64,000 nucleotides of DNA from contig CAWEQH010000010.1 of NCBI GenBank assembly GCA_963811165.1, positions 1-64,000 of the forward strand, read 5' to 3'. The position numbers and the translations under genes were made by a program. Below are positions 1 through 64,000 of this stretch, in pieces (the first letter of the stretch is position 1; every line of letters starts with the position of its first letter). The stretch is from an uncultured Nitrospiraceae bacterium (GTDB lineage: Bacteria > Nitrospirota > Thermodesulfovibrionia > Thermodesulfovibrionales > UBA6898). The notes under the pieces are model-generated. The model ran no database searches and was not told the origin of the DNA. It was given only the letters and a program-made list of their open reading frames with translations.

Positions 1-251
1 GAAATAAAATTAAGAGACCTGTAAAATATTGGGGGCGCTCGTCCTTGTGTGGGGATAAATACATTGAGAGAAGAAGAGACAGGCGAGAGAATGCCGACAT
101 AACTTGGTAATATAATATACTCTTCTCTTTAGGTAGTACTAAGGGCCTGAAAAGTGCCTTGCAACGCTTCTTAAAAGATAGCGTTATTTCTGTGAGTCTT
201 TTAAACACTACTGAATAAGTAGTGTTAGTACTACTTAATAAGGTGTGGCCT

Positions 252-665
252 TTAACCATGGATGCTTTCGTAATACCTTTCATGTCTCGCCTTAAATTCA
301 GAAGTTCCCCATTTTTGCCACCGTCTTGAGAGCTGATATCCTTTAGCTTCTTTCCTCTCATTCCTGAGACCGCCTGGGGACCAAAAATCAATGAAGCCGA
401 CTTTTTGAAGTTGACCCATTGCCCGTTTAAAAGTGGACGCCGACAAACCGACCTTATTTCTTGCCTCGGGATAGGTGAACTTGAAAACGACCTCAAAGCG
501 GTTGACGCCTTTTTTCGAGGTCTTTCTGACACAAAATAGGAGGACACGAATGGCAGCTTCAGAAAGTGTCCTAAAGGCTGGATGCTCCAAGACCTTGTTA
601 GGCACCGGTACAAATCCTCCGTCGAGCCACTCATCTCTATTCGATTTCTTGAAAGCATAGCCCAC
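252..665 (-). CDS. Helix-turn-helix protein, phage/satellite replication-protein-like
   Basis: FVPVPNKVL..FRTLS N-terminus and winged-HTH-like segment GLSASTFKRAMGQLQKVGFI. Confidence 0.55.
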   Translation of the reverse strand: MGYAFKKSNRDEWLDGGFVPVPNKVLEHPAFRTLSEAAIRVLLFCVRKTSKKGVNRFEVVFKFTYPEARNKVGLSASTFKRAMGQLQKVGFIDFWSPGGLRNERKEAKGYQLSRRWQKWGTSEFKARHERYYESIHG

Positions 666-676
666 GCCGGCGACCC

Positions 677-925
677 CTACCCATTCGCCTCCATCTTTCG
701 ACGCATGAGCATTTCGGCCCTGAGCCGTTTTATCATCTGTGCATATTCCAAGGCATTGAGTGCGGCGCCATTATTAAAATCGTTCATGGCCTTGTAGAGA
801 TCATCAGAGGCAGGGAAACAAAACAGGGTCCGGTGATTATGGACCTTCAAAGTCGGTTGAGTGTTGAGGATGATCGACACGGCTGCCGATAAATAAACGT
901 CGGAGAGTTCAGTTACTTTTTCCAA
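677..925 (-). CDS. Small phage-type protein (DUF5659-like)
   Basis: 82 aa, SDVYLSAAV...TLFCF pattern; GAGG RBS upstream of TTG. Confidence 0.5.
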   Translation of the reverse strand: MEKVTELSDVYLSAAVSIILNTQPTLKVHNHRTLFCFPASDDLYKAMNDFNNGAALNALEYAQMIKRLRAEMLMRRKMEANG

Positions 926-1057
926 GGTACACCTCTTCCAATTTAATTTTCCCGTTAAATGGAAAGCCTTTTCAGCGCTTTCAGAAATAATTTTATAAAA
1001 AATGATTGCAATAAAATACGGAATTATATCTGAGGATAGAAGGCGGGATTTTACTTA

Positions 1058-1930
1058 TTAAACTGTTGTCGGACCAGGGAAATTATTAACCCATGCATTT
1101 TTTATATATTGTTTTGCTTTTTTGAGATGCTTATTTATTCGATCAACATTGCCCGTGTCACCCGGATAAAGCAATTCTGCAATCTCTTTCCGCTTTTTAC
1201 CGCGCACTCTGTAGACATAAGATTGAAAACACATTTTCATTGTGTCCCATTTGTGTGTGTTGATTCTTTTTTTAGGTTCATTTTTGCGGGGAAGATGATA
1301 ATATGCCAGGCTCTTCTTTTCCGGATACTTCTCAAAAAACGATTTCTGCCACTCATCAATTTCTCTTTCAAAGTGTGCCATCAGGACCTTTTTATCTACG
1401 CCAATGTTGAAACGATAATAAAGCTCTTCCGGTGTATCTTTATATCGTGATTTTGACCAACGCTCGATAGACTGTTTACATTCATCTGCCTCATAGTCTT
1501 GAAACAATATACTTCCAATGCGCGGTTGCATCCCCATGTGAAAATTGGCTTTTATGAGAAGAGTTATTAAGAAATACAAATCAACGTCGAAAGGCCATTT
1601 TTCATCATCCATAGCATGAAACTTATCCCATAGTGCTGACTGTTCTTTCTCTAATTTGCGAGGTACTTTTTTGCGAAACTCTGACCACAATATTTCACCT
1701 TCCTCGAGGGCCATATCAAGAGGATAGATATATGCTTCCATCTCTATTAGTTTACTGTATTTTTTTTGGAATAAAGGATTCAGAAGAAGGAAAAGACCGT
1801 GTGCCATTCTCAAGTGCATTACATCATCGGCTTCATCCCAAATATCTGGTAAGTTCGGCTCATATAACAGATCAATTAAGTTTGGGCTTAAATAGGTTGC
1901 ATCTTCTTTTTTCTGTTTCGCTTTTCCCAT
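1058..1930 (-). CDS. Hypothetical protein with C-terminal HTH-like segment (possible element regulator)
   Basis: 290 aa AT-rich ORF, GAGGAGG RBS, C-terminal KKRKEIAELLYP...RINKHLKKAK. Confidence 0.6.
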   Translation of the reverse strand: MGKAKQKKEDATYLSPNLIDLLYEPNLPDIWDEADDVMHLRMAHGLFLLLNPLFQKKYSKLIEMEAYIYPLDMALEEGEILWSEFRKKVPRKLEKEQSALWDKFHAMDDEKWPFDVDLYFLITLLIKANFHMGMQPRIGSILFQDYEADECKQSIERWSKSRYKDTPEELYYRFNIGVDKKVLMAHFEREIDEWQKSFFEKYPEKKSLAYYHLPRKNEPKKRINTHKWDTMKMCFQSYVYRVRGKKRKEIAELLYPGDTGNVDRINKHLKKAKQYIKNAWVNNFPGPTTV

Positions 1931-2156
1931 ATACCGCCTCCTCGCGGTCTCTCCTAAAGTCTCCGGGAAGGCCGGTGGAGTGCCGGCCGTGTCGCCCTGC
2001 AGAGGCTATCCCGGTTAGATTGTTTTTACTTTTTCTCTCTCTTCTTCAAATTTCCGTTTGAATCCTTCCCCTGCAGCCACAGGATAAACCGGGATATCCC
2101 GTAGAGTATCCAGAGCCCGATGAAGCCCATTACCGCTATTGAGAAGATCGTGAACA

Positions 2157-2408
2157 TCACCTGATCTCTCTCCATCTCGGGTTTTTGCGCCGAAGTTCAT
2201 ATACAGCGGCCACTGAAACTAAATACCTGGCGTGTTCTTTGAGGTCCCGGGTGAACGTCTCTCTTTCAACGCGCCGGAATTCTTCTTCCTCGGGTGACAG
2301 AGGGGCTTTAGAACGTAACCTTGTTTTAGGTCTTTCTTCGGAAGTTGGAATGTGGCAACCGCTGCCAGTTTCCATTTTTTGTAATCCCCCTTCAATCCTG
2401 ATGGTCAT
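2157..2408 (-). CDS. Hypothetical protein of the element
   Basis: GAGGAG RBS upstream; overlapping ORF 2015-2200 may be a separate gene or a frameshifted continuation. Confidence 0.4.
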   Translation of the reverse strand: MTIRIEGGLQKMETGSGCHIPTSEERPKTRLRSKAPLSPEEEEFRRVERETFTRDLKEHARYLVSVAAVYELRRKNPRWREIR

Positions 2409-2442
2409 ATTCTACTCCTCTTTTTCGATAATCAACAAGAGC

Positions 2443-2464
2443 GGCCCCGGATCTCTCCGGGGCC
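2443..2464. terminator. GC-rich hairpin, probable terminator
   Basis: GGCCCCGGA-TCTC-TCCGGGGCC in an intergenic gap. Confidence 0.5.
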
Positions 2465-2470
2465 TTTCTC

Positions 2471-2767
2471 TCACGCCTTCAGGTACGGTTGCAGCTCGTC
2501 GAGCGCCTCATCAACGAACCCTTCCCACTCGGTCCCCTTAAAAGTCACATCATAGGACCGGCTACAAAGCCGGAGAAGGACCTTCCGGACCGCGGGAAGG
2601 TCATTTTTTCCCTCGTCGGCTTCCTGAGAGGCCCCAGGATCGAAGATCTCCCGCGAAGAGGCGTCACAGATACCCCCGCACTTCGGACAACCCGCTCTAG
2701 AGGTCTCAGCGACGAATTCCATACCGCAATCGGGACACTCGAACTTATTTATTATTTTGGTTTCCAT
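2471..2767 (-). CDS. Zinc-ribbon hypothetical protein
   Basis: CPDC...CPKC motifs. Confidence 0.55.
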   Translation of the reverse strand: METKIINKFECPDCGMEFVAETSRAGCPKCGGICDASSREIFDPGASQEADEGKNDLPAVRKVLLRLCSRSYDVTFKGTEWEGFVDEALDELQPYLKA

Positions 2768-3204
2768 GTGCCCTCTCCCGCGTCTTCAAGGTCCTTCATC
2801 ATCATTTCGAGGATCTCCCGGATTACGACAAGGGAATATCCCTCTGAATGTTCAAGTAGTTCTGTGTCTGCATAGGTAGCCTGTTCTAGAACGTCCGTCA
2901 ACGCGATAACCTTCCTAAATTCAAGGTGTAGGTCGTCAAGGAGTTCTTTTGAGATAAGCGGGGCTTTCTTCTCCTCAACCTTCTCCCGCGGTGCCTCGTT
3001 CTCCGGGGGTGCCTCGTCCAAGGACTGCTCCGTCTTTAGTTTGCGAACGGTTCTCGCATAGACAGCCTCGATCACCTTTTTTAACATATCTTGATCCGCA
3101 GTCTCCCCCAGGAGCAGCACTGCTCGCACCTTAGAACAATATGTCTCCTTTTCCTTCACCTCATCCTTCTGTTCTCTCTTTTTGAATTCCACAACCTTTT
3201 CCAT
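2752..3204 (-). CDS. Hypothetical protein of the element
   Basis: 150 aa ORF with RBS, operon-like spacing. Confidence 0.55.
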   Translation of the reverse strand: MEKVVEFKKREQKDEVKEKETYCSKVRAVLLLGETADQDMLKKVIEAVYARTVRKLKTEQSLDEAPPENEAPREKVEEKKAPLISKELLDDLHLEFRKVIALTDVLEQATYADTELLEHSEGYSLVVIREILEMMMKDLEDAGEGTWKPK

Positions 3205-3227
3205 TCCTTTTTCTCCCGTTTGGTTCT

Positions 3228-3458
3228 TTAATTTGGTTTTGCGTCTTTTTGGGTTACATGCGATAGAAGAAAATCAAGGCCGTCCTCGACGTCCAAAGCC
3301 GCCTTGATAGCCTTCTCGATGTCCTCAGATTCGTCATGCATAGCTCGGGCGGTCTTCTCAGCCGCCTTCGCCGTCCCCGCCTGAATCATAAAGGCATCGA
3401 GCCGTTTCGCCTTCTCTGTAATACGGGCGAGGATCTCCATGTATTGCGCCCTTAACAT
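3228..3458 (-). CDS. Hypothetical protein of the element
   Basis: Start overlaps the stop of the upstream ORF (TAATG). Confidence 0.5.
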   Translation of the reverse strand: MLRAQYMEILARITEKAKRLDAFMIQAGTAKAAEKTARAMHDESEDIEKAIKAALDVEDGLDFLLSHVTQKDAKPN

Positions 3459-3823
3459 TACAGGCCCAGGCCCCCCAGTTCATCGAGCATCCGGGAAGAC
3501 AGGGACAGCGCCGGCCTCTTCAGTTTCTCAATCTGCATATTCCCAAGGACCGGATCAATCAGTTTCTCGATCCTCTGCGCGACCTGAGCGCTTTTGTCGG
3601 AACGGTGATGAGGACAAAGGCTCTTCCCGAGCGCCTGGACGAACATAGGGGCTTTACCATCTTTTTCAAGCAGCGCGTCAATCTTAGCTGCCTTCTGCCT
3701 GACCCTCGAAACCGTTTCCGCGTCAATGCACATCTGCGCGACGGTCCGAAATTCTTTTTCAGAGAAACAGGTCTTGCCACAACAGATCCCGCCTTCCTTT
3801 TTGTGTTCACATGCCATAGACAT
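3458..3823 (-). CDS. Cys-rich hypothetical protein of the element
   Basis: AAGGAG RBS; first gene inside the att end. Confidence 0.5.
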   Translation of the reverse strand: MSMACEHKKEGGICCGKTCFSEKEFRTVAQMCIDAETVSRVRQKAAKIDALLEKDGKAPMFVQALGKSLCPHHRSDKSAQVAQRIEKLIDPVLGNMQIEKLKRPALSLSSRMLDELGGLGL

Positions 3824-3858
3824 ATCTCCTTTTACCGAGGTCCCGGAGAGCTAATCGG

Positions 3859-4021
3859 CCCTCCGGGACTGTAAATTTTCTCTGACGTATATCTGCAGGT
3901 TCTTACAAGCTATCAGGGCCTCGTTAAGTCTGATCTTTACATCGAGCCTGCAACCGTCTACCTTGCGACCCTCCGGGACTGTAACCATTTTTTTGCTCTG
4001 ACTGTAACCAAAATGTAACCG
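3859..4021. repeat. Integrase arm-type repeats
   Basis: CCCTCCGGGACTGTAA at 3859 and 3969; ACTGTAACCA at 3978 and 4001, AATGTAACCG at 4012. Confidence 0.65.
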
Positions 4022-4147
4022 TCGTCCCAATTTTCCGAAATATTCCGCAACATTCCCCAACGATAGCAGGAACGCGCAAAGCGGCTTTAGAAGCCAATTT
4101 ATAAGGAAAATCGGGCGGTTAGAGGAAATGAGAAAAGCGTGAAAATC

Positions 4148-4205
4148 GGACTTAAAATCCCTCGTCGGCAACGGCGTGCCGGTTCGAGTCCGGCCTCGGG
4201 CACCA
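4148..4205 (+). other. att site: 3' fragment of tRNA-Leu(TAA)
   Basis: GGA-CTTAAAA-TCC anticodon arm, long variable arm, GGTTCGAGTCC T-loop and CCA end; 5' acceptor strand and D arm absent. Confidence 0.88.
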
Positions 4206-4364
4206 GTATAATGCCGGACGCTGGCCTTTCTTAAATACTTCCAAAGTCTTCATAAGCTTTTTCAAGCAGTGGCACCAGGCGCCATGCATCGTCCGAGGAA
4301 CGTCTGCCGCCAGTCTTACTCGCGGCTCCTTTACGCAGGGCATCGATTTGGTTTATATTTCTCT

Positions 4365-4928
4365 ATGGGCAATATTTTGGTAATAGACGACGACAGCTCG
4401 GTTAGGGGAGTACTTGAGGCATTTTTTTTGGATGAAGGATTTGATATTACCGCGGTAGCCGACGGCGAGAGCGGACTCCATTTGATGAGACAAATGGAAT
4501 TTGATATTGTTTTTCTTGACCTTGTTATGCCCGGTATGGGCGGCCTGGAGGTCTTGGAAGAGATATCCAAACTGAAGGCGGAAGTCCCCTGTATCATCAT
4601 GACGGGTTTTGCTACGATAAAAACCGCAGTGGATGCCATGAAACTCGGCGCGATTGACTATATTACCAAACCTTTCAATCTTGAAGAACTCCTGATCATA
4701 ACAAAGAGGGTTATGGATATGACAAGGGTCAAGAAAGAGAATACCGTCTTAAAGAAAGAGTTATCGGGTCTTCTTCATGTCTGTTCCTGGTGCAATAAGA
4801 TACGCGACGATAAGGGGCAATGGAAGTCGTTGGAAGAATATGTAAAGGAACGGGAGAACGCTGTTTTTTCGCACGGCATATGTCCCCAATGTCTTAAGAA
4901 AAGCAGTGCGAAAACAGGCGGGCAGTGA
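4365..4928 (+). CDS. Response regulator with C-terminal Cys/His motif domain
   Basis: REC (ILVIDDD, DLVMP, KPF) plus CSWCNKIRD...SHGICPQC; ATG 4365 chosen over GTG 4269. Confidence 0.88.
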   Translation: MGNILVIDDDSSVRGVLEAFFLDEGFDITAVADGESGLHLMRQMEFDIVFLDLVMPGMGGLEVLEEISKLKAEVPCIIMTGFATIKTAVDAMKLGAIDYITKPFNLEELLIITKRVMDMTRVKKENTVLKKELSGLLHVCSWCNKIRDDKGQWKSLEEYVKERENAVFSHGICPQCLKKSSAKTGGQ

Positions 4929-5028
4929 TCGGCTGTTTTGTTGAGTAATAACGTCAGAAAACAGATGGTAGTGATGGACGATCACTACCCCGATAGATTC
5001 CAAAAGAGCATTCTGCTAAGATTACCTT

Positions 5029-6231
5029 GTGATCGTTGTAGAGACATATAGGGGGAATGCGGTTACCGAACATCCCGTAGAGGTCGTCGAGAGAAAGGGC
5101 ACCGGCCATCCGGACTTTATCTGCGACTCCGTGATGGAGGCCATATCCATCGCCCTGAGCAAGGAATATATGAGGACCTTCGGCTGCATCCTCCATCATA
5201 ATATCGATAAAGGTCTCCTCGCAGCCGGCACGACAGTCAAGACCTTCGGCGGCGGCAAAATGATAAAGCCCATGGAGCTTATCATAGGAGACAGGGCTAC
5301 GTTCGCCCTTGGAGGCAAAAAGGTCCCCGTGAGGGAGATTGCCATCGAATCTGCCAAAGGATGGTTCAGAAACGGCCTTAGATTTATCGATCCCGACGCA
5401 CATGTCAGATACAGAGTGGTCCTCGCGCCGGGCTCCGAGGAACTGACCGATATATTCAGGAGGCCGGGGAAAGTCAAAAGGGCCAACGATACCTCAGCTG
5501 CTATCGGATATTATCCCCTAAGTCCGGCGGAAACCGTCGTTCTCGAACTGGAGAGAAATCTTAATTCAAGGCGCTTCAAGAACAGGTATCCGGAAACCGG
5601 TGAGGATATAAAGGTCATGGGCCTAAGGAGAGGCGAAACATTGGACTTGACCGTGGCGATGCCTTTTCTCTGCCGCTATATCAGCTGCGAAAAAGAGTAT
5701 TTTGAAAGAAAGGAGATCGTCAGGAAAGAGATAGTGAGTTTTCTTCGAAAATACAGCCGATTTAAGAAAATGCAGGTCCATTTCAATACCCTTGATGAAG
5801 CGGGCAGGGGACTAGGCGGCATTTATCTTAGTCTCTCAGGGACATCGGCAGAAGATGCGGATTCCGGACAGGTGGGCCGCGGTAATAGGGTGAACGGACT
5901 GATCTCTATGAACAGGCCGATGGGTACAGAGGCGGCGGCGGGAAAAAACCCGGTCAGCCACGTCGGAAAAATATATAATGTCCTGTCACATCGCATAGCG
6001 CAAATGGTCTATGAAGAGGTTGAAGGCATCAAAGAGGTTTATATCCTCCTTCTCAGCAGAATAGGCACGCCCATCGACAGGCCCCATATGGCATTGGCTC
6101 AAGTATTGACCGAGGAGGGGTTGAAACTTAGGGATGTATCAAAGAAAATTAACGGCATAGTCGAAAGGGAATTGTCCAAAATCGGTAAATTTTGCATTGG
6201 GCTTAGCAGAGGTAAATACCCGATTTGCTGA
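5029..6231 (+). CDS. mat: S-adenosylmethionine synthetase, archaeal type
   Basis: EVVERKGTGHPD, HHNIDK, ANDTS, GEDIKVMG, SGQVGRGNRVNG, AGKNPVSHVGKIYN. Confidence 0.92.
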   Translation: MIVVETYRGNAVTEHPVEVVERKGTGHPDFICDSVMEAISIALSKEYMRTFGCILHHNIDKGLLAAGTTVKTFGGGKMIKPMELIIGDRATFALGGKKVPVREIAIESAKGWFRNGLRFIDPDAHVRYRVVLAPGSEELTDIFRRPGKVKRANDTSAAIGYYPLSPAETVVLELERNLNSRRFKNRYPETGEDIKVMGLRRGETLDLTVAMPFLCRYISCEKEYFERKEIVRKEIVSFLRKYSRFKKMQVHFNTLDEAGRGLGGIYLSLSGTSAEDADSGQVGRGNRVNGLISMNRPMGTEAAAGKNPVSHVGKIYNVLSHRIAQMVYEEVEGIKEVYILLLSRIGTPIDRPHMALAQVLTEEGLKLRDVSKKINGIVERELSKIGKFCIGLSRGKYPIC

Positions 6232-6293
6232 AGGTCCAGCTTTTTTCCAGTAACGATACAATGTGATCAGAAATAAGAAAAGGAGGAGCAAAA

Positions 6294-6599
6294 ATGCTTA
6301 TAGAATTTACCATCGTTCCTGTCGGCTCGGGAAGCAGCATCGGCGACAGGCTGGCGGAAGTCTTAAAGATAGTTGATGAGAGCGGTCTTCCGTACAAGAT
6401 CAATCCTATGGGCACGGTCGTGGAGGGGGAATGGGATGAGCTCTTCGGTCTCATCAGGAAATGCCACGATACGGTGATGAAGAAGGAAGAGAGGGTACTT
6501 ACGACCATCTCGGTGGATGACAGAAAGGGAAAGCCCAACAGGCTCGAGGAGAAGGTGAAATCCGTGGAAAAGAGACTCGGCAAACAGCTTAAAAAGTGA
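6294..6599 (+). CDS. MTH1187/thiamine-binding family protein
   Basis: EFTIVPVG, NPMGTVVEGEWDE, DDRKGK..LEEKVKSV. Confidence 0.9.
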   Translation: MLIEFTIVPVGSGSSIGDRLAEVLKIVDESGLPYKINPMGTVVEGEWDELFGLIRKCHDTVMKKEERVLTTISVDDRKGKPNRLEEKVKSVEKRLGKQLKK

Positions 6600-6637
6600 A
6601 GGACCACGGAAAAGTGTCCAACGAACCATCGGACCGC

Positions 6638-7807
6638 TTACTGATGGAGGGCGTAAATTTCTTCAAATAAATGAGATATTTCGATAAAGGCGTTCAGGAC
6701 CGCCGGGTCAAAATGCTCAGGCATTGTCCTGCTGTCTCCTTCCGTGAGTATGGTGAAGGTCTTCTGGTGATCAAATGGAGGTTTGTAGGGCCGTTTACTG
6801 CGCAGAGCGTCATACTGGTCGGCGAGCATTGCTATCCTGCCCTCGATAGGGATGTCCTCCCCCTTAAGTCCTCCTGGATATCCCTTCCCGTCCCATCTTT
6901 CGTGATGGGTCAGCGCTATAGAAGCTGCAAGACGCACGTCCGGATGGAGGGACCCCCCGAGTATCTTTTCCCCGATGGTTGTGTGCATTTTCATAATGTC
7001 GAATTCCTCTTTTGTGAGAGGACCGGGCTTCAAAAGGATATTGTCGGGTATGCCGATTTTTCCTATATCATGCATGGAGCTTGCGAGTGTTATGGCATCG
7101 ACAAAATCCGACGGCATATTCAGTGCCTCGGCGATCTTGTTTGAATAAAATCCGATCCTTGATATATGGCCTCCGGTGTCGGTGTCCCGAAATTCGGCAA
7201 CGGAGGTCAGGCGCAGTACGACTTCCCTGCTCATGCTCTTTACCATGGCAAGGGCCTCGGCCAATTCCTCGGTCCTTTCCCTTACTGTTTTTTCGAGGAC
7301 CGACTTGTAATTTTTCTCCAGTTGCAGCATGCGGTGATACATGGCCGCTTTTTTTACCGAGTGGACGAGGTATTCGGCATTGAAAGGCTTGGTGATAAAG
7401 TCGAAGGCCCCTTTTTTGATCGCATCGACTGCGACATCAAGCTCCGCGTATGCCGTCATCAGGATAACCGGGATATCGGGATTTATGGCACGTATCTTTG
7501 ACAGAAGATCTATGCCCGAAATGACGGGCATTTTGATATCGGTGAGTACCACGGAGGTGCCGTTATGCATCAAATTGGCAATCGCGTCGTCGGCATTCCC
7601 GCAGGATATTACGGAAAAGCCATACTCACGCAAAAGTATTGAAATAGGCTCGAGTACATAGGGATCATCATCGACGATTAGCGCCGTCAGTTTTGAATTA
7701 TCTTCTGCCGAACTCAGGCCGCCTTCCCCTGCCGTCGTAAGGAAAGGCGCCGAATTTGCCGCCGAAAAATCGGCGGCGGGTCCGGGGGTTATTTTGCCGT
7801 CAATCAT
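6638..7807 (-). CDS. Response regulator with HD-GYP phosphodiesterase domain
   Basis: REC domain, [33 protein letters not shown]. Confidence 0.93.
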
Positions 7808-8100
7808 AGTTTCACGCCCTTACCGCACCATATTGTCGCATACATTGTATATCACCCACCTGGAGTCAATAGTATGTCTTGTGAACATCATATCGGCCTT
7901 TATCCGGAATTTCTTTAATGAGACTGCCGGACCGTAGCCTTCAGACTCAAAAGCCCCCCGGAACACATGGTAGTGGGTCGGAAGTGCTGAATGAGGCCAA
8001 GGCTTAGTTTTAGGGGATCCGACTTCGGTGTTTTTTTGCGACGCGGGCACCGACGCGGACGGGTCAAGTAGGGAAATTTAGTTGCGTACTCTACGCAAAC

Positions 8101-9780
8101 CTACAGTTCTATCTTGAATTCTGCGCCGTCTTCGGTATTCCTGGCCGAGAGTTTTCCGTTCATGCTTTTTTCGATGATCATCTTTGACATATAGAGCCCG
8201 ATCCCCGTGCCCTGGCTACTTTGCTTGGTTGAAAAATACGGATCGAATATCTTGTCCATAATGTCCCCTGGAATACCACCGCCGTTGTCCCTTACGGTCA
8301 GCACCGATCTATTGTCTTGATTGGACAGCTTCACTGTCACTCTCGGATGCGGCACCTTTCTTTCGATAAATACATCCTTTGCATTATTGAGGAAGTTCAA
8401 TAACACCTGGGAATATTCATTGGGGAACCCCTCCACAACCACGTCGTCCTTTAGCGCAAGTTCTATGTCGATGTTGTTGTTTTTGAAGCTTGAGTCTATA
8501 ACAGAAATAGCTTTGACTACCGCCTCCGCTATACTGAATGCGTGGCGTTCCTTCTCCGGCTGATAGAAGTATCTGAAATCGTCTATGGTCGCGGACATGT
8601 GGCGTATTATGGCCATTGCTTTGGCGACGCTTTCGTTCACATACCTCTCGTCGAGTTCGCCCAGCCGATGAACGGTCTTTATATCCTGGATGATAAGTCC
8701 GACAGTGTTGAGCGGCTGTCTCCACTGATGGGCGATGCTGCCGATCATTTCGCCCATGGCGGCAAGTTTTGACTGCTGCATCAATAAGTGGTCCTTCTCC
8801 CTTCCTTTTTCGACTTCTTCATTGACCCTTTCTCTGAAGTGTTGCTCCGAGGCTATGAGCGCATCCTGGGCTTTTTTACGTTCAGTAATGTCGCGGGAAA
8901 TACCCAGCACCGCCGCCACCCTTCCGTCGCCGCTTCTGATCGGGACCAGGGAGGTGCTCAACCACACCTCCCCGCTTGAAAGGAGCGCCGAACTTTCGGC
9001 AAAAAAGGACTCGCCATTTTCGAACACTTTTTCAAGGTTGTATTTCTGCGGCTCGGCCATGTCGGGCGGAAAAAGTTCATTCCATGGTTTGCCGATTATT
9101 TCCGCCGGGGGCCGCCCGAGTTGTTTCGCGGCGAAGTTGTTCAGGTATTGAATATTTTCATTCCGGTCGATAATGAAGATTATGTCCTGTGCCGCCTCTG
9201 CCAGTGTGCGGTAACGCTCTTCACTCTTTTGTACCGAGTCCTCGGTGCGGCGAATCGAGCGAAGGGGGGGGACGAAGAGCAGAAAGAATATTCCACTTCC
9301 GGAGAAGATGCTGAACAGCGCGATCTCAGCCGTGCGAACGAAAAGGGGACGAAGAGAACGGTATATTTCCACTTTGCCCTTGGGGACACCGGAATCCATA
9401 AGGGTCGCATATCGCATGATAAACGGAGGCTCGACCTTGTCGCTGCTCTCTGCAACAACCACATTTTTCTCATTGACCAGGCGCCGTATCTCTCCACGCC
9501 CCTGTTTGAGGCGCTCCGAAATGGAGGCGCTGAGTGTCTCGCGCCCGATTTCATATAATTCGGGATTTACGTTGACCGCATGTAAAATAATGGCGGCATT
9601 TATCTCCGCTTCGGTGATAAGACTTCCTGCAATATACTGGTAGGAAATCAAAAAATAGCCGAGCGGAAGGACCGTCACAATTACCGCGATAAACAGGCCT
9701 GTAACTGACGTGAGGATACGGCCTGCAGTCGGTTTGGCGATTATATATTCTGTGTTCCGGTCTATTGCGTTTTTCTCCAT
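8101..9780 (-). CDS. Membrane PAS sensor histidine kinase
   Basis: 2 [18 protein letters not shown]-box, [20 protein letters not shown]. Confidence 0.93.
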
Positions 9781-9990
9781 ATTACCTGGAACTTGGCCAT
9801 GAGATCCTTTATGGGGTCTTTACCTAAATTATACAACGCCTCGTGTGTTTATTGCTGAAGCAATTGACCTATATGACAACATACTGAACTGGAAGTATTG
9901 ACAAATATTACGAAGTCTGTTAAAACAGGAGCAATTATATCCGGTTTGAGCCAGGGGTATCAACACACTTATTTGTTCAAAGGAGGGCAT

Positions 9991-10395
9991 ATGGCTTTAG
10001 AATGGACGCAGGATTTGGCAACGGGTTCGGAGGAAATTGACTTTCAGCACAAGGAGCTTTTTAGAAGAGTAAATGCTCTTTTAGAATCATGCCGACAGGG
10101 CAAGGGAAAAGCTGAACTCAACATAGTCATAGAGTTCCTTGACGAGTATGTGGTAAAGCATTTTTCTGAAGAAGAAAAATTTATGCAGAAATATGAGTAT
10201 CCCGGTCATGCAAGTCATAAGACGGAACATCTTAAATTTATCGCAACTTTCTCGGAACTGAAGAAAGAAATTGAACGACAGGGGCCGGCGTTGGATCTTG
10301 TGGTGAAGACGAACCGAATGATCGTACAGTGGCTGATAAATCATATAAGCAAAGTCGACAGGTCACTTGGGATGTTTTTAAGGGCCAGGGTCTGA
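9991..10395 (+). CDS. Bacteriohemerythrin
   Basis: IDFQHKELF, HFSEEE, HKTEH, WLINHISKVD; AGGAGG RBS before ATG 9991. Confidence 0.92.
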   Translation: MALEWTQDLATGSEEIDFQHKELFRRVNALLESCRQGKGKAELNIVIEFLDEYVVKHFSEEEKFMQKYEYPGHASHKTEHLKFIATFSELKKEIERQGPALDLVVKTNRMIVQWLINHISKVDRSLGMFLRARV

Positions 10396-10541
10396 GAAGG
10401 GCTCTGCGCTCCTTTTATCTCTTGAGATGAGTCGGTAGCGAAATCATTAGGGCAACGCCAAGCTGTTTTTATCCGAACGCCTGCATATTCAACGGTAACA
10501 ATACGCCAAAAGAGATTTAAATGCCTTTTATTCAGCAGGAG

Positions 10542-10636
10542 AAATAAGTGAAAGGCCGGCTGGGGATCGGGGATAACCGGCCTTTCATGGAGGGTGGTAG
10601 ATAAACTCATTCTTTGGAGGGATCATCTATCTACCT
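10542..10636 (-). ncRNA. Candidate small RNA with anti-Shine-Dalgarno CCCUCC motifs
   Basis: Own sigma70-type promoter, 5' hairpin, 3' terminator hairpin, no credible ORF. Confidence 0.6.
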
Positions 10637-10642
10637 GCTTCT

Positions 10643-10672
10643 AGCCTAGCAGATACTTTATATCGATGTCAA
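10643..10672 (-). promoter_or_regulatory. sigma70-type promoter of the candidate sRNA
   Basis: TTGACA-N18-TAGGCT with extended TG on the minus strand. Confidence 0.6.
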
Positions 10673-10701
10673 TACGATAAAGGAGAATTAATTTTATCTC
10701 T

Positions 10702-12342
10702 TCAATGCAAAGACTGGTCCTTAAGAAGCCTCCCGACTCCTGTCTTCATGGGAAGATAAAAGGCGGCCCCGTTACATAGGAGGATGCATATAAGACATAC
10801 GACAATATGCAGAAAAATCGGAAAACGGGGCGGCATAGGCTGTCTTAAGGCCAGAAGATAATAGATCCAGGACTCTAGAGAGACCGTTATGATCACGAGA
10901 CCGAAGGCAAGCAGCATGAAAACCATCGCCCCGGCACTTACCGAGACTGACGCAATGTTGACGTGTCTGAACTTCGGATAGACCGCGCCGAGGCCCGTTG
11001 CAAGCCCGCTGACCGAAATTGAGAGAAGGAGAATTGTCCCTACCGACGCAAGCATGAGAGGGCCTTTCACCGCCAGCGCCGAATTGGTCAGCGTGACAAG
11101 AGCGGTCATAAGAAAGGCCAGGGGAATGCAACCGTAAAGCAATTTCAGCCATACGAACCTCCTCAGACTGACCGGCGAGATCCTGACGACCCAGAAGGCC
11201 ATGCCTTCAAGACTCACCGAGGTGTAAAGGAATCGTGCCGCAACGGCCGAAAGCACGAGCCCGGCCATTACCATGTTGATCGCAGCCATGATCTCCCTGG
11301 CGAAAGAAGTCACTCCGGCGATCATGTCGAGAGGAAGTGATCTGAAGTTGTATATGTATACGGCAACGAGCGCGAGGACAACGAATATCTGGGACCACTG
11401 GCCCTTGTCCCTGAAAAAAATGAGGAGGTCCTTGTAAAAAAGCGCCAAAGACCCTCCGGGGTAAAATCTCCTTAACAGGTATCCGCCGGATTTTTTTTCG
11501 GAAGGAAGGAGCCTTTCAATATTCGAGAGGAAAAATACTTTGCCGGCCAGTGAGGAAAGCAGCAGGAAGAAGACGGCGTTTATGAAAAGGACAAAGACAT
11601 AAAAGGCGTCCGGTGCCTTGCCAGTGAGGAGCGGAAAGACCCCCTTGGCCATCCAGTAGTCGGGAAGAAGCGGGGAATTCGGCGCAAATTTTATGAACGA
11701 GCCGATAACCGCTTCCGGGGCGCTAAGACCGCGGGGCAGGGAGGACCTTATCACAAAGTAAAAAACAAGGAAAAGAACGATGACCGCGCCTACGAATAGG
11801 TCACGCGATTTTTTTGCGGGAGAGACCCGCGTGAGGAGATGGGCAATAGATATACCAAGGCCGGCCGCAATCAGCACAAACATGGCAAAAGCGACCGGCA
11901 TGAACAGGTAATACATTGCCGGAGCACAATAGCATGTCCCGTAGGCCAGCAGAACCGGGGTGAGGAAGACCGCAACCATCCAGGACGAATTCGCGAGCGT
12001 CATGAAAGTCTTATACCTCAGAATGTCGGAGACACCGAGAGGCCTCGCAAGGAGAAAAGACATGTCCTTCGAAAGATAGAAAGAGGAGATCGCGGCTACT
12101 ATATTGCTCAAAACAAGAAACCCGGTAAGGCTGAAGAAAGTCATTGAAAAAAGTCTTTCCGCAAGCGCTTCCCCGAAAAAGTCGATCCCTCTTACGGTCG
12201 CGAGCACCTTGTATGTGCCGACGTAGAGAAGGCCCCAAAAAAAGGCCCCCATGAGCGCCAGGGGGAGTCTCTTCGAGACGGTTGCGGCGTTCAGGGAATT
12301 GCGTACCGTCAGAAACTTTGGCTTCAAAAGCAGCAAGAGCAT
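10702..12342 (-). CDS. Putative ABC exporter permease
   Basis: About 12-14 TM segments, KDLLIFFRD..QW, SVSLEG motifs; downstream of the ATPase. Confidence 0.85.
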   Translation of the reverse strand: MLLLLLKPKFLTVRNSLNAATVSKRLPLALMGAFFWGLLYVGTYKVLATVRGIDFFGEALAERLFSMTFFSLTGFLVLSNIVAAISSFYLSKDMSFLLARPLGVSDILRYKTFMTLANSSWMVAVFLTPVLLAYGTCYCAPAMYYLFMPVAFAMFVLIAAGLGISIAHLLTRVSPAKKSRDLFVGAVIVLFLVFYFVIRSSLPRGLSAPEAVIGSFIKFAPNSPLLPDYWMAKGVFPLLTGKAPDAFYVFVLFINAVFFLLLSSLAGKVFFLSNIERLLPSEKKSGGYLLRRFYPGGSLALFYKDLLIFFRDKGQWSQIFVVLALVAVYIYNFRSLPLDMIAGVTSFAREIMAAINMVMAGLVLSAVAARFLYTSVSLEGMAFWVVRISPVSLRRFVWLKLLYGCIPLAFLMTALVTLTNSALAVKGPLMLASVGTILLLSISVSGLATGLGAVYPKFRHVNIASVSVSAGAMVFMLLAFGLVIITVSLESWIYYLLALRQPMPPRFPIFLHIVVCLICILLCNGAAFYLPMKTGVGRLLKDQSLH

Positions 12343-12349
12343 GACAGAC

Positions 12350-13057
12350 TTATCCGTTTACCCTGAGGAACATCCCTTCAAGTCCGCCCTCGGTATCGCG
12401 TATCTCTTTCCTGTCTTTCAGCGAGACGAGCGAACCTTTGTTTAAAAACCCGATCCTGTGACATAGCCCCTCCGCGATATGGAGACTGTGCGTAGCAAGG
12501 AAAACCGAGATGCCTTTCGCACATAGCCCGTTGATGATTTCCCTAAGCGTCCTGACGCCGAAGGGATCAAGTCCGGTGAACGGCTCGTCTATCAGTAATA
12601 CCCCGGGATCATGGACAAGGGCGGATGCAAAAAGGAGCCTCTGTCTCATCCCCTGAGAAAAACTCTCGATAAGGGAATCCTCCATCTCCGGGATCCCAAG
12701 GAGTGAAAGGAAGTGTTCTATGCGAACGAGGGCATCGGATTTCCCGATACCGTACATCGATGAAGTAAAGACCAGGAACTCCCGCGCCGTCAATTTTTCG
12801 TAAAGAAATGCCCTGTCAGGGACGTACCCGAGGACGGACTTTGCCTTCATCGGGTCTTCGGTGATGTCATAGTTTCCGATCAGGATCCTCCCGCTGTCGG
12901 GCCTCAGGAGGCCGGTCATCATCTTAATCGTAGTGGTCTTACCTGCGCCGTTGGGGCCCACCAGACCGAATATCTCGCCGTCGGCTACAGTAACGGACAT
13001 CTCTTTCACCGCAGGGGATCCGCCGAATGTTTTGCTGACGCAATCGATCGTGATCAT
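12350..13057 (-). CDS. ABC transporter ATP-binding protein
   Basis: GPNGAGKTT, FSQGMRQR, LLIDEP, H-loop. Confidence 0.95.
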   Translation of the reverse strand: MITIDCVSKTFGGSPAVKEMSVTVADGEIFGLVGPNGAGKTTTIKMMTGLLRPDSGRILIGNYDITEDPMKAKSVLGYVPDRAFLYEKLTAREFLVFTSSMYGIGKSDALVRIEHFLSLLGIPEMEDSLIESFSQGMRQRLLFASALVHDPGVLLIDEPFTGLDPFGVRTLREIINGLCAKGISVFLATHSLHIAEGLCHRIGFLNKGSLVSLKDRKEIRDTEGGLEGMFLRVNG

Positions 13058-13193
13058 TCTGCTTTATCTTACACCTTATGTACCAAGGGTTTCAAAATCG
13101 GATTCTTGTCAGGCCAAAGGCAAAGTTGCAATCACGCAGAGTTTGTTCGGAAGAAAAAGTGCAGGTCCGGTCTCCGGGACTTCGGCTGTGTCG

Positions 13194-14309
13194 TTATGAT
13201 GCTGCAGTGAGGACTTTGCCGGCAAGTTCATCCATGAGGGACTTGACCTGGACTATCTTTTCGACCCTGCTTGCGTTCGTGCCGACCGTAAAGAGCGACT
13301 CTTCCTTGTCAGGGTTGTATCCAGCCGAACTGAGGAGTCCGTTACAGATGCAGAAACAGTTTTCGTTGTTTTCCTTGGCCGGACACCGCGTAAATTTGCC
13401 TTCAGTGTCTTTGAGGAGGACGTAGCCCTTGTCGCATTTGGGCTGCCGCAGCCTCTTGACTGAGGATAGGTACATCGGCGACTGTTTAATTATCCTAAAG
13501 GGCAGACCGCACGGAGAACCCGGCTTATGGGCCACAATGATGTCCTCGTTATCAGCTTCGACGACCGCCTTTTTATATACGGCCGATGCGCTGCTTTCTT
13601 CGGTCGCGAGGAACCTCGTTCCCATCTGGACGCCGCTAGCGCCCATCTCAAGGAACATCCGGATATCGGAATGAGTATAGATACCTCCTGCTACGATTAC
13701 GGGGATATCTCCGTATTTCATCGCCATGTCCTTTACGGGAGGGAAAAGGTTTTCGAGCCTGTTGGACTCAAGGTCTATCTGGTCTATCTTGAAACCCAGA
13801 TGCCCTCCTGCGAGGGGCCCTTCGAGGACGACGGCGTCAGGCCGGTAACCCAATCTCTCCCATTTTTTGCAGATGAGTTCGAGCGCCCTTGCGGAGGATA
13901 CGATCGGGACAAGCGCAGTATCTTTTGGAGGTATAATGCCGGGAAGATTTAACGGCAGTCCCGCCCCGGAGATGATAAGGTCGGCCCCGGCATCTACAGC
14001 GCCTTTTACAGAGTCTTCGTAGTCCCGGACAAGGGCGACCATGATGTTAATGCCTGCGAACCCTCCTTCCGACTTCGAGAGGGAGACCTCTTCGTAGGCG
14101 GCCTCATAGGTGTTGACCTTCTTGCCGTTTCTCTTTGAGAGAAGCCTGTCCAGACAGGCGCTTGACACTATCCCCACGCCGCCTTCTTTCGCAACAGCAC
14201 TCGCAAGGGGGGAGAGCGACACTCCGACGCCCATTCCGCCCTGTATGATAGGCAGACGTATCTTTTTTCCTTTAATTACCAGTTGAGGCAGCGATGGTAC
14301 CGGTTCCAA
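13194..14309 (-). CDS. Nitronate monooxygenase/FabK-like flavoprotein
   Basis: PIIQGGMGVG, ISGAGLP, EGPLAGGHLG, AGGI, VQMGTRF; C-terminal Cys cluster. Confidence 0.88.
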   Translation of the reverse strand: MEPVPSLPQLVIKGKKIRLPIIQGGMGVGVSLSPLASAVAKEGGVGIVSSACLDRLLSKRNGKKVNTYEAAYEEVSLSKSEGGFAGINIMVALVRDYEDSVKGAVDAGADLIISGAGLPLNLPGIIPPKDTALVPIVSSARALELICKKWERLGYRPDAVVLEGPLAGGHLGFKIDQIDLESNRLENLFPPVKDMAMKYGDIPVIVAGGIYTHSDIRMFLEMGASGVQMGTRFLATEESSASAVYKKAVVEADNEDIIVAHKPGSPCGLPFRIIKQSPMYLSSVKRLRQPKCDKGYVLLKDTEGKFTRCPAKENNENCFCICNGLLSSAGYNPDKEESLFTVGTNASRVEKIVQVKSLMDELAGKVLTAAS

Positions 14310-14584
14310 CGAAATTACCCCTTAAAAGTAGTTGCAGGCATAAACGCTTAGCAGTGATACCATGAGACGGGAAGGTCAGCGTCATTCCCTGGATATATAA
14401 AAATCATCATACAATATAATCACCTATTGCGGGTGAATTTATCAAGGGGAATGTGTATGGCGAAAGAAAAAAAGACGGAGAGTTCAGGGGAGACGAGTGT
14501 AAAAAGAGGGGTCTTTAGGTTATAATTTAATAAGAAAAATAAATAGGGTACTAGAGAGAAAAACGATAAAAGGGAACGACGGAG

Positions 14585-14836
14585 GTGACAGTGGAGGAAA
14601 TAATCCCCGACAAGAAAATCAATATTAAGGGACTCGTCTGCCCTTATACATTTGTAAAGGCAAAACTGGCGATAGAGTCTATGGAAGTCGGACAGGTCCT
14701 GGAGATACTTCTTGACTATGAAGAGGCCTCAAGGAGCATACCCAAATCAATGGAGGACCATGGGCAGACTGTCCTGAAGGTCGAAAAAACCAACGATACG
14801 GACTGGGTTTTGCAGATAAGAAAGGACAAAGACTGA
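14585..14836 (+). CDS. TusA/SirA family sulfur carrier
   Basis: KGLVCPYTFVKAKLA motif, 83 aa. Confidence 0.88.
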   Translation: MTVEEIIPDKKINIKGLVCPYTFVKAKLAIESMEVGQVLEILLDYEEASRSIPKSMEDHGQTVLKVEKTNDTDWVLQIRKDKD

Positions 14837-15639
14837 TGGATTTTACCGACGACCAGTTATTGCGATACAGCCGCCATATCATTCTTCCCGAGGTTGGAGG
14901 GAAGGGTCAGTCGAAGATCGCTCATGCGAAGGTCTTTATCGTGGGGGCGGGAGGACTCGGCTGCCCGGTGGGGTATTATCTGACCGCTGCCGGAGTGGGC
15001 ACAATCGCCATGGTCGACAACGATACCGTTGAGATGAGCAACCTTCAAAGGCAGATCGCCCACAGCGTAAACACCATCGGCATGCCGAAGGTTGAATCGG
15101 CCAAGAAGACTTTTGAGGCGCTGAATCCGGATGTGAATATCATTGCGATCCAGAAGAGGATGTCTAAGGACGACATCATCGATTTGATCAGGGATTACGA
15201 TATCGTTGTCGACGGCAGCGATAATTTTCCCACCAGATACCTTGTAAACGACGCCTGCTTTATGGCCAAAAAGCCGCTTGTCAGCGGCGCCATCCTTAGA
15301 TTTGAGGGCCAGGTGACGACGATACTTCCCGGAGAAGGTCCGTGTTACCGGTGTCTTTTCGAAGAGCCGCCGCCGCCTGGTCTGGTGCCTTCTTGCCAGG
15401 AGGCCGGAGTGCTCGGCGTGCTTCCCGGAGTGATCGGGGGACTCCAGGCGACCGAGGTCCTCAAATTGATACTGGGCAAAGGGGAGGTCCTCAAGGGTGA
15501 ACTCCTTATCTATAACGCACTGAAGACCACCTTCAGGAAGGTTAAGGTGCCGAAGAACCGGTCCTGTCCGCTTTGCGGAGAGAACCCTACGATCACGGAA
15601 CTCATCGACTATAACGAGGGCTACTGCACGTTACCGTAG
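14836..15639 (+). CDS. moeB: MoeB/ThiF family adenylyltransferase (E1-like)
   Basis: RYSRHIILPEVG, GAGGLG, SNLQRQ, DGSDNFPTRY, CYRC..SCQEAG..CPLC. Confidence 0.92.
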   Translation: MDFTDDQLLRYSRHIILPEVGGKGQSKIAHAKVFIVGAGGLGCPVGYYLTAAGVGTIAMVDNDTVEMSNLQRQIAHSVNTIGMPKVESAKKTFEALNPDVNIIAIQKRMSKDDIIDLIRDYDIVVDGSDNFPTRYLVNDACFMAKKPLVSGAILRFEGQVTTILPGEGPCYRCLFEEPPPPGLVPSCQEAGVLGVLPGVIGGLQATEVLKLILGKGEVLKGELLIYNALKTTFRKVKVPKNRSCPLCGENPTITELIDYNEGYCTLP

Positions 15640-15649
15640 GAGCGTCTGA

Positions 15650-16057
15650 ATGGACGAAGTCATCTTGCCCCGCAAGTTCATCGATCGGATACTTTTCCAC
15701 GGGAGGTCGGCGTATCCTGATGAGGCCTGCGGCATTCTTGCGGGTGAAGGCAACGAGGCAAGGGTAATGTACGAAACCACTAACATGGAAAGCTCCCCGG
15801 TAAGTTACCTGATAGACGCCCGGGAGCAGTTCAGGATCATGAAGGAAATCAGGGACAAAAGGATGCGGATGGTCGCTGTCTATCACTCCCATCCGCTGTC
15901 CGCACCGTATCCGTCGCCGACCGATGTGAAGCTGGCGTTTTATCCTGATGCTGCCTATGTTATCGCCGGTTTTCTTGACCATGATAATCCCCAACTGAAG
16001 GCCTTCGAGATCGTAGACGGCAAGGTGCGGGAGATACATATAAAGGTGCCGGATTGA
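15650..16057 (+). CDS. JAB/MPN+ (Mov34, M67) metallopeptidase
   Basis: YPDEACG, YHSHP....PSPTD JAMM motif. Confidence 0.92.
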   Translation: MDEVILPRKFIDRILFHGRSAYPDEACGILAGEGNEARVMYETTNMESSPVSYLIDAREQFRIMKEIRDKRMRMVAVYHSHPLSAPYPSPTDVKLAFYPDAAYVIAGFLDHDNPQLKAFEIVDGKVREIHIKVPD

Positions 16058-16209
16058 GCCATATTACCCTTAACCTGTTCTATTTGTCCGAGGCGGTCTC
16101 AGGCTGCCATTGACGTCGCAGATGTCATCTAATTAGAATAAAGATAAGAAGAGAAGAAGGCCTTATTTTTTCTGCCGGGAAGGAAAAGGTCTTTTGACGG
16201 AGGAATATT

Positions 16210-17055
16210 ATGAATGGATTAAAGACGATGATGTTGATGATGCTTCTTACGCTTCTTTTGGTATTTGGAGGCGCGGCACTGGGGGGTAGGTCCGGGATGA
16301 CTATTGCCCTGGTGATGGCCTTTCTGATGAATTTCATCTCGTACTTCTTTAGTGACAAGATAGTCCTGAAGATGTATAGGGCGCAGGAAGTGACCGAGGC
16401 GGAGGCCCCGGTCTTATACAGGATCGTAAGGAGACTGAGCCAGAAGGCCGGTATTCCGATGCCGAAGGTATATATCATTCCCGACATGTCACCGAATGCC
16501 TTTGCCACAGGGAGAAACCCAAACCATGCTGCTGTCGCCGCCACAGAAGGGATCATGCAGCTACTGACCGAGGAAGAGCTTTCGGGGGTCATGGCCCACG
16601 AACTTTCACATGTCATGCACAGAGACATTCTCATCGGAACGGTGGCGGCCACGATCGCCGGCGCAATCAGCTACCTGGCGCAGATGGCGCAGTGGGCCAT
16701 GATATTCGGCGGCGGAAGACGTAGCGACGATGACAGCGGCAGTCCGGTAGCCTCCCTCGTAATGATGATCGTTGCTCCCCTTGCCGCAATGCTCATACAG
16801 ATGGCGATCTCGCGGTCAAGGGAATTTTCGGCCGACGAGGGGGGCGCGATGCTCAACGGTAACCCTATGGCGCTTGCAAACGCGCTTCGTAAACTAGAAA
16901 AAGGGACGCGGATGATCCCGATGCAGGCAAACCCTGCTACATCGCATATGCTTATCGTGAGCCCTTTTAGCGGCGGGGGGATTGTGAAACTCTTCAGCAC
17001 CCATCCGCCCATTGAAGAGAGGATCGCAAGGCTCGAGGCGATGCGGCGGGCATAA
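16210..17055 (+). CDS. htpX: Zinc metalloprotease HtpX
   Basis: [31 protein letters not shown]. Confidence 0.95.
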
Positions 17056-17099
17056 ACAGGGAAGTTCAGGTTTTCCTTAAAAGACAGGCGTGGGCCGAA

Positions 17100-18220
17100 A
17101 GGCCTGCGCCGAATGCCAGCCATCTCCCCTTTAGGCAAGGACAGTACCCCTTGTCTGCGGGCGATCGCTTCGAGTTCGGTGCCGGGATATATCCTGACAC
17201 CCAGATTAAAGAAAGCCGTATCAGTCGGGCGTATGGAGTGTTCGGCGAAGCGGAGGGTCTCCTCAACTGTCTTGTCCGTTTCACCCGGTCCCCCGAGCAT
17301 GAAGATCCAGACGCAGGGCAGTGTATGCCTGTTTACGACCTCTGCCGTATGATGGACGCTTCCGGCTCCGTATCCTTTGCCCAAGGATGAAAGGACCTTG
17401 TCTGAGGCGCTTTCGGCCGTTATGCCTATGCCCCCGAACCCTGCACGCTCCATTACCGCCAGGAGCTCGTCATCTATGTGGAAAGGGTTCAGTTCAAGGC
17501 TATAGAGGGGGGCTTTATGCTTGATACGCGCAAGGTCTTCGCAAAGGGACATGGCATGACCATAGGGTGAGTTGAAGACATTGTCGACAAACTCTATATG
17601 TGTGAGCCCCGAATCTGAAAGTCGCTTCACGGATTCGACCACACCGGCCCTATCAAATAAACGGTAAGTGTTGCCTTCGATCTTCCGGTAAGTGCAATAC
17701 ACGCAGCTGAAATGGCAGCCGAGTTTTGTCTGAAGGGGCACTGCCGTGAGGCAGGAAAGATATTTTCGTATGTCGACCCAGCGGGAAAAATCCGGGGCGA
17801 CGGAAATAGTCCGAAGGACGGGAAAGTCTGCAGGGATAACTGAAAAAAGTATTGTCAGCCATCCACGCGGTGCCGGGAAGAGTTTGCCGTTACCGAGACG
17901 GGCCGGAGCCGCCGAGGGACTATCGGGGTATCGGTCTTTGCCCTTATCACATTGAGGACCTTCACGACGTGATCCATAAAAAAAGCGGGTCTTTGCATGT
18001 CATTATTATCGATATTTCTTACCGAAAGACCTACGACGTCGGGACCCGTTCGGGCAATGCCCGCTTCGACGGCCCGAAGAGGATTTTTTTCGAGCATCAG
18101 ATCGACAACGTGCACGTCATGTCCCGCTCTCTCTGCGGCCCCCGTGACGATACAGGCCCCCAGCGGGATGACCGGTGTCGGGAAAAGGTTTCGGTTGGCA
18201 CTTATAACGAGAACTTTCAT
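17100..18220 (-). pseudogene. Disrupted B12-binding radical SAM protein
   Basis: N-terminal B12-binding-like part (VVGLSVRNIDN) breaks near 17920; CHFSCVYC core lies in another frame; internal segment and C-terminus appear missing, stop lost. Confidence 0.8.
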
Positions 18221-18359
18221 TTATATTTCTTGAAGAATAAAGACACGTTAATGCCATATTACTTCACACACGGAATATGTCAAGAACGTGTGGGTATTTT
18301 CAGCTGGACCGGCGTGACAGGTCATGGTGTTTCTACTACTATGTAAGTGTAGGAACGAG

Positions 18360-21107
18360 ATGATGAACGGTATCGCACAAATCAAGACGGGTCAGATGAA
18401 CTGGCACCGGGTAACTATTGAAGAGGTTATGGAAGCGCTCCGCACAGGTCCTGACGGTCTGGATTTTGCCGATGTGCAGAAGAGGATCAGCGAGTTCGGA
18501 CCGAATGAATTGGTTGAAATGAAAAAAAGGTCGCCCTTCCGCATTTTTCTATCCCAGTTAACGGATTTTATGATCATTGTCCTTGTCTTGGCAGCCGTCG
18601 TATCGGGAATAATCGGCGACCGGGGGGACGCCGTTGCGATCCTGGCCATCGTCGTTCTTAACGCGGTCGTTGGATTTATACAGGAGTATAGGGCGGAAAA
18701 AGCGATTGCGGCGTTGAAAGAAATGGCGGCCCCTACCGCGACAGTCAGAAGAGAAGGAAAGACCATGGAGGTCCCCGCCTCTGCGCTTGTGCCGGGCGAC
18801 GTGGCCGTCCTTGAGCCGGGGAGGATCGTCCCTGCCGATATGAGGATCGCAGAATCTTTTCAGCTCAGAGTAGTCGAGGCGGTGTTGACCGGTGAGGCGG
18901 CCCCTGTGGGAAAAAGTGCGTCGGTCATGACGGAAGAGGCCGCCGCTCTTGGCGATCTGGAAAATATGGCGTTCAAAGGAACCACTGTCTCCTACGGCAG
19001 GGGGAAAGGGATCGTAGTTGCCACGGGCATGAGCACTGAGTTCGGAAAGATCGCCGGTATGCTTGAGAAGGAAAAAGAGGTAAGGACGCCTCTTCAGAAA
19101 AGACTTGCCCGTTTCGGCAGGAGACTTGCGCTTTTCATCCTTGCCGCATGTCTCGTCATCTTTTATATAGGGATATTCAGGGGAGGGCCGTTCCTTCTGA
19201 TGTTTCTTACGGCTGTATCGCTGGCCGTGGCCGCAATCCCCGAGGCGCTTCCGGCGGTGGTGACAATCGCCCTTGCGATAGGGGCAAAAAATATGATGGC
19301 GCGAAAAGCGCTTATCAGGAAACTTCCTGCGGTCGAAACCCTGGGCTCGGTGACCTATATATGCTCGGACAAGACCGGCACCCTGACTGAAAACAGGATG
19401 AGTGTTGAAAAAATGTATACTGCAGGGGAGATAATAGATACCGCCGCCCTGAAAAAGACAATGCGTGTGCGATCGTCCCGGGCCGAAGATAACCGAGGCA
19501 TACCTGAGGGTCTGCAGGCAGTGAATGCCTTAATGACCGCCTTTTCCCTCAATAATAACGCAACGGCGGACGACCCCGACCACCCTTCAGGAGATCCCAC
19601 CGAAGTCGCCCTATTTAATGTCGCGCGTGAAAACGGATTCGATACAAATAGTCTGGAAAAGATGTTGGAAAGGGTGGGTGAGATCCCTTTTGACCCCGAG
19701 AGGCGCTGTATGACGACCTTGCACAAAATTATCATGCCTTCGCAGATACCATTTTTGACAGGAGGGAGTGCCGGAGCGTCCGATAATGGTTTTATCTCTT
19801 TTACAAAGGGGGCGGTGGAGGTGCTCATAGATAAAGCCGCATCCATTTTAGGGAAAGAAGGGGTCAGACCCCTCGACCGTGGGGAGTTGATCACGATAAA
19901 CGACCGGATGGCTTCCGAGGGGCTAAGGGTTTTATGTATCGGGATGAGAAGATGGGGAACCCCTCCGGATATCTTGTCTGCCGATACAGTCGAAAACGGA
20001 CTAACCATATTGGGTCTTGCCGGCATGGTGGACCCTCCAAGGGAAGGGGCTAGGGGGGCAGTGGCCCTCTGTAAAGAGGCGGGGATACAGGTGGTGATGA
20101 TTACCGGGGACCACCCGGCCACGGCCATGTCCATAGCGAAAAGACTCGGCATATCGGATAACGGGAAAGCTGAAATTATTACCGGCAGGGAGTTGAACAA
20201 TATGTCCGATATTGAGTTTAGAGAACGTGTCGGGCGAATACGCGTCTATGCGCGGATGGCTCCGGAGCAGAAGTTGAAGATCGTAAAGGCCCTGCAAGAC
20301 AGAGGAGAGTTGGTCGCAATGACCGGAGACGGGATAAACGATGCGCCGACCCTCAAGAGGGCTGACATAGGCGTTGCGATGGGCGTTGCCGGCACCGACG
20401 TGGCAAAAGAGGCGGCAGATATGGTACTCCTCGACGATAACTTCGCATCGATCGTAAACGCAGTGGCAGAGGGAAGGAAGATATACGACAATATCAGGAA
20501 GTTCATCAAATATCTCCTTACGACGAACTCCGGAGAGGTATTGACTCTTTTCCTTGCACCCGTGATCGGACTGCCGGTGCCGCTTCTGCCGATCCAGATA
20601 CTGTGGGTAAACCTCATTACCGACGGCCTTCCCGCCCTTGCCCTGTCGGTAGAGCCTGCAGAGGGCGATGTGATGAAGAGGCCGCCCAGAGATCCCGGGG
20701 AAGGCATATTTTCTCATGGCCTGGGCCGCCACGCCCTTTGGGTCGGCCTGTTGATGGCAGGGACGGTACTTGCCGTGCAGTCATGGTCGCTCAGGTTTTG
20801 CGGGGCCCATTGGCAGACGATGGTCTTTACCCTGCTTTGTGTGACGCAGCTGGGCCATGTCCTTGCGATAAGGTCTGAAACGCGGTCGCTGTTTGAGATG
20901 GGTCTGTTTTCGAACAAACCTCTTCTTGGCGCTGTAGTCTGCGGCCTCGTCCTTCAACTGACGGTAGTATATTCCTCATCCCTGAATGCGATGTTTAAGA
21001 CCATGCCTCTGACCGCTGGGGAACTGGCGCTGACGATGGCCCTTTCATTCGTCGTATTTTTTTCAGTAGAAATCGAAAAACTCGTAAAGAGGAGGCAAAA
21101 AAGCTAA
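18360..21107 (+). CDS. Cation-translocating P-type ATPase (Ca2+/P2A-like)
   Basis: [37 protein letters not shown]; start codon uncertain. Confidence 0.93.
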
Positions 21108-21151
21108 TAGGTACGTTGAAGTGTCATGCATATGGTAGAATATAGATGAAA

Positions 21152-21496
21152 GGGGGCGATTGGGCTCGACGGGGGTTATGAGGCTCACGTGGCGTGTCGT
21201 GGCTCCATCACCACGTAAAAAGGTGGAAACAAACACAAACGCCAACAACGAACTGGCACTCGCAGCTTAATTAAGCTGCACGCTACTCAGGGATCGCCTG
21301 TGTACCGGAGATAGCGTCGATCAGCGGGCTGGCTTCAGGGTCTTCTCCTGCCCCTGAGGTAAGATTAAGGGAGATGGAGTTTCGGGCAGCCTGACTGTCG
21401 GCGTCCCGAACCTTGACGATGAAAAGACAGCCTACACACGTAGAAGCTTGAGAGTAGTGCCTTCGGACGCGGGTTCGATTCCCGCCGCCTCCACCA
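21152..21496 (+). ncRNA. ssrA: tmRNA
   Basis: GGGGGCG.../...CGCCTCCACCA acceptor stem, GGTTCGATTCC T-loop, tag ANNELALAA* at 21241-21270. Confidence 0.96.
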
Positions 21497-21511
21497 GATT
21501 ATTGTTCCCGT

Positions 21512-21539
21512 AGGGGATTGTGAAACAGTCCCCTTTTTC
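21512..21539 (+). terminator. Rho-independent terminator after ssrA
   Basis: AGGGGATTG-TGAAA-CAGTCCCCT followed by a T run. Confidence 0.75.
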
Positions 21540-21704
21540 TCCTTCTGCATAGGCTGGAAACAAACGTATTGTACTCCAAAAAGTGGGATACCCATCTGCC
21601 GTAATTTACCCTGATTTGCCTTGACTTATGCGTAATTTCTGTGATAGATAATGAGCACTCCGAATGGAAAAAATAGGCGTAGGGGCATGAAAAAAGGAGG
21701 GCAT

Positions 21705-21977
21705 ATGGCAAAGAAGATAGCCGTTTTGGTGAGAGACAGGCAGGCAGAGGCATTAAGAATGGCTGTGGGGCTGACTCTCGCGGACGACGAAGTAAGCGTC
21801 TTTGTTATGGACAAAAAGGTCGATATGTCTGATGAGGCTGTTGCGCTTAATGTCGAAATCCTGGGAGACCTTGATGTGAAGATATACTCAAACAACCCCG
21901 AAAATAAGTTCGAGCAAATGAGTACCGAAGAGATCGCCCTCAATCTTGTGAAATTCGATACGGTAATTCCGTACTGA
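21705..21977 (+). CDS. DsrE/DsrF-like small protein
   Basis: KKIAVLVR..AEALRMAVGL pattern; AGGAGG RBS. Confidence 0.6.
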   Translation: MAKKIAVLVRDRQAEALRMAVGLTLADDEVSVFVMDKKVDMSDEAVALNVEILGDLDVKIYSNNPENKFEQMSTEEIALNLVKFDTVIPY

Positions 21978-22002
21978 ATTCCTCAGACAAAGGTGCGCGG
22001 GG

Positions 22003-22794
22003 CTAGCAGGAATAGTGCTCTTTTCTTCTGTCTTCAAAAAGGTCGTTGAAGGAATTAAGTTTTTTGCTGCGGGCGGAGGCGATATCCACTTCAGCAGCGC
22101 CGAATTCTTCAGAGTCTCTTTCCGCCCTGTAGAGGACCTCTCCATTGGGCGACACTATCTCGCTTGTCCCGATGAATTCAAGTCTCTCCTTCCCGCCCCT
22201 CTGTTCACTTCCGGTCCGGTTTGCAGTTACCGCATAGACCCTGTTTTCGAGGCACCTCGTCGGCATGGCGTCCGGACAGTGGGGGAGGACAAGATTTGCG
22301 GGATGGGCTATAATGTCGGCACCTTTCAGCGCGAGGGTCCTTGCAGACTCGGGGAAAAACCAGTCAAAACATATCATGACGCCAATAGTCCCGACAGGGG
22401 TTTCCCACACCTTAAACCCCGTGTCTCCAGGGGAAAACCAGAGTTTTTCCTCGAAGAAAAGGTGCGTCTTTCTGTAGACCCCGATGAATCCGTCGGGGCC
22501 GGTCAGCACGGCCGAATTAAAAAAAGAGCCGCCGGCCCGCTCAGCGATCCCCGCGACTATGTGGAGGTTCTTTTCCTTTGACAACTCAATCAGAACCTTT
22601 GTCGTAGACCCTGATGGAATTTCCTCCGAAAGGTCTCCGACCTCGGCCCTTGAGGTGAACTGATAGCCCGTATTGAACAGTTCCGGAAGGACGACCAGAT
22701 CGGCCTTTTTTCCTGAGAGCACCTGCGAAACCCTGGTGAGGTTCCCCTTTACATCCCCGAAGACCGGGTCGAACTGTAGAAATCCTGCTATCAT
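22003..22794 (-). CDS. Nitrilase/carbon-nitrogen hydrolase
   Basis: VLPEL, YRKTHL, ICFDW catalytic E-K-C. Confidence 0.92.
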   Translation of the reverse strand: MIAGFLQFDPVFGDVKGNLTRVSQVLSGKKADLVVLPELFNTGYQFTSRAEVGDLSEEIPSGSTTKVLIELSKEKNLHIVAGIAERAGGSFFNSAVLTGPDGFIGVYRKTHLFFEEKLWFSPGDTGFKVWETPVGTIGVMICFDWFFPESARTLALKGADIIAHPANLVLPHCPDAMPTRCLENRVYAVTANRTGSEQRGGKERLEFIGTSEIVSPNGEVLYRAERDSEEFGAAEVDIASARSKKLNSFNDLFEDRRKEHYSC

Positions 22795-23046
22795 GGCTAA
22801 AAAAGGTCCTGCCCTTTTTCCAGATCCGCGGTCATTATCACTACTTCATTATTCTCGATCCACCGCCGGCAAGGAGGAGAAAAAAGCCGTAGAGAACAGC
22901 TCCAATGGGCGGAAGACGACCCTCTGTTTTATTTTCATTTCAGTTTATTATAACAGATGGCAGCGCTCCTTCATGGCAAGGGCTCAAGCCGGCGTCCGGT
23001 ATTTTAAAAAAAGCTATAATGTCATACAATAGGCTAGGTACTTACT

Positions 23047-24597
23047 ATGTTACTAAAGAAAAAGATAGCCATTAGTTTCTTTATCAGCGGATTTATCATA
23101 GCCATACTCGTGGCTTTTGAGTTCGTCAGCTTCATCCAGCTGAGGAAGGCGATAACCTTCCTGGAAATTACGGATACTATCAGGTCCAAGTCCCTCCAGG
23201 TGAGGAGACACGAGAAGAATTTTTTTCTTTACGGCTCGACAAGAGGGGACGCGGAAGCGAAGGAGGTCCACAGATATCTCGGCGAACTTAACGGTATCCT
23301 GCTGAGCGATGCGAGCGCGGGAATGAAAGGGAGACTGTCTTCTTTTCGGGGGCTTACTGCGGAATACGAGCGGCGGTTCACTACCATAGAGGAGTCGCTG
23401 GAAACGCTGTCTTCAGAACTGAAAGGCCTGAAAACAACTTCCATGAAATACTCTCAGTTCTACCCGCTCATAGAATGGACCTTCCTCGATAGGCCGCGGC
23501 AGGCGGCCTATTTTCTCACAAAGGTGTTTCTTCTCCCCAGGGACCACAGGCTCGTTTCGGGACTTCGGGAGCTGGACTCCGAGATCGTCGCACTCAGGAA
23601 AACCGGTGAAGACATCCTGGGGGCCTCCAAAGACCTCGACAAGCTCGAAAGGGACGACGCCGAGAGGGTGATCCATACCTCGCAGATTACGATGCTGGTC
23701 CTCTTCAGCCTCTTCATCGTAGTAGGACTTGGCACGCTTTTTTATATTACAAGCAATGTTGTAAAGAAGTTGGGTCTCCTGACCGCCGCAGTCGAAAAGG
23801 CCGGAAAGGGAAATTTCGCCCCGATGTCTCTTTCATCGGGGATCGACAATGACGAGGTGGGAACGCTCATCAAGACCTTCAATCATATGGAAGAAGAGCT
23901 TGCTCAGAGGGAAAAAGAGCTTATACAGTCCAAGAAACTCGCTGCGATAGGGACCCTCGCCTCGGGCGTGGCCCACGAACTCAATAACCCCCTTAACAAT
24001 ATCTATACGACGTCACAGAGACTCATAAAGAAGGCGGGCGATGATGTTCCTTCTGTGATAAAAAAGGCCCTTAACGACATATTCGGCGAGACGATGAGGG
24101 TTAAAAAGATCGTCAGCGATCTTCTCGATTTTGCTAGGGGGAGGGAACCGCATCTGCGCTCTGTTGAAGCCGGGGCGCTTATCGAAGGCGTATTCCGGCA
24201 TCTCGGGAATTCGATAGACACCGGGAGGATTAAGTTCGATCTGTCAATGCATCCCCGTGAAGTCGTGTTCGAGGCAGACCAGGAGCAGCTTGAGCAGGTC
24301 TTTATCAATCTCTTCATGAATGCCATCGAGGCTATGTCTGGGGTAGGAGAGATTTCTGTCAGGGTCGAAGAAGAAAAGGACGTAGTGAGGATGCGGGTAT
24401 CTGATTCCGGGAAAGGTATATCGTCTGAAACCATCGAAAAGCTTTTCGAGCCTTTTTTTACGACGAAAGACAAGGGGACAGGGCTGGGCCTTGCGATAGT
24501 ATTCAATATTGTCCAGAAACATAACGGTCATATCGAGGTGGAAAGCGGAGAGGGAAGGGGCACTTCGTTTATAATAACGTTGCCGAAGAAGACGTGA
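23047..24597 (+). CDS. HAMP sensor histidine kinase
   Basis: 2 [29 protein letters not shown]. Confidence 0.93.
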
Positions 24598-24625
24598 AGA
24601 CAGTGAATAGTGAAAAGTGAAAGGG
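24592..24625 (+). repeat. Degenerate heptamer tandem repeat (AGTGAAN)
   Basis: gtgaagacagtgaatagtgaaaagtgaaagg. Confidence 0.5.
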
Positions 24626-24647
24626 TAAACGAAATACAAAACGGTGA

Positions 24648-25985
24648 ATGACTTTGGCGTTTAAGATACTTGTTGCAGAAGACGAAGAAATAACCCTGAA
24701 CAATATCCTCGATGCCCTCAGGGACGAGGGGTACGAGGTCTCCGGAACAAAGGACGGTCAAGATGCCCTCATGAAGATGGGGGCGGGGAGCTTTGACGTC
24801 CTGATCACCGATATAAAGATGCCGGGGATCGGTGGCCTTGAGCTCCTCTCGAAGGTGAAGGAGCAGTTCCCGGAAACCGAGGCGATTATCATTACCGGGT
24901 TCGGGAGTATCGGCTCGGCTGTGGAGGCCATGAGGAGCGGCGCCTATGATTACATCACAAAGCCGTTTGACCTCGATGAGCTTGTACTTAAGCTGAAGAA
25001 GATACAGGGACAGAAGGTTCTTATGAAGGAAAACATAGCCCTCAAGACTTTTTATGGAATGAACAAAGAAGTTCCGATCATCGCCAGGAGCGAGAGTATG
25101 AAGAGGGTCTTAAATGACATAGAGGGGATGAAGGACTCGGACTGTAATGTATTGCTCACGGGCGAAAGCGGGGTCGGGAAGAACTTGATCGCAAAGATAA
25201 TCCATTCGACAAGCAAAAGACAACATATGCCCTTTCTTTCTATTAACTGCGCCACCCTGACAGAGGACCTTCTGGCAAGCGAACTCTTCGGACATGAAAA
25301 AGGCGCGTTTACGGGGGCGATCAAGACAAAGCAGGGGCTCATAGAGATCGCAGACACGGGTACGCTGTTTCTGGATGAGATCGCCGAGATGACGCCTAAT
25401 CTGCAGGCCAAATTGTTGAAGGTGGTTGAAGACGGTGAATTCTACAGGGTGGGAGAGACAAAACTTATCAGGGTGGACGTGAGGTTTATTGCCGCGACCA
25501 ACCAGGACGTGAAACGTCTTATCTCGGACGGCAAATTCAGGGAAGATCTCTACTACAGGCTGAACGTGATGGAGATATTCCTCCCGCCTCTGAGGGACAG
25601 GATGGAGGACATCAAACCCCTGAGCATTTATTTTCTCCAGAAACATCTGCCTAAGGCCAATAAGAAGATTACCGGTTTTACGAAGGAAGCAATGGACATC
25701 TTCATGAACTACAGTTTTCCGGGAAATGTGCGGGAGCTTGAGAACCTTATTGAGCGGGCGATTATCCTTGAGAAGGGGCCCCTCATTACCCCGGGGAGTC
25801 TCCCCCACAGTATCCAGGTCCTTCATATCGATACGCTTGATTCAGGAAGGGTCCTTACCGTTGAGGAAATCGTGAAGGAGTACGCTGAAAAAGTAGTCAA
25901 GATGCTCGGGGGCAACAGGACAAAGGCTGCCGAGATGCTCGGTATTTCGAGGACAAGCCTCTGGAAAATATTGAAGGAAGAATAG
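24648..25985 (+). CDS. sigma54-dependent response regulator (NtrC family)
   Basis: REC, GESGVGK, GAFTGA, FREDLYYRL, Fis-type HTH. Confidence 0.95.
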   Translation: MTLAFKILVAEDEEITLNNILDALRDEGYEVSGTKDGQDALMKMGAGSFDVLITDIKMPGIGGLELLSKVKEQFPETEAIIITGFGSIGSAVEAMRSGAYDYITKPFDLDELVLKLKKIQGQKVLMKENIALKTFYGMNKEVPIIARSESMKRVLNDIEGMKDSDCNVLLTGESGVGKNLIAKIIHSTSKRQHMPFLSINCATLTEDLLASELFGHEKGAFTGAIKTKQGLIEIADTGTLFLDEIAEMTPNLQAKLLKVVEDGEFYRVGETKLIRVDVRFIAATNQDVKRLISDGKFREDLYYRLNVMEIFLPPLRDRMEDIKPLSIYFLQKHLPKANKKITGFTKEAMDIFMNYSFPGNVRELENLIERAIILEKGPLITPGSLPHSIQVLHIDTLDSGRVLTVEEIVKEYAEKVVKMLGGNRTKAAEMLGISRTSLWKILKEE

Positions 25986-25994
25986 CGTTTGTAG

Positions 25995-26127
25995 CGTTTA
26001 TATTCTGAACGGTACACAAAAACTGCCTTTAGTCCCCATTTTTTGATAGTAAATAATTTATTTTCAATAAGTTGCGAGATTTATAAACTCATATTCCCCT
26101 CTAAATATACTGTTCATAATATTAACG
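25995..26127. promoter_or_regulatory. Candidate enhancer sites and IHF-like site
   Basis: CGTTTA-N5-TGAACG (25995) and TGTTCA-N5-TTAACG (26111); TTTCAATAAGTTG (26062). Confidence 0.5.
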
Positions 26128-26174
26128 CATATTTAGCCTTTCAAATATTACCTTTTAAAATCAACTACTTTTAA

Positions 26175-26191
26175 TAGGCATCTTTTGTGCT
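26175..26191 (+). promoter_or_regulatory. sigma54 -24/-12 promoter
   Basis: TAGGCATCTTTTGTGCT, GG-N10-GC, downstream of an NtrC gene. Confidence 0.7.
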
Positions 26192-26225
26192 TTACTCTAA
26201 GGCAAAAGCCTTAAAGGAGGTAAAG

Positions 26226-26717
26226 ATGAGGAAACAGCTTTTATTTGTGACTTACGAGAACGAAGATCTCGACGAAGGTCTTAACTACGCCATAGATCTT
26301 GCCACTACTATGGGTAAGGACATCGCAATCCTGATTGCAACGAACAAAAAGACGCTTAAGGATAAATTCGATGACCTAATGTCGGCGGTCACATTTGCCG
26401 AGGCAAACGACCATGAAACCGCTAGAGAAATCCTCTCCGCAGGTCAGAAAGAGGCGGCCCTCGAAGAAAAAGTCGAGCGTCTTGCCGAGAAATGCCAGAG
26501 GTCCGGGGTGAATGTGAATGTCCATTCGGTGACTGTCGAGCTTTTTTCGGCAATCAAGGATTTTCTCAGGGAAAAGACAGGCATAGACATGGTCCTTCTG
26601 AGCCCGAGCGTTACGGACAACGGGAATGTTTCCGCACGCGAGCTGAACAAACTTGTAAGGACGGCATCGAGGCCTGTAGTGACCATGGCCAGACAAACTC
26701 TGGCGCCCGTTCATTAA
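26226..26717 (+). CDS. USP-like hypothetical protein
   Basis: AAGGAGG RBS before ATG 26226; degenerate USP-fold pattern ending SRPVVTM. Confidence 0.65.
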   Translation: MRKQLLFVTYENEDLDEGLNYAIDLATTMGKDIAILIATNKKTLKDKFDDLMSAVTFAEANDHETAREILSAGQKEAALEEKVERLAEKCQRSGVNVNVHSVTVELFSAIKDFLREKTGIDMVLLSPSVTDNGNVSARELNKLVRTASRPVVTMARQTLAPVH

Positions 26718-26754
26718 AAAACAAATTAATTTTTAATATTAAGGAGGATTCGAG

Positions 26755-27673
26755 ATGTATCTTTATTTACCGGTGGCTCTTACCAGTATAAATGTACTCA
26801 TACCAGTGGGGCTGGGCCTCGCTGTAGGCCTGCTTTCAGGTCTCTTTGGTGTGGGCGGGGGATTTCTCATGACGCCGCTTCTGATAATGTTCGGCATACC
26901 TGCGACTGTTGCCGCTGCTACTGATTCCAACCAGATCGTGGCGGCCTCGACCTCAGGGACCTATGCCCATTGGAGGGTCGGCAATGTAGATTTCAAGATG
27001 GGGCTGTACCTTCTTGCAGGCGGTTTTATCGGCGGTCTTGTCGGCGTGCAGGGCATAAAGCTCCTCAACGCTATGGGGAACGCGGATTTCGTTATTAAGA
27101 TGACCTACGTGCTTATGCTGGGCAGCGTGGGCGCATATATGTTCGTCGAAAGCCTTCAGAGCATGAAGAAGAAAAAAACGGAAGTGAGCAAGCCCGTTAA
27201 AGAGTCAGGGGTTGCGAAATTTCTCAAGTCCCTTCCGCTTCAGACGCATTTCGAAAAGTCAGGGGTCACCCATTCTGCCCTGCTTCCGATTATTTTCGGA
27301 GGCTTTGTGGGTATTTTGGCGGCCGTCATGGGCGTAGGCGGAGGGTTCCTGATGGTGCCTGTAATGGTCTATATCCTGAGGATGCCGATGCATGTAGTTG
27401 TCGGTACGAGCCTTTTTCAGATCCTCTTTAACTGCATAGAAGTGACTTTCCTGCAGGCCTATACGCAACCACAGCGTGGATTTTATCCTCGCCGTACTCC
27501 TGCTGATCGGTTCGACGTTCGGCGCCCAGGTCGGTGCGGTTTTCGGAAGAAAACTTAAGGGTGATCAGCTGAAGATTATCCTTGCGGTAATCGTGCTTGC
27601 GGTAACCGTCAAAATTGTTTTTGATCTTACTATGAGTCCGTCATTACTTTTGTCACAAGGAGGGGGGCACTAA
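26755..27673 (+). CDS. TauE/SafE (TSUP) family exporter with a +1 frameshift near 27466
   Basis: Two GVGGGFL motifs, VVGTSLFQ; removing one base restores ..YTNHSVDFILA.. to the stop at 27673. Confidence 0.88.
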
Positions 27674-27674
27674 A

Positions 27675-28487
27675 ATGAAATTCACGATTCAGGATTCAGG
27701 ATTCAGGATTTTTAATTACCTGGGGCTTGCTGTTGCGGCAGTGATATGCTCTATTTTCTTGGCTGGCGGGACCGCCTCGGCCGTGTTGACGGCCAAGGCG
27801 AACCATGACCATATTACCGTGGACTTCTTTTATCACGGCAGTTCGGTCAGCGTCAGAGGGGTATCGGACCCCGGGACCGACCTGGTGATAAAAATAAGCT
27901 CTCCGGAGGGTCACGAGACGTTGAGGCAGAAGGGTAAGGTTGCAGGGCTTCTTTGGATGAATGTGGGGAAACTGACATTCGAGCATGTGCCTTCCCTCTA
28001 CTTTCTCCATAGCACGAAAAACCTGACGGAGATCCTTAACAACGAAGAGCTGAACAAGTATGTGCTGGGGTATCCGGCCCTCGAAGCGCATACGGAAGTG
28101 TCCCCTGTATCGGGCGATGCTGAGAAAAACAGATGGTTCGGCGAATTCCTGAAGATGAAAGAGTCTTCGAAGGTCTACTCGACTTCGAGCGGGAAGATCT
28201 CCACGACTACCACCAAGGACGGCCTGCAGGAGTATTACGTACTGATGGATTGGCCTTACCAGGCAAAACCGGGCGAGTATACGGTGACGGTGTATGCGGT
28301 CAAGGACAATAGGGTGGTAGAACAGGCCGAGTCCAAAGTTTCTGTCGAACAGGTCGGCATTGTGAAATCTTTCGCGAGGATGGCGAAAGAGAGCGCTGCC
28401 ACATACGGAACGATCTCAATCTTAGCGGCCCTCGGCGCGGGTTTCGGTGTAGGCCTGGTATTTAGGAAGGGCGGGGGGGCCCATTAA
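27675..28487 (+). CDS. TIGR02186-like putative membrane protein, usual TSUP partner
   Basis: Signal peptide, KGKVAGLLWMN, PGEYTV, C-terminal TM. Confidence 0.75.
   Translation: MKFTIQDSGFRIFNYLGLAVAAVICSIFLAGGTASAVLTAKANHDHITVDFFYHGSSVSVRGVSDPGTDLVIKISSPEGHETLRQKGKVAGLLWMNVGKLTFEHVPSLYFLHSTKNLTEILNNEELNKYVLGYPALEAHTEVSPVSGDAEKNRWFGEFLKMKESSKVYSTSSGKISTTTTKDGLQEYYVLMDWPYQAKPGEYTVTVYAVKDNRVVEQAESKVSVEQVGIVKSFARMAKESAATYGTISILAALGAGFGVGLVFRKGGGAH
27680..27710 (+). repeat. Heptamer tandem repeat ATTCAGG inside the 5' coding region
   Basis: attcacg attcagg attcagg attcagg att. Confidence 0.7.
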
Positions 28488-28490
28488 TTA

Positions 28491-29348
28491 ATGTATAAGA
28501 CCTTATTAGTCGGTTTTGACGATTCGCAGGCCAGCAAGGCGGCGATGATCGAGGCCTCAAACTGGGTAAAGCGGCACGGGGGCAACGTCGTGCTGGTGCA
28601 TGCCGTTTACTTCGATTCCGAGGAGTTCGGGATTGCGCCGACACAGCTTGACCAGCGGTTGAAGCACGGTGAAAAGGTCTGCCTCGAAACCAAGAAGATG
28701 ATCGCGGATGAATTCAACATAGAAGTGAAGTCCCTGCTTTGCGAGGGCGAGCCGCCCGAGGTTATTCTGAGCATGGCCAGAGAGAAGAAAGCGGACCTTA
28801 TCGTGCTCGGCACTTACGGCAGAAAAGGACTGAACAGACTCCTTATGGGCAGTGTGACATCTCAGGTGATAGTGAATTCACCGGTTGATGTGCTGGTCAT
28901 AAAGAAAAAATGCAGTGAGTGTACGGGAACGTACAGGTCCATACTCGTTTCCTATGACGGCTCCGACTTCAGTAAGAATGCCCTGGCACGGGCATGCAAA
29001 TTGTCACAGGACGATGGCGCTGAGGTCTCTGTCCTTTACGTTATCCCCCGCTATGAGGAGATGATAGGATTTCTCAGGACCGAATCGATAAAGAAAAGTC
29101 TCATTCAGGAGGCCCGGAAGATCCTTGAAGGGGCGAAAGAACTCGCTTCCAAAAACGGGGTGACGGTCAAGACTGAAATACGGGAGGGCCATGCGGCCGA
29201 CAGAATATTAGAGACGGCTGCAGACCTGAAAAATGATTTAATAATTATAGGAAGTTACGGGTGGAGAGGCGTGAACAAGGCCATTATGGGAAGCACGACT
29301 GAGAGAGTGCTTATCAACGCCCCTTGCCCTGTGCTTGCGGTGAGGTGA
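28491..29348 (+). CDS. Tandem universal stress protein
   Basis: Two USP domains with DLIVLGTYG..LMGSVT and IIGSYG..MGSTT. Confidence 0.93.
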   Translation: MYKTLLVGFDDSQASKAAMIEASNWVKRHGGNVVLVHAVYFDSEEFGIAPTQLDQRLKHGEKVCLETKKMIADEFNIEVKSLLCEGEPPEVILSMAREKKADLIVLGTYGRKGLNRLLMGSVTSQVIVNSPVDVLVIKKKCSECTGTYRSILVSYDGSDFSKNALARACKLSQDDGAEVSVLYVIPRYEEMIGFLRTESIKKSLIQEARKILEGAKELASKNGVTVKTEIREGHAADRILETAADLKNDLIIIGSYGWRGVNKAIMGSTTERVLINAPCPVLAVR

Positions 29349-29353
29349 ATACG

Positions 29354-29773
29354 ATGAAAGGCTATAGAAAAGTACTTATTGCAGTAAACGGCTCCCGCGA
29401 AGTGCTTCGGCAGGGGCTGAAGCTCGCGGACGATGAGAAATGCTGGGTGACCGTGGTGAAGGTTATTCCTTCTTACGAAGGTGACCTCAATCTTGTCGGG
29501 GTGAAAAATATCGGAGACGTACTAAACAGCGGGGCCGATAAGGCTATCGCCGGAATTAAGGAAACCGCGGCCGCCGAAAGGGCGCTGATAAAGACGAGGC
29601 TTGAAGAGGGAGACGTATCAGAGAAGATCGTTCAGGTAGCCGAGGAAGAGGATTGCGATATCATTATCATGGGGGCCAAGAAGCGGAGCTGGCTGAGGAA
29701 GATCTTCGGAGATAATGTCGTAGAAAGGGTCATCCAAAGTGCGCCCTGTCCTGTTCTGGTCGTCGGCGCGTAG
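29354..29773 (+). CDS. Universal stress protein
   Basis: YRKVLIAVNGS, DIIIMGA, APCPVLVV; GAGG RBS. Confidence 0.9.
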   Translation: MKGYRKVLIAVNGSREVLRQGLKLADDEKCWVTVVKVIPSYEGDLNLVGVKNIGDVLNSGADKAIAGIKETAAAERALIKTRLEEGDVSEKIVQVAEEEDCDIIIMGAKKRSWLRKIFGDNVVERVIQSAPCPVLVVGA

Positions 29774-29805
29774 GCAGCTTAGGGTAGCACGAAGCGCTAA
29801 AAGGA

Positions 29806-31527
29806 ATGTGTGTGGGAAAGTTTGAGAAACTCGGCGGAAGTGGGCTTCCGACGGGCAAGTTTGAAAAGCCGGTCAGAAGTGGGCTTCCGACGGGCAAGTT
29901 TGTAAGACTGGTCAATAGAGAGCTTCTGACGGGCCGACAGTTACATGATTATATGGACGAGGCCGCGGCTTCAGGAAAATACCCCGAAGACGTCCTTTTG
30001 GAAAAAGGCGTGCCGAAACACGAGCTCCTCTTCTGTCTTGCCGAACATTACGGATATCCATTCGTCGAGTATGACGAGGGGCTTATGGCGCCTTATTTGG
30101 TGACGATGCGCCTTGATCTTGAGAAACAAAAAAAGGCCCTCTGGTATCCTCTTTCGGTCGGGGAAGGAAAGGCAGAGGTAGTAGCTTATGCGCCTGAAGA
30201 CCCGGCGGTTGCAGAAGATATAAAGCAGACGCTGAATGTGACCTCTATCAGTTTCCGTGTCGCCCTCCCTGGTGACCTGGTCAGAATTATCGAAAACAAT
30301 TTCGATGTGAACCCCGGCTTCGGGATCTGCGGAGGAAGGACCCCTCTGGCGCATGTAAGGACTTCATTTGCATATCGTCGCTCGACGTATGCGTATTACA
30401 GGACGCTGCTTGCCAAGGGAAGAACCGGCCTCGCTTTCATCAGGACCGGGATATCATTTATTACCATCTCACTGTTGTTTCTCAGGGTCTTCGGGACCGG
30501 CTGGTATGCGTTTTTGGATATACCGCTTCTGATAGGCGGCATTGTGATGATCTATGACGGCTTGAAGTGGTATCTGCCCTGCCGGTCTGTTGCGAGTAAG
30601 CCTATAGAGTACGAATGCACCGAGCCCACTTGGGGGACAACGGTGCTTGAGTTGCGGCCCTTCACGGCCAGTCCTTTGATTGAACGTGGCAGCGCGGTTC
30701 CGGGCTCAGGGGGACTGAGGGAAGACTGGGACATCCTTTCTCCGGTAATGAGGAGGCGTTTTCTTGCGAGCGACAGGACAGACCTCGCAGAGGAGAGGAC
30801 TTCACTGGCCGGACACCGGACCGTGATATCGAAGGCCAGGACGGGTCTGGCCTTTACGAGGACGGGCGTTGCGTTCAGCGGACTCGGGATCGGATTGATC
30901 AGGTCTTTTCATTCCGGCCCATGGACTGTCTTCGACGTTTCGCTAATCACGATCGGCGCTCTGATGATACTGGAAGGCTTTCACTGGTATTTCGGCAGCC
31001 GGCGCACCTGGGTGGAAGGAGTGAAATGCGCGATCACTCGGAACAAGAGGGAGAGCATTTGGGATTTTGTGATGCCTAACGGACTTAAACGCAGCGGACC
31101 TAAGAAAGATAATGCCTGCCCGCCTGTTCATGCAAACGACCTGCCGGGCATCTGGGCCACCACCGGCTTGGCGCTCGAAAGGACCGTCCTGGCCGAAAGG
31201 CGCAACGTGATGTCGAGGCTCCGCACAGTCATGGCACACTCGCGTACCGGCATGGCGTTTATACGGACGGGCATCGGCATCTGCGCGGTCGGCGCCGGTC
31301 TCATGTTTTATTTTGGGACTGCCTCGGTCTTATGGACGGTCTTTAACGCGTTTCTGATACTTACCGGCGTGCTGCTGATACTTGACGGCTTTTATTGGGC
31401 CGTCCCCGCCGAAAAAATGAGGGTCCAGTACCCGTACTGTTACGGCGATATGGATATTACCGTCCCGGACTACGGCGTACCCGCACGTTCCTGGAGGAAG
31501 GCGGTCTTCAGCCATGATGGAGACTGA
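29806..31527 (+). CDS. GspE-N/MshEN-like domain fused to three DUF202-like membrane repeats
   Basis: N-terminal LAEHYGYPFV..W.P.....VVAYAP pattern of secretion ATPase N-domains, no ATPase; three RT.LA..RT..RTGLAF.RTG + 2 TM units. Confidence 0.75.
   Translation: MCVGKFEKLGGSGLPTGKFEKPVRSGLPTGKFVRLVNRELLTGRQLHDYMDEAAASGKYPEDVLLEKGVPKHELLFCLAEHYGYPFVEYDEGLMAPYLVTMRLDLEKQKKALWYPLSVGEGKAEVVAYAPEDPAVAEDIKQTLNVTSISFRVALPGDLVRIIENNFDVNPGFGICGGRTPLAHVRTSFAYRRSTYAYYRTLLAKGRTGLAFIRTGISFITISLLFLRVFGTGWYAFLDIPLLIGGIVMIYDGLKWYLPCRSVASKPIEYECTEPTWGTTVLELRPFTASPLIERGSAVPGSGGLREDWDILSPVMRRRFLASDRTDLAEERTSLAGHRTVISKARTGLAFTRTGVAFSGLGIGLIRSFHSGPWTVFDVSLITIGALMILEGFHWYFGSRRTWVEGVKCAITRNKRESIWDFVMPNGLKRSGPKKDNACPPVHANDLPGIWATTGLALERTVLAERRNVMSRLRTVMAHSRTGMAFIRTGIGICAVGAGLMFYFGTASVLWTVFNAFLILTGVLLILDGFYWAVPAEKMRVQYPYCYGDMDITVPDYGVPARSWRKAVFSHDGD
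29815..29934 (+). repeat. 39-bp (13 aa) tandem repeat, 3 copies
   Basis: GAAGTGGGCTTCCGACGGGCAAGTTTG at 29837 and 29876; protein GKFEKLGGSGLPT/GKFEKPVRSGLPT/GKFVRLVNRELLT. Confidence 0.8.
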
Positions 31528-32728
31528 CCTTCAGGAAGTCTCGGAATTCTCGCTGCTGACCGAGTTGGAGGTCCTGGCAACAGAGCAACTCGGGGAGGCG
31601 ACGGCCCGTTCCCGTTCAAGAGGGATCGATCTCGAAAAGGTCCTGCTTGCGGAATACGGTGTGCCGAAACACGTCCTCCTGAGGGCGCTTTCGGAATACT
31701 ACCGGTGCCCTTCGATCGAATATGACGAACGCCTGCCAATACCGCCTGAGGTCCTGACCGGTTTGGATGCGGATGTCCTTTCGGCAGGGCTTTGGATGCC
31801 CGTTATTAAGGACATCAGCGGCAGAGTCGTGATCGCTGCGCGGTATCCTCACAGTCCGGAGGTTTTGGAGGAAGTAAAGAAATACGTCGGGACCGAAGAT
31901 ATAGAATTCAGGGTTGCGCTTGCCGAAGACATCAGATGGTATATCCAGGACTTTCTTCACGAGAAACCGGGTCGTCTCATAGGTACGGAGAGGACGGGAC
32001 TGGCATACTGGCGCAACACAATGGCCCAGTGGAGGACAAGACTGGCCTGTTACAGGACCGACCTTGCCAAGGCAAGGACAGGGCTTGCCTTCCAACGGTG
32101 GGGCCTCGGCACCCTTGCACTGGCCAATACGCTTATTAATTCGAAATATGCGGGAGATTCTCTTCCTCTTTATTTCTTCCTTGCTTCTGCCGGTGCGGCT
32201 TTTTTCTTTTCGGGTCTGCCAAGTTATATGCGGATCAGGAGGTCAAGGCTGACGCCGCCCGGACACCATACCCTCGTCGAAGTGACTGCGGCGACGCTTC
32301 TTTTCCTCGAGGATTATCACTACCTGGAGGACACGGGGACACGGCCTGCGACGAAGGGCACCATGCTGGCAAGGATGGGAGATATGCTTTCGGACCACTG
32401 CACAATCTTTTACCCGTCTCCTTCAAGCAGGGTGCGTACGCAGCTGGCTCGGGAACGGAACGTTCTTGCGGCGCAAAGGACGATTGCCGCATGTTATAGG
32501 ACGATTTACTCCCGTGCGAGGACCGGTCTTGCCTTCATGCGCACGGGGTTCTCTTTTATGAGTATCGGCATAGGTCTCTTAAGCTATTTCGGCATCGGCA
32601 TAATGACGTCCTTTGACTTTTGTCTGGTCTTTGCCGGTCTCCTTATGCTCGTCGACGGCATGCTTTGGTATATGCCGGTAAGAAAGGAACAGGCCGAAAT
32701 ACCAAGAAGTCTCGCTTACCCGGAATGA
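31514..32728 (+). CDS. GspE-N/MshEN-like domain fused to two DUF202-like membrane repeats
   Basis: Paralog of the previous gene (GVPKH.LL..L.E.Y..P..EYDE shared); two RT-heptad + 2 TM units; overlaps upstream stop. Confidence 0.75.
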   Translation: MMETDLQEVSEFSLLTELEVLATEQLGEATARSRSRGIDLEKVLLAEYGVPKHVLLRALSEYYRCPSIEYDERLPIPPEVLTGLDADVLSAGLWMPVIKDISGRVVIAARYPHSPEVLEEVKKYVGTEDIEFRVALAEDIRWYIQDFLHEKPGRLIGTERTGLAYWRNTMAQWRTRLACYRTDLAKARTGLAFQRWGLGTLALANTLINSKYAGDSLPLYFFLASAGAAFFFSGLPSYMRIRRSRLTPPGHHTLVEVTAATLLFLEDYHYLEDTGTRPATKGTMLARMGDMLSDHCTIFYPSPSSRVRTQLARERNVLAAQRTIAACYRTIYSRARTGLAFMRTGFSFMSIGIGLLSYFGIGIMTSFDFCLVFAGLLMLVDGMLWYMPVRKEQAEIPRSLAYPE

Positions 32729-32805
32729 TCCTGCCGTCTTCAGAGTAGTCTTCGGAAAATGTATGAGGCGACTACGCATGTCCGACGAGGTATAATAACT
32801 GGATA

Positions 32806-34230
32806 ATGAAGATAGAAAACAAGATCATACTCTCAAATGCCTTCAACATCGGGCTCATCCTATTGATCGGATTTTTTGCGATGCAGAACTTGAACCTTAT
32901 ACTCACAAAGCTCCGTTTTGTCGAAATAGCCGACGACCTGAACGCCTCTTTCCTTGAGATGCGCCTTTCCGAAAAGAACTATTTCCTCTATAATGACGAG
33001 TCTGCGCTGGTCGACATAAGGGAGAAGATCGATTCGACGGTGCAGTCGATAGACCTTGCCGGCGGAGACATAAGCCGGGCCATAGGACAGGAAAATCTCG
33101 CCCTGCTGAAGTCCCATCTCAGGGAGTATTCGGAGACGGTCGAGGAGGTCCAAAAGAGTGCGCGCAAGGCCGCCAGCGTCGAGGCGACCTTCCGAACGAG
33201 AGGAAAAAACCTGAGGGAATTTTCGAACACAATCACGAGGCTTGAAAGGAAGGGCGTCAACAATATTATCGCCAGGGCGAAGAACGTGCTCTTTTATTCT
33301 TTCTGGGCTGTGCTGGCAACGGCGATAATCGTGAGCCATTTCATTTCGCAGCGGATATTGCATTCCCTGAGGGAGATTCAGAGGCTTGCGAAATCAATAT
33401 CTCAGGGCAACTTCAATAAGATAGAGGGCTTCTCGTCCGCGGATGAGTTCGGCTCCGTAATAACGGCGGTTAATTCCATGTCGGAGGAGCTGAGAAACCG
33501 GGAGGAGGAGCTTATCCAGTCGAAGAAACTTGCTTCCCTCGGCATTCTGACGGCCGGGGTGGCGCACGAGCTCACGAACCCCCTCAACAATATCTCCATG
33601 ATCGCACAGAACTATCAGGAGTTTTACGACGTATTGAGCGAAGGGAACCGGCTGGATCTCATGAATAAGATCGAGGGAGAGACCCGGAGGATAGAGGAGA
33701 TCGTGAGGAACCTCCTCGATTTTTCGAGGCCTAAGGAGGCCAAGCTCGAGGAGAAAGATGTAAATGCTGCCGTCGTGAAGGCTCTTGAACTTATGCAAAA
33801 CACCCTTGATATTTCCAACATCGAAGTCGGATCGTCATTGGCTGAGGACCTGCCCCGTGTGCAGATGGACGACCACCAGGTCCAGCAGGTGCTGGTGAAC
33901 CTTATCGTCAACGCGGTCCACGCCATGGAGCCTGGGGGGAAGCTGACCGTGGCCACGCGTAAAGGCGAGGGGGGAGATACGGTGAAGATTGAGGTGAGCG
34001 ACAACGGCAAAGGAATACCGGCCGAATATATTCCCCACATCTTCGATCCTTTCTTCAGCACGAAGGGGGTCGGAGGGACAGGGCTCGGTCTTTCGGTCAG
34101 TTACGGGATAATTAAAAACCATAAAGGCACTATCAAGGTCGAAAGCACGGTAGGGGAGGGGACCACGTTCATTATCGAGCTTCCGGTTTATAATAAAAGC
34201 AGGGGACCCGGGGTATTGCGCAATGCGTGA
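32806..34230 (+). CDS. HAMP sensor histidine kinase, paralog of 23047-24597
   Basis: VAHELTNPL, FDPFFSTK, GTGLGL; LEMRLSEKNYFLY periplasmic motif. Confidence 0.93.
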   Translation: MKIENKIILSNAFNIGLILLIGFFAMQNLNLILTKLRFVEIADDLNASFLEMRLSEKNYFLYNDESALVDIREKIDSTVQSIDLAGGDISRAIGQENLALLKSHLREYSETVEEVQKSARKAASVEATFRTRGKNLREFSNTITRLERKGVNNIIARAKNVLFYSFWAVLATAIIVSHFISQRILHSLREIQRLAKSISQGNFNKIEGFSSADEFGSVITAVNSMSEELRNREEELIQSKKLASLGILTAGVAHELTNPLNNISMIAQNYQEFYDVLSEGNRLDLMNKIEGETRRIEEIVRNLLDFSRPKEAKLEEKDVNAAVVKALELMQNTLDISNIEVGSSLAEDLPRVQMDDHQVQQVLVNLIVNAVHAMEPGGKLTVATRKGEGGDTVKIEVSDNGKGIPAEYIPHIFDPFFSTKGVGGTGLGLSVSYGIIKNHKGTIKVESTVGEGTTFIIELPVYNKSRGPGVLRNA

Positions 34231-34344
34231 AGGGGAAATATGTGTTATCCCGCATTCTGAAGAGACAGTCTTTTATCGGGTGTGCGGTTAATTATTTTTC
34301 AGAGAGAAATTATATGCTAGTGTGAAAGAGAGAGGAGACACTAA

Positions 34345-34716
34345 ATGGGTGCGAACAGGATCATGGTCATCGACGACGAGAAGATCGTGGGTGACATGTC
34401 AAAGCTGTCTTTAGAACAGGAGGGCTACACGGTAGAGACCTTCCTGAGCGCCGAACCCGCTCTAAAGAGGCTGCAGGAAGAAGAGTTCGACGTCGTTGTC
34501 ACGGACCTTAAGATGAGGGGCATAGACGGCATGGAGGTATTGAGGACCGTTAAAAAACTTTATCCCAAAACAAAGGTAATTATGATCACGGCGTTTGCCA
34601 ACCTCGACGCGGCGATTGAGGCGTTGAGAGGGGATGTTCACGACTTTTTCCCCAAGCCCGTCAGGATCAAAGAGTTGAAGGCGTCCATACAGAGGGCATT
34701 GAGCCAGCAGGAATGA
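34345..34716 (+). CDS. Single-domain response regulator
   Basis: IMVIDDE, TDLKM, MITAF, PKP. Confidence 0.92.
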   Translation: MGANRIMVIDDEKIVGDMSKLSLEQEGYTVETFLSAEPALKRLQEEEFDVVVTDLKMRGIDGMEVLRTVKKLYPKTKVIMITAFANLDAAIEALRGDVHDFFPKPVRIKELKASIQRALSQQE

Positions 34717-37277
34717 AGAATGTCCTGGACAGAATAAGGTCTTTATTTGGTCCTTCCAAAGAGGACGGCGTCGGATCCATGCCGATAAAGACCGTTTTCA
34801 GGAGTTTCAAAGAGGTCCTTGAAGGCAACAGCCGGGCACTTGAAATCATTGCGGATATGGGTGAAAAGCTCGGGGGCGACTATCTCTTCGACATTAATTA
34901 CATTAAAAGCGCCTATTCCGAACTGGCTGGAACGGTCTCTAATTCTCTGCAGAACTTTGACGCCCTTACTGTAAACAGATACCTGAAGTTGCACGACGTG
35001 TTTAGTCGCGTCGACTCTCAGATAAAGAGGCTCATATTCGAAGTTACCCCTACGCCCGGCGTGATGGTACTTTCGTTCAAAGACATAACCTGGAATATGT
35101 TCCGGGATGTGGGCGGGAAGAACGCGGCCCTCGCGGAGATGACGAATTATCTGAAGCTCAACGTTCCGGAGGGCTTTGCCATAACGACCAGCGCATTTGA
35201 CGAGTTTGTAAGACATAACGGGTTGGAAGAAAAGATCCGGTCTCTCCGCGAGAGTTCCCCCATAGAAGACCGTCTTTTAGAACAGATGAGGGATCTCATG
35301 ACGAACGGTGCCATCCCTGCCGACCTCGATACCGCCATCGATAGCGCCGTCGAAAGGATCAGGGAGACCTTCGGGAGAGATTGTTTCCTCGCTGTCCGCT
35401 CAAGCGCCGAGGAGGAAGACGGAGAGCACTCCTTTGCAGGGCAGTTTGAGACCGTGCTGAACGTCCCTCTGGATGAGAGGGCGCTTAAGGACGCCTATAA
35501 GAAGGTCCTCGCCAGTCTTTTTTTGCCGGGCTCCGTTTCATATCAGACGGCCCTGGGGTATCGGATCGGGGACATAAAGATGGCGGTAGGTTGCCTCCTC
35601 ATGGTGGATGCAGTAAAGAGCGGAGTTATCTATACTATTGCGCCCAACGGGGACAGGGATATCATGGTAATAAATTCGACATGGGGACTTGGGCTGCTGG
35701 TAGTCGAAGGGCAGAGCGACACCGACATGTACATGGTGAAAAAAGATATCGAGCCCGAGGTGGTGGGGAGGAAGAGCGGAGGGAAGGAATATATGATCGT
35801 CGGCCGTAAAGGCGGCGGTATCGAAAAGATCAAAACACCGGATGAGATGCAAAGCGGGTCTTCGCTGACCTACCTTGAGATAGGAGAGCTTGCCAGACAG
35901 GCCGTCTCTATAGAAAAACACTTCAGAAAGCCGCAGGATATCGAGTGGGCCATCGACAAGGCCGGAAGACTTTTTATTTTGCAGGCGCGTCCGCTGCACG
36001 GTATCGAGGCAGAAGCGGGAGACTCTGCGCGCAATGAAAAGACGGCGGAGACCGGAGAGGTCCTTATGAAGGACAAAGGGGTTGTCGTGCAGAAGGGCGC
36101 GGGAGGAGGAAGGGTCTTTATCCTGAGGCACCCCGGTGAGATCGATGGGTTCCCGAAGGGCTCGGTGCTGGTTTCGAAGTACGACTCTTCAAATTTTGTG
36201 CGCATTATGCCCTACGTCTCGGCGATCATCACCGACATCGGTGCGCCTACAAGCCATATGGCGTCTCTTTGCAGGGAGTTCAGGGTCCCGACGGTTGTCA
36301 ACGCCGGGGATGCCACCAGGGTTTTCGAACACGGGCAGGAGGTCACGGTCGCGGTCGATGACAAGGGCGCTACGGTGTACGAAGGCGTCAGAAAGGAGTT
36401 GCTCAGGGACGGCGGGAGGAATTCCCTCAAGATGGACGAACTCTACGAATACCGAAAGCGGAGGTATGTGCTGAGACACATTTCGATGCTTAACCTTGTC
36501 GACCCCACGCAGGACAACTTCTCGCCCGAAGGATGCAGGACCCTGCATGATATTATCAGGTTCATGCATGAAAAAGCCGTGACCGAACTGGTCGTAAATG
36601 CAGGGCGCGGCAACGAGATAGCGAAAAAACACGCGACCGTGAAATTGGACCTTCCCGTCCCTGCAGGCATTGTCGCGATAGATATAGGCGGCGGCCTGGA
36701 CGTAGGCCAGGATGCCGGGAAGGCCTCATTTGAGCAGATCCTCTCCGTGCCGCTCAGGGCGGTCGCCCGGGGGATGATGCACCCCGGGGTCTGGCATGCC
36801 GACGCGGTCTCGCTTAAGATGGGGGATTTCTTTTCGAGCATGATGAGGATGCCTGACCTTGCGGCAGACAGGAGCGAGTACATCGGCTATAACGTGGCGG
36901 TCGTCTCCGGCGAATATCTCAATTTGAGCATCAGGTTCGGTTACCACTTTACCGTGCTTGACTGTTACTGCAGCGAGAATGCGAGAAACAATCATGTCTA
37001 TTTCCGGTTTATCGGCGGCGCGACTGATATGATCAAAAGATCGAGGAGGGTGGAGGTCATCTCTTTTGTTCTGAAAGAGTTTGGTTTTACGGTGACGACC
37101 AGGGGTGACCTCCTCATCGGGAGGCTGGCCAATATAGACAGGGACGAGATGGAGGGTGTCCTTGATCAACTCGGCAGGCTGATGGCGTTTACGAGACAGC
37201 TCGACGCGGTACTCAATGATGAGGCCTCTGTGGAGCGATTTAGCAGAAATTTCATCGAAGGCAGATATACGATCTGA
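34713..37277 (+). CDS. PEP-utilising enzyme-like protein (PPDK_N ATP-grasp + phospho-His swivel, no pyruvate-binding barrel)
   Basis: VGGKN, AVRSSA..ED, SFAGQF, PQDIEW, ILQARP, TSHMASLCREF. Confidence 0.85.
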   Translation: MKNVLDRIRSLFGPSKEDGVGSMPIKTVFRSFKEVLEGNSRALEIIADMGEKLGGDYLFDINYIKSAYSELAGTVSNSLQNFDALTVNRYLKLHDVFSRVDSQIKRLIFEVTPTPGVMVLSFKDITWNMFRDVGGKNAALAEMTNYLKLNVPEGFAITTSAFDEFVRHNGLEEKIRSLRESSPIEDRLLEQMRDLMTNGAIPADLDTAIDSAVERIRETFGRDCFLAVRSSAEEEDGEHSFAGQFETVLNVPLDERALKDAYKKVLASLFLPGSVSYQTALGYRIGDIKMAVGCLLMVDAVKSGVIYTIAPNGDRDIMVINSTWGLGLLVVEGQSDTDMYMVKKDIEPEVVGRKSGGKEYMIVGRKGGGIEKIKTPDEMQSGSSLTYLEIGELARQAVSIEKHFRKPQDIEWAIDKAGRLFILQARPLHGIEAEAGDSARNEKTAETGEVLMKDKGVVVQKGAGGGRVFILRHPGEIDGFPKGSVLVSKYDSSNFVRIMPYVSAIITDIGAPTSHMASLCREFRVPTVVNAGDATRVFEHGQEVTVAVDDKGATVYEGVRKELLRDGGRNSLKMDELYEYRKRRYVLRHISMLNLVDPTQDNFSPEGCRTLHDIIRFMHEKAVTELVVNAGRGNEIAKKHATVKLDLPVPAGIVAIDIGGGLDVGQDAGKASFEQILSVPLRAVARGMMHPGVWHADAVSLKMGDFFSSMMRMPDLAADRSEYIGYNVAVVSGEYLNLSIRFGYHFTVLDCYCSENARNNHVYFRFIGGATDMIKRSRRVEVISFVLKEFGFTVTTRGDLLIGRLANIDRDEMEGVLDQLGRLMAFTRQLDAVLNDEASVERFSRNFIEGRYTI

Positions 37278-37456
37278 ATCTCGCCTGAGCCGGTCGTTAC
37301 CCCGCGGCAGTGGAAGCTTTTCTCAGCGTGCCAAGCAGGAACGGCGCTTAATAGTGAAATCGAGCCCTGCATCTCCCTCGAAGCATTCCGGGGTTTGTAC
37401 CGGCACTCCCATTTCAATAGCTATTTCGTTTGCGGTATAATAGTGATATATCTTCT

Positions 37457-39979
37457 ATGAGTATCCTCCTCAAAATATTAAGATTGAGAACCTGGCATTT
37501 ACTGTTGATCTCGATCATTTGTTCGGAAGTCTTTACCCTGTTCCTGAATATCCTGCAGAGCATCGTATGGTGGAAGAAAATCCATTCGGACCTGCTGATT
37601 ATTGGGACCGTCGACGCTTTTCTGGTCTCCCTCGTTGTGACCTCCTTCATGCTTTATATTGTGAGATCTTCATTGGCAATTCTTTTTGAGAAGGAGGCGC
37701 TGGAGAGGGAGATGACAGAGCGCACTAAGGCGGAAGAGGCGCTGCGTCTCAGTGAGAACAAATATCGGAATCTTGTCGAGAACATAGAGGAGAAACACTT
37801 TATCTATTCTCACAACCTTGATGGCATCTTCACCTATGTCAGTCCTTCCATAAAAAACATCCTCGGGTACTCTCAGGAAGAGTTCTGCACCCACTACAGC
37901 CGCTATCTGACCGGCAACCCGGTCAACAGGGAGGTCGGGCCGCATACGGAGCAGAGCATCCGGGGGATAAAACAGCCGTCGTACGAGGTCGAGATCTATC
38001 ACAAGAACGGCGGGACCCGGTGGCTTGAAGTGAGCGAGACACCGATCTTTGACCCGGAAGGGCGGGTCACCGCGGTTCAGGGCATCGCCCAGGACATCAG
38101 CGACCGGAAGCGGGCAGCCGAGGCCATCCTCAGCTCAGAAGAGCGGTACCGGCTCATCTTTGAGCATAACCCCATGCCCATGTGGGTCTATGACCTTACT
38201 ACACTTTGTTTCATTGCCGTCAATGAAGCGGCGATCCGCGATTACGGATACTCGCGGGAAGAGTTCCTGGGAATGACCATCAAAGACATGAGGCCGCCCG
38301 AGGATGTGCCGGAGCTTCTCAGGCATGTGAGCAAACTGGATGCCGGACCCGCCCGTTCCGGGATATGGAGGCACAGGAAAAAAGACGGGACGATCTTATT
38401 TGCGGAGGTCATTTCTCACGGGATAGAATATGGCGGGAAACAGGTAAGGCTCGTCCTAGCTAATAACATCACCGAACGCAAAAAGATTGACGAGGTGTTG
38501 CAGCAATCGGAACAGCGGTACCGAAGTCTCGTCGAGAATGCCCCGGATGTCATTTACAGTCTTTCTCCGGAGGGGATCATCACCTCGCTGAACCCCTCTT
38601 TTGAAAGGATCACGGGTTTCCAGAAGGGTGACTTTATCGGCAAGGACTTTGTAAATATTGTCCATCCCGATGACCGCGCTTTGGCAATAAAACAGTTCCG
38701 GCGCGTTCTAGGGGGGGAATCTCTTGCGATATTTGAACTGCGCTCTCTTTCGAAGTCGGGCGCATACCTTGCGGGGGAATTTCTCGCGACGCCTCAAACA
38801 AAGGATGGAAAGGTGGTCGCCATTCTGGGCATCGCCCGCGATATCACTGAGCGTAAGCAGATGGGGGAAGAGAAGGAAAAGCTCTTTTGTGAGCTCGAGC
38901 AACTGCTCGCGGTCGTCAGCCGCTCCCAGAGGGAATGGCAGGAAACCTTTGACAGCATCACCGACGTGATATTCCTCAGCGATCTCGATCTCAGCATCAC
39001 CAGGGTCAACAGGGCGGCTGAAAAGATGTTTGGCATCCCTCTACTGCAGCTTCTGGGGAAAAAGTGTCACGATCTGTTACAAGGGACCTCTCTTGCTCCT
39101 GAATCCTGTCCGGGATACCAGGCACTTAAGACAGGAAAGGTCGCGAACGTTGAAATGTACGAACCAAGACTGGGTTTGTTCCTTGATGTTAGGGTCATCC
39201 CCAGGTTCGGCAAGAACGGCGAGATGACGGGATTGATCCATGTCATCAGGGATGCGACGGAACACAAGAAACTCGAGGAACAGCTTCGACATGCCCAGAA
39301 GATGGAAGCGCTGGGCCAAATGGCCGCGGGGGTTGCACACGAGGTTCGGAACCCGCTCCATTCGATCATGTTGATTTCTGAAGCGCTTCACCAGGAACTG
39401 AAAGAGGACCCTGCATATGATGTCTATCTTTCTCATATACATGAACAGGTGAAACGCCTTTCTTTGCTGATGAAGGATTTGCTGGATTTGGGGAAGCCGG
39501 TCGAACCGGCAAGTTTGAGTCCTGAACCACTGACAGAGATATGTGCTGCGGCAATCCATCTATGGAAGCACTCGCCTCTCAGTGAGGGGCATGCAGTTGA
39601 ATTGATTCATTCTGAGGACGACGGCAATATTGTTGTCATGGCCGACAGTCAGAGATTGCAGCAGGTTTTTCTTAATCTTCTCGATAATGCGGCACAGCAC
39701 AGCCCCGAAGGCAGTGCAATAAGGATTATTGTCGAGGGACCTGCCGGTAATATGATCAAGGCCTATGTGGTTGACAGGGGGTCAGGGGTACCGGAAGGGC
39801 TGTTGTCCCGCGTGTTCGAGCCGTTTTTTTCGACGCGAAGGGGAGGCACCGGACTGGGCCTCAGTATTATAGGCAATATTGTCGAGAGTCACGGCGGGAG
39901 CTTATTGATAAGGAACAATGTTCCTCCGCCGGGATGCTCCGCAGAGTTGAGTCTGCCCATTGTAGAGGTGCCGGGGTGA
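37457..39979 (+). CDS. Multi-PAS sensor histidine kinase
   Basis: N-terminal TMs, four PAS/PAC units, VAHEVRNPL, FEPFFST, GTGLGL. Confidence 0.92.
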   Translation: MSILLKILRLRTWHLLLISIICSEVFTLFLNILQSIVWWKKIHSDLLIIGTVDAFLVSLVVTSFMLYIVRSSLAILFEKEALEREMTERTKAEEALRLSENKYRNLVENIEEKHFIYSHNLDGIFTYVSPSIKNILGYSQEEFCTHYSRYLTGNPVNREVGPHTEQSIRGIKQPSYEVEIYHKNGGTRWLEVSETPIFDPEGRVTAVQGIAQDISDRKRAAEAILSSEERYRLIFEHNPMPMWVYDLTTLCFIAVNEAAIRDYGYSREEFLGMTIKDMRPPEDVPELLRHVSKLDAGPARSGIWRHRKKDGTILFAEVISHGIEYGGKQVRLVLANNITERKKIDEVLQQSEQRYRSLVENAPDVIYSLSPEGIITSLNPSFERITGFQKGDFIGKDFVNIVHPDDRALAIKQFRRVLGGESLAIFELRSLSKSGAYLAGEFLATPQTKDGKVVAILGIARDITERKQMGEEKEKLFCELEQLLAVVSRSQREWQETFDSITDVIFLSDLDLSITRVNRAAEKMFGIPLLQLLGKKCHDLLQGTSLAPESCPGYQALKTGKVANVEMYEPRLGLFLDVRVIPRFGKNGEMTGLIHVIRDATEHKKLEEQLRHAQKMEALGQMAAGVAHEVRNPLHSIMLISEALHQELKEDPAYDVYLSHIHEQVKRLSLLMKDLLDLGKPVEPASLSPEPLTEICAAAIHLWKHSPLSEGHAVELIHSEDDGNIVVMADSQRLQQVFLNLLDNAAQHSPEGSAIRIIVEGPAGNMIKAYVVDRGSGVPEGLLSRVFEPFFSTRRGGTGLGLSIIGNIVESHGGSLLIRNNVPPPGCSAELSLPIVEVPG

Positions 39980-41298
39980 CGAAATCGAACATTCTTTTGG
40001 TGGATGACGATCCGGCAACTCTGTTCGGACTTTCCCGGTATCTGAAAAAGGCAGGCTATAATGTCAGGGAAGCGTCCTGTCTTATGGAAGCCAGGGAGGT
40101 CATAGTATCCGAGCGTTTCGATGCAGTCATACTCGACATGATATTGCCTGACGGCAGCGGTGTCGACTGGATAGGAGATCTGAGGGGGAACTATTGTGAA
40201 CTGGCTATTATCATAATCACCGGAGCAGGCGATATCCCCCTTGCTGTAAATGCGATGCGCCGGGGCGCGGATAATTTTCTTACGAAGCCGGTGAGCATGC
40301 CTGAACTGGACGTTTTCCTGAGAAAGAGCCTGGAACTTGGAGACCTGAGAAGAAAGAACCTGACCCATCAGCGTTTGTCTGGAAAAACTCAACCCTATTT
40401 TGGAGAATCTCCGGCCATGGGAAAAGTCATGGAGCTTGCTTCAGTGGCTGCCGAAAACAACTCGGCAGTTTTGCTTTGCGGCGAAACGGGCACGGGAAAA
40501 GGTGTCCTGGCAAAGTGGATTCATGAGCATGGGCCCTCGAAATCCGGCCCCTTTGTGGAGGTCAACTGTTCGGGCTTAAAAGGCGAGCTCCTCACAAGCG
40601 AGCTTTTCGGGCACGTCAGGGGCGCTTTCACGTCGGCCGTACAGGATAGACAGGGGCTTATAGAAGTCGCGGACAGAGGGACTCTCTTCCTGGACGAAAT
40701 AGGGGATATGGACCTCGCAGTGCAGGCCCAGTTTCTGAAGGTCATAGAAGAAAAATGCTTCCGCAGACTCGGCGAGGTAATTGTGAGGAAAAGTGATTTC
40801 AGGCTGATTACCGCGACCAACAAGGACCTCGCGGAAGAAACGCGGAAAGGCAGATTTCGTAACGACCTCTTTTTCCGTATTAATATTTTCCCCATTCATA
40901 TGCCCCCGCTGCGTGAGAGGCTGGACGATCTGCCGGAGCTTGTCCGTCACCTCCTGACCTCCTTCCCGGCATCGCGGACGGAAATCTCTCCTGAAGTAAT
41001 GTCGATGCTCAAGACGTATCCATGGCCCGGCAATATCCGTGAACTGAAGAATGTTCTGGAAAGGGCTCTTTTGCTTTCACGGGGAGGCCCGCTTTCTATC
41101 GGACATTTTCACGGCATGGACGTCTCTGTTGGGTCTTCACAAGCCGTTGGAGAAGAAATAAAGGATCTGGACCTGATCGAAAGGGACCACATCAAAGCGG
41201 TGATCGAACGCTCCGGAGGCGACGTAACAGAGGCAGCCAAAATACTGGGTGTCTCCCGGGCGACGTTATACCGTAAACTGAAGAGATCTCAGAAGTGA
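39976..41298 (+). CDS. sigma54-dependent response regulator (NtrC family)
   Basis: REC, GETGTGK, GAFTSA, WPGNIRELKN, HTH; GTG overlaps the kinase stop. Confidence 0.93.
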   Translation: MTKSNILLVDDDPATLFGLSRYLKKAGYNVREASCLMEAREVIVSERFDAVILDMILPDGSGVDWIGDLRGNYCELAIIIITGAGDIPLAVNAMRRGADNFLTKPVSMPELDVFLRKSLELGDLRRKNLTHQRLSGKTQPYFGESPAMGKVMELASVAAENNSAVLLCGETGTGKGVLAKWIHEHGPSKSGPFVEVNCSGLKGELLTSELFGHVRGAFTSAVQDRQGLIEVADRGTLFLDEIGDMDLAVQAQFLKVIEEKCFRRLGEVIVRKSDFRLITATNKDLAEETRKGRFRNDLFFRINIFPIHMPPLRERLDDLPELVRHLLTSFPASRTEISPEVMSMLKTYPWPGNIRELKNVLERALLLSRGGPLSIGHFHGMDVSVGSSQAVGEEIKDLDLIERDHIKAVIERSGGDVTEAAKILGVSRATLYRKLKRSQK

Positions 41299-41399
41299 CC
41301 CCCGGAACAGGCTGGTCTGAATCCATAATTCAGAATAAAAGAGCTCTTCTTTTCCACGCCGACTGACCTCTGAGTTTTGAAGATTTACTGTCCTTGCGA

Positions 41400-41436
41400 G
41401 TCTCATTTTTGAGACCGGCAGTCTCAAAAATGAGAC
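41400..41436. promoter_or_regulatory. Tandem palindromic enhancer sites
   Basis: GTCTCA-TTTT-TGAGAC (41400) and GTCTCA-AAAA-TGAGAC (41421), 21 bp apart. Confidence 0.8.
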
Positions 41437-41498
41437 CTTCAGTCTCTGTACCATTCCTATCTCCTTGAAAGATAAGGCTTTCACCCCCCCCGTTGTTA

Positions 41499-41515
41499 TC
41501 GGCACCGAAATTGCT
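41499..41515 (+). promoter_or_regulatory. sigma54 -24/-12 promoter
   Basis: TCGGCACCGAAATTGCT, near-consensus GGCAC-N5-TTGC. Confidence 0.85.
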
Positions 41516-41566
41516 CCTAATGAAAAAAAAATACAACCGCGAATGTCGTTTACGCGAGAGGAAAGT

Positions 41567-41938
41567 ATGACGGCAAAGAAAAAGGTATTGATGGTAGATG
41601 ACGCGGCAGTGGTCAGGCAGATCGTGACGTTGACGTTGACGAATGCGGGATATGAGGTCATACAGGCGATAGACGGCAACGATGCATTAACGAAGCTGCG
41701 CACTAATAACATTTCAATGGTGATCACCGATCTTAACATGCCCGGGATGGACGGTATCGAATTCATTAGGCAGGTGAGGGGAAAAAGTGAGTTTAGGTTT
41801 ATGCCCGTTGTTATGCTGACAACCCAATCCCAGGCATCCAAAAGAGAGGAGGGAAAAGAGGCGGGCGCCAGCGGCTGGATATGTAAACCCTTCACCTCTG
41901 CACAGTTAATAGGAGTGTTGCAAAAGTTTATTGTATGA
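41567..41938 (+). CDS. cheY: CheY-like response regulator
   Basis: MVDDA, TDLNMPGMDG, MLTT, GASGWICKPF. Confidence 0.88.
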   Translation: MTAKKKVLMVDDAAVVRQIVTLTLTNAGYEVIQAIDGNDALTKLRTNNISMVITDLNMPGMDGIEFIRQVRGKSEFRFMPVVMLTTQSQASKREEGKEAGASGWICKPFTSAQLIGVLQKFIV

Positions 41939-41995
41939 GACGGTACGCTTCATTGGATTGTAAAAAAAGGGCTTTCAGCAAAAAGGAACAATATA

Positions 41996-42388
41996 ATGAA
42001 TGAGAAAAAAATTCTTGTCGTTGATGACGAAAAGACATTCCTGGTGGCGATAGAGAGATTGCTGCGAGGTCCTGAATTTTTCGTTGCTACTGCGGAAAGC
42101 TTTGAAGAAGCAATGACTCTTCTTAACGAGCACGACTTTCATATCGTCATCACGGACATCAGGCTGTCCAATGTGACGAGGAACGAAGGCTTGGAGATTC
42201 TTCAACATGTAAAAGAAGCTAAGCCTGGCACGACGGTCGTAATTCTCACCGGGTATGGAAATCCCAAGATCATGGAAAATGCCTACTCGCTGGGGGCCAA
42301 TCTCTATCTGGAAAAACCCTTCCCTTTCAATATCCTCAGAAGCATAATACAAAATCAGAAGGGCAATGGATGGAGCCGGCCGGAGTGA
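41996..42388 (+). CDS. Single-domain response regulator
   Basis: ILVVDDE, TDIRL, LTGYG, EKP. Confidence 0.88.
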   Translation: MNEKKILVVDDEKTFLVAIERLLRGPEFFVATAESFEEAMTLLNEHDFHIVITDIRLSNVTRNEGLEILQHVKEAKPGTTVVILTGYGNPKIMENAYSLGANLYLEKPFPFNILRSIIQNQKGNGWSRPE

Positions 42389-43122
42389 GGCAGACAGACA
42401 GCAGAATGGCCCCGCTATTGCAGGGGGTATTTACCATGGTATTTCAACCCATAGTTGAGACACAAACCGGAAAGATAATGGGGTTTGAGGCCCTTATGAG
42501 AGGCACTCGACTTTCGCCGACAGAAAGCCCTGAAAGACTTTTCAGCGAGAAGGGCCGGCCGGATGACTTGCTGCAACTGGATATCGGCTGCATAGGGTCT
42601 GCTCTCAGGAGCGGCAGCGCGCTTGCCCCGAACTACCGGATTTTTATCAATGCACATTCAGTAACCCTCAGGGAATTGGCCATGAACTTCGATGCATTTT
42701 TGAAGTTCCTCGAGGGTTTGGGCATAAATCCGGATCGGATCGTATTTGAAATCTCGGAAAAAACGGACTATGCCAGCGCCTCTGCCATCCAGGGATATCT
42801 CGTCGAGTTCATAAAATCCGGGATCAGGATAGCCATTGATGACGTGGGAGCCAGTTTCAAATGGCTTCATCACATGCTGCACACAAAGCCGACCTATCTT
42901 AAGGTGGACAGGTCTTATATCCACGAAATAAATATGTCGACAAGAAAGCAGGCACTTGTCCGGAGTCTTCATCTTATGTGCCGCGAGATGGGGCTCAAAG
43001 TGATCGCAGAGGGGATAGAAAGTCACGAGCAGCTGTGTATGCTGAAGGCAATTGGGGTCCCTTTTGCGCAGGGGTTTTGGTTCGGTCGTCCGGAGGCCGT
43101 TGACGGATGGATTGGGAAATGA
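42370..43122 (+). CDS. Stand-alone EAL domain protein
   Basis: FQPIV, EALMR, FEISE, IDDVG, LKVD, AEGIE, QGF; start uncertain. Confidence 0.9.
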   Translation: MEPAGVRQTDSRMAPLLQGVFTMVFQPIVETQTGKIMGFEALMRGTRLSPTESPERLFSEKGRPDDLLQLDIGCIGSALRSGSALAPNYRIFINAHSVTLRELAMNFDAFLKFLEGLGINPDRIVFEISEKTDYASASAIQGYLVEFIKSGIRIAIDDVGASFKWLHHMLHTKPTYLKVDRSYIHEINMSTRKQALVRSLHLMCREMGLKVIAEGIESHEQLCMLKAIGVPFAQGFWFGRPEAVDGWIGK

Positions 43123-44927
43123 AGGACCATGCTTCTGCGGACCGGTCCCTGAGGGATATACATCCCCGCCGGGACTACAAAAGGGCGGGCATCGGAGGCG
43201 GATTCGTGCACGGAATAACACAGTGCGAGCGTGAGCTTGACATAGTCATAAATCATACCGAGGATGAATTTCTCTCCCTAGGTTCCGTACTGCGCGATTT
43301 TTACGACCGCGCAAGAAAGATCTCTGAGATGTCTTCGGCTGTCACGACACATATGACCGGCAGCGAGATCGTAGGGTCCATGGATGACCTCAACGGGCTG
43401 CTCGAAAGGATGGAGACGTCCCTCCGGAGCTCCGAGTCAGAAACAGAATCGAGCACGGCAAAACTCCGCGAAATCCTGGGCTTGATGGACGGCATTTATG
43501 GACCCCTGGAGGATGTTCTCACGATCACGAAGACCCTGAAGTCTCTCGCTATCACCGCCAGGGTCCAGTATTCCTCGTTAGTGATAAAGAACGTGGAAAT
43601 GAACGTCCTGCTTGATGATATAAAGAAGCTTTCGGAGGTCATGACCGAAAAGTCGAACAATATCCGGCAAGATCTGAAGTCACTGGAGATCCGTATAGAG
43701 CAGACCCTTTCGCGGCTCTCTGTTTTTGAAGGAGAGCAGCAAGGCGGGGCGAGGACGGTTCTTGACCGTGCCATGTCCGTGCTCTGCTCCATCACCGGGC
43801 AATATGGGCTTTCGAGGAAAGCAGCGCAGGACATTGCTGATCGCTCTGGCGCAATATCCCGGAGCACGGGCGAGATCGTCACATCGGTCCAGTTCCACGA
43901 TATTACCCGCCAGCGATTTGAACGCGTAAAAATGACGCTGCATCAACTGCGAGAAAAAAGCCTTTCCATAGCAGACAGGGAGGTCTTTGGCAAAGGGGAT
44001 GGCGGTGGCGCCGACACCCTTGCCGGAGCGGCCGATCTTTGCACATGCGAGGCCATGGAGGTCTCCTCCATACGGGACGAATTTGTGACAGCCGTCGAAG
44101 GCATAATCGATAATCTCAGGAACATCGCCGTCAACGTACTCGCCATCTCCGCTGACACGAAAAAGATTGTTGGACTTGACGGGGCGAACGGAAAAACATT
44201 TCTCACAGAAGCGGAGACCCTGCTTTCTTTGGTGACGGCATCTTTTGCGGCCCTTTCCGAAAACGGCGATGCGAGCAAGGAACTCTCGCAGATCCTGCTT
44301 TCTCTCACGGACGCCACAGCGGAAACGGCGAGATTCATCGGTGGGATAGAGGAGATCGCAGAGGATATAGAACTGATAGCCTTCAATACGGAAATCAAAT
44401 CCTCACAGATCGGGAAGGAAGGGTCATCATTTGAAATTGTGGCGGAATCCATACAGCGGCTTTCCGCTGAAACGTGCACTCGGGCCAAGGAGGTTTCCGG
44501 AACGCTCAAGACAATAACCTCCGCCGCGGACGGACTGTCCGTCGCCACCGGCCGGGATTTCGGCGCTCCCTCGTCCGGCATGGAAGGCATTTCCACAGAT
44601 TTTGAAAGGCTGATCACCACATTTTCCCGGTTGAACGGCAACATTGTCTCCCTCTTTACAGGGATCGAGAGGACAGGACATGTCCTTTCGAGGGACATCG
44701 AAAGAGTTGCGGACAGGATAGATGTCCATGCGGTAGTTGACAGGGTAGCGAAGAAGATTGTTTCTTCATTGAACGATACCGCATTGCATGCAGGGGCATT
44801 GCCTTCGGCGGAACAGGCATCTGCCCCGGGATGGGCAGGGACGGTGGCCATCAGACCTGACCGCGCCGGAGGCAACGGGACGGGAGTTGGAAATGACGGA
44901 ACGCACGACGGCGTGGAATTTTTTTAG
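43119..44927 (+). CDS. Soluble MCP-like chemotaxis protein
   Basis: No TM; VQFHDITRQR, IELIAFNTEI degenerate signalling hairpins, ends VEFF. Confidence 0.75.
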   Translation: MKDHASADRSLRDIHPRRDYKRAGIGGGFVHGITQCERELDIVINHTEDEFLSLGSVLRDFYDRARKISEMSSAVTTHMTGSEIVGSMDDLNGLLERMETSLRSSESETESSTAKLREILGLMDGIYGPLEDVLTITKTLKSLAITARVQYSSLVIKNVEMNVLLDDIKKLSEVMTEKSNNIRQDLKSLEIRIEQTLSRLSVFEGEQQGGARTVLDRAMSVLCSITGQYGLSRKAAQDIADRSGAISRSTGEIVTSVQFHDITRQRFERVKMTLHQLREKSLSIADREVFGKGDGGGADTLAGAADLCTCEAMEVSSIRDEFVTAVEGIIDNLRNIAVNVLAISADTKKIVGLDGANGKTFLTEAETLLSLVTASFAALSENGDASKELSQILLSLTDATAETARFIGGIEEIAEDIELIAFNTEIKSSQIGKEGSSFEIVAESIQRLSAETCTRAKEVSGTLKTITSAADGLSVATGRDFGAPSSGMEGISTDFERLITTFSRLNGNIVSLFTGIERTGHVLSRDIERVADRIDVHAVVDRVAKKIVSSLNDTALHAGALPSAEQASAPGWAGTVAIRPDRAGGNGTGVGNDGTHDGVEFF

Positions 44928-45007
44928 AGGCTGGGTGGTAATGAAGGACGGGGCAAACAAAAGGGATATATCAGACTTTGAAAAACAGATCAGGACAGGG
45001 GGATGAG

Positions 45008-45355
45008 ATGATCCGCGAAAGAATTGAGCATCCAGGTGCAAGGGTGGTTACACTCGGCGGAGACCTTTCGATACTGCGCGCCCGCGAACTTAAGGAGCTG
45101 CTGCAGACCGTATTGAAGGAGGGAGAGCAGGTAGTTCTGGAGTTTGACGGATATGCAGGGGCGGACCTTTCCTTTTTTCAACTCCTCTGCTCTGCCCACC
45201 GGACTGCTGCAAGACTCGGCGTATCACTGAAACTCGGCAGCACCGTGCCGGCAAGATTCCTTGAAACAGCGGATGAAGCTGGTTACCTGCGTGACAAATG
45301 CTGCGCATACAGCAAAGACAAGACCTGTCTGTGGCTGCGGAGTTGTGGTGAATGA
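45008..45355 (+). CDS. STAS domain protein
   Basis: LGGDLSI, DLSFFQLLCSAHRT. Confidence 0.85.
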   Translation: MIRERIEHPGARVVTLGGDLSILRARELKELLQTVLKEGEQVVLEFDGYAGADLSFFQLLCSAHRTAARLGVSLKLGSTVPARFLETADEAGYLRDKCCAYSKDKTCLWLRSCGE

Positions 45356-45463
45356 GGCGCTGATGATCGGCGGCTGTCTGAGCGTGCGTTTGATGGCGGA
45401 CGTTACCCCTGCGGAGGCGCACCGGGGTTTTTTGGACAAGTATTCATGTCAAAGGGGAGAGCG

Positions 45464-45826
45464 ATGAAGACGATTATGACCGTGGACGATTCTGCGAGCG
45501 TGAGGATGATGGTGAACTTCACTCTGAGCGAGCTGGGGTTCGAAATTGTGGAGGCGATAAACGGGAAGGACGCCCTGAGTAAACTCGAGAGAAGGCCGGT
45601 ACATATGCTGATCACTGACGTGAATATGCCGGAGCTCGACGGCATCAGCCTCGTGAGGAAGATCAGGGAAATTCCGTCCTACAGGTTCATTCCGATCATC
45701 GTCCTTACCACGGAATCGCAGGAAGAGAAGAGGAAAGAGGGAAAACATGCAGGGGCGACCGGGTGGATCGTGAAACCCTTCAAGCCCGATCAATTGATTG
45801 AAGTCGTGAGGAAGGTGCTGGCATGA
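45464..45826 (+). CDS. cheY: Chemotaxis response regulator CheY
   Basis: IMTVDDSASVR, TDVNMP, LTTES, GATGWIVKPF. Confidence 0.92.
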   Translation: MKTIMTVDDSASVRMMVNFTLSELGFEIVEAINGKDALSKLERRPVHMLITDVNMPELDGISLVRKIREIPSYRFIPIIVLTTESQEEKRKEGKHAGATGWIVKPFKPDQLIEVVRKVLA

Positions 45827-47976
45827 ATGAACAAGACGTGTTAAAAGAGACATTCAGGCAAGAGGCATCCGAACTTCTTTCGGAACTTGAGACCTCGCTT
45901 CTGGAACTGGAGAGGGCACCCGGCGATCAGGAATCGGTATCCTCCGTTTTCAGGGCGTTTCACACCCTGAAGGGCTCCGGCGCCATGTGCGGCTTCGATG
46001 AGCTATCTCAATTTACCCATCATATCGAGACGGTATATGACCTTGTGCGCAATGGCAAAATGAGCGTGGACAAGACCTTAATAGACCTTACCCTAAAGGC
46101 CTGCGACCTCATTCCCGAAATGTTGAAAGCGCAGCAGCAGGATCGGGGGGGGTGCAGGGAACAGGCGGCCGAGACACTCTCATCCTTCCAAAAATTGATC
46201 CCTGCAACCGTCGGCGCAAAACCACTGGCGGGAAGGTCCGCCGAGGATAGGAAAGCCCTGCTGCCTTCCGGGAAGTCCGGCGGCCAGATCACCTACAGGA
46301 TTCGCTTCCGTCCTTCCCGGGGCATATTTGGCGGCGGGACGAACCCCCTATTGCTCCTGAATGAACTCCGCAGATTGGGGGAATGCAGGTCGATCGCCCA
46401 CAACGATGAGATTCCCTTTCTGGATGAGATGGATCCCGAGGCGTGCTACACATACTGGGATGTAGTACTCACCACGGAAAAGGATATTGATGCGATCAGG
46501 GACATCTTCATCTTTATCGAGGACGAGTGCGAGCTGAAGATTGAGGTGATTGACGACGGGACCATCTCGATGGAAGAGAAGGATTACAGGAGACTTGGGG
46601 AGATACTCGTTGAAAAGAAAGACCTGAGCCGGGAGGATCTGAAGAAGGTACTGAACGAGAGAAAACCCATAGGACAAATGCTCGTGGAGGAAGGGCTGGT
46701 GCCTCCGACAAACGTGCAGGCGGCGCTGGTCGAGCAGGAGCACGTCAGGGAGATCCGCGAGCGCCGACTGAGGGAAGAAGTGATTTCGAACCTCAGGGTC
46801 TCTTCCGAAAAGCTTGATAAACTGGTGAACCTGGCGGGCGAGCTCGTTACGGTCCAGGCCCGTCTCAGTCAGACCGCTTCGGACAGGAATGATCCCGGAC
46901 TGACCTCAATTGCAGAGGAGGTGGAACGTCTGACCGCGGACCTGCGCGACAATATCATGAATATACGCCTGGTGCCCATCGGAACGACCTTCGGCAAATT
47001 CAATCGGCTCGTCCGCGACCTCTCCCTGAAACTCGGTAAGGAAATCGAATTGCTCACCGACGGAGGGGAGACGGAGCTGGACAAGACGGTGATAGAGAAG
47101 CTCAGCGACCCCCTGGTCCATCTCATCAGGAACTGCATAGACCACGGTATCGAACCGCCGGGGATAAGGGAGCGCGCGGGGAAGGCGAGAAAAGGGGCTG
47201 TACATCTTTCCGCGGTGCACTCCGGTGCGTATGTGATGATACAGATAAAAGATGACGGGGCCGGGCTTGACCGGGAAGTCATCCGCCTCAAAGCAATGGA
47301 GAAGGGCCTGATCCCTCCGGATTCGGTTCTTTCGGAAAAGGCCATCTTCTCTTTGATCCTTGCCCCGGGCTTTACCACCGCAGGGAATGTTACCAGCGTG
47401 TCGGGCCGCGGCGTCGGAATGGATGTGGTAAAGAAGGCTGTTGACAGCCTCAGGGGCTCCATAGAGATCGCCAGCCGGAAGGGCGAGGGGACGACGGTAA
47501 CTCTTATTCTGCCGCTGACCCTGGCGATCATCGAAGGCCTTTTGGTAAGGATCTGCGGCGAGTATTTTGTATTGCCCCTTTCCGCAGTGGAAGAGTGCGT
47601 CGAGCTGACCCGCCAGGGCAGGAAAAACTCCCACGGCAGGCAGGTGGCAAATGTCAGGGAACAGATAGTGCCGTATATACGGCTTCGAGACCAGTTTGCA
47701 GTAGATGGGGAACTGCCCGACATAGAGCAGATCGTGATCGTCAGAAGCGGCAGCCAGAGGGTGGGCTTTGTGGTGGACAACGTTATCGGAGAGCACCAGA
47801 CGGTCATAAAGAACCTTGGGAGAGTGTTTAGACATATTGAAGGCATATCAGGTGCAACGATACTGGGTAACGGAACGGTTGCATTAATCATCGATATCCC
47901 GAAATTGGTAAAGATTGCTGAAAAAGAGGAGGTGAGCAGTCTGACAGGGGCTTCATTTTGTCAGAGGATAGGGTAA
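45823..47976 (+). CDS. cheA: Chemotaxis histidine kinase CheA
   Basis: FRAFHTLKG Hpt, DPLVHLIRN, SGRGVGMDVV, C-terminal CheW-like domain. Confidence 0.96.
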   Translation: MNEQDVLKETFRQEASELLSELETSLLELERAPGDQESVSSVFRAFHTLKGSGAMCGFDELSQFTHHIETVYDLVRNGKMSVDKTLIDLTLKACDLIPEMLKAQQQDRGGCREQAAETLSSFQKLIPATVGAKPLAGRSAEDRKALLPSGKSGGQITYRIRFRPSRGIFGGGTNPLLLLNELRRLGECRSIAHNDEIPFLDEMDPEACYTYWDVVLTTEKDIDAIRDIFIFIEDECELKIEVIDDGTISMEEKDYRRLGEILVEKKDLSREDLKKVLNERKPIGQMLVEEGLVPPTNVQAALVEQEHVREIRERRLREEVISNLRVSSEKLDKLVNLAGELVTVQARLSQTASDRNDPGLTSIAEEVERLTADLRDNIMNIRLVPIGTTFGKFNRLVRDLSLKLGKEIELLTDGGETELDKTVIEKLSDPLVHLIRNCIDHGIEPPGIRERAGKARKGAVHLSAVHSGAYVMIQIKDDGAGLDREVIRLKAMEKGLIPPDSVLSEKAIFSLILAPGFTTAGNVTSVSGRGVGMDVVKKAVDSLRGSIEIASRKGEGTTVTLILPLTLAIIEGLLVRICGEYFVLPLSAVEECVELTRQGRKNSHGRQVANVREQIVPYIRLRDQFAVDGELPDIEQIVIVRSGSQRVGFVVDNVIGEHQTVIKNLGRVFRHIEGISGATILGNGTVALIIDIPKLVKIAEKEEVSSLTGASFCQRIG

Positions 47977-48030
47977 CGTGGTTGGCGATTTGCCCTGTGG
48001 TAGGGATATCAAGAAAGGAGAGAATTTATA

Positions 48031-49725
48031 ATGTATGGAAATGTGAGAATCGGTACGAAGATTTATCTGCTCATGGGGCTTGCAGTCCTCTGCTTCGGCA
48101 TGGTCGGGGCGGCCTTTTTCCTTCAGAGCGGAGGGGCCGAAAAGGCGATAGTGACTATGGTCGATACTGACCTTGAGTTGCTGATCAATCTGCAGAGCAT
48201 GTACTCCGAAGGCTTGCAGACCGGTCAGGCGACGCGCAATATCCTGATGAACCCGGACGACGGGAAGGCGAAGGAAAACTATCAGGAGGCCCAAAAGATC
48301 TTTCTTGAGGTGATGGAGAGAACTCGTCACCTCGCCCCGGCACAATTGCAGGACCGTTTAAAAAAGATCGGAGAACTCTGGGGAGAAGACCACGCATTGA
48401 AGACGGAGATCCAAACCCTTGTTCAAGAAGGAAAGAAAGACGAGGCGTTTTCTCTGCTCGTGGACAAGGAGACACCGAAATGGAGGGAAGTGAGAGCCCT
48501 GGTGCTTGACTTGATCAAAGAGCAAAAAGAACACTTTGCAGAAAGCAAGACAAGAGAAATCGGATTGCTGCACAACAGGATGTCGTTCCTCCTCACGACA
48601 CTTATTGCAATCATCCTTGTCTTCATTTCCTTTGCGCTCCTGCTTGCAAGGAGCATCACGCACCCGCTGCGGGAGGTAATCACGTCGATAGACAGACTTT
48701 CCGGCGGCGATCTGACGGTAGACATAGTGGTGAAAAGAAAGGACGAGACAGGACAGCTGCTTCTGGCGATGAAGAATATGGTGGATAAACTGAGAGAGAT
48801 CGTGGCGGACGTAAAGTCCGCGGCGGACAATGTGGCATCAGGAAGTCAGCAGCTGAGTTCCGGTTCCGGAGAGATGTCCCAGGGGGCATCGGAGCAGGCG
48901 AGTTCTGTGGAGGAAGTCTCATCCTCTATGGAGCAGATGGTGTCGAATATACGACAGAACGCGGACAATGCCCAGCAGACCGAGAAGATAGCCCTGAAAT
49001 CGGCAGGGGACGCCAGGGACAGCGGCAGGGCGGTCTCGGAGACAATGACCGCGATGAAAGACATCGCGGGGAAGATCTCAATCATCGAAGAGATCGCACG
49101 CCAGACGAACCTCCTGGCCCTGAACGCCGCCATAGAGGCGGCGCGTGCGGGTGAGCACGGCAAGGGCTTTGCGGTGGTGGCCTCGGAGGTGAGGAAGCTT
49201 GCGGAACGCAGTCAGGCCGCGGCAGCGGAGATTAGTCAACTTTCAGCCTCCAGCGTTCAGGTGGCGGAAAGAGCAGGGGGGATGCTGGCAAAGCTGGTAC
49301 CGGACATCCAGAAGACCGCGGAGCTGGTGCAGGAGATCAACGCGGCGAGCGGGGAGCAGAACAGCGGAGCAGTGCAGATCAACAAGGCCATCCAGCAGTT
49401 CGACCGGGTGGTGCAGCAGAACGCGGGCTCAGCAGAAGAGATGTCTTCCACTGCGGAAGAACTGGCATCTCAGGCAGAGCATCTGCAGAGCACCATTGAA
49501 TTTTTCAAGATGGGCGACAACGGCAGTTCAAGGAGAGTCATCGCAGCCAGAACCACCCCTAAAGCTACGGACAAGACACCGTTTGCGCAACCGGCCCCCG
49601 GAGGGATGAAGCCTCAGAGGGCGATGGCCTCAGGAGCAAAGACTGCGGCAAAGAAGACCGGCGCAGCGCTGGATATGGGCAACGGCGGAAGAGACGGTGA
49701 AGACGAAGAATTCGAGAAATTCTGA
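48031..49725 (+). CDS. Methyl-accepting chemotaxis protein
   Basis: 2 [33 protein letters not shown], ends EFEKF. Confidence 0.95.
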
Positions 49726-49735
49726 GGGGGATGAT

Positions 49736-50224
49736 ATGGCGCTCGCAGAAATAAATGAAACAACGCAGTATCTGACCTTCAAGCTTGAGGGCGAAGTCTT
49801 TGCTCTCGATATCTCGAAAGTCCGGGAGGTTCTGGATTTTACGACGATCACGAAAGTGCCACGTACCCCTGAGTTCATGCGAGGGGTGATCAATCTCAGG
49901 GGCAATGTGGTGCCGGTTGTAGACATGCGGCTGAAGTTCGGCATGACGAAGACGGAAAATACGGTGAACACCTGCATCATCATAGTTGAGACAAGTCTGG
50001 ATGGAGAGATGACGGTGCTCGGGGCCCTTGCGGACGTGGTGCAGGAGGTGATGGAGCTCGGGAGTGGGCAGATAGAGCCTGCTCCGAAGATCGGGGCACG
50101 GCTGAAGACCGACTTCATACAGGGGATGGGGAAGCGGGACGAGGGCTTCATCATCATTCTCGATATCGACAGGGTGTTTTCTGCTGATGAACTGGCCCTT
50201 GTGCAGGCGGCGGGTGAAAGGTGA
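49736..50224 (+). CDS. cheW: CheW
   Basis: QYLTFKL, GVINLRGNVVPVVD. Confidence 0.95.
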   Translation: MALAEINETTQYLTFKLEGEVFALDISKVREVLDFTTITKVPRTPEFMRGVINLRGNVVPVVDMRLKFGMTKTENTVNTCIIIVETSLDGEMTVLGALADVVQEVMELGSGQIEPAPKIGARLKTDFIQGMGKRDEGFIIILDIDRVFSADELALVQAAGER

Positions 50225-50331
50225 TGAAGAACAAGCCTTTCTGGCTGACATAATGCGGCTTAACAGCCGAAGACATAGTACTATTTCGTGATATGAATCA
50301 CGATATTTCATTTATGAAGGAGGTCACTCTT

Positions 50332-51192
50332 ATGAAGTCAAAGGTTAAGAAGTCAGCGGCGGTAATGGTCAGTTTCATCGTATTTACCCTGCTTCAGACA
50401 GGAGCTGCGTGGTCGGAGATCAAGCTCGGTCTGCTTCCGCGTCTGAGCGCTGTGGAACTGACGAAGATGTTCACTCCCCTTGCAGAATACCTGAGCAAGG
50501 AAACAGGGGAGAAAGTGAGCCTTTTCATCCCAAAAGATTTTACTGCCTTCAAGAATGCGGTCAAGAGCGGTCAGGTTGATCTGGGGTTTGCGAATTCATT
50601 GATCTATGTTCAGCTGAAGGCGGCCGTTAATCTGGACCCCCTGGCACTTACCTCTGAGGCGAAGGGAGGGACCAAATTTCGGGGTATTATCATCGCGCGA
50701 AAAGACACCGGAATCCAGAAACTCCAGGACCTGAAGGGGAAAAAACTGATCTTTGTGGAGAAGGATTCAGCAGCAGGCTATATTTTTCAGATGCTCCTGC
50801 TGAGCAATGCGGGATTAGATGTGAAGAAGGATTTCACTACACTGCCTTTTGCCATGAAGCATGACAATGTGACGATGGCGGTATTCAATAAGGCTGCTGA
50901 CGCAGGCGGCATCAGGGAAGACGACTTCGACAAGATGAAGGGCAAGGTGGATATTTCCCAGCTCAGGATTGTGGGATATTCGGAATATTTCCCGAACTGG
51001 CCCTTCTTTGCCGCACCCAAACTGCCAAAAGACAAGGCGGCAAAGATCAAGGCAGCTTTGCTCAAGCTGAAGCCCAATGATCCTCAAACCGCAAAGGTTC
51101 TGGGTCCAGCCATGCTCACGGGGTGCGTTACCGTAACGGACAAGGAGTACGATAACCTCCGGAAGGCAGCAAAGATTGCGGGAGCACTATAA
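50332..51192 (+). CDS. PhnD-like phosphate/phosphonate-family substrate-binding protein
   Basis: Signal peptide, PLAEYLSKETG, DLKGKK..DSAAGY, HDNV..AV; no permease or ATPase adjacent. Confidence 0.85.
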   Translation: MKSKVKKSAAVMVSFIVFTLLQTGAAWSEIKLGLLPRLSAVELTKMFTPLAEYLSKETGEKVSLFIPKDFTAFKNAVKSGQVDLGFANSLIYVQLKAAVNLDPLALTSEAKGGTKFRGIIIARKDTGIQKLQDLKGKKLIFVEKDSAAGYIFQMLLLSNAGLDVKKDFTTLPFAMKHDNVTMAVFNKAADAGGIREDDFDKMKGKVDISQLRIVGYSEYFPNWPFFAAPKLPKDKAAKIKAALLKLKPNDPQTAKVLGPAMLTGCVTVTDKEYDNLRKAAKIAGAL

Positions 51193-51268
51193 GGCCTGAA
51201 AATTAGCGCGGGCTTTGCCGGGCACTTTCCCGGCGAAGCCCGCTGAGAGAAGGGGAGGACCGACTGTT

Positions 51269-52855
51269 ATGAAAAAAATAGACACGAGTTCATGGACGCT
51301 TACGAAAAAATTCACCGTCAGCATCCTTATCGTCGTCCTGACGGTATTTGCGATCACATCGGTGATAATCAGCATGAACCAGAAAGCAGTGCTGATGAAC
51401 GGGCTCAAGGTGAAGGGTGAAAATCTGGCAAAGTTTTTGGCCGGGATCTCGGTTGAGCCGATACTGAGTTATAATTTCACGTATCTTGAAAATTTCGTCA
51501 GGGACGTGGCTGCCGGTGATAACGATATTGTCTACGCTGAGATATCAGATAAAGACGGAAACCCTTTAACCCATGGGATCAAGGCCGATGAGAAGACCAG
51601 GACTGACTTTATTGAGATTACGAGCCCTATTATGCAGGGCGAGGAGAAAATCGGAACGGTAAAAATCGTGTTTTCGACAAGCCGGATCAACGGGACCGTG
51701 AGAAAAAGCCAGATTATCCTGGCTGTACTGGCCGCGGCAACCATGGTCCTGATCTCTTTCATTGTTTTTTTGCTTTTCAGGGTGATTGCTATCAAACCGA
51801 TCGAGCAACTCAGGGCAGCCGTCGAGAACGTGGCCTCGGGAGACCTTAGTTCTGATATCGAGGTCAAAAAAAACGATGAGATCGGACTGCTCAACAGCGC
51901 CCTGAAGAACATGGTAGAGAGGTTGCGGGACACTGTCGCGGACGTAAAAGCCGCCTCAGGCAACGTGGCCTCCAGCAGTCAGCATCTGAGCTCGGGTTCA
52001 GAGGAGCTGTCTCAGGGCGCCTCTGAGCAGGCGAGCTCAGTGGAAGAGGTTTCTTCTTCGATGGAACAGATGGTATCGAACATACGCCAGAATGCGGACA
52101 ACGCGCAGCAGACAGAAAAGATAGCGCTGAAGTCGGCCAATGACGCAAAGGAGAGCGGGAAGGCGGTGAGCGAGACGGTCTCTGCGATGAAGGAGATCGC
52201 CGGGAAGATATCGATCATTGAAGAGATCGCGCGTCAAACGAACCTGCTGGCCTTAAACGCGGCGATAGAGGCAGCCCGGGCGGGGGAGCACGGCAAAGGG
52301 TTTGCGGTGGTGGCCGCCGAGGTGAGGAAACTTGCGGAGAGGAGTCAGGCAGCAGCCGGTGAGATCAGCGACCTGTCGTCCTCCTGTGTAAACGTAGCCG
52401 AGAGGGCCGGGGAGATGCTGGCGAAACTGGTGCCCGATATCCAGAAGACTGCGGAACTGGTGCAGGAGATCAACGCGGCCAGCGGGGAGCAAAACAGCGG
52501 AGCGGAGCAGATCAACAAGGCGATCCAGCAGCTCGACCAGATAGTGCAGCAGAATGCAGGCTCGGCAGAAGAGATGTCTTCCACTGCGGAAGAACTCGCG
52601 TCCCAGTCAGAGCATCTGCAGAGTGCAGTGGAATTTTTCAAGGTGGCCGATGACTCCGGAACAGGGACTGTTGTGACGGAGTCTGCTCCGAAAGCGGTCC
52701 ACAGGGCGAAGTTCGCCCGTTTTCGGCATGCAGGGGAAAAGGCGCAGAGGGCGATGGCCGCCCGAGTAGAGACTGTGGCAAAGAGGGCCGGCGTAGTACT
52801 GGATATGGGCAATGGCGGAAGAGATGCAGCGGACGACGAATTCGAGAAGTTCTAA
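51269..52855 (+). CDS. Methyl-accepting chemotaxis protein with small periplasmic domain
   Basis: 2 TM, HAMP, conserved signalling domain, ends EFEKF. Confidence 0.95.
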
Positions 52856-53346
52856 GGGGGATGATATGGGCGTAACAGGAATATCGGAGACAACGCAATA
52901 TCTGACGTTCAAGCTTGAGGACGAAGTCTTCGCGCTGGACATCTCGAAGGTCCGGGAGGTCCTGGATTTTACGACGATCACGAAGGTGCCCCGGACCCCC
53001 GAGTTCATGCGCGGGGTAATTAACCTTCGCGGCAGTGTAGTGCCTGTGGTGGACATGAGGCTGAAGTTCAGGATGACCAGGACCGAGAAGACGGTGAATA
53101 CCTGCATCATCATCGTTGAGGTGATGGTGGACGGAGAGAGCATCATTCTCGGCACGCTGGCGGATTCGGTGCAGGAGGTGTTGGACCTTGACGCAGACCA
53201 TATCGAACCGGCGCCGAGGATAGGGACAAAGCTGAATACGGAGTTCATAAAAGGCATGGGGAAAAGGGATGCGCATTTCATCATCATCCTGGATATCGAT
53301 AAGGTATTCTCGACGGAGGAACTTGCCCTGGTGCAGGCCGAACAGG
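52400..53346 (+). repeat. Direct repeat copy A (MCP 3' end + cheW)
   Basis: Near-identical to 55255-56201 (offset 2855). Confidence 0.9.
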
Positions 53347-53378
53347 AAGAAGGCGCAAGCAAAGGCACAGGGAGTTAA
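52866..53378 (+). CDS. cheW: CheW
   Basis: QYLTFKL, GVINLRGSVVPVVD. Confidence 0.95.
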   Translation: MGVTGISETTQYLTFKLEDEVFALDISKVREVLDFTTITKVPRTPEFMRGVINLRGSVVPVVDMRLKFRMTRTEKTVNTCIIIVEVMVDGESIILGTLADSVQEVLDLDADHIEPAPRIGTKLNTEFIKGMGKRDAHFIIILDIDKVFSTEELALVQAEQEEGASKGTGS

Positions 53379-53427
53379 CGCCGGGCTTTGTCCGGCGTAT
53401 TATATTTTTCAACGAGGAGGAAGAACA

Positions 53428-53898
53428 ATGAAAAGGCTGGTTATGAGCGGGATGGTTATGCTTTTGTTGTTAGCGCTGGCAGGCATTGTTTCAGGTTCCG
53501 AAAAGGCAAAGCACGGGACAGCTGCTGAAGCGGAGGCGCTGGTGAAGAAGGCAGTCGCGTCGATGAAGACCAATGGGAAGGATACCACATTTGCCGAGAT
53601 CAATAATCCCAAAGGGAAGTTTACCGACAGGGATCTCTACATCTTTGTCTATGATATAAAAGGGAAATGTGTGGCCCATGGGCAGAACCCGAAGATGATC
53701 GGCAAAGAGCTCATCGAGATGAAGGACGCGGACGGAAAATATTTTGTAAAGGAGCGTGTCGAGATCGCGAAGTCAAAGGGCTCGGGATGGCAGGATTACA
53801 AATTTACCGATCCGCTCAGCAAAAAAATCGAGCACAAACGTGCATATGTCGAACGGTTTGGGGATTTCATCGTAGGGGCCGGTATCTACTTTGAGTAG
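53428..53898 (+). CDS. Stand-alone secreted single Cache domain protein
   Basis: Signal peptide, DLYIFVYD, AHG.NP...GK....KDADGK, GSGW.DY. Confidence 0.88.
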   Translation: MKRLVMSGMVMLLLLALAGIVSGSEKAKHGTAAEAEALVKKAVASMKTNGKDTTFAEINNPKGKFTDRDLYIFVYDIKGKCVAHGQNPKMIGKELIEMKDADGKYFVKERVEIAKSKGSGWQDYKFTDPLSKKIEHKRAYVERFGDFIVGAGIYFE

Positions 53899-53975
53899 TT
53901 GTTGCATCGGGAGGGAGGACGGCCGATGGTCGTTCTCCTTTTTCTCCCGCTGAAAAAGAGGAAAGGAGAAGTGAT

Positions 53976-55710
53976 ATGGATATGAAAATAAGATTGCAGA
54001 ATCTCAGTATGGCGGCAAAGATCTTGATAGCGCCGACCCTCATCATCGGATTCCTGCTCTTGTTCGGTGGTTCGTCCTATCTCGGACTGACAACTCAGAA
54101 GCGGGCGCTGAACGACATCTATAATAACCGGTTTAAGAACTATCAGACCAGCGCAATCCTTGTGAGGGACCTGACCGGCGTACATATGAGCACCTATCGA
54201 CTTCTGAGCTGGGAGGTTGCCCGGTATGACCGTGCCAAGATCGATGCCCTCGGCAAAGAGCAGCTGGCAATTCTTGAGCGGTCCGTGGAGAGCATCAAGG
54301 GCAGCATCGCATCGCCTTCGGTCAAAGCGGATGAGAAAAAGATTTACGAGTCTATTTTCAATGATCTCCTTGAATATCAAAAAGCGATCCAATCCGCCGT
54401 CGACCTTTCGTCGTCGGATCTGAATTTCGCGACCATGTTCATGGGGACGGCAGACGAAAAATTCCAGGTTCTCGAAAAGGTCATGGATGAGCTCCTGAAC
54501 CTTGAGAAAAAGATGAGCGAAAATACGTACGGGAGTGCTATGACGACCTTCGGCCGGGTAATCTCAGCCATGGCAACAGTGCTGGTAGTGGCTGTTGTAC
54601 TTTCCCTCCTGGTGAGTATTTTCATTGCGCGTAGCGTAACGCGGGTTTTGGGGGCCGAACCTCACATCCTAGCCGGTATTGCCAGGAAGATCGCAGACGG
54701 CAACCTGACCGTCCACTTCCAATCTAAAGGCACCCTTGGTGGCATTTATGCCGATATGCAGAAAATGGCTGAAAAGCTTAAGGAAGTGATTGCGGACGTA
54801 AAGTCCGCGGCGGAAAATGTGGCCTCGGGGAGCCAGCAGATGAGTTCCGGTTCCGAAGAGATGTCCCAGGGTGCGTCAGAGCAGGCGAGCTCAGTGGAAG
54901 AGGTTTCTTCTTCGATGGAACAGATGGTATCGAACATACGCCAGAATGCGGACAACGCGCAGCAGACAGAAAAGATAGCGCTGAAGTCGGCCAATGACGC
55001 AAAGGAGAGCGGCAAGAGCGGTAGCCGAGACCGTGGCCGCCATGAAAGACATCGCCGGGAAGATATCGATCATCGAAGAGATCGCGCGTCAAACGAACCT
55101 GCTGGCCTTAAACGCGGCGATAGAGGCAGCCCGGGCGGGGGAGCACGGCAAAGGGTTTGCGGTGGTGGCCGCCGAGGTGAGGAAACTTGCGGAGAGGAGT
55201 CAGGCAGCAGCGGCAGAGATCAGCCAGTTGTCCTCCTCAAGCGTCCAAGTGGCGGAGAGGGCCGGGGAGATGCTGGCGAAACTGGTGCCCGATATCCAGA
55301 AGACTGCGGAACTGGTGCAGGAGATCAACGCGGCCAGCGGGGAGCAAAACAGCGGAGCGGAGCAGATCAACAAGGCCATCCAGCAGCTCGACCAGATAGT
55401 GCAGCAGAATGCAGGCTCGGCAGAAGAGATGTCTTCCACTGCGGAAGAACTCGCGTCCCAGTCAGAGCATCTGCAGAGTGCAGTGGAATTTTTCAAGGTG
55501 GCCGATGACTCCGGAACAGGGACTGTTGTGACGGAGTCTGCTCCGAAAGCGGTCCACAGGGCGAAGTTCGCCCGTTTTCGGCATGCAGGGGAAAAGGCGC
55601 AGAGGGCGATGGCCGCCCGAGTAGAGACTGTGGCAAAGAGGGCCGGCGTAGTACTGGATATGGGCAATGGCGGAAGAGATGCAGCGGACGACGAATTCGA
55701 GAAGTTCTAA
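53976..55710 (+). CDS. Methyl-accepting chemotaxis protein with a +1 frameshift near 55014-55017
   Basis: Helical periplasmic domain, HAMP; signalling domain continues in ORF 54994-55710. Confidence 0.88.
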
Positions 55711-56201
55711 GGGGGATGATATGGGCGTAACAGGAATATCGGAGACAACGCAATATCTGACGTTCAAGCTTGAGGACGAAGTCTTCGCGCTGGACATCTC
55801 GAAGGTCCGGGAGGTCCTGGATTTTACGACGATCACGAAGGTGCCCCGGACCCCCGAGTTCATGCGCGGGGTAATTAACCTTCGCGGCAGTGTAGTGCCT
55901 GTGGTGGACATGAGGCTGAAGTTCAGGATGACCAGGACCGAGAAGACGGTGAATACCTGCATCATCATCGTTGAGGTGATGGTGGACGGAGAGAGCATCA
56001 TTCTCGGCACGCTGGCGGATTCGGTGCAGGAGGTGTTGGACCTTGACGCAGACCATATCGAACCGGCGCCGAGGATAGGGACAAAGCTGAATACGGAGTT
56101 CATAAAAGGCATGGGGAAAAGGGATGCGCATTTCATCATCATCCTGGATATCGATAAGGTATTCTCGACGGAGGAACTTGCCCTGGTGCAGGCCGAACAG
56201 G
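55255..56201 (+). repeat. Direct repeat copy B (MCP 3' end + cheW)
   Basis: Near-identical to 52400-53346. Confidence 0.9.
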
Positions 56202-56230
56202 CAACTGCAGCAGTAAAGGGGGAGCAATAG
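55721..56230 (+). CDS. cheW: CheW
   Basis: Same as the second cheW except for the last residues. Confidence 0.95.
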   Translation: MGVTGISETTQYLTFKLEDEVFALDISKVREVLDFTTITKVPRTPEFMRGVINLRGSVVPVVDMRLKFRMTRTEKTVNTCIIIVEVMVDGESIILGTLADSVQEVLDLDADHIEPAPRIGTKLNTEFIKGMGKRDAHFIIILDIDKVFSTEELALVQAEQATAAVKGEQ

Positions 56231-56375
56231 TGCCTGGCTTTGCCCACAGGCGCATGGAGGGCGAAATGATGACCAGGGGCAATGGCGGAAGAGATGCAGC
56301 AGACGAAGGGACAATAACGGCTGCGCAATATCCGACCTTCAAACTGACTGCGGGGCCTATGGTGAGTGATAGGAA

Positions 56376-57260
56376 ATGGAAATAGCGGTGGAGTATAAGA
56401 CCCATCAACAAAGGGCGGTAATGCAGACGGTGCTTTGCGAAAGAGATTTCCTTCGCCTGAGCGGGCTTGTATATGCAAAATGCGGCATCAAGATGCCTGC
56501 ATCGAAGAAGATCATGCTTGAGGCGCGGGTGCGGAAGAGGCTGAGGGAACTCGGCATGGACTCATTCCGCCAGTACTGCGATTATCTTTTCAGCAAGGAA
56601 GGCATGGGACGCGAGCTGATACCCATGATCGATGCGGTGACGACCAACAAGACCGATTTCTTCAGGGAGCCGAGGCATTTTGATTATCTGGTCGAGACCG
56701 CGCTTCCCGGGTTAATGAAAACCCACGGCTCCGGCATCAGCAGGAAACTGGCGGTATGGTCTGCGGGATGCTCTACGGGAGAGGAGCCGTATACCCTTGC
56801 GATGGTCCTTAATGAATTCAGGGAAAGAAGACCTGCCTTTCATTTCTTAGTCCTTGCCACGGACATTTCGACAAAAGTTCTGGACAGGGCGATACGCGGG
56901 ATCTATAAACAGGAGAAGGCTGAGACAGTGCCCGCGGAATTAAAGAAAAAGTATCTCCTGAGAAGCAGGGACAGGGGCCAGGGACTCGTTAGGATTGTAC
57001 CTGAGCTAAGGTCTCAGGTCCGGTTTCGCAGGCTGAACTTCATGGATGAGGATTTCGGGATGAGGGAGCCCATGGATATCATCTTCTGCCGAAACGTGAT
57101 CATTTACTTCGACAGGCCGACACAGGAGAAGCTGGTAAACAGGTTATACAATCATCTGATACCCGGGGGATACCTTTTTATGGGACATTCTGAGACGTTG
57201 AGCGGATTGTGTGTTCCATTGGTTTCTGTGGGTCCCATGGTCTACAGGAAGCCCTTATGA
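56376..57260 (+). CDS. cheR: Chemotaxis methyltransferase CheR
   Basis: TTNKTDFFRE, WSAGCSTGEEPY, IFCRNVIIYF, GHSE. Confidence 0.96.
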   Translation: MEIAVEYKTHQQRAVMQTVLCERDFLRLSGLVYAKCGIKMPASKKIMLEARVRKRLRELGMDSFRQYCDYLFSKEGMGRELIPMIDAVTTNKTDFFREPRHFDYLVETALPGLMKTHGSGISRKLAVWSAGCSTGEEPYTLAMVLNEFRERRPAFHFLVLATDISTKVLDRAIRGIYKQEKAETVPAELKKKYLLRSRDRGQGLVRIVPELRSQVRFRRLNFMDEDFGMREPMDIIFCRNVIIYFDRPTQEKLVNRLYNHLIPGGYLFMGHSETLSGLCVPLVSVGPMVYRKPL

Positions 57261-57766
57261 GCCTGCTAAAGGACCCGGTCCTTGACACGGTCTATCTCCA
57301 TCCCGGAGAAATCTGCATTACCAAGAGAGCGAAGAGGGTAATCACCGTGCTCGGCTCATGCGTATCAGTGACGATGTTCAATCCACGCTTGCGGGCAGGC
57401 GCAATCTGTCACGGGACATTGCCCAGTTGCCGGACCGGAGAAGAATGCTACGAACCCTGCATCGAGGCCTTCAAGTTCATGGACTGCTCCATAAGATATA
57501 TGCTCGAAAGGTTTAGGAAGTACGGTATCACGAATGATGAAATTGAAATAAAGATATTCGGCGGCGCTGATACGCTGAGGTCAAAGAGCAGTAACAGCAT
57601 AGGGGGCCAGAATGTGAAGACCACGCTGCATGTCATCGGCAGGGAAAAGATGCGGGTTGTTGCCGCGGATGTGGGTGACTCCTTTGGACGCAAGCTGGTT
57701 TTTTTCACCCATACGGGCGAAGTCTTCCTGAAGCGCCTGAAAAACTACAACAACAGGAATCGGTAG
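57257..57766 (+). CDS. cheD: Chemoreceptor deamidase CheD
   Basis: TVLGSCVSV, ICHG.LP, KIFGGA, DVG...GRK. Confidence 0.93.
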   Translation: MSLLKDPVLDTVYLHPGEICITKRAKRVITVLGSCVSVTMFNPRLRAGAICHGTLPSCRTGEECYEPCIEAFKFMDCSIRYMLERFRKYGITNDEIEIKIFGGADTLRSKSSNSIGGQNVKTTLHVIGREKMRVVAADVGDSFGRKLVFFTHTGEVFLKRLKNYNNRNR

Positions 57767-58861
<1,095 letters not shown>

Positions 58862-59024
58862 TATTTCATAGTACAATTCAACCGTAATCGAACACGAGTG
58901 AACTTTGCCCCACCTCGTTGACTTATCGTATAGGGCTTGATAGCATTTGACCAATGAAGGCTTGCCGTGGATTGATAAAGTCCCTGCAACTGCCGCTTTA
59001 GCGCAATGCCAAAGGACCTGAAAC

Positions 59025-59753
59025 ATGAAACTCTATATCGGTACGAGCGGGTTTGGGTACAAGGAATGGAAAGGGAAATTCTATCCTGACAAGATTTTGC
59101 CGAAGGAGATGCTTCGCGTCTATTCGGAGCGCCTCAATGCGGTAGAGATCAATAATACTTTTTATCACATGCCCGCAGAGGGAGTCCTTGCATCCTGGGC
59201 AGAACAGGTTCCCGACGACTTCGTCTTTGCGCTCAAGGCGCCCCAGGTCATTACTCATCTGAAGCGGCTGAGAAATGTGGGGGAGGAGACCGGGTACCTA
59301 TTCAGAACCCTATTGGTTCTCAAGAGGAAACTGGGTCCGGTCCTGTTCCAGTTTCCCGGGAGTTTCCGTGCAGACCGTCCGGCGCTCGAGGCATTCCTCT
59401 CCCTGATTCCCGGCAATATGTCCTGTGCCTTCGAGTTCAGAAGCCCATCCTGGCTCGATGTTGAAATCCCGGCCCTCCTCCGCGAAAAGGGATTCAGCCT
59501 CTGTATCGCAGATACCGATGAGGAGCCGGCAAACGAGATCATCGGCACGGCATCTTGGGGATACGTGCGCCTGCGCCGTTCCGATTACACGGATGCCGAT
59601 CTGTCACAGTGGATGGAAAGAGTTCTTTCGCAAAAATGGGAGAGGGCATTCGTTTTTTTTAAACATGAGGAAGAAGCCAAAGGGCCGGAAATGGCGATGC
59701 GTTTTCAGGAACTTGCCGAATCAAAGGTGAAGAAAGACAAGAAGAGAAAATAG
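59025..59753 (+). CDS. DUF72 family protein
   Basis: IGTSGF.Y..W...FYP, VEINNTFY, ITH.KRL, LFQFP, FEFR..SW. Confidence 0.9.
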   Translation: MKLYIGTSGFGYKEWKGKFYPDKILPKEMLRVYSERLNAVEINNTFYHMPAEGVLASWAEQVPDDFVFALKAPQVITHLKRLRNVGEETGYLFRTLLVLKRKLGPVLFQFPGSFRADRPALEAFLSLIPGNMSCAFEFRSPSWLDVEIPALLREKGFSLCIADTDEEPANEIIGTASWGYVRLRRSDYTDADLSQWMERVLSQKWERAFVFFKHEEEAKGPEMAMRFQELAESKVKKDKKRK

Positions 59754-59769
59754 TGGGTATCTTGCATCA

Positions 59770-62093
59770 ATGCCTAGGACATCTCAAATAGCCCAGGTTG
59801 GTAAGCGAAAGATCGAACTTTCGAATCTGGAAAAGGTTCTCTACCCCGACGACCATATCCTCAAGGCGGAGCTGATCGAATATTATCTGAAGGTCGCCCC
59901 GACAATACTTTCGCATTCAAAGGGTCGCCCGCTTTCGCTCGTACGCTACCCCGACGGCATTGACGGCGAAAGGTTTTTTCAGAAGAACAGGCCCGAATGG
60001 GCGCCCGAGTGGATAGAGCATATAGTTCTTGGGTCCGAACGAGAGGAAAAGGTCGATTACGTTATCGCAACCGAGGAAGCCTCTTTGGTTTGGCTCGCAA
60101 ACCTTGCATGCATCGAGCTTCATCAGATGCATTGCCGCTCGCCCCATTTCGATAAACCCGACTACTTCGTTTTTGATCTTGACCCACCCGAAAAGTATAA
60201 GTTCGCCGATCTCGTGGCGATCGCTGTAGGGATGAAAGAGCATATCGAAAACTTCGGCTATCACCCCTTTGTAAAGACGACCGGGAGAAAAGGTCTTCAC
60301 ATAGTTGTCCCCATCGAACCGAAATGGACATTCGACAAGGTCTTTGAGACGGCAAAGGAAGTGGCAAAACCGTTTGTCGAAGCACATGGCGGTTCGACTA
60401 CGCTGATCGTCAAGAAAGAGGCGCGCAAAGGGAAGGTGCTTGTGGACATCTATCGAAACCGGCCGTATCAGACGATTGTGTCGGCATACAGCGTGCGCGG
60501 TCTTCCGGGGGCCCCTGTGTCTATGCCACTTCGATGGGAGGAGTTGGGGGACATCGGCAGTTCCGCTGATTTTACCCTGCGGGCTGTTCCGGACTACGTA
60601 ATACGTAACGGCGATGCATGGGAAGGGATTGCGGCATATGCGGTCGGCCTTCATACGGAGAAGAAGGCGGGCAGGAGGAAAGTTGGGCCGCCTCTGAAAC
60701 AGAAGACCCCTGAAATGCTGAGTGTATACGCAAGAAAGAGGAGTTTTCTTAAGACCCCTGAACCTTTGCCTTTGATGTCGGTCGGGAAGGGAGATGTATT
60801 TGTGCTCCACAGGCACCACGCAACCCGTCTTCATTATGATCTCAGGCTTGAGAAGGGGGGGGTCTTAAAGTCCTGGGCGGTCCCGAAAGGGCTTCCTCCA
60901 AGACCGGGCATCATGCGGCTTGCGGTATCTACCGAAGACCATCCCCTGGACTACATAAACTTCGAAGGAACGATTCCCAAGGGGCAATATGGCGCAGGGG
61001 AGATGTGGATCTACGGACGCGGCAGATACGAAATCACGAAAGAGAAAAAAAAGGATTTCACTTCCGGCTCGAAGGCAGCGAAATAAACGCAGAGTACAGT
61101 ATGCACCCAAGCGGAGAAAAAGAATGGCTGATCAGCAGAGTCGACAGGCCGCAGGTCGATTGGCTTCGTGATCCGATCGAGCCGATGCTTTCTCAGACGG
61201 CAGCTGAGGTGCCAAGCCATAAAGACTGTCTCTATGAAGTCAAATGGGACGGCATCCGCGCGTTGATCGCGGTGGACGAAGGCGAGATAAGAATCCACAG
61301 CCGTAACCGCCTCGACATAACCTCCAGGTTCCCTGAACTCCTTCTGCCCGATCGGGCATTCAGAGCGACTTCTGCATTGTTCGACGCCGAGATCGTCTGT
61401 CTTGACGATGACGGAAAGCCCGTCTTTCAAAACGTGATACACAGGATTCAGCAAAAAGGCGAAGGCGCGGTTGAACGTGCGAGGGTCAAATATCCTGCTG
61501 TCTGCTATGTCTTTGATTGTCTCTACTTAGACGGCCGGCCGATTATAAATGAGCCGCTCGTTCGAAGACGGCAATGGCTTGAGGACGTTATCAGGCGTGA
61601 TACGCCCTATCGGGTGAGTGAGGCGGTTAACGAAGGGGAAGAGTTATTCAAGGCCGCGGTGAAAATGGGACTCGAGGGGATAATGGCAAAAGAGAAAAAC
61701 AGCGCCTATCATCCCGGCACGAGAAGTGCTGCGTGGGTGAAGATAAAGAAACGGCAGACGACGGAGTGTGTCATTGTAGGGTATACAAAAGGCAAGGGAG
61801 ACCGCGAGGATATGTTTGGGGCGCTACAGCTTGCCCGGCGTGAAGGCGGTACATTTCGGTATGTGGGCAAGGTCGGGACTGGATTTGATAGTAAGTCGAT
61901 GAAAGAGACATTCGCCCAATTGAAAAATATTAAGCATGTAAAAAGACCGGTCAAAGAAAAACCGGTTGACGATGCACAGACTGTGTGGATAGAGCCCAGG
62001 GCGATCTGCGAGGTGCAGTTTGCTTCAGTGACAAAAGACGGGATGCTTCGCGAGCCGGTGTTTCTCAGGCTCCGGCCGGATCTGGCTGAGTGA
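59770..62093 (+). CDS. ligD: NHEJ DNA ligase D (polymerase-phosphoesterase-ligase), split by a frameshift at the A8 run 61045-61052
   Basis: RYPDG, FFQK, FDLDP, KTTGRKGLH (Pol); HATRLHYDLRLE, SWAVPKG (PE); YEVKWDGIR, EGIMAK, GKVGTGF (ligase). Confidence 0.9.
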
Positions 62094-62220
62094 CACATAT
62101 GGAAGATTAAGACTTGTCAGATACCCTCAGGTTCAGTCTCGATGTCTTCCTGTTATCGACACGCGACGCATGGAACTCTTTATTGCATTACACGGTACAA
62201 ACGGTGAGGCTGCAAGTTCC

Positions 62221-63567
62221 TCACTTTAGGGGTAACTCTTTACTTGTGAAAGTAATTTTAAATAATTCAGGTGTTGGCAGTCCAAACCTTCGAGAAAAAG
62301 AGCTGGGATAAGGAAGATAATTCAGACTGGCCCTCAGGGTTATTTTATTTTTGACATTTTTCGGAACTTTAAAATAATACGTTTCTTTCCGTAGTTCCGA
62401 TGCATTCAATCTGTTATCGAATATGATTCTCACTGCATTGTATGAAGACAGGGTCTGTATATCTGCTTTATCGACCAAGATTGCCCGATAGATTCTGGTT
62501 CCCTTCGGGATATCCTCTCCCAGGATCTCCTGATCGAATGGTCCTTTACCGGTGACGTCGTATGTGTCGGCCCCCATCGACGGGGCGGGAATGGGTATTG
62601 TCTTATATCCGTCATAGGCTTCGAGCTGCAGCCATAATTGCCTGAGGTCTGCGCTCCCTGACGGCATTTTATGTCCGGTTTTTGAGTTGTCAATAAAAAT
62701 ATAAATTTTCACTTCATCACCTGGCGACACAACAGGCTTTTCTGTTTCTATATGCAGTGTGATTCCCCCAGACCCCGAAATCTGAGTTTTGGAATGCGCC
62801 CCAGGGAAACGGTGTGTATAAAGTCTTGGCCGGTAGGGCGCCCTAACAATAGAACTGTAGGGACTAACTGCGCACCCCTGTTCATAAACAGGTTTCCCTT
62901 CCGTAAGAAACCCGATGGTGTTCATGTGACAGTCCTGGCACTGAATTTTTTTTTCAGCGTATATGCTATTCTTCCATTCTGTAAAGGTAGATTTAGTTTC
63001 GAGACCATAGCGGTTGAACCCGTTATGACAGATCCCGCAAAATTCACTTTTCGTATGCAGCTCCGAATAGGCGTGATGCCAGCCTTTTTTTTCTTCAAAG
63101 GGTCCCAAGGCACGTTCCCGAAAGGGTTTCGAGATGTAATTGCCGTTTCCAGGCGACTCGCCATCATATCCCGTTATGGTGTGACAGAAGGCACACCCGA
63201 CTCCGGACCAATTCGGGTTAACCTGGTCTTCTGAAAATATGCGCCCATTCAGAACGATAAAATCTATCGGGGAATGGCAAGTTATGCAGGTTTTTGCTTC
63301 CTCGTAAAGTTCCGGATCTTTCTTGGCTTCAGGCAAAAGTTCTTTAAAGTATTGACCCTTGAAAACAGGGTCCGAAAAAGATTGAGCATGATAAGATTGT
63401 GCATGCTGATATACAATCTTTTCATGGCATGCCTGGCATGCAAAAGAGGAAAAATATCTGTTATACTCCCTTTGGATGGATTCCGGCAACGGCGGAGCTG
63501 GGAATGCAAGAGATGCGAACAAAAGGATGACGCCGATTGTAGCGGTCCCTCTTAGGATGATCCACAT
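62221..63567 (-). CDS. Periplasmic multiheme cytochrome c (5 CxxCH)
   Basis: Signal peptide; CQACH, CITCH, CAFCH, CGICH, CQDCH; H.FPG and GHKMPSG motifs. Confidence 0.9.
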   Translation of the reverse strand: MWIILRGTATIGVILLFASLAFPAPPLPESIQREYNRYFSSFACQACHEKIVYQHAQSYHAQSFSDPVFKGQYFKELLPEAKKDPELYEEAKTCITCHSPIDFIVLNGRIFSEDQVNPNWSGVGCAFCHTITGYDGESPGNGNYISKPFRERALGPFEEKKGWHHAYSELHTKSEFCGICHNGFNRYGLETKSTFTEWKNSIYAEKKIQCQDCHMNTIGFLTEGKPVYEQGCAVSPYSSIVRAPYRPRLYTHRFPGAHSKTQISGSGGITLHIETEKPVVSPGDEVKIYIFIDNSKTGHKMPSGSADLRQLWLQLEAYDGYKTIPIPAPSMGADTYDVTGKGPFDQEILGEDIPKGTRIYRAILVDKADIQTLSSYNAVRIIFDNRLNASELRKETYYFKVPKNVKNKITLRASLNYLPYPSSFSRRFGLPTPELFKITFTSKELPLK

Positions 63568-63695
63568 CTTTCGCCTCTCTCAATCAAACACTATCAAATC
63601 ACACTCACCATGTCAAGAGAACGTCTCGAAGAAAGTGCTCTTTCATTTATTAATTTTATTCAGCCGCGTCAAAGACGCCCGGATACAGATCCGAG

Positions 63696-63821
63696 ACTCA
63701 AGACGAGACAAACCGCATCGCGTTCGCTTACGGTGCAACGTACAGTCGGCTGGTAGATCTCAAGAAGAAGTACGACCCGACGAACCTCTTCCGAATGAAC
63801 CAGAACATCAAGCCTGCATGA
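63696..63821 (+). pseudogene. 3' relic of an FAD-linked oxidase (berberine-like C-terminal domain)
   Basis: TQDETNRIAFAYGATYSRLVDLKKKYDPTNLFRMNQNIKPA*, no start or upstream domain. Confidence 0.8.
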
Positions 63822-64000
63822 AAAAAGGGTCATATGCCTGGCGTTATGAGTAGTCCCCTCATAATTCTTCGTTATTGCAATAAGGCGAATTGTGTTTGTC
63901 CTCTAAATGGGTGTCGGTGTAATCCATTATTCCGGATAAGATGACTTAATTCCCTTTATGTTCCATGGGTCTTTAAACCTGCCGGCCCCTGAAAAAGTGC

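Follow-up and report, generated by a model that had tools for sequence, protein, structure and literature searches.

A two-gene module with three and two arginine-heptad DUF202 units behind MshEN-fold domains: a candidate small-anion conduit next to a two-component system

The window analyzed here, a stretch of 64,000 nucleotides from an uncultured Nitrospiraceae bacterium, carries two neighboring genes, in the following referred to as A and B, whose shared architecture we did not find described in a literature search conducted mostly without subscription papers. Gene A (29806..31527, 573 aa) and gene B (31514..32728, 404 aa), as delineated by open reading frames, Pfam and AlphaFold, lie on the plus strand, as do all features described below, and overlap by 14 bases. 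Their products align at 35% over 386 aa and are thus paralogs; each consists of an N-terminal MshEN-fold domain and a series of Arg-heptad DUF202 hairpins, three in A and two in B, and both are the sole copies of their kind in the genome. Most homologs of A have about 547 aa, compared with 573 aa here, and a 39-base tandem repeat of 3.1 copies (29814..29934) is the source of a low-confidence N-terminal extension of 26 aa.

Pfam recognizes the MshEN domain in both proteins (5e-8 in A, 9e-11 in B), and the structural models match MshE (5htl) with a Z-score of 13.6 for A (aa 28-166, 29887..30303; rmsd 3.3, 136 aligned residues) and 14.2 for B (aa 7-148, 31532..31957; rmsd 3.6, 139 aligned residues). 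They resemble the whole two-subdomain fold of the N-domains of MshE, PilF, XpsE and PilB (PF05157; PMC5013675), and a phmmer search with A against solved chains returned PilF N-domains only. Unlike the traffic ATPases of type II secretion systems and type IV pili, however, A and B match no ATPase family in Pfam and lack the C-terminal P-loop ATPase domain; their N-domains are instead fused to membrane hairpins, a combination that is not among the architectures in the text of PMC5013675. This bears out the original prediction of two overlapping paralogous genes with such an N-domain but no ATPase. By contrast, c-di-GMP as the signal for the proposed gating through these domains is not supported: even in relaxed form, the 24-residue RLG...LxxQ motif of the MshEN c-di-GMP receptors (PMC5013675) occurs in none of 120 homologs of A and none of 120 homologs of B, and in our alignment of the motif, the essential Gly site of motif II is occupied by Glu (E61 in 119/120 homologs of A, E41 in 118/120 of B).

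Behind the N-domains, Arg recurs at every seventh residue, in runs of six, six and five in A (starting at R178, R317 and R459) and of six and six in B (starting at R160 and R308), just as had been noticed initially; among 5000 shuffled sequences, a run of six Arg arose in none for A and in one for B. Units A1 (aa 178-258, 30337..30579), A2 (aa 317-397, 30754..30996) and B2 (aa 308-388, 32435..32677) each have six Arg heptads and a membrane hairpin. Unit A3 (aa 452-534, 31159..31407) has an invariant Thr in place of the first Arg, followed by five Arg heptads and the hairpin, while B1 (aa 160-240, 31991..32233) combines six Arg heptads with an atypical polar first membrane helix that has no Kyte-Doolittle window above 1.5. 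In the AlphaFold models, the Arg-Thr helix of every unit, including B1 with its weak hydropathy, runs on into a two-helix membrane hairpin (helix pairs 178-229/235-263, 313-367/374-414 and 447-503/508-541 in A, 163-209/217-243 and 308-359/365-395 in B), in agreement with the predicted three and two units. Heptad position 1 is Arg in 29 of 30 heptads and position 5 is Ala, Ser or Gly in all 30; 27 of the 29 heptad arginines are conserved in 120/120 homologs and the other two in 119. The heptads quoted in the original prediction (RFLASD-RTDLAEE and following) are those of A2. A weak match of A3 to COMP (E 0.015) was set aside.

The assignment of these units to DUF202 (PF02656, gathering cut-off 23.4 bits) stands, with a reservation for B: the family matches A in three stretches with 49.7 bits and B in two stretches with 19.8 bits, which is below the cut-off. 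When scored as single excised units, A1, A2 and A3 exceed it (30.4, 28.6 and 26.9 bits), while B1 and B2 remain below (15.2 and 20.9 bits); the B units can be aligned with those of A. Matches in the Atlas were confined to the A/B family's own clusters, and in the three nearest of these, PF02656 is present in 74-83% of the members. Stand-alone DUF202/YidH proteins share the Arg-Thr heptads that run into a membrane hairpin, but consist of a single unit with three Arg heptads and have no N-domain. The genome encodes one such protein (L110, 76 bits), and its three heptads, compared with six in A/B, substantiate the expected longer series. In the available text of two studies, deletion of yidH lowers NADPH and raises iron (PMC4054840), and E. 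coli YidH was picked up in a screen for D-alanine export but did not hold up in the transport assay (PMC10299036). Matches to DUF2023 in PMC10434189 are irrelevant to DUF202. We know of no settled function for bacterial DUF202 proteins.

The division into three and two units is kept among the homologs. In a sample of 401 genomes, B directly follows A in all 59 genomes that hold it, and the two genomes with A only both end at a contig edge. Of 78 loci, 71 are plain 3+2 pairs, as the original prediction had anticipated, four read A-A-B, one has B in two frames and two are cut by contig ends; in a second phylum, all six carriers have the order A(3)-B(2)-kinase. None of the 150 representatives listed has more than three hairpins, and no fused A+B chain is among 7995 candidates of 708-2020 aa, which is weak evidence by the search tool's own account.

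A predicted 1:1 complex of A and B scored 0.74, while the best of three controls scored 0.00. It thereby passed a mark that is reached by 116/157 solved pairs and 2/215 mismatched ones, and that is only roughly valid with our own alignments; at least 67% of the contacts agreed between runs, with a partner pLDDT of at least 64. Contacts are predicted between A1 and B2 and between A3 and B1, whereas A2 touches no B residue. They involve heptad positions 1, 2, 5 and 6 of A1 and B1 and 7, 1, 4 and 5 of A3 and B2, with positions 1 and 5 common to all. B2 and A1 are modeled in register, and A3 is shifted by one heptad against B1. These predicted contacts, which show two of the five interfaces, are compatible with a ring in the order A1-A2-A3-B1-B2 whose axis is faced by Arg and Ala; closure would proceed through A2 and through B1-B2. 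Along about 50 Å, such a barrel would stack six Arg rings, five of them complete with five Arg each and the sixth with four, and judging from predicted contacts and sequence, the axis-facing positions remain small through the membrane part. The score may also reflect that the model resembles five-helix bundles of solved structure, or that A and B are paralogs. Nevertheless, we are fairly confident that A and B form a five-helix heterodimer; on the level of prediction, the contacts agree with the proposed Arg-inward 1:1 arrangement. Three outcomes had been named beforehand as speaking against it, namely no match to DUF202, no predicted Arg-inward five-helix bundle and arbitrary repeat counts; none of them occurred.

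The original prediction drew its analogy from the yeast VTC polyphosphate polymerase/translocase, whose subunits are counted as DUF202 in the available text of PMC7283521, and whose membrane ring is a 3:1:1 assembly of Vtc1, Vtc3 and Vtc4. Going by the portions of the two structural reports at hand (PMC9911596, 10.1101/2023.01.27.525886), it is the only characterized complex of this membrane unit, and it is a conduit. Both systems have the DUF202 unit and five units, and the heptad-spaced arginines of A/B would form basic rings as in VTC: the pore residues K24, R31 and M42 of Vtc1 (and 698/705/716 and 622/629/640; 10.1101/2023.01.27.525886) have the heptad spacing 1, 1, 5, like the predicted axis positions 1 and 5 of A/B. 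However, the five units of VTC are five chains, while those of A/B are distributed over two; VTC has three membrane helices per unit and two basic rings, whereas A/B have two helices, judging from hydropathy and models, and six Arg heptads. In place of the polymerase (TTM) and SPX domains of VTC, A/B have the MshEN-fold domains. A profile of the DUF202 unit gave a single chance match to solved VTC chains (E 0.26). Foldseek and VIA-align searches with the A and B monomers yielded mostly matches to the N-domain and to generic helix bundles, with no VTC chain among the matches listed, though the folds may still agree.

Upstream of A, the window encodes a TauE/TSUP permease (26755..27673, in two frames in this assembly), its TIGR02186-like membrane partner (27675..28487) and, directly before A, two universal stress proteins (28491..29773). 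Downstream of B follow a HAMP histidine kinase (32806..34230), a single-domain receiver (34345..34716) and a PEP-synthase-like dikinase with ATP-grasp and His-swivel domains as its assigned parts (34713..37277; His515), whose phospho-His motif is kept. The tie to the kinase and receiver was not part of the original prediction. For the kinase, it is evident from inheritance: 55 of 61 A/B carriers have an orthologue of the kinase, versus 3 of 340 non-carriers. At the loci, linkage is 53/61 for the kinase, 49/57 for the receiver, 46/55 for the dikinase and 32/52 for TauE; the dikinase is thus a usual but not constant neighbor, and several second-phylum loci lack it behind the kinase-receiver pair. 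Against this tie, A/B lie away from the kinase in two genomes (G039, G184), a third (G374) has no orthologue of it, and two kinase-receiver loci (L130, L131) have neither A/B nor a substitute in front.

Such substitutes occupy the A/B slot elsewhere. In the three non-carriers with a kinase orthologue, it is filled by a second TauE permease before the same kinase-receiver-dikinase series, and in two further genomes by a single-hairpin Arg-heptad gene. The three TauE-slot genes form one clade (support 1.0) and the two single-hairpin loci another, so that each substitution represents one event. TauE/SafE (TSUP, PF01925) is unrelated to A/B in sequence and fold family, A/B having no match to PF01925, and is at most a candidate for a protein that works alike. 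The single-hairpin relatives have 22-29 Arg heptads (up to about 300 Å) and no N-domain, and two of them carry a fused receiver; of 67 and 27 receiver-like matches in the genome, the best match to these fused receivers is the gene at 34345.

Our best explanation, to which we give slightly less than an even chance as a whole, is that A and B build a small-anion conduit under two-component control. In this mechanism, A and B would pair 1:1, and their five helices would run in parallel as a closed barrel with the arginines pointing to its axis. A small inorganic anion would pass through it, with a sulfur oxyanion as the likeliest candidate, and the barrel would be switched by the receiver of the neighboring two-component pair, which, once phosphorylated, would dock on the cytoplasmic side, at the N-domains or the C-terminal tails. 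Taken separately, net anion transport is the part towards which we lean, if only slightly, control by the kinase-receiver pair appears evenly balanced, and a sulfur oxyanion as cargo is no more than a tentative guess. Although 61 of 66 carriers have dsrA, this does not point to sulfur in particular, since only carriers were counted and the gene is general in these lineages. In the available text of PMC13490349, the transport of sulfate, sulfite and thiosulfate by sulfate reducers and disproportionators is a partly open question, and TauE, its partner and a neighboring PEP synthase increase in Dissulfuribacter during thiosulfate disproportionation. The accessible passages of two papers covering DVU0146-0150 (PMC4265775, PMC4641369) do not mention the A/B pair. 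Dde_3775, considered as a TSUP gene, was rejected as ferredoxin I.

Several observations fit other readings as well. Transporters such as DctA and PstSCAB act as co-sensors of DcuS and PhoR, and the A/B barrel might likewise bind anions in its Arg core, move little or nothing and act on the kinase as an input or scaffold. The linkage to kinase and receiver, which is tighter than that to TauE, the co-inheritance with the kinase and the receiver fusions would all suit this role, as would the long and variable Arg series of the single-hairpin relatives, which are longer than a channel needs and thereby argue against an anion conduit; TauE in the A/B slot fits too. We nonetheless regard it as rather unlikely, given the conduit nature of VTC, the small axis-facing positions through the membrane part and the carriers in which A/B lie away from the kinase or occur where it is missing. 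The N-domains, which match those of PilF, MshE, XpsE and PilB, might alternatively dock A/B as a membrane accessory onto a type II secretion or type IV pilus machine, and in G039 an MshEN-type gene seemingly lies upstream of A, judging from its start. But A/B have no ATPase domain, the N-domain is absent from the single-hairpin relatives, and the commonest neighbor clusters over the 78 loci, as matched to genes of the window, include neither pilus nor secretion genes, which renders this role most improbable.

The remaining two alternatives concern the cargo. A polyanion, either polyphosphate or a phosphorylated polymer from the PEP-synthase-like neighbor, might be threaded as in VTC, with which A/B share the unit and the five-fold count; stacked Arg rings would suit a polymer, and the dikinase with its intact phospho-His motif is next in most loci. 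However, the VTC polymerase domain (PF09359), ppk1 and ppk2 were not found in this genome, which is 95% complete, and a full ppk1 is present in only 4 of 66 carriers. Polyphosphate, the cargo suggested by the original analogy, is therefore unlikely, and as the dikinase is not constant and such enzymes also lie beside TauE in Dissulfuribacter (PMC13490349, in the available text), we consider polyanion threading improbable in general. Little credence is likewise given to the barrel as a permease whose cargo would be an anion of organic or phosphorylated nature (pyruvate, PEP, carboxylates or sulfonates), trapped or made by the dikinase. The dikinase linkage agrees with it, the slot substitution by TauE is silent on which anion is moved, and no substrate is known for the TSUP permeases of sulfate reducers in the available text of PMC4641369, but the dikinase accompanies A/B less regularly than kinase and receiver do, and YidH failed in the D-alanine assay described above.

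A broader version of the small-anion conduit is speculative and, in our view, quite unlikely: A/B could be the concatenated form of an unrecognized class of bacterial anion channels, built from five Arg-Thr-x-Leu-Ala-x-x helices with stacked Arg rings (six here, up to 29 in the single-hairpin relatives, about 30 nm) and opened by a phosphorylated single-domain receiver, which would serve sulfate reducers and disproportionators as a sulfur-oxyanion route in place of a TauE permease. If true, this would provide a function for bacterial DUF202 proteins and would make the VTC pore a prokaryotic small-anion module to which a polymerase was coupled later. The slot swap with TauE offers a direct test of the sulfate, sulfite and thiosulfate transport question, and the pair brings along its own candidate regulator in the form of the kinase and receiver. 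An Arg-cored five-helix barrel would be an unusual natural coiled coil, and as a natural 3+2 concatemer fixes stoichiometry and subunit order, its helices could be mutated one by one. Three singletons with fewer units (P0246, P0257 and P0306) were counted against our best explanation, as were the weak hydrophobicity of B1's first membrane helix, the one-heptad shift between A3 and B1 and the fact that either slot substitution arose only once. One of them, P0306, with an N-domain and one unit, was considered as another partition of five units and rejected, being a singleton that has lost B1 in frame; all complete genes in the seven metagenome loci found alongside it have three or two units.

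The two genes, A (29806–31527, forward strand, 573 aa) and B (31514–32728, forward strand, 404 aa), are open reading frames that overlap by 14 bases on the same strand and encode paralogs with 35% identity across 386 residues; the 3.66-Mb genome contains no further copies of either. Each starts with an MshEN domain, the N-domain of T2SS/T4P ATPases (PF05157; Pfam E-values 5e-8 for A and 9e-11 for B), with no ATPase domain found by Pfam, and continues with DUF202 units (PF02656), three in A (A1–A3) and two in B (B1–B2), in which an arginine-heptad helix runs into two membrane helices. Arginines spaced seven residues apart form runs of 6, 6 and 5 in A and two runs of 6 in B; a six-arginine run appeared in 0/5000 shuffled sequences for A and 1/5000 for B. 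The original observation of overlapping, ATPase-less paralogs with arginine series over 5–6 heptads is borne out. The heptads follow the pattern R-T-x-hydrophobic-small-x-x, with Arg at position 1 in 29/30 and Ala, Ser or Gly at position 5 in 30/30. Among the best 120 homologs of each protein (58–92% identical), 27 of the 29 heptad arginines are invariant and the other two are kept in 119; close relatives are labelled Nitrospirota / Thermodesulfovibrionales. A 39-base tandem repeat at the start of A (29814–29934; 3.1 copies, 81% matches) adds ~26 residues that are missing from most homologs.

Cut out singly, A1, A2 and A3 score above the DUF202 cut-off (23.4 bits), and B1 (15.2 bits) and B2 (20.9 bits) fall below it; the proposed family assignment thus stands for the units of A and misses the threshold for those of B. 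The coiled coil is, as suspected, longer than in typical DUF202 proteins: the genome's ordinary representative (L110:1393–1821, reverse strand; 142 aa, near genes whose translations read as rnpA/yidD/yidC-like) has three arginine heptads, so the cytoplasmic-side series in A and B is doubled. AlphaFold models each unit as an unbroken ~50-residue helix and, after it, a second one (pLDDT 79.8 for A, 74.5 for B). In fold searches, the N-domains match MshE (5htl) with Z 13.6, rmsd 3.3 and 136 aligned residues for A, and Z 14.2, rmsd 3.6 and 139 for B, in agreement with their Pfam assignment. The c-di-GMP motif, as defined in the available part of PMC5013675, occurs in 0/120 homologs of A and 0/120 of B; judged by sequence, the N-domains are not c-di-GMP receptors of this type.

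The expected pairing of three hairpins with two proved general. Among 78 loci, the best by score of 229 matches and thus biased to close kin, 71 are plain A(3)–B(2), three are A–A–B, one is A–A–B whose second A is split over two frames, one has B in two frames and two are interrupted by a contig end. Across 401 evenly sampled genomes from the window's phylum, A occurs in 61 and B in 59, with B following within 175 bases in 59/59; both A-only genomes have a contig edge at that point. In a second phylum, that of a Desulfobulbaceae genome, the family occurs in 6/401 genomes, each time arranged as A(3)–B(2)–kinase; one of these loci is divided between two contigs. Among 150 representatives listed of 1.84 billion clusters, all nine full A-types have three hairpins, all seven full B-types have two and no protein has four or more; three singletons show internal unit loss, and one of them has relatives that are normal 3+2 pairs. 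At the sequence level, the rule holds to ~40% identity (L098), over kin that are not independent. Two A paralogs precede one B in L045, L046, L053 and L058 and in genomes G322 and G388; the two might serve as alternative partners of that B. In the assembly containing L081 (G245:C26), the entire operon is split into many frames, every gene alike.

A complex prediction of A residues 27–573 with B, using our own unpaired alignments, scored 0.74, and the best of three controls 0.00; 116/157 solved and 2/215 mismatched pairs reach this mark, counts that apply only roughly to such alignments. At least 67% of the contacts agree between runs, with partner pLDDT of at least 64. Because likeness to solved bundles or paralogy can yield a pass, the score supports binding but does not show it. 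The predicted contacts connect A1 with B2 and A3 with B1 and leave A2 free of B, which is what a ring A1–A2–A3–B1–B2 demands. At these seams A1 and B1 use heptad positions 1, 2, 5 and 6, and A3 and B2 positions 7, 1, 4 and 5, with Arg (1) and Ala (5) common to both. Helical barrels have two seams with two positions in common, a pattern that the predicted seams match. B2 and A1 are aligned in register; A3 and B1 are off by one heptad, which counts against a tidy ring. The proposed 1:1 five-helix assembly is supported by score and contacts and weakened by this slip; its three interfaces within the chains, and the pore itself, are inferred.

In its predicted build, the assembly resembles the pore of the yeast polyphosphate polymerase/translocase VTC (Vtc1:Vtc3:Vtc4), which the available part of PMC9911596 describes as lined by five first helices. 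The pore residues K24, R31 and M42 of Vtc1, with equivalents in Vtc3 and Vtc4 (available part of 10.1101/2023.01.27.525886), are spaced 1,1,5, like the heptad positions that face the axis in predicted A+B. VTC chains gave no direct match to A or B in sequence or monomer fold searches. Should R31 correspond to the arginine in the DUF202 'ERT' motif, as we presume, the Met/Leu gate of VTC would map to Ser, Ala or Gly in A/B. A and B are members of DUF202 and the MshEN fold, not VTC, c-di-GMP receptors or ATPases.

At loci with sufficient flank, the pair is followed by a HAMP histidine kinase (32806–34230 in the window; 53/61), a receiver (34345–34716; 49/57) and a PEP-synthase-like dikinase (34713–37277; 46/55), and preceded by the permease TauE (26755–27673; 32/52). 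Kinase orthologs, defined with the N-terminal 190 aa (group E < 1e-40, next match 1e-24), occur in 58/401 genomes of the window's phylum: 55/61 carriers of A/B and 3/340 others. These three (G029, G001, G154) have a second TauE permease directly ahead of the kinase, and the remaining operon of G154 matches the window's gene for gene; these second TauE genes form one clade and hence represent one event. Their kinases nest, with weak support, within those preceded by B. In operon role, A/B can be likened to this permease. Exceptions are G039 and G184, where pair and kinase stand apart, and G374, which has no kinase ortholog. In the second phylum, 9/251 genomes match the kinase query, four of them carriers; among the others, two have a single-hairpin arginine-heptad gene ahead of kinase and receiver, one has a cytidylate-kinase-like gene ahead, one no co-oriented gene and one a distant kinase.

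Single-hairpin DUF202 proteins in the second phylum (L132:2394–3347 and L133:9257–10069, both reverse strand) have 29 and 22 perfect Arg-Thr heptads, are predicted to form a very long coiled-coil tube and lie directly ahead of a kinase and receiver that are related to the window's. Of 17 single-hairpin relatives that were scanned, two (P0304, P0393) end in a receiver, whose best match in the window's genome is the gene at 34345 (47% and 41%; rank 1/67 and 1/27). A 241-aa single-hairpin protein with a long arginine series (P0242; L097:8396–9121, forward strand) stands behind a cytidylate-kinase-like gene, similar to that ahead of the kinase in L131; its genome (G402) holds two A/B loci besides.

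The architecture is real and conserved. As originally stated, we know of no described function for it: literature on DUF202/YidH, VTC, MshEN, TauE and helical barrels gave no description, nor did the available parts of PMC5013675 and its supplements, and databases label the proteins 'uncharacterized membrane protein YidH'. As the most likely mechanism, we propose that the kinase would sense a periplasmic signal and phosphorylate the lone receiver, which would dock on the A+B barrel and so open or close an arginine-lined path taken by a small anion; our first guess at this anion is a sulfur oxyanion. As a whole, this reading falls a little short of an even chance. dsrA is present in the window's genome, split over several frames, and in 61/66 carriers (counted in carriers alone). 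In Dissulfuribacter, a TauE and its partner are up in thiosulfate disproportionation, and so is a PEP synthase next to them (available part of PMC13490349).

The main rival, in which A+B is a non-conducting co-sensor, seems to us rather unlikely. That A+B is a polymer channel we consider quite improbable; polyphosphate is an unlikely cargo, since searches of the 95% complete genome, in which controls were detected, yielded no ppk1, ppk2 or VTC polymerase domain, and ppk1 is full in 4/66 carriers. An organic-anion permease appears just as doubtful.

The window's TauE lies in two frames, its ORF stopping at 27558 and a homologous tail reaching 27673; since dsrA is also in several frames, indels in the assembly are a more probable cause than pseudogene formation. 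The operon opens (23047–26717) with a second kinase, similar in its start, together with a sigma-54 regulator and a USP-like gene; upstream (18324–22794) lie a P-type cation ATPase, a 108-aa protein with no confident Pfam match and a carbon-nitrogen hydrolase. The dikinase has ATP-grasp and His-swivel domains, flanked by an N-terminal stretch of 130 aa and a C-terminal one of 300 aa that carry no domain assignment, and two or three PEP-synthase-like genes surround the pair in L063, L065, L068, L073, L076 and L101. A gene resembling the ordinary DUF202 protein lies a few kb past the dikinase in G154 (L114:3488–3895). In G039 (L117:6373–12728, read by eye), the pair comes after a Tad-like gene and another gene whose start looks MshEN-like, and a receiver without kinase follows; its kinase is located elsewhere, inside a TauE cluster (L118).
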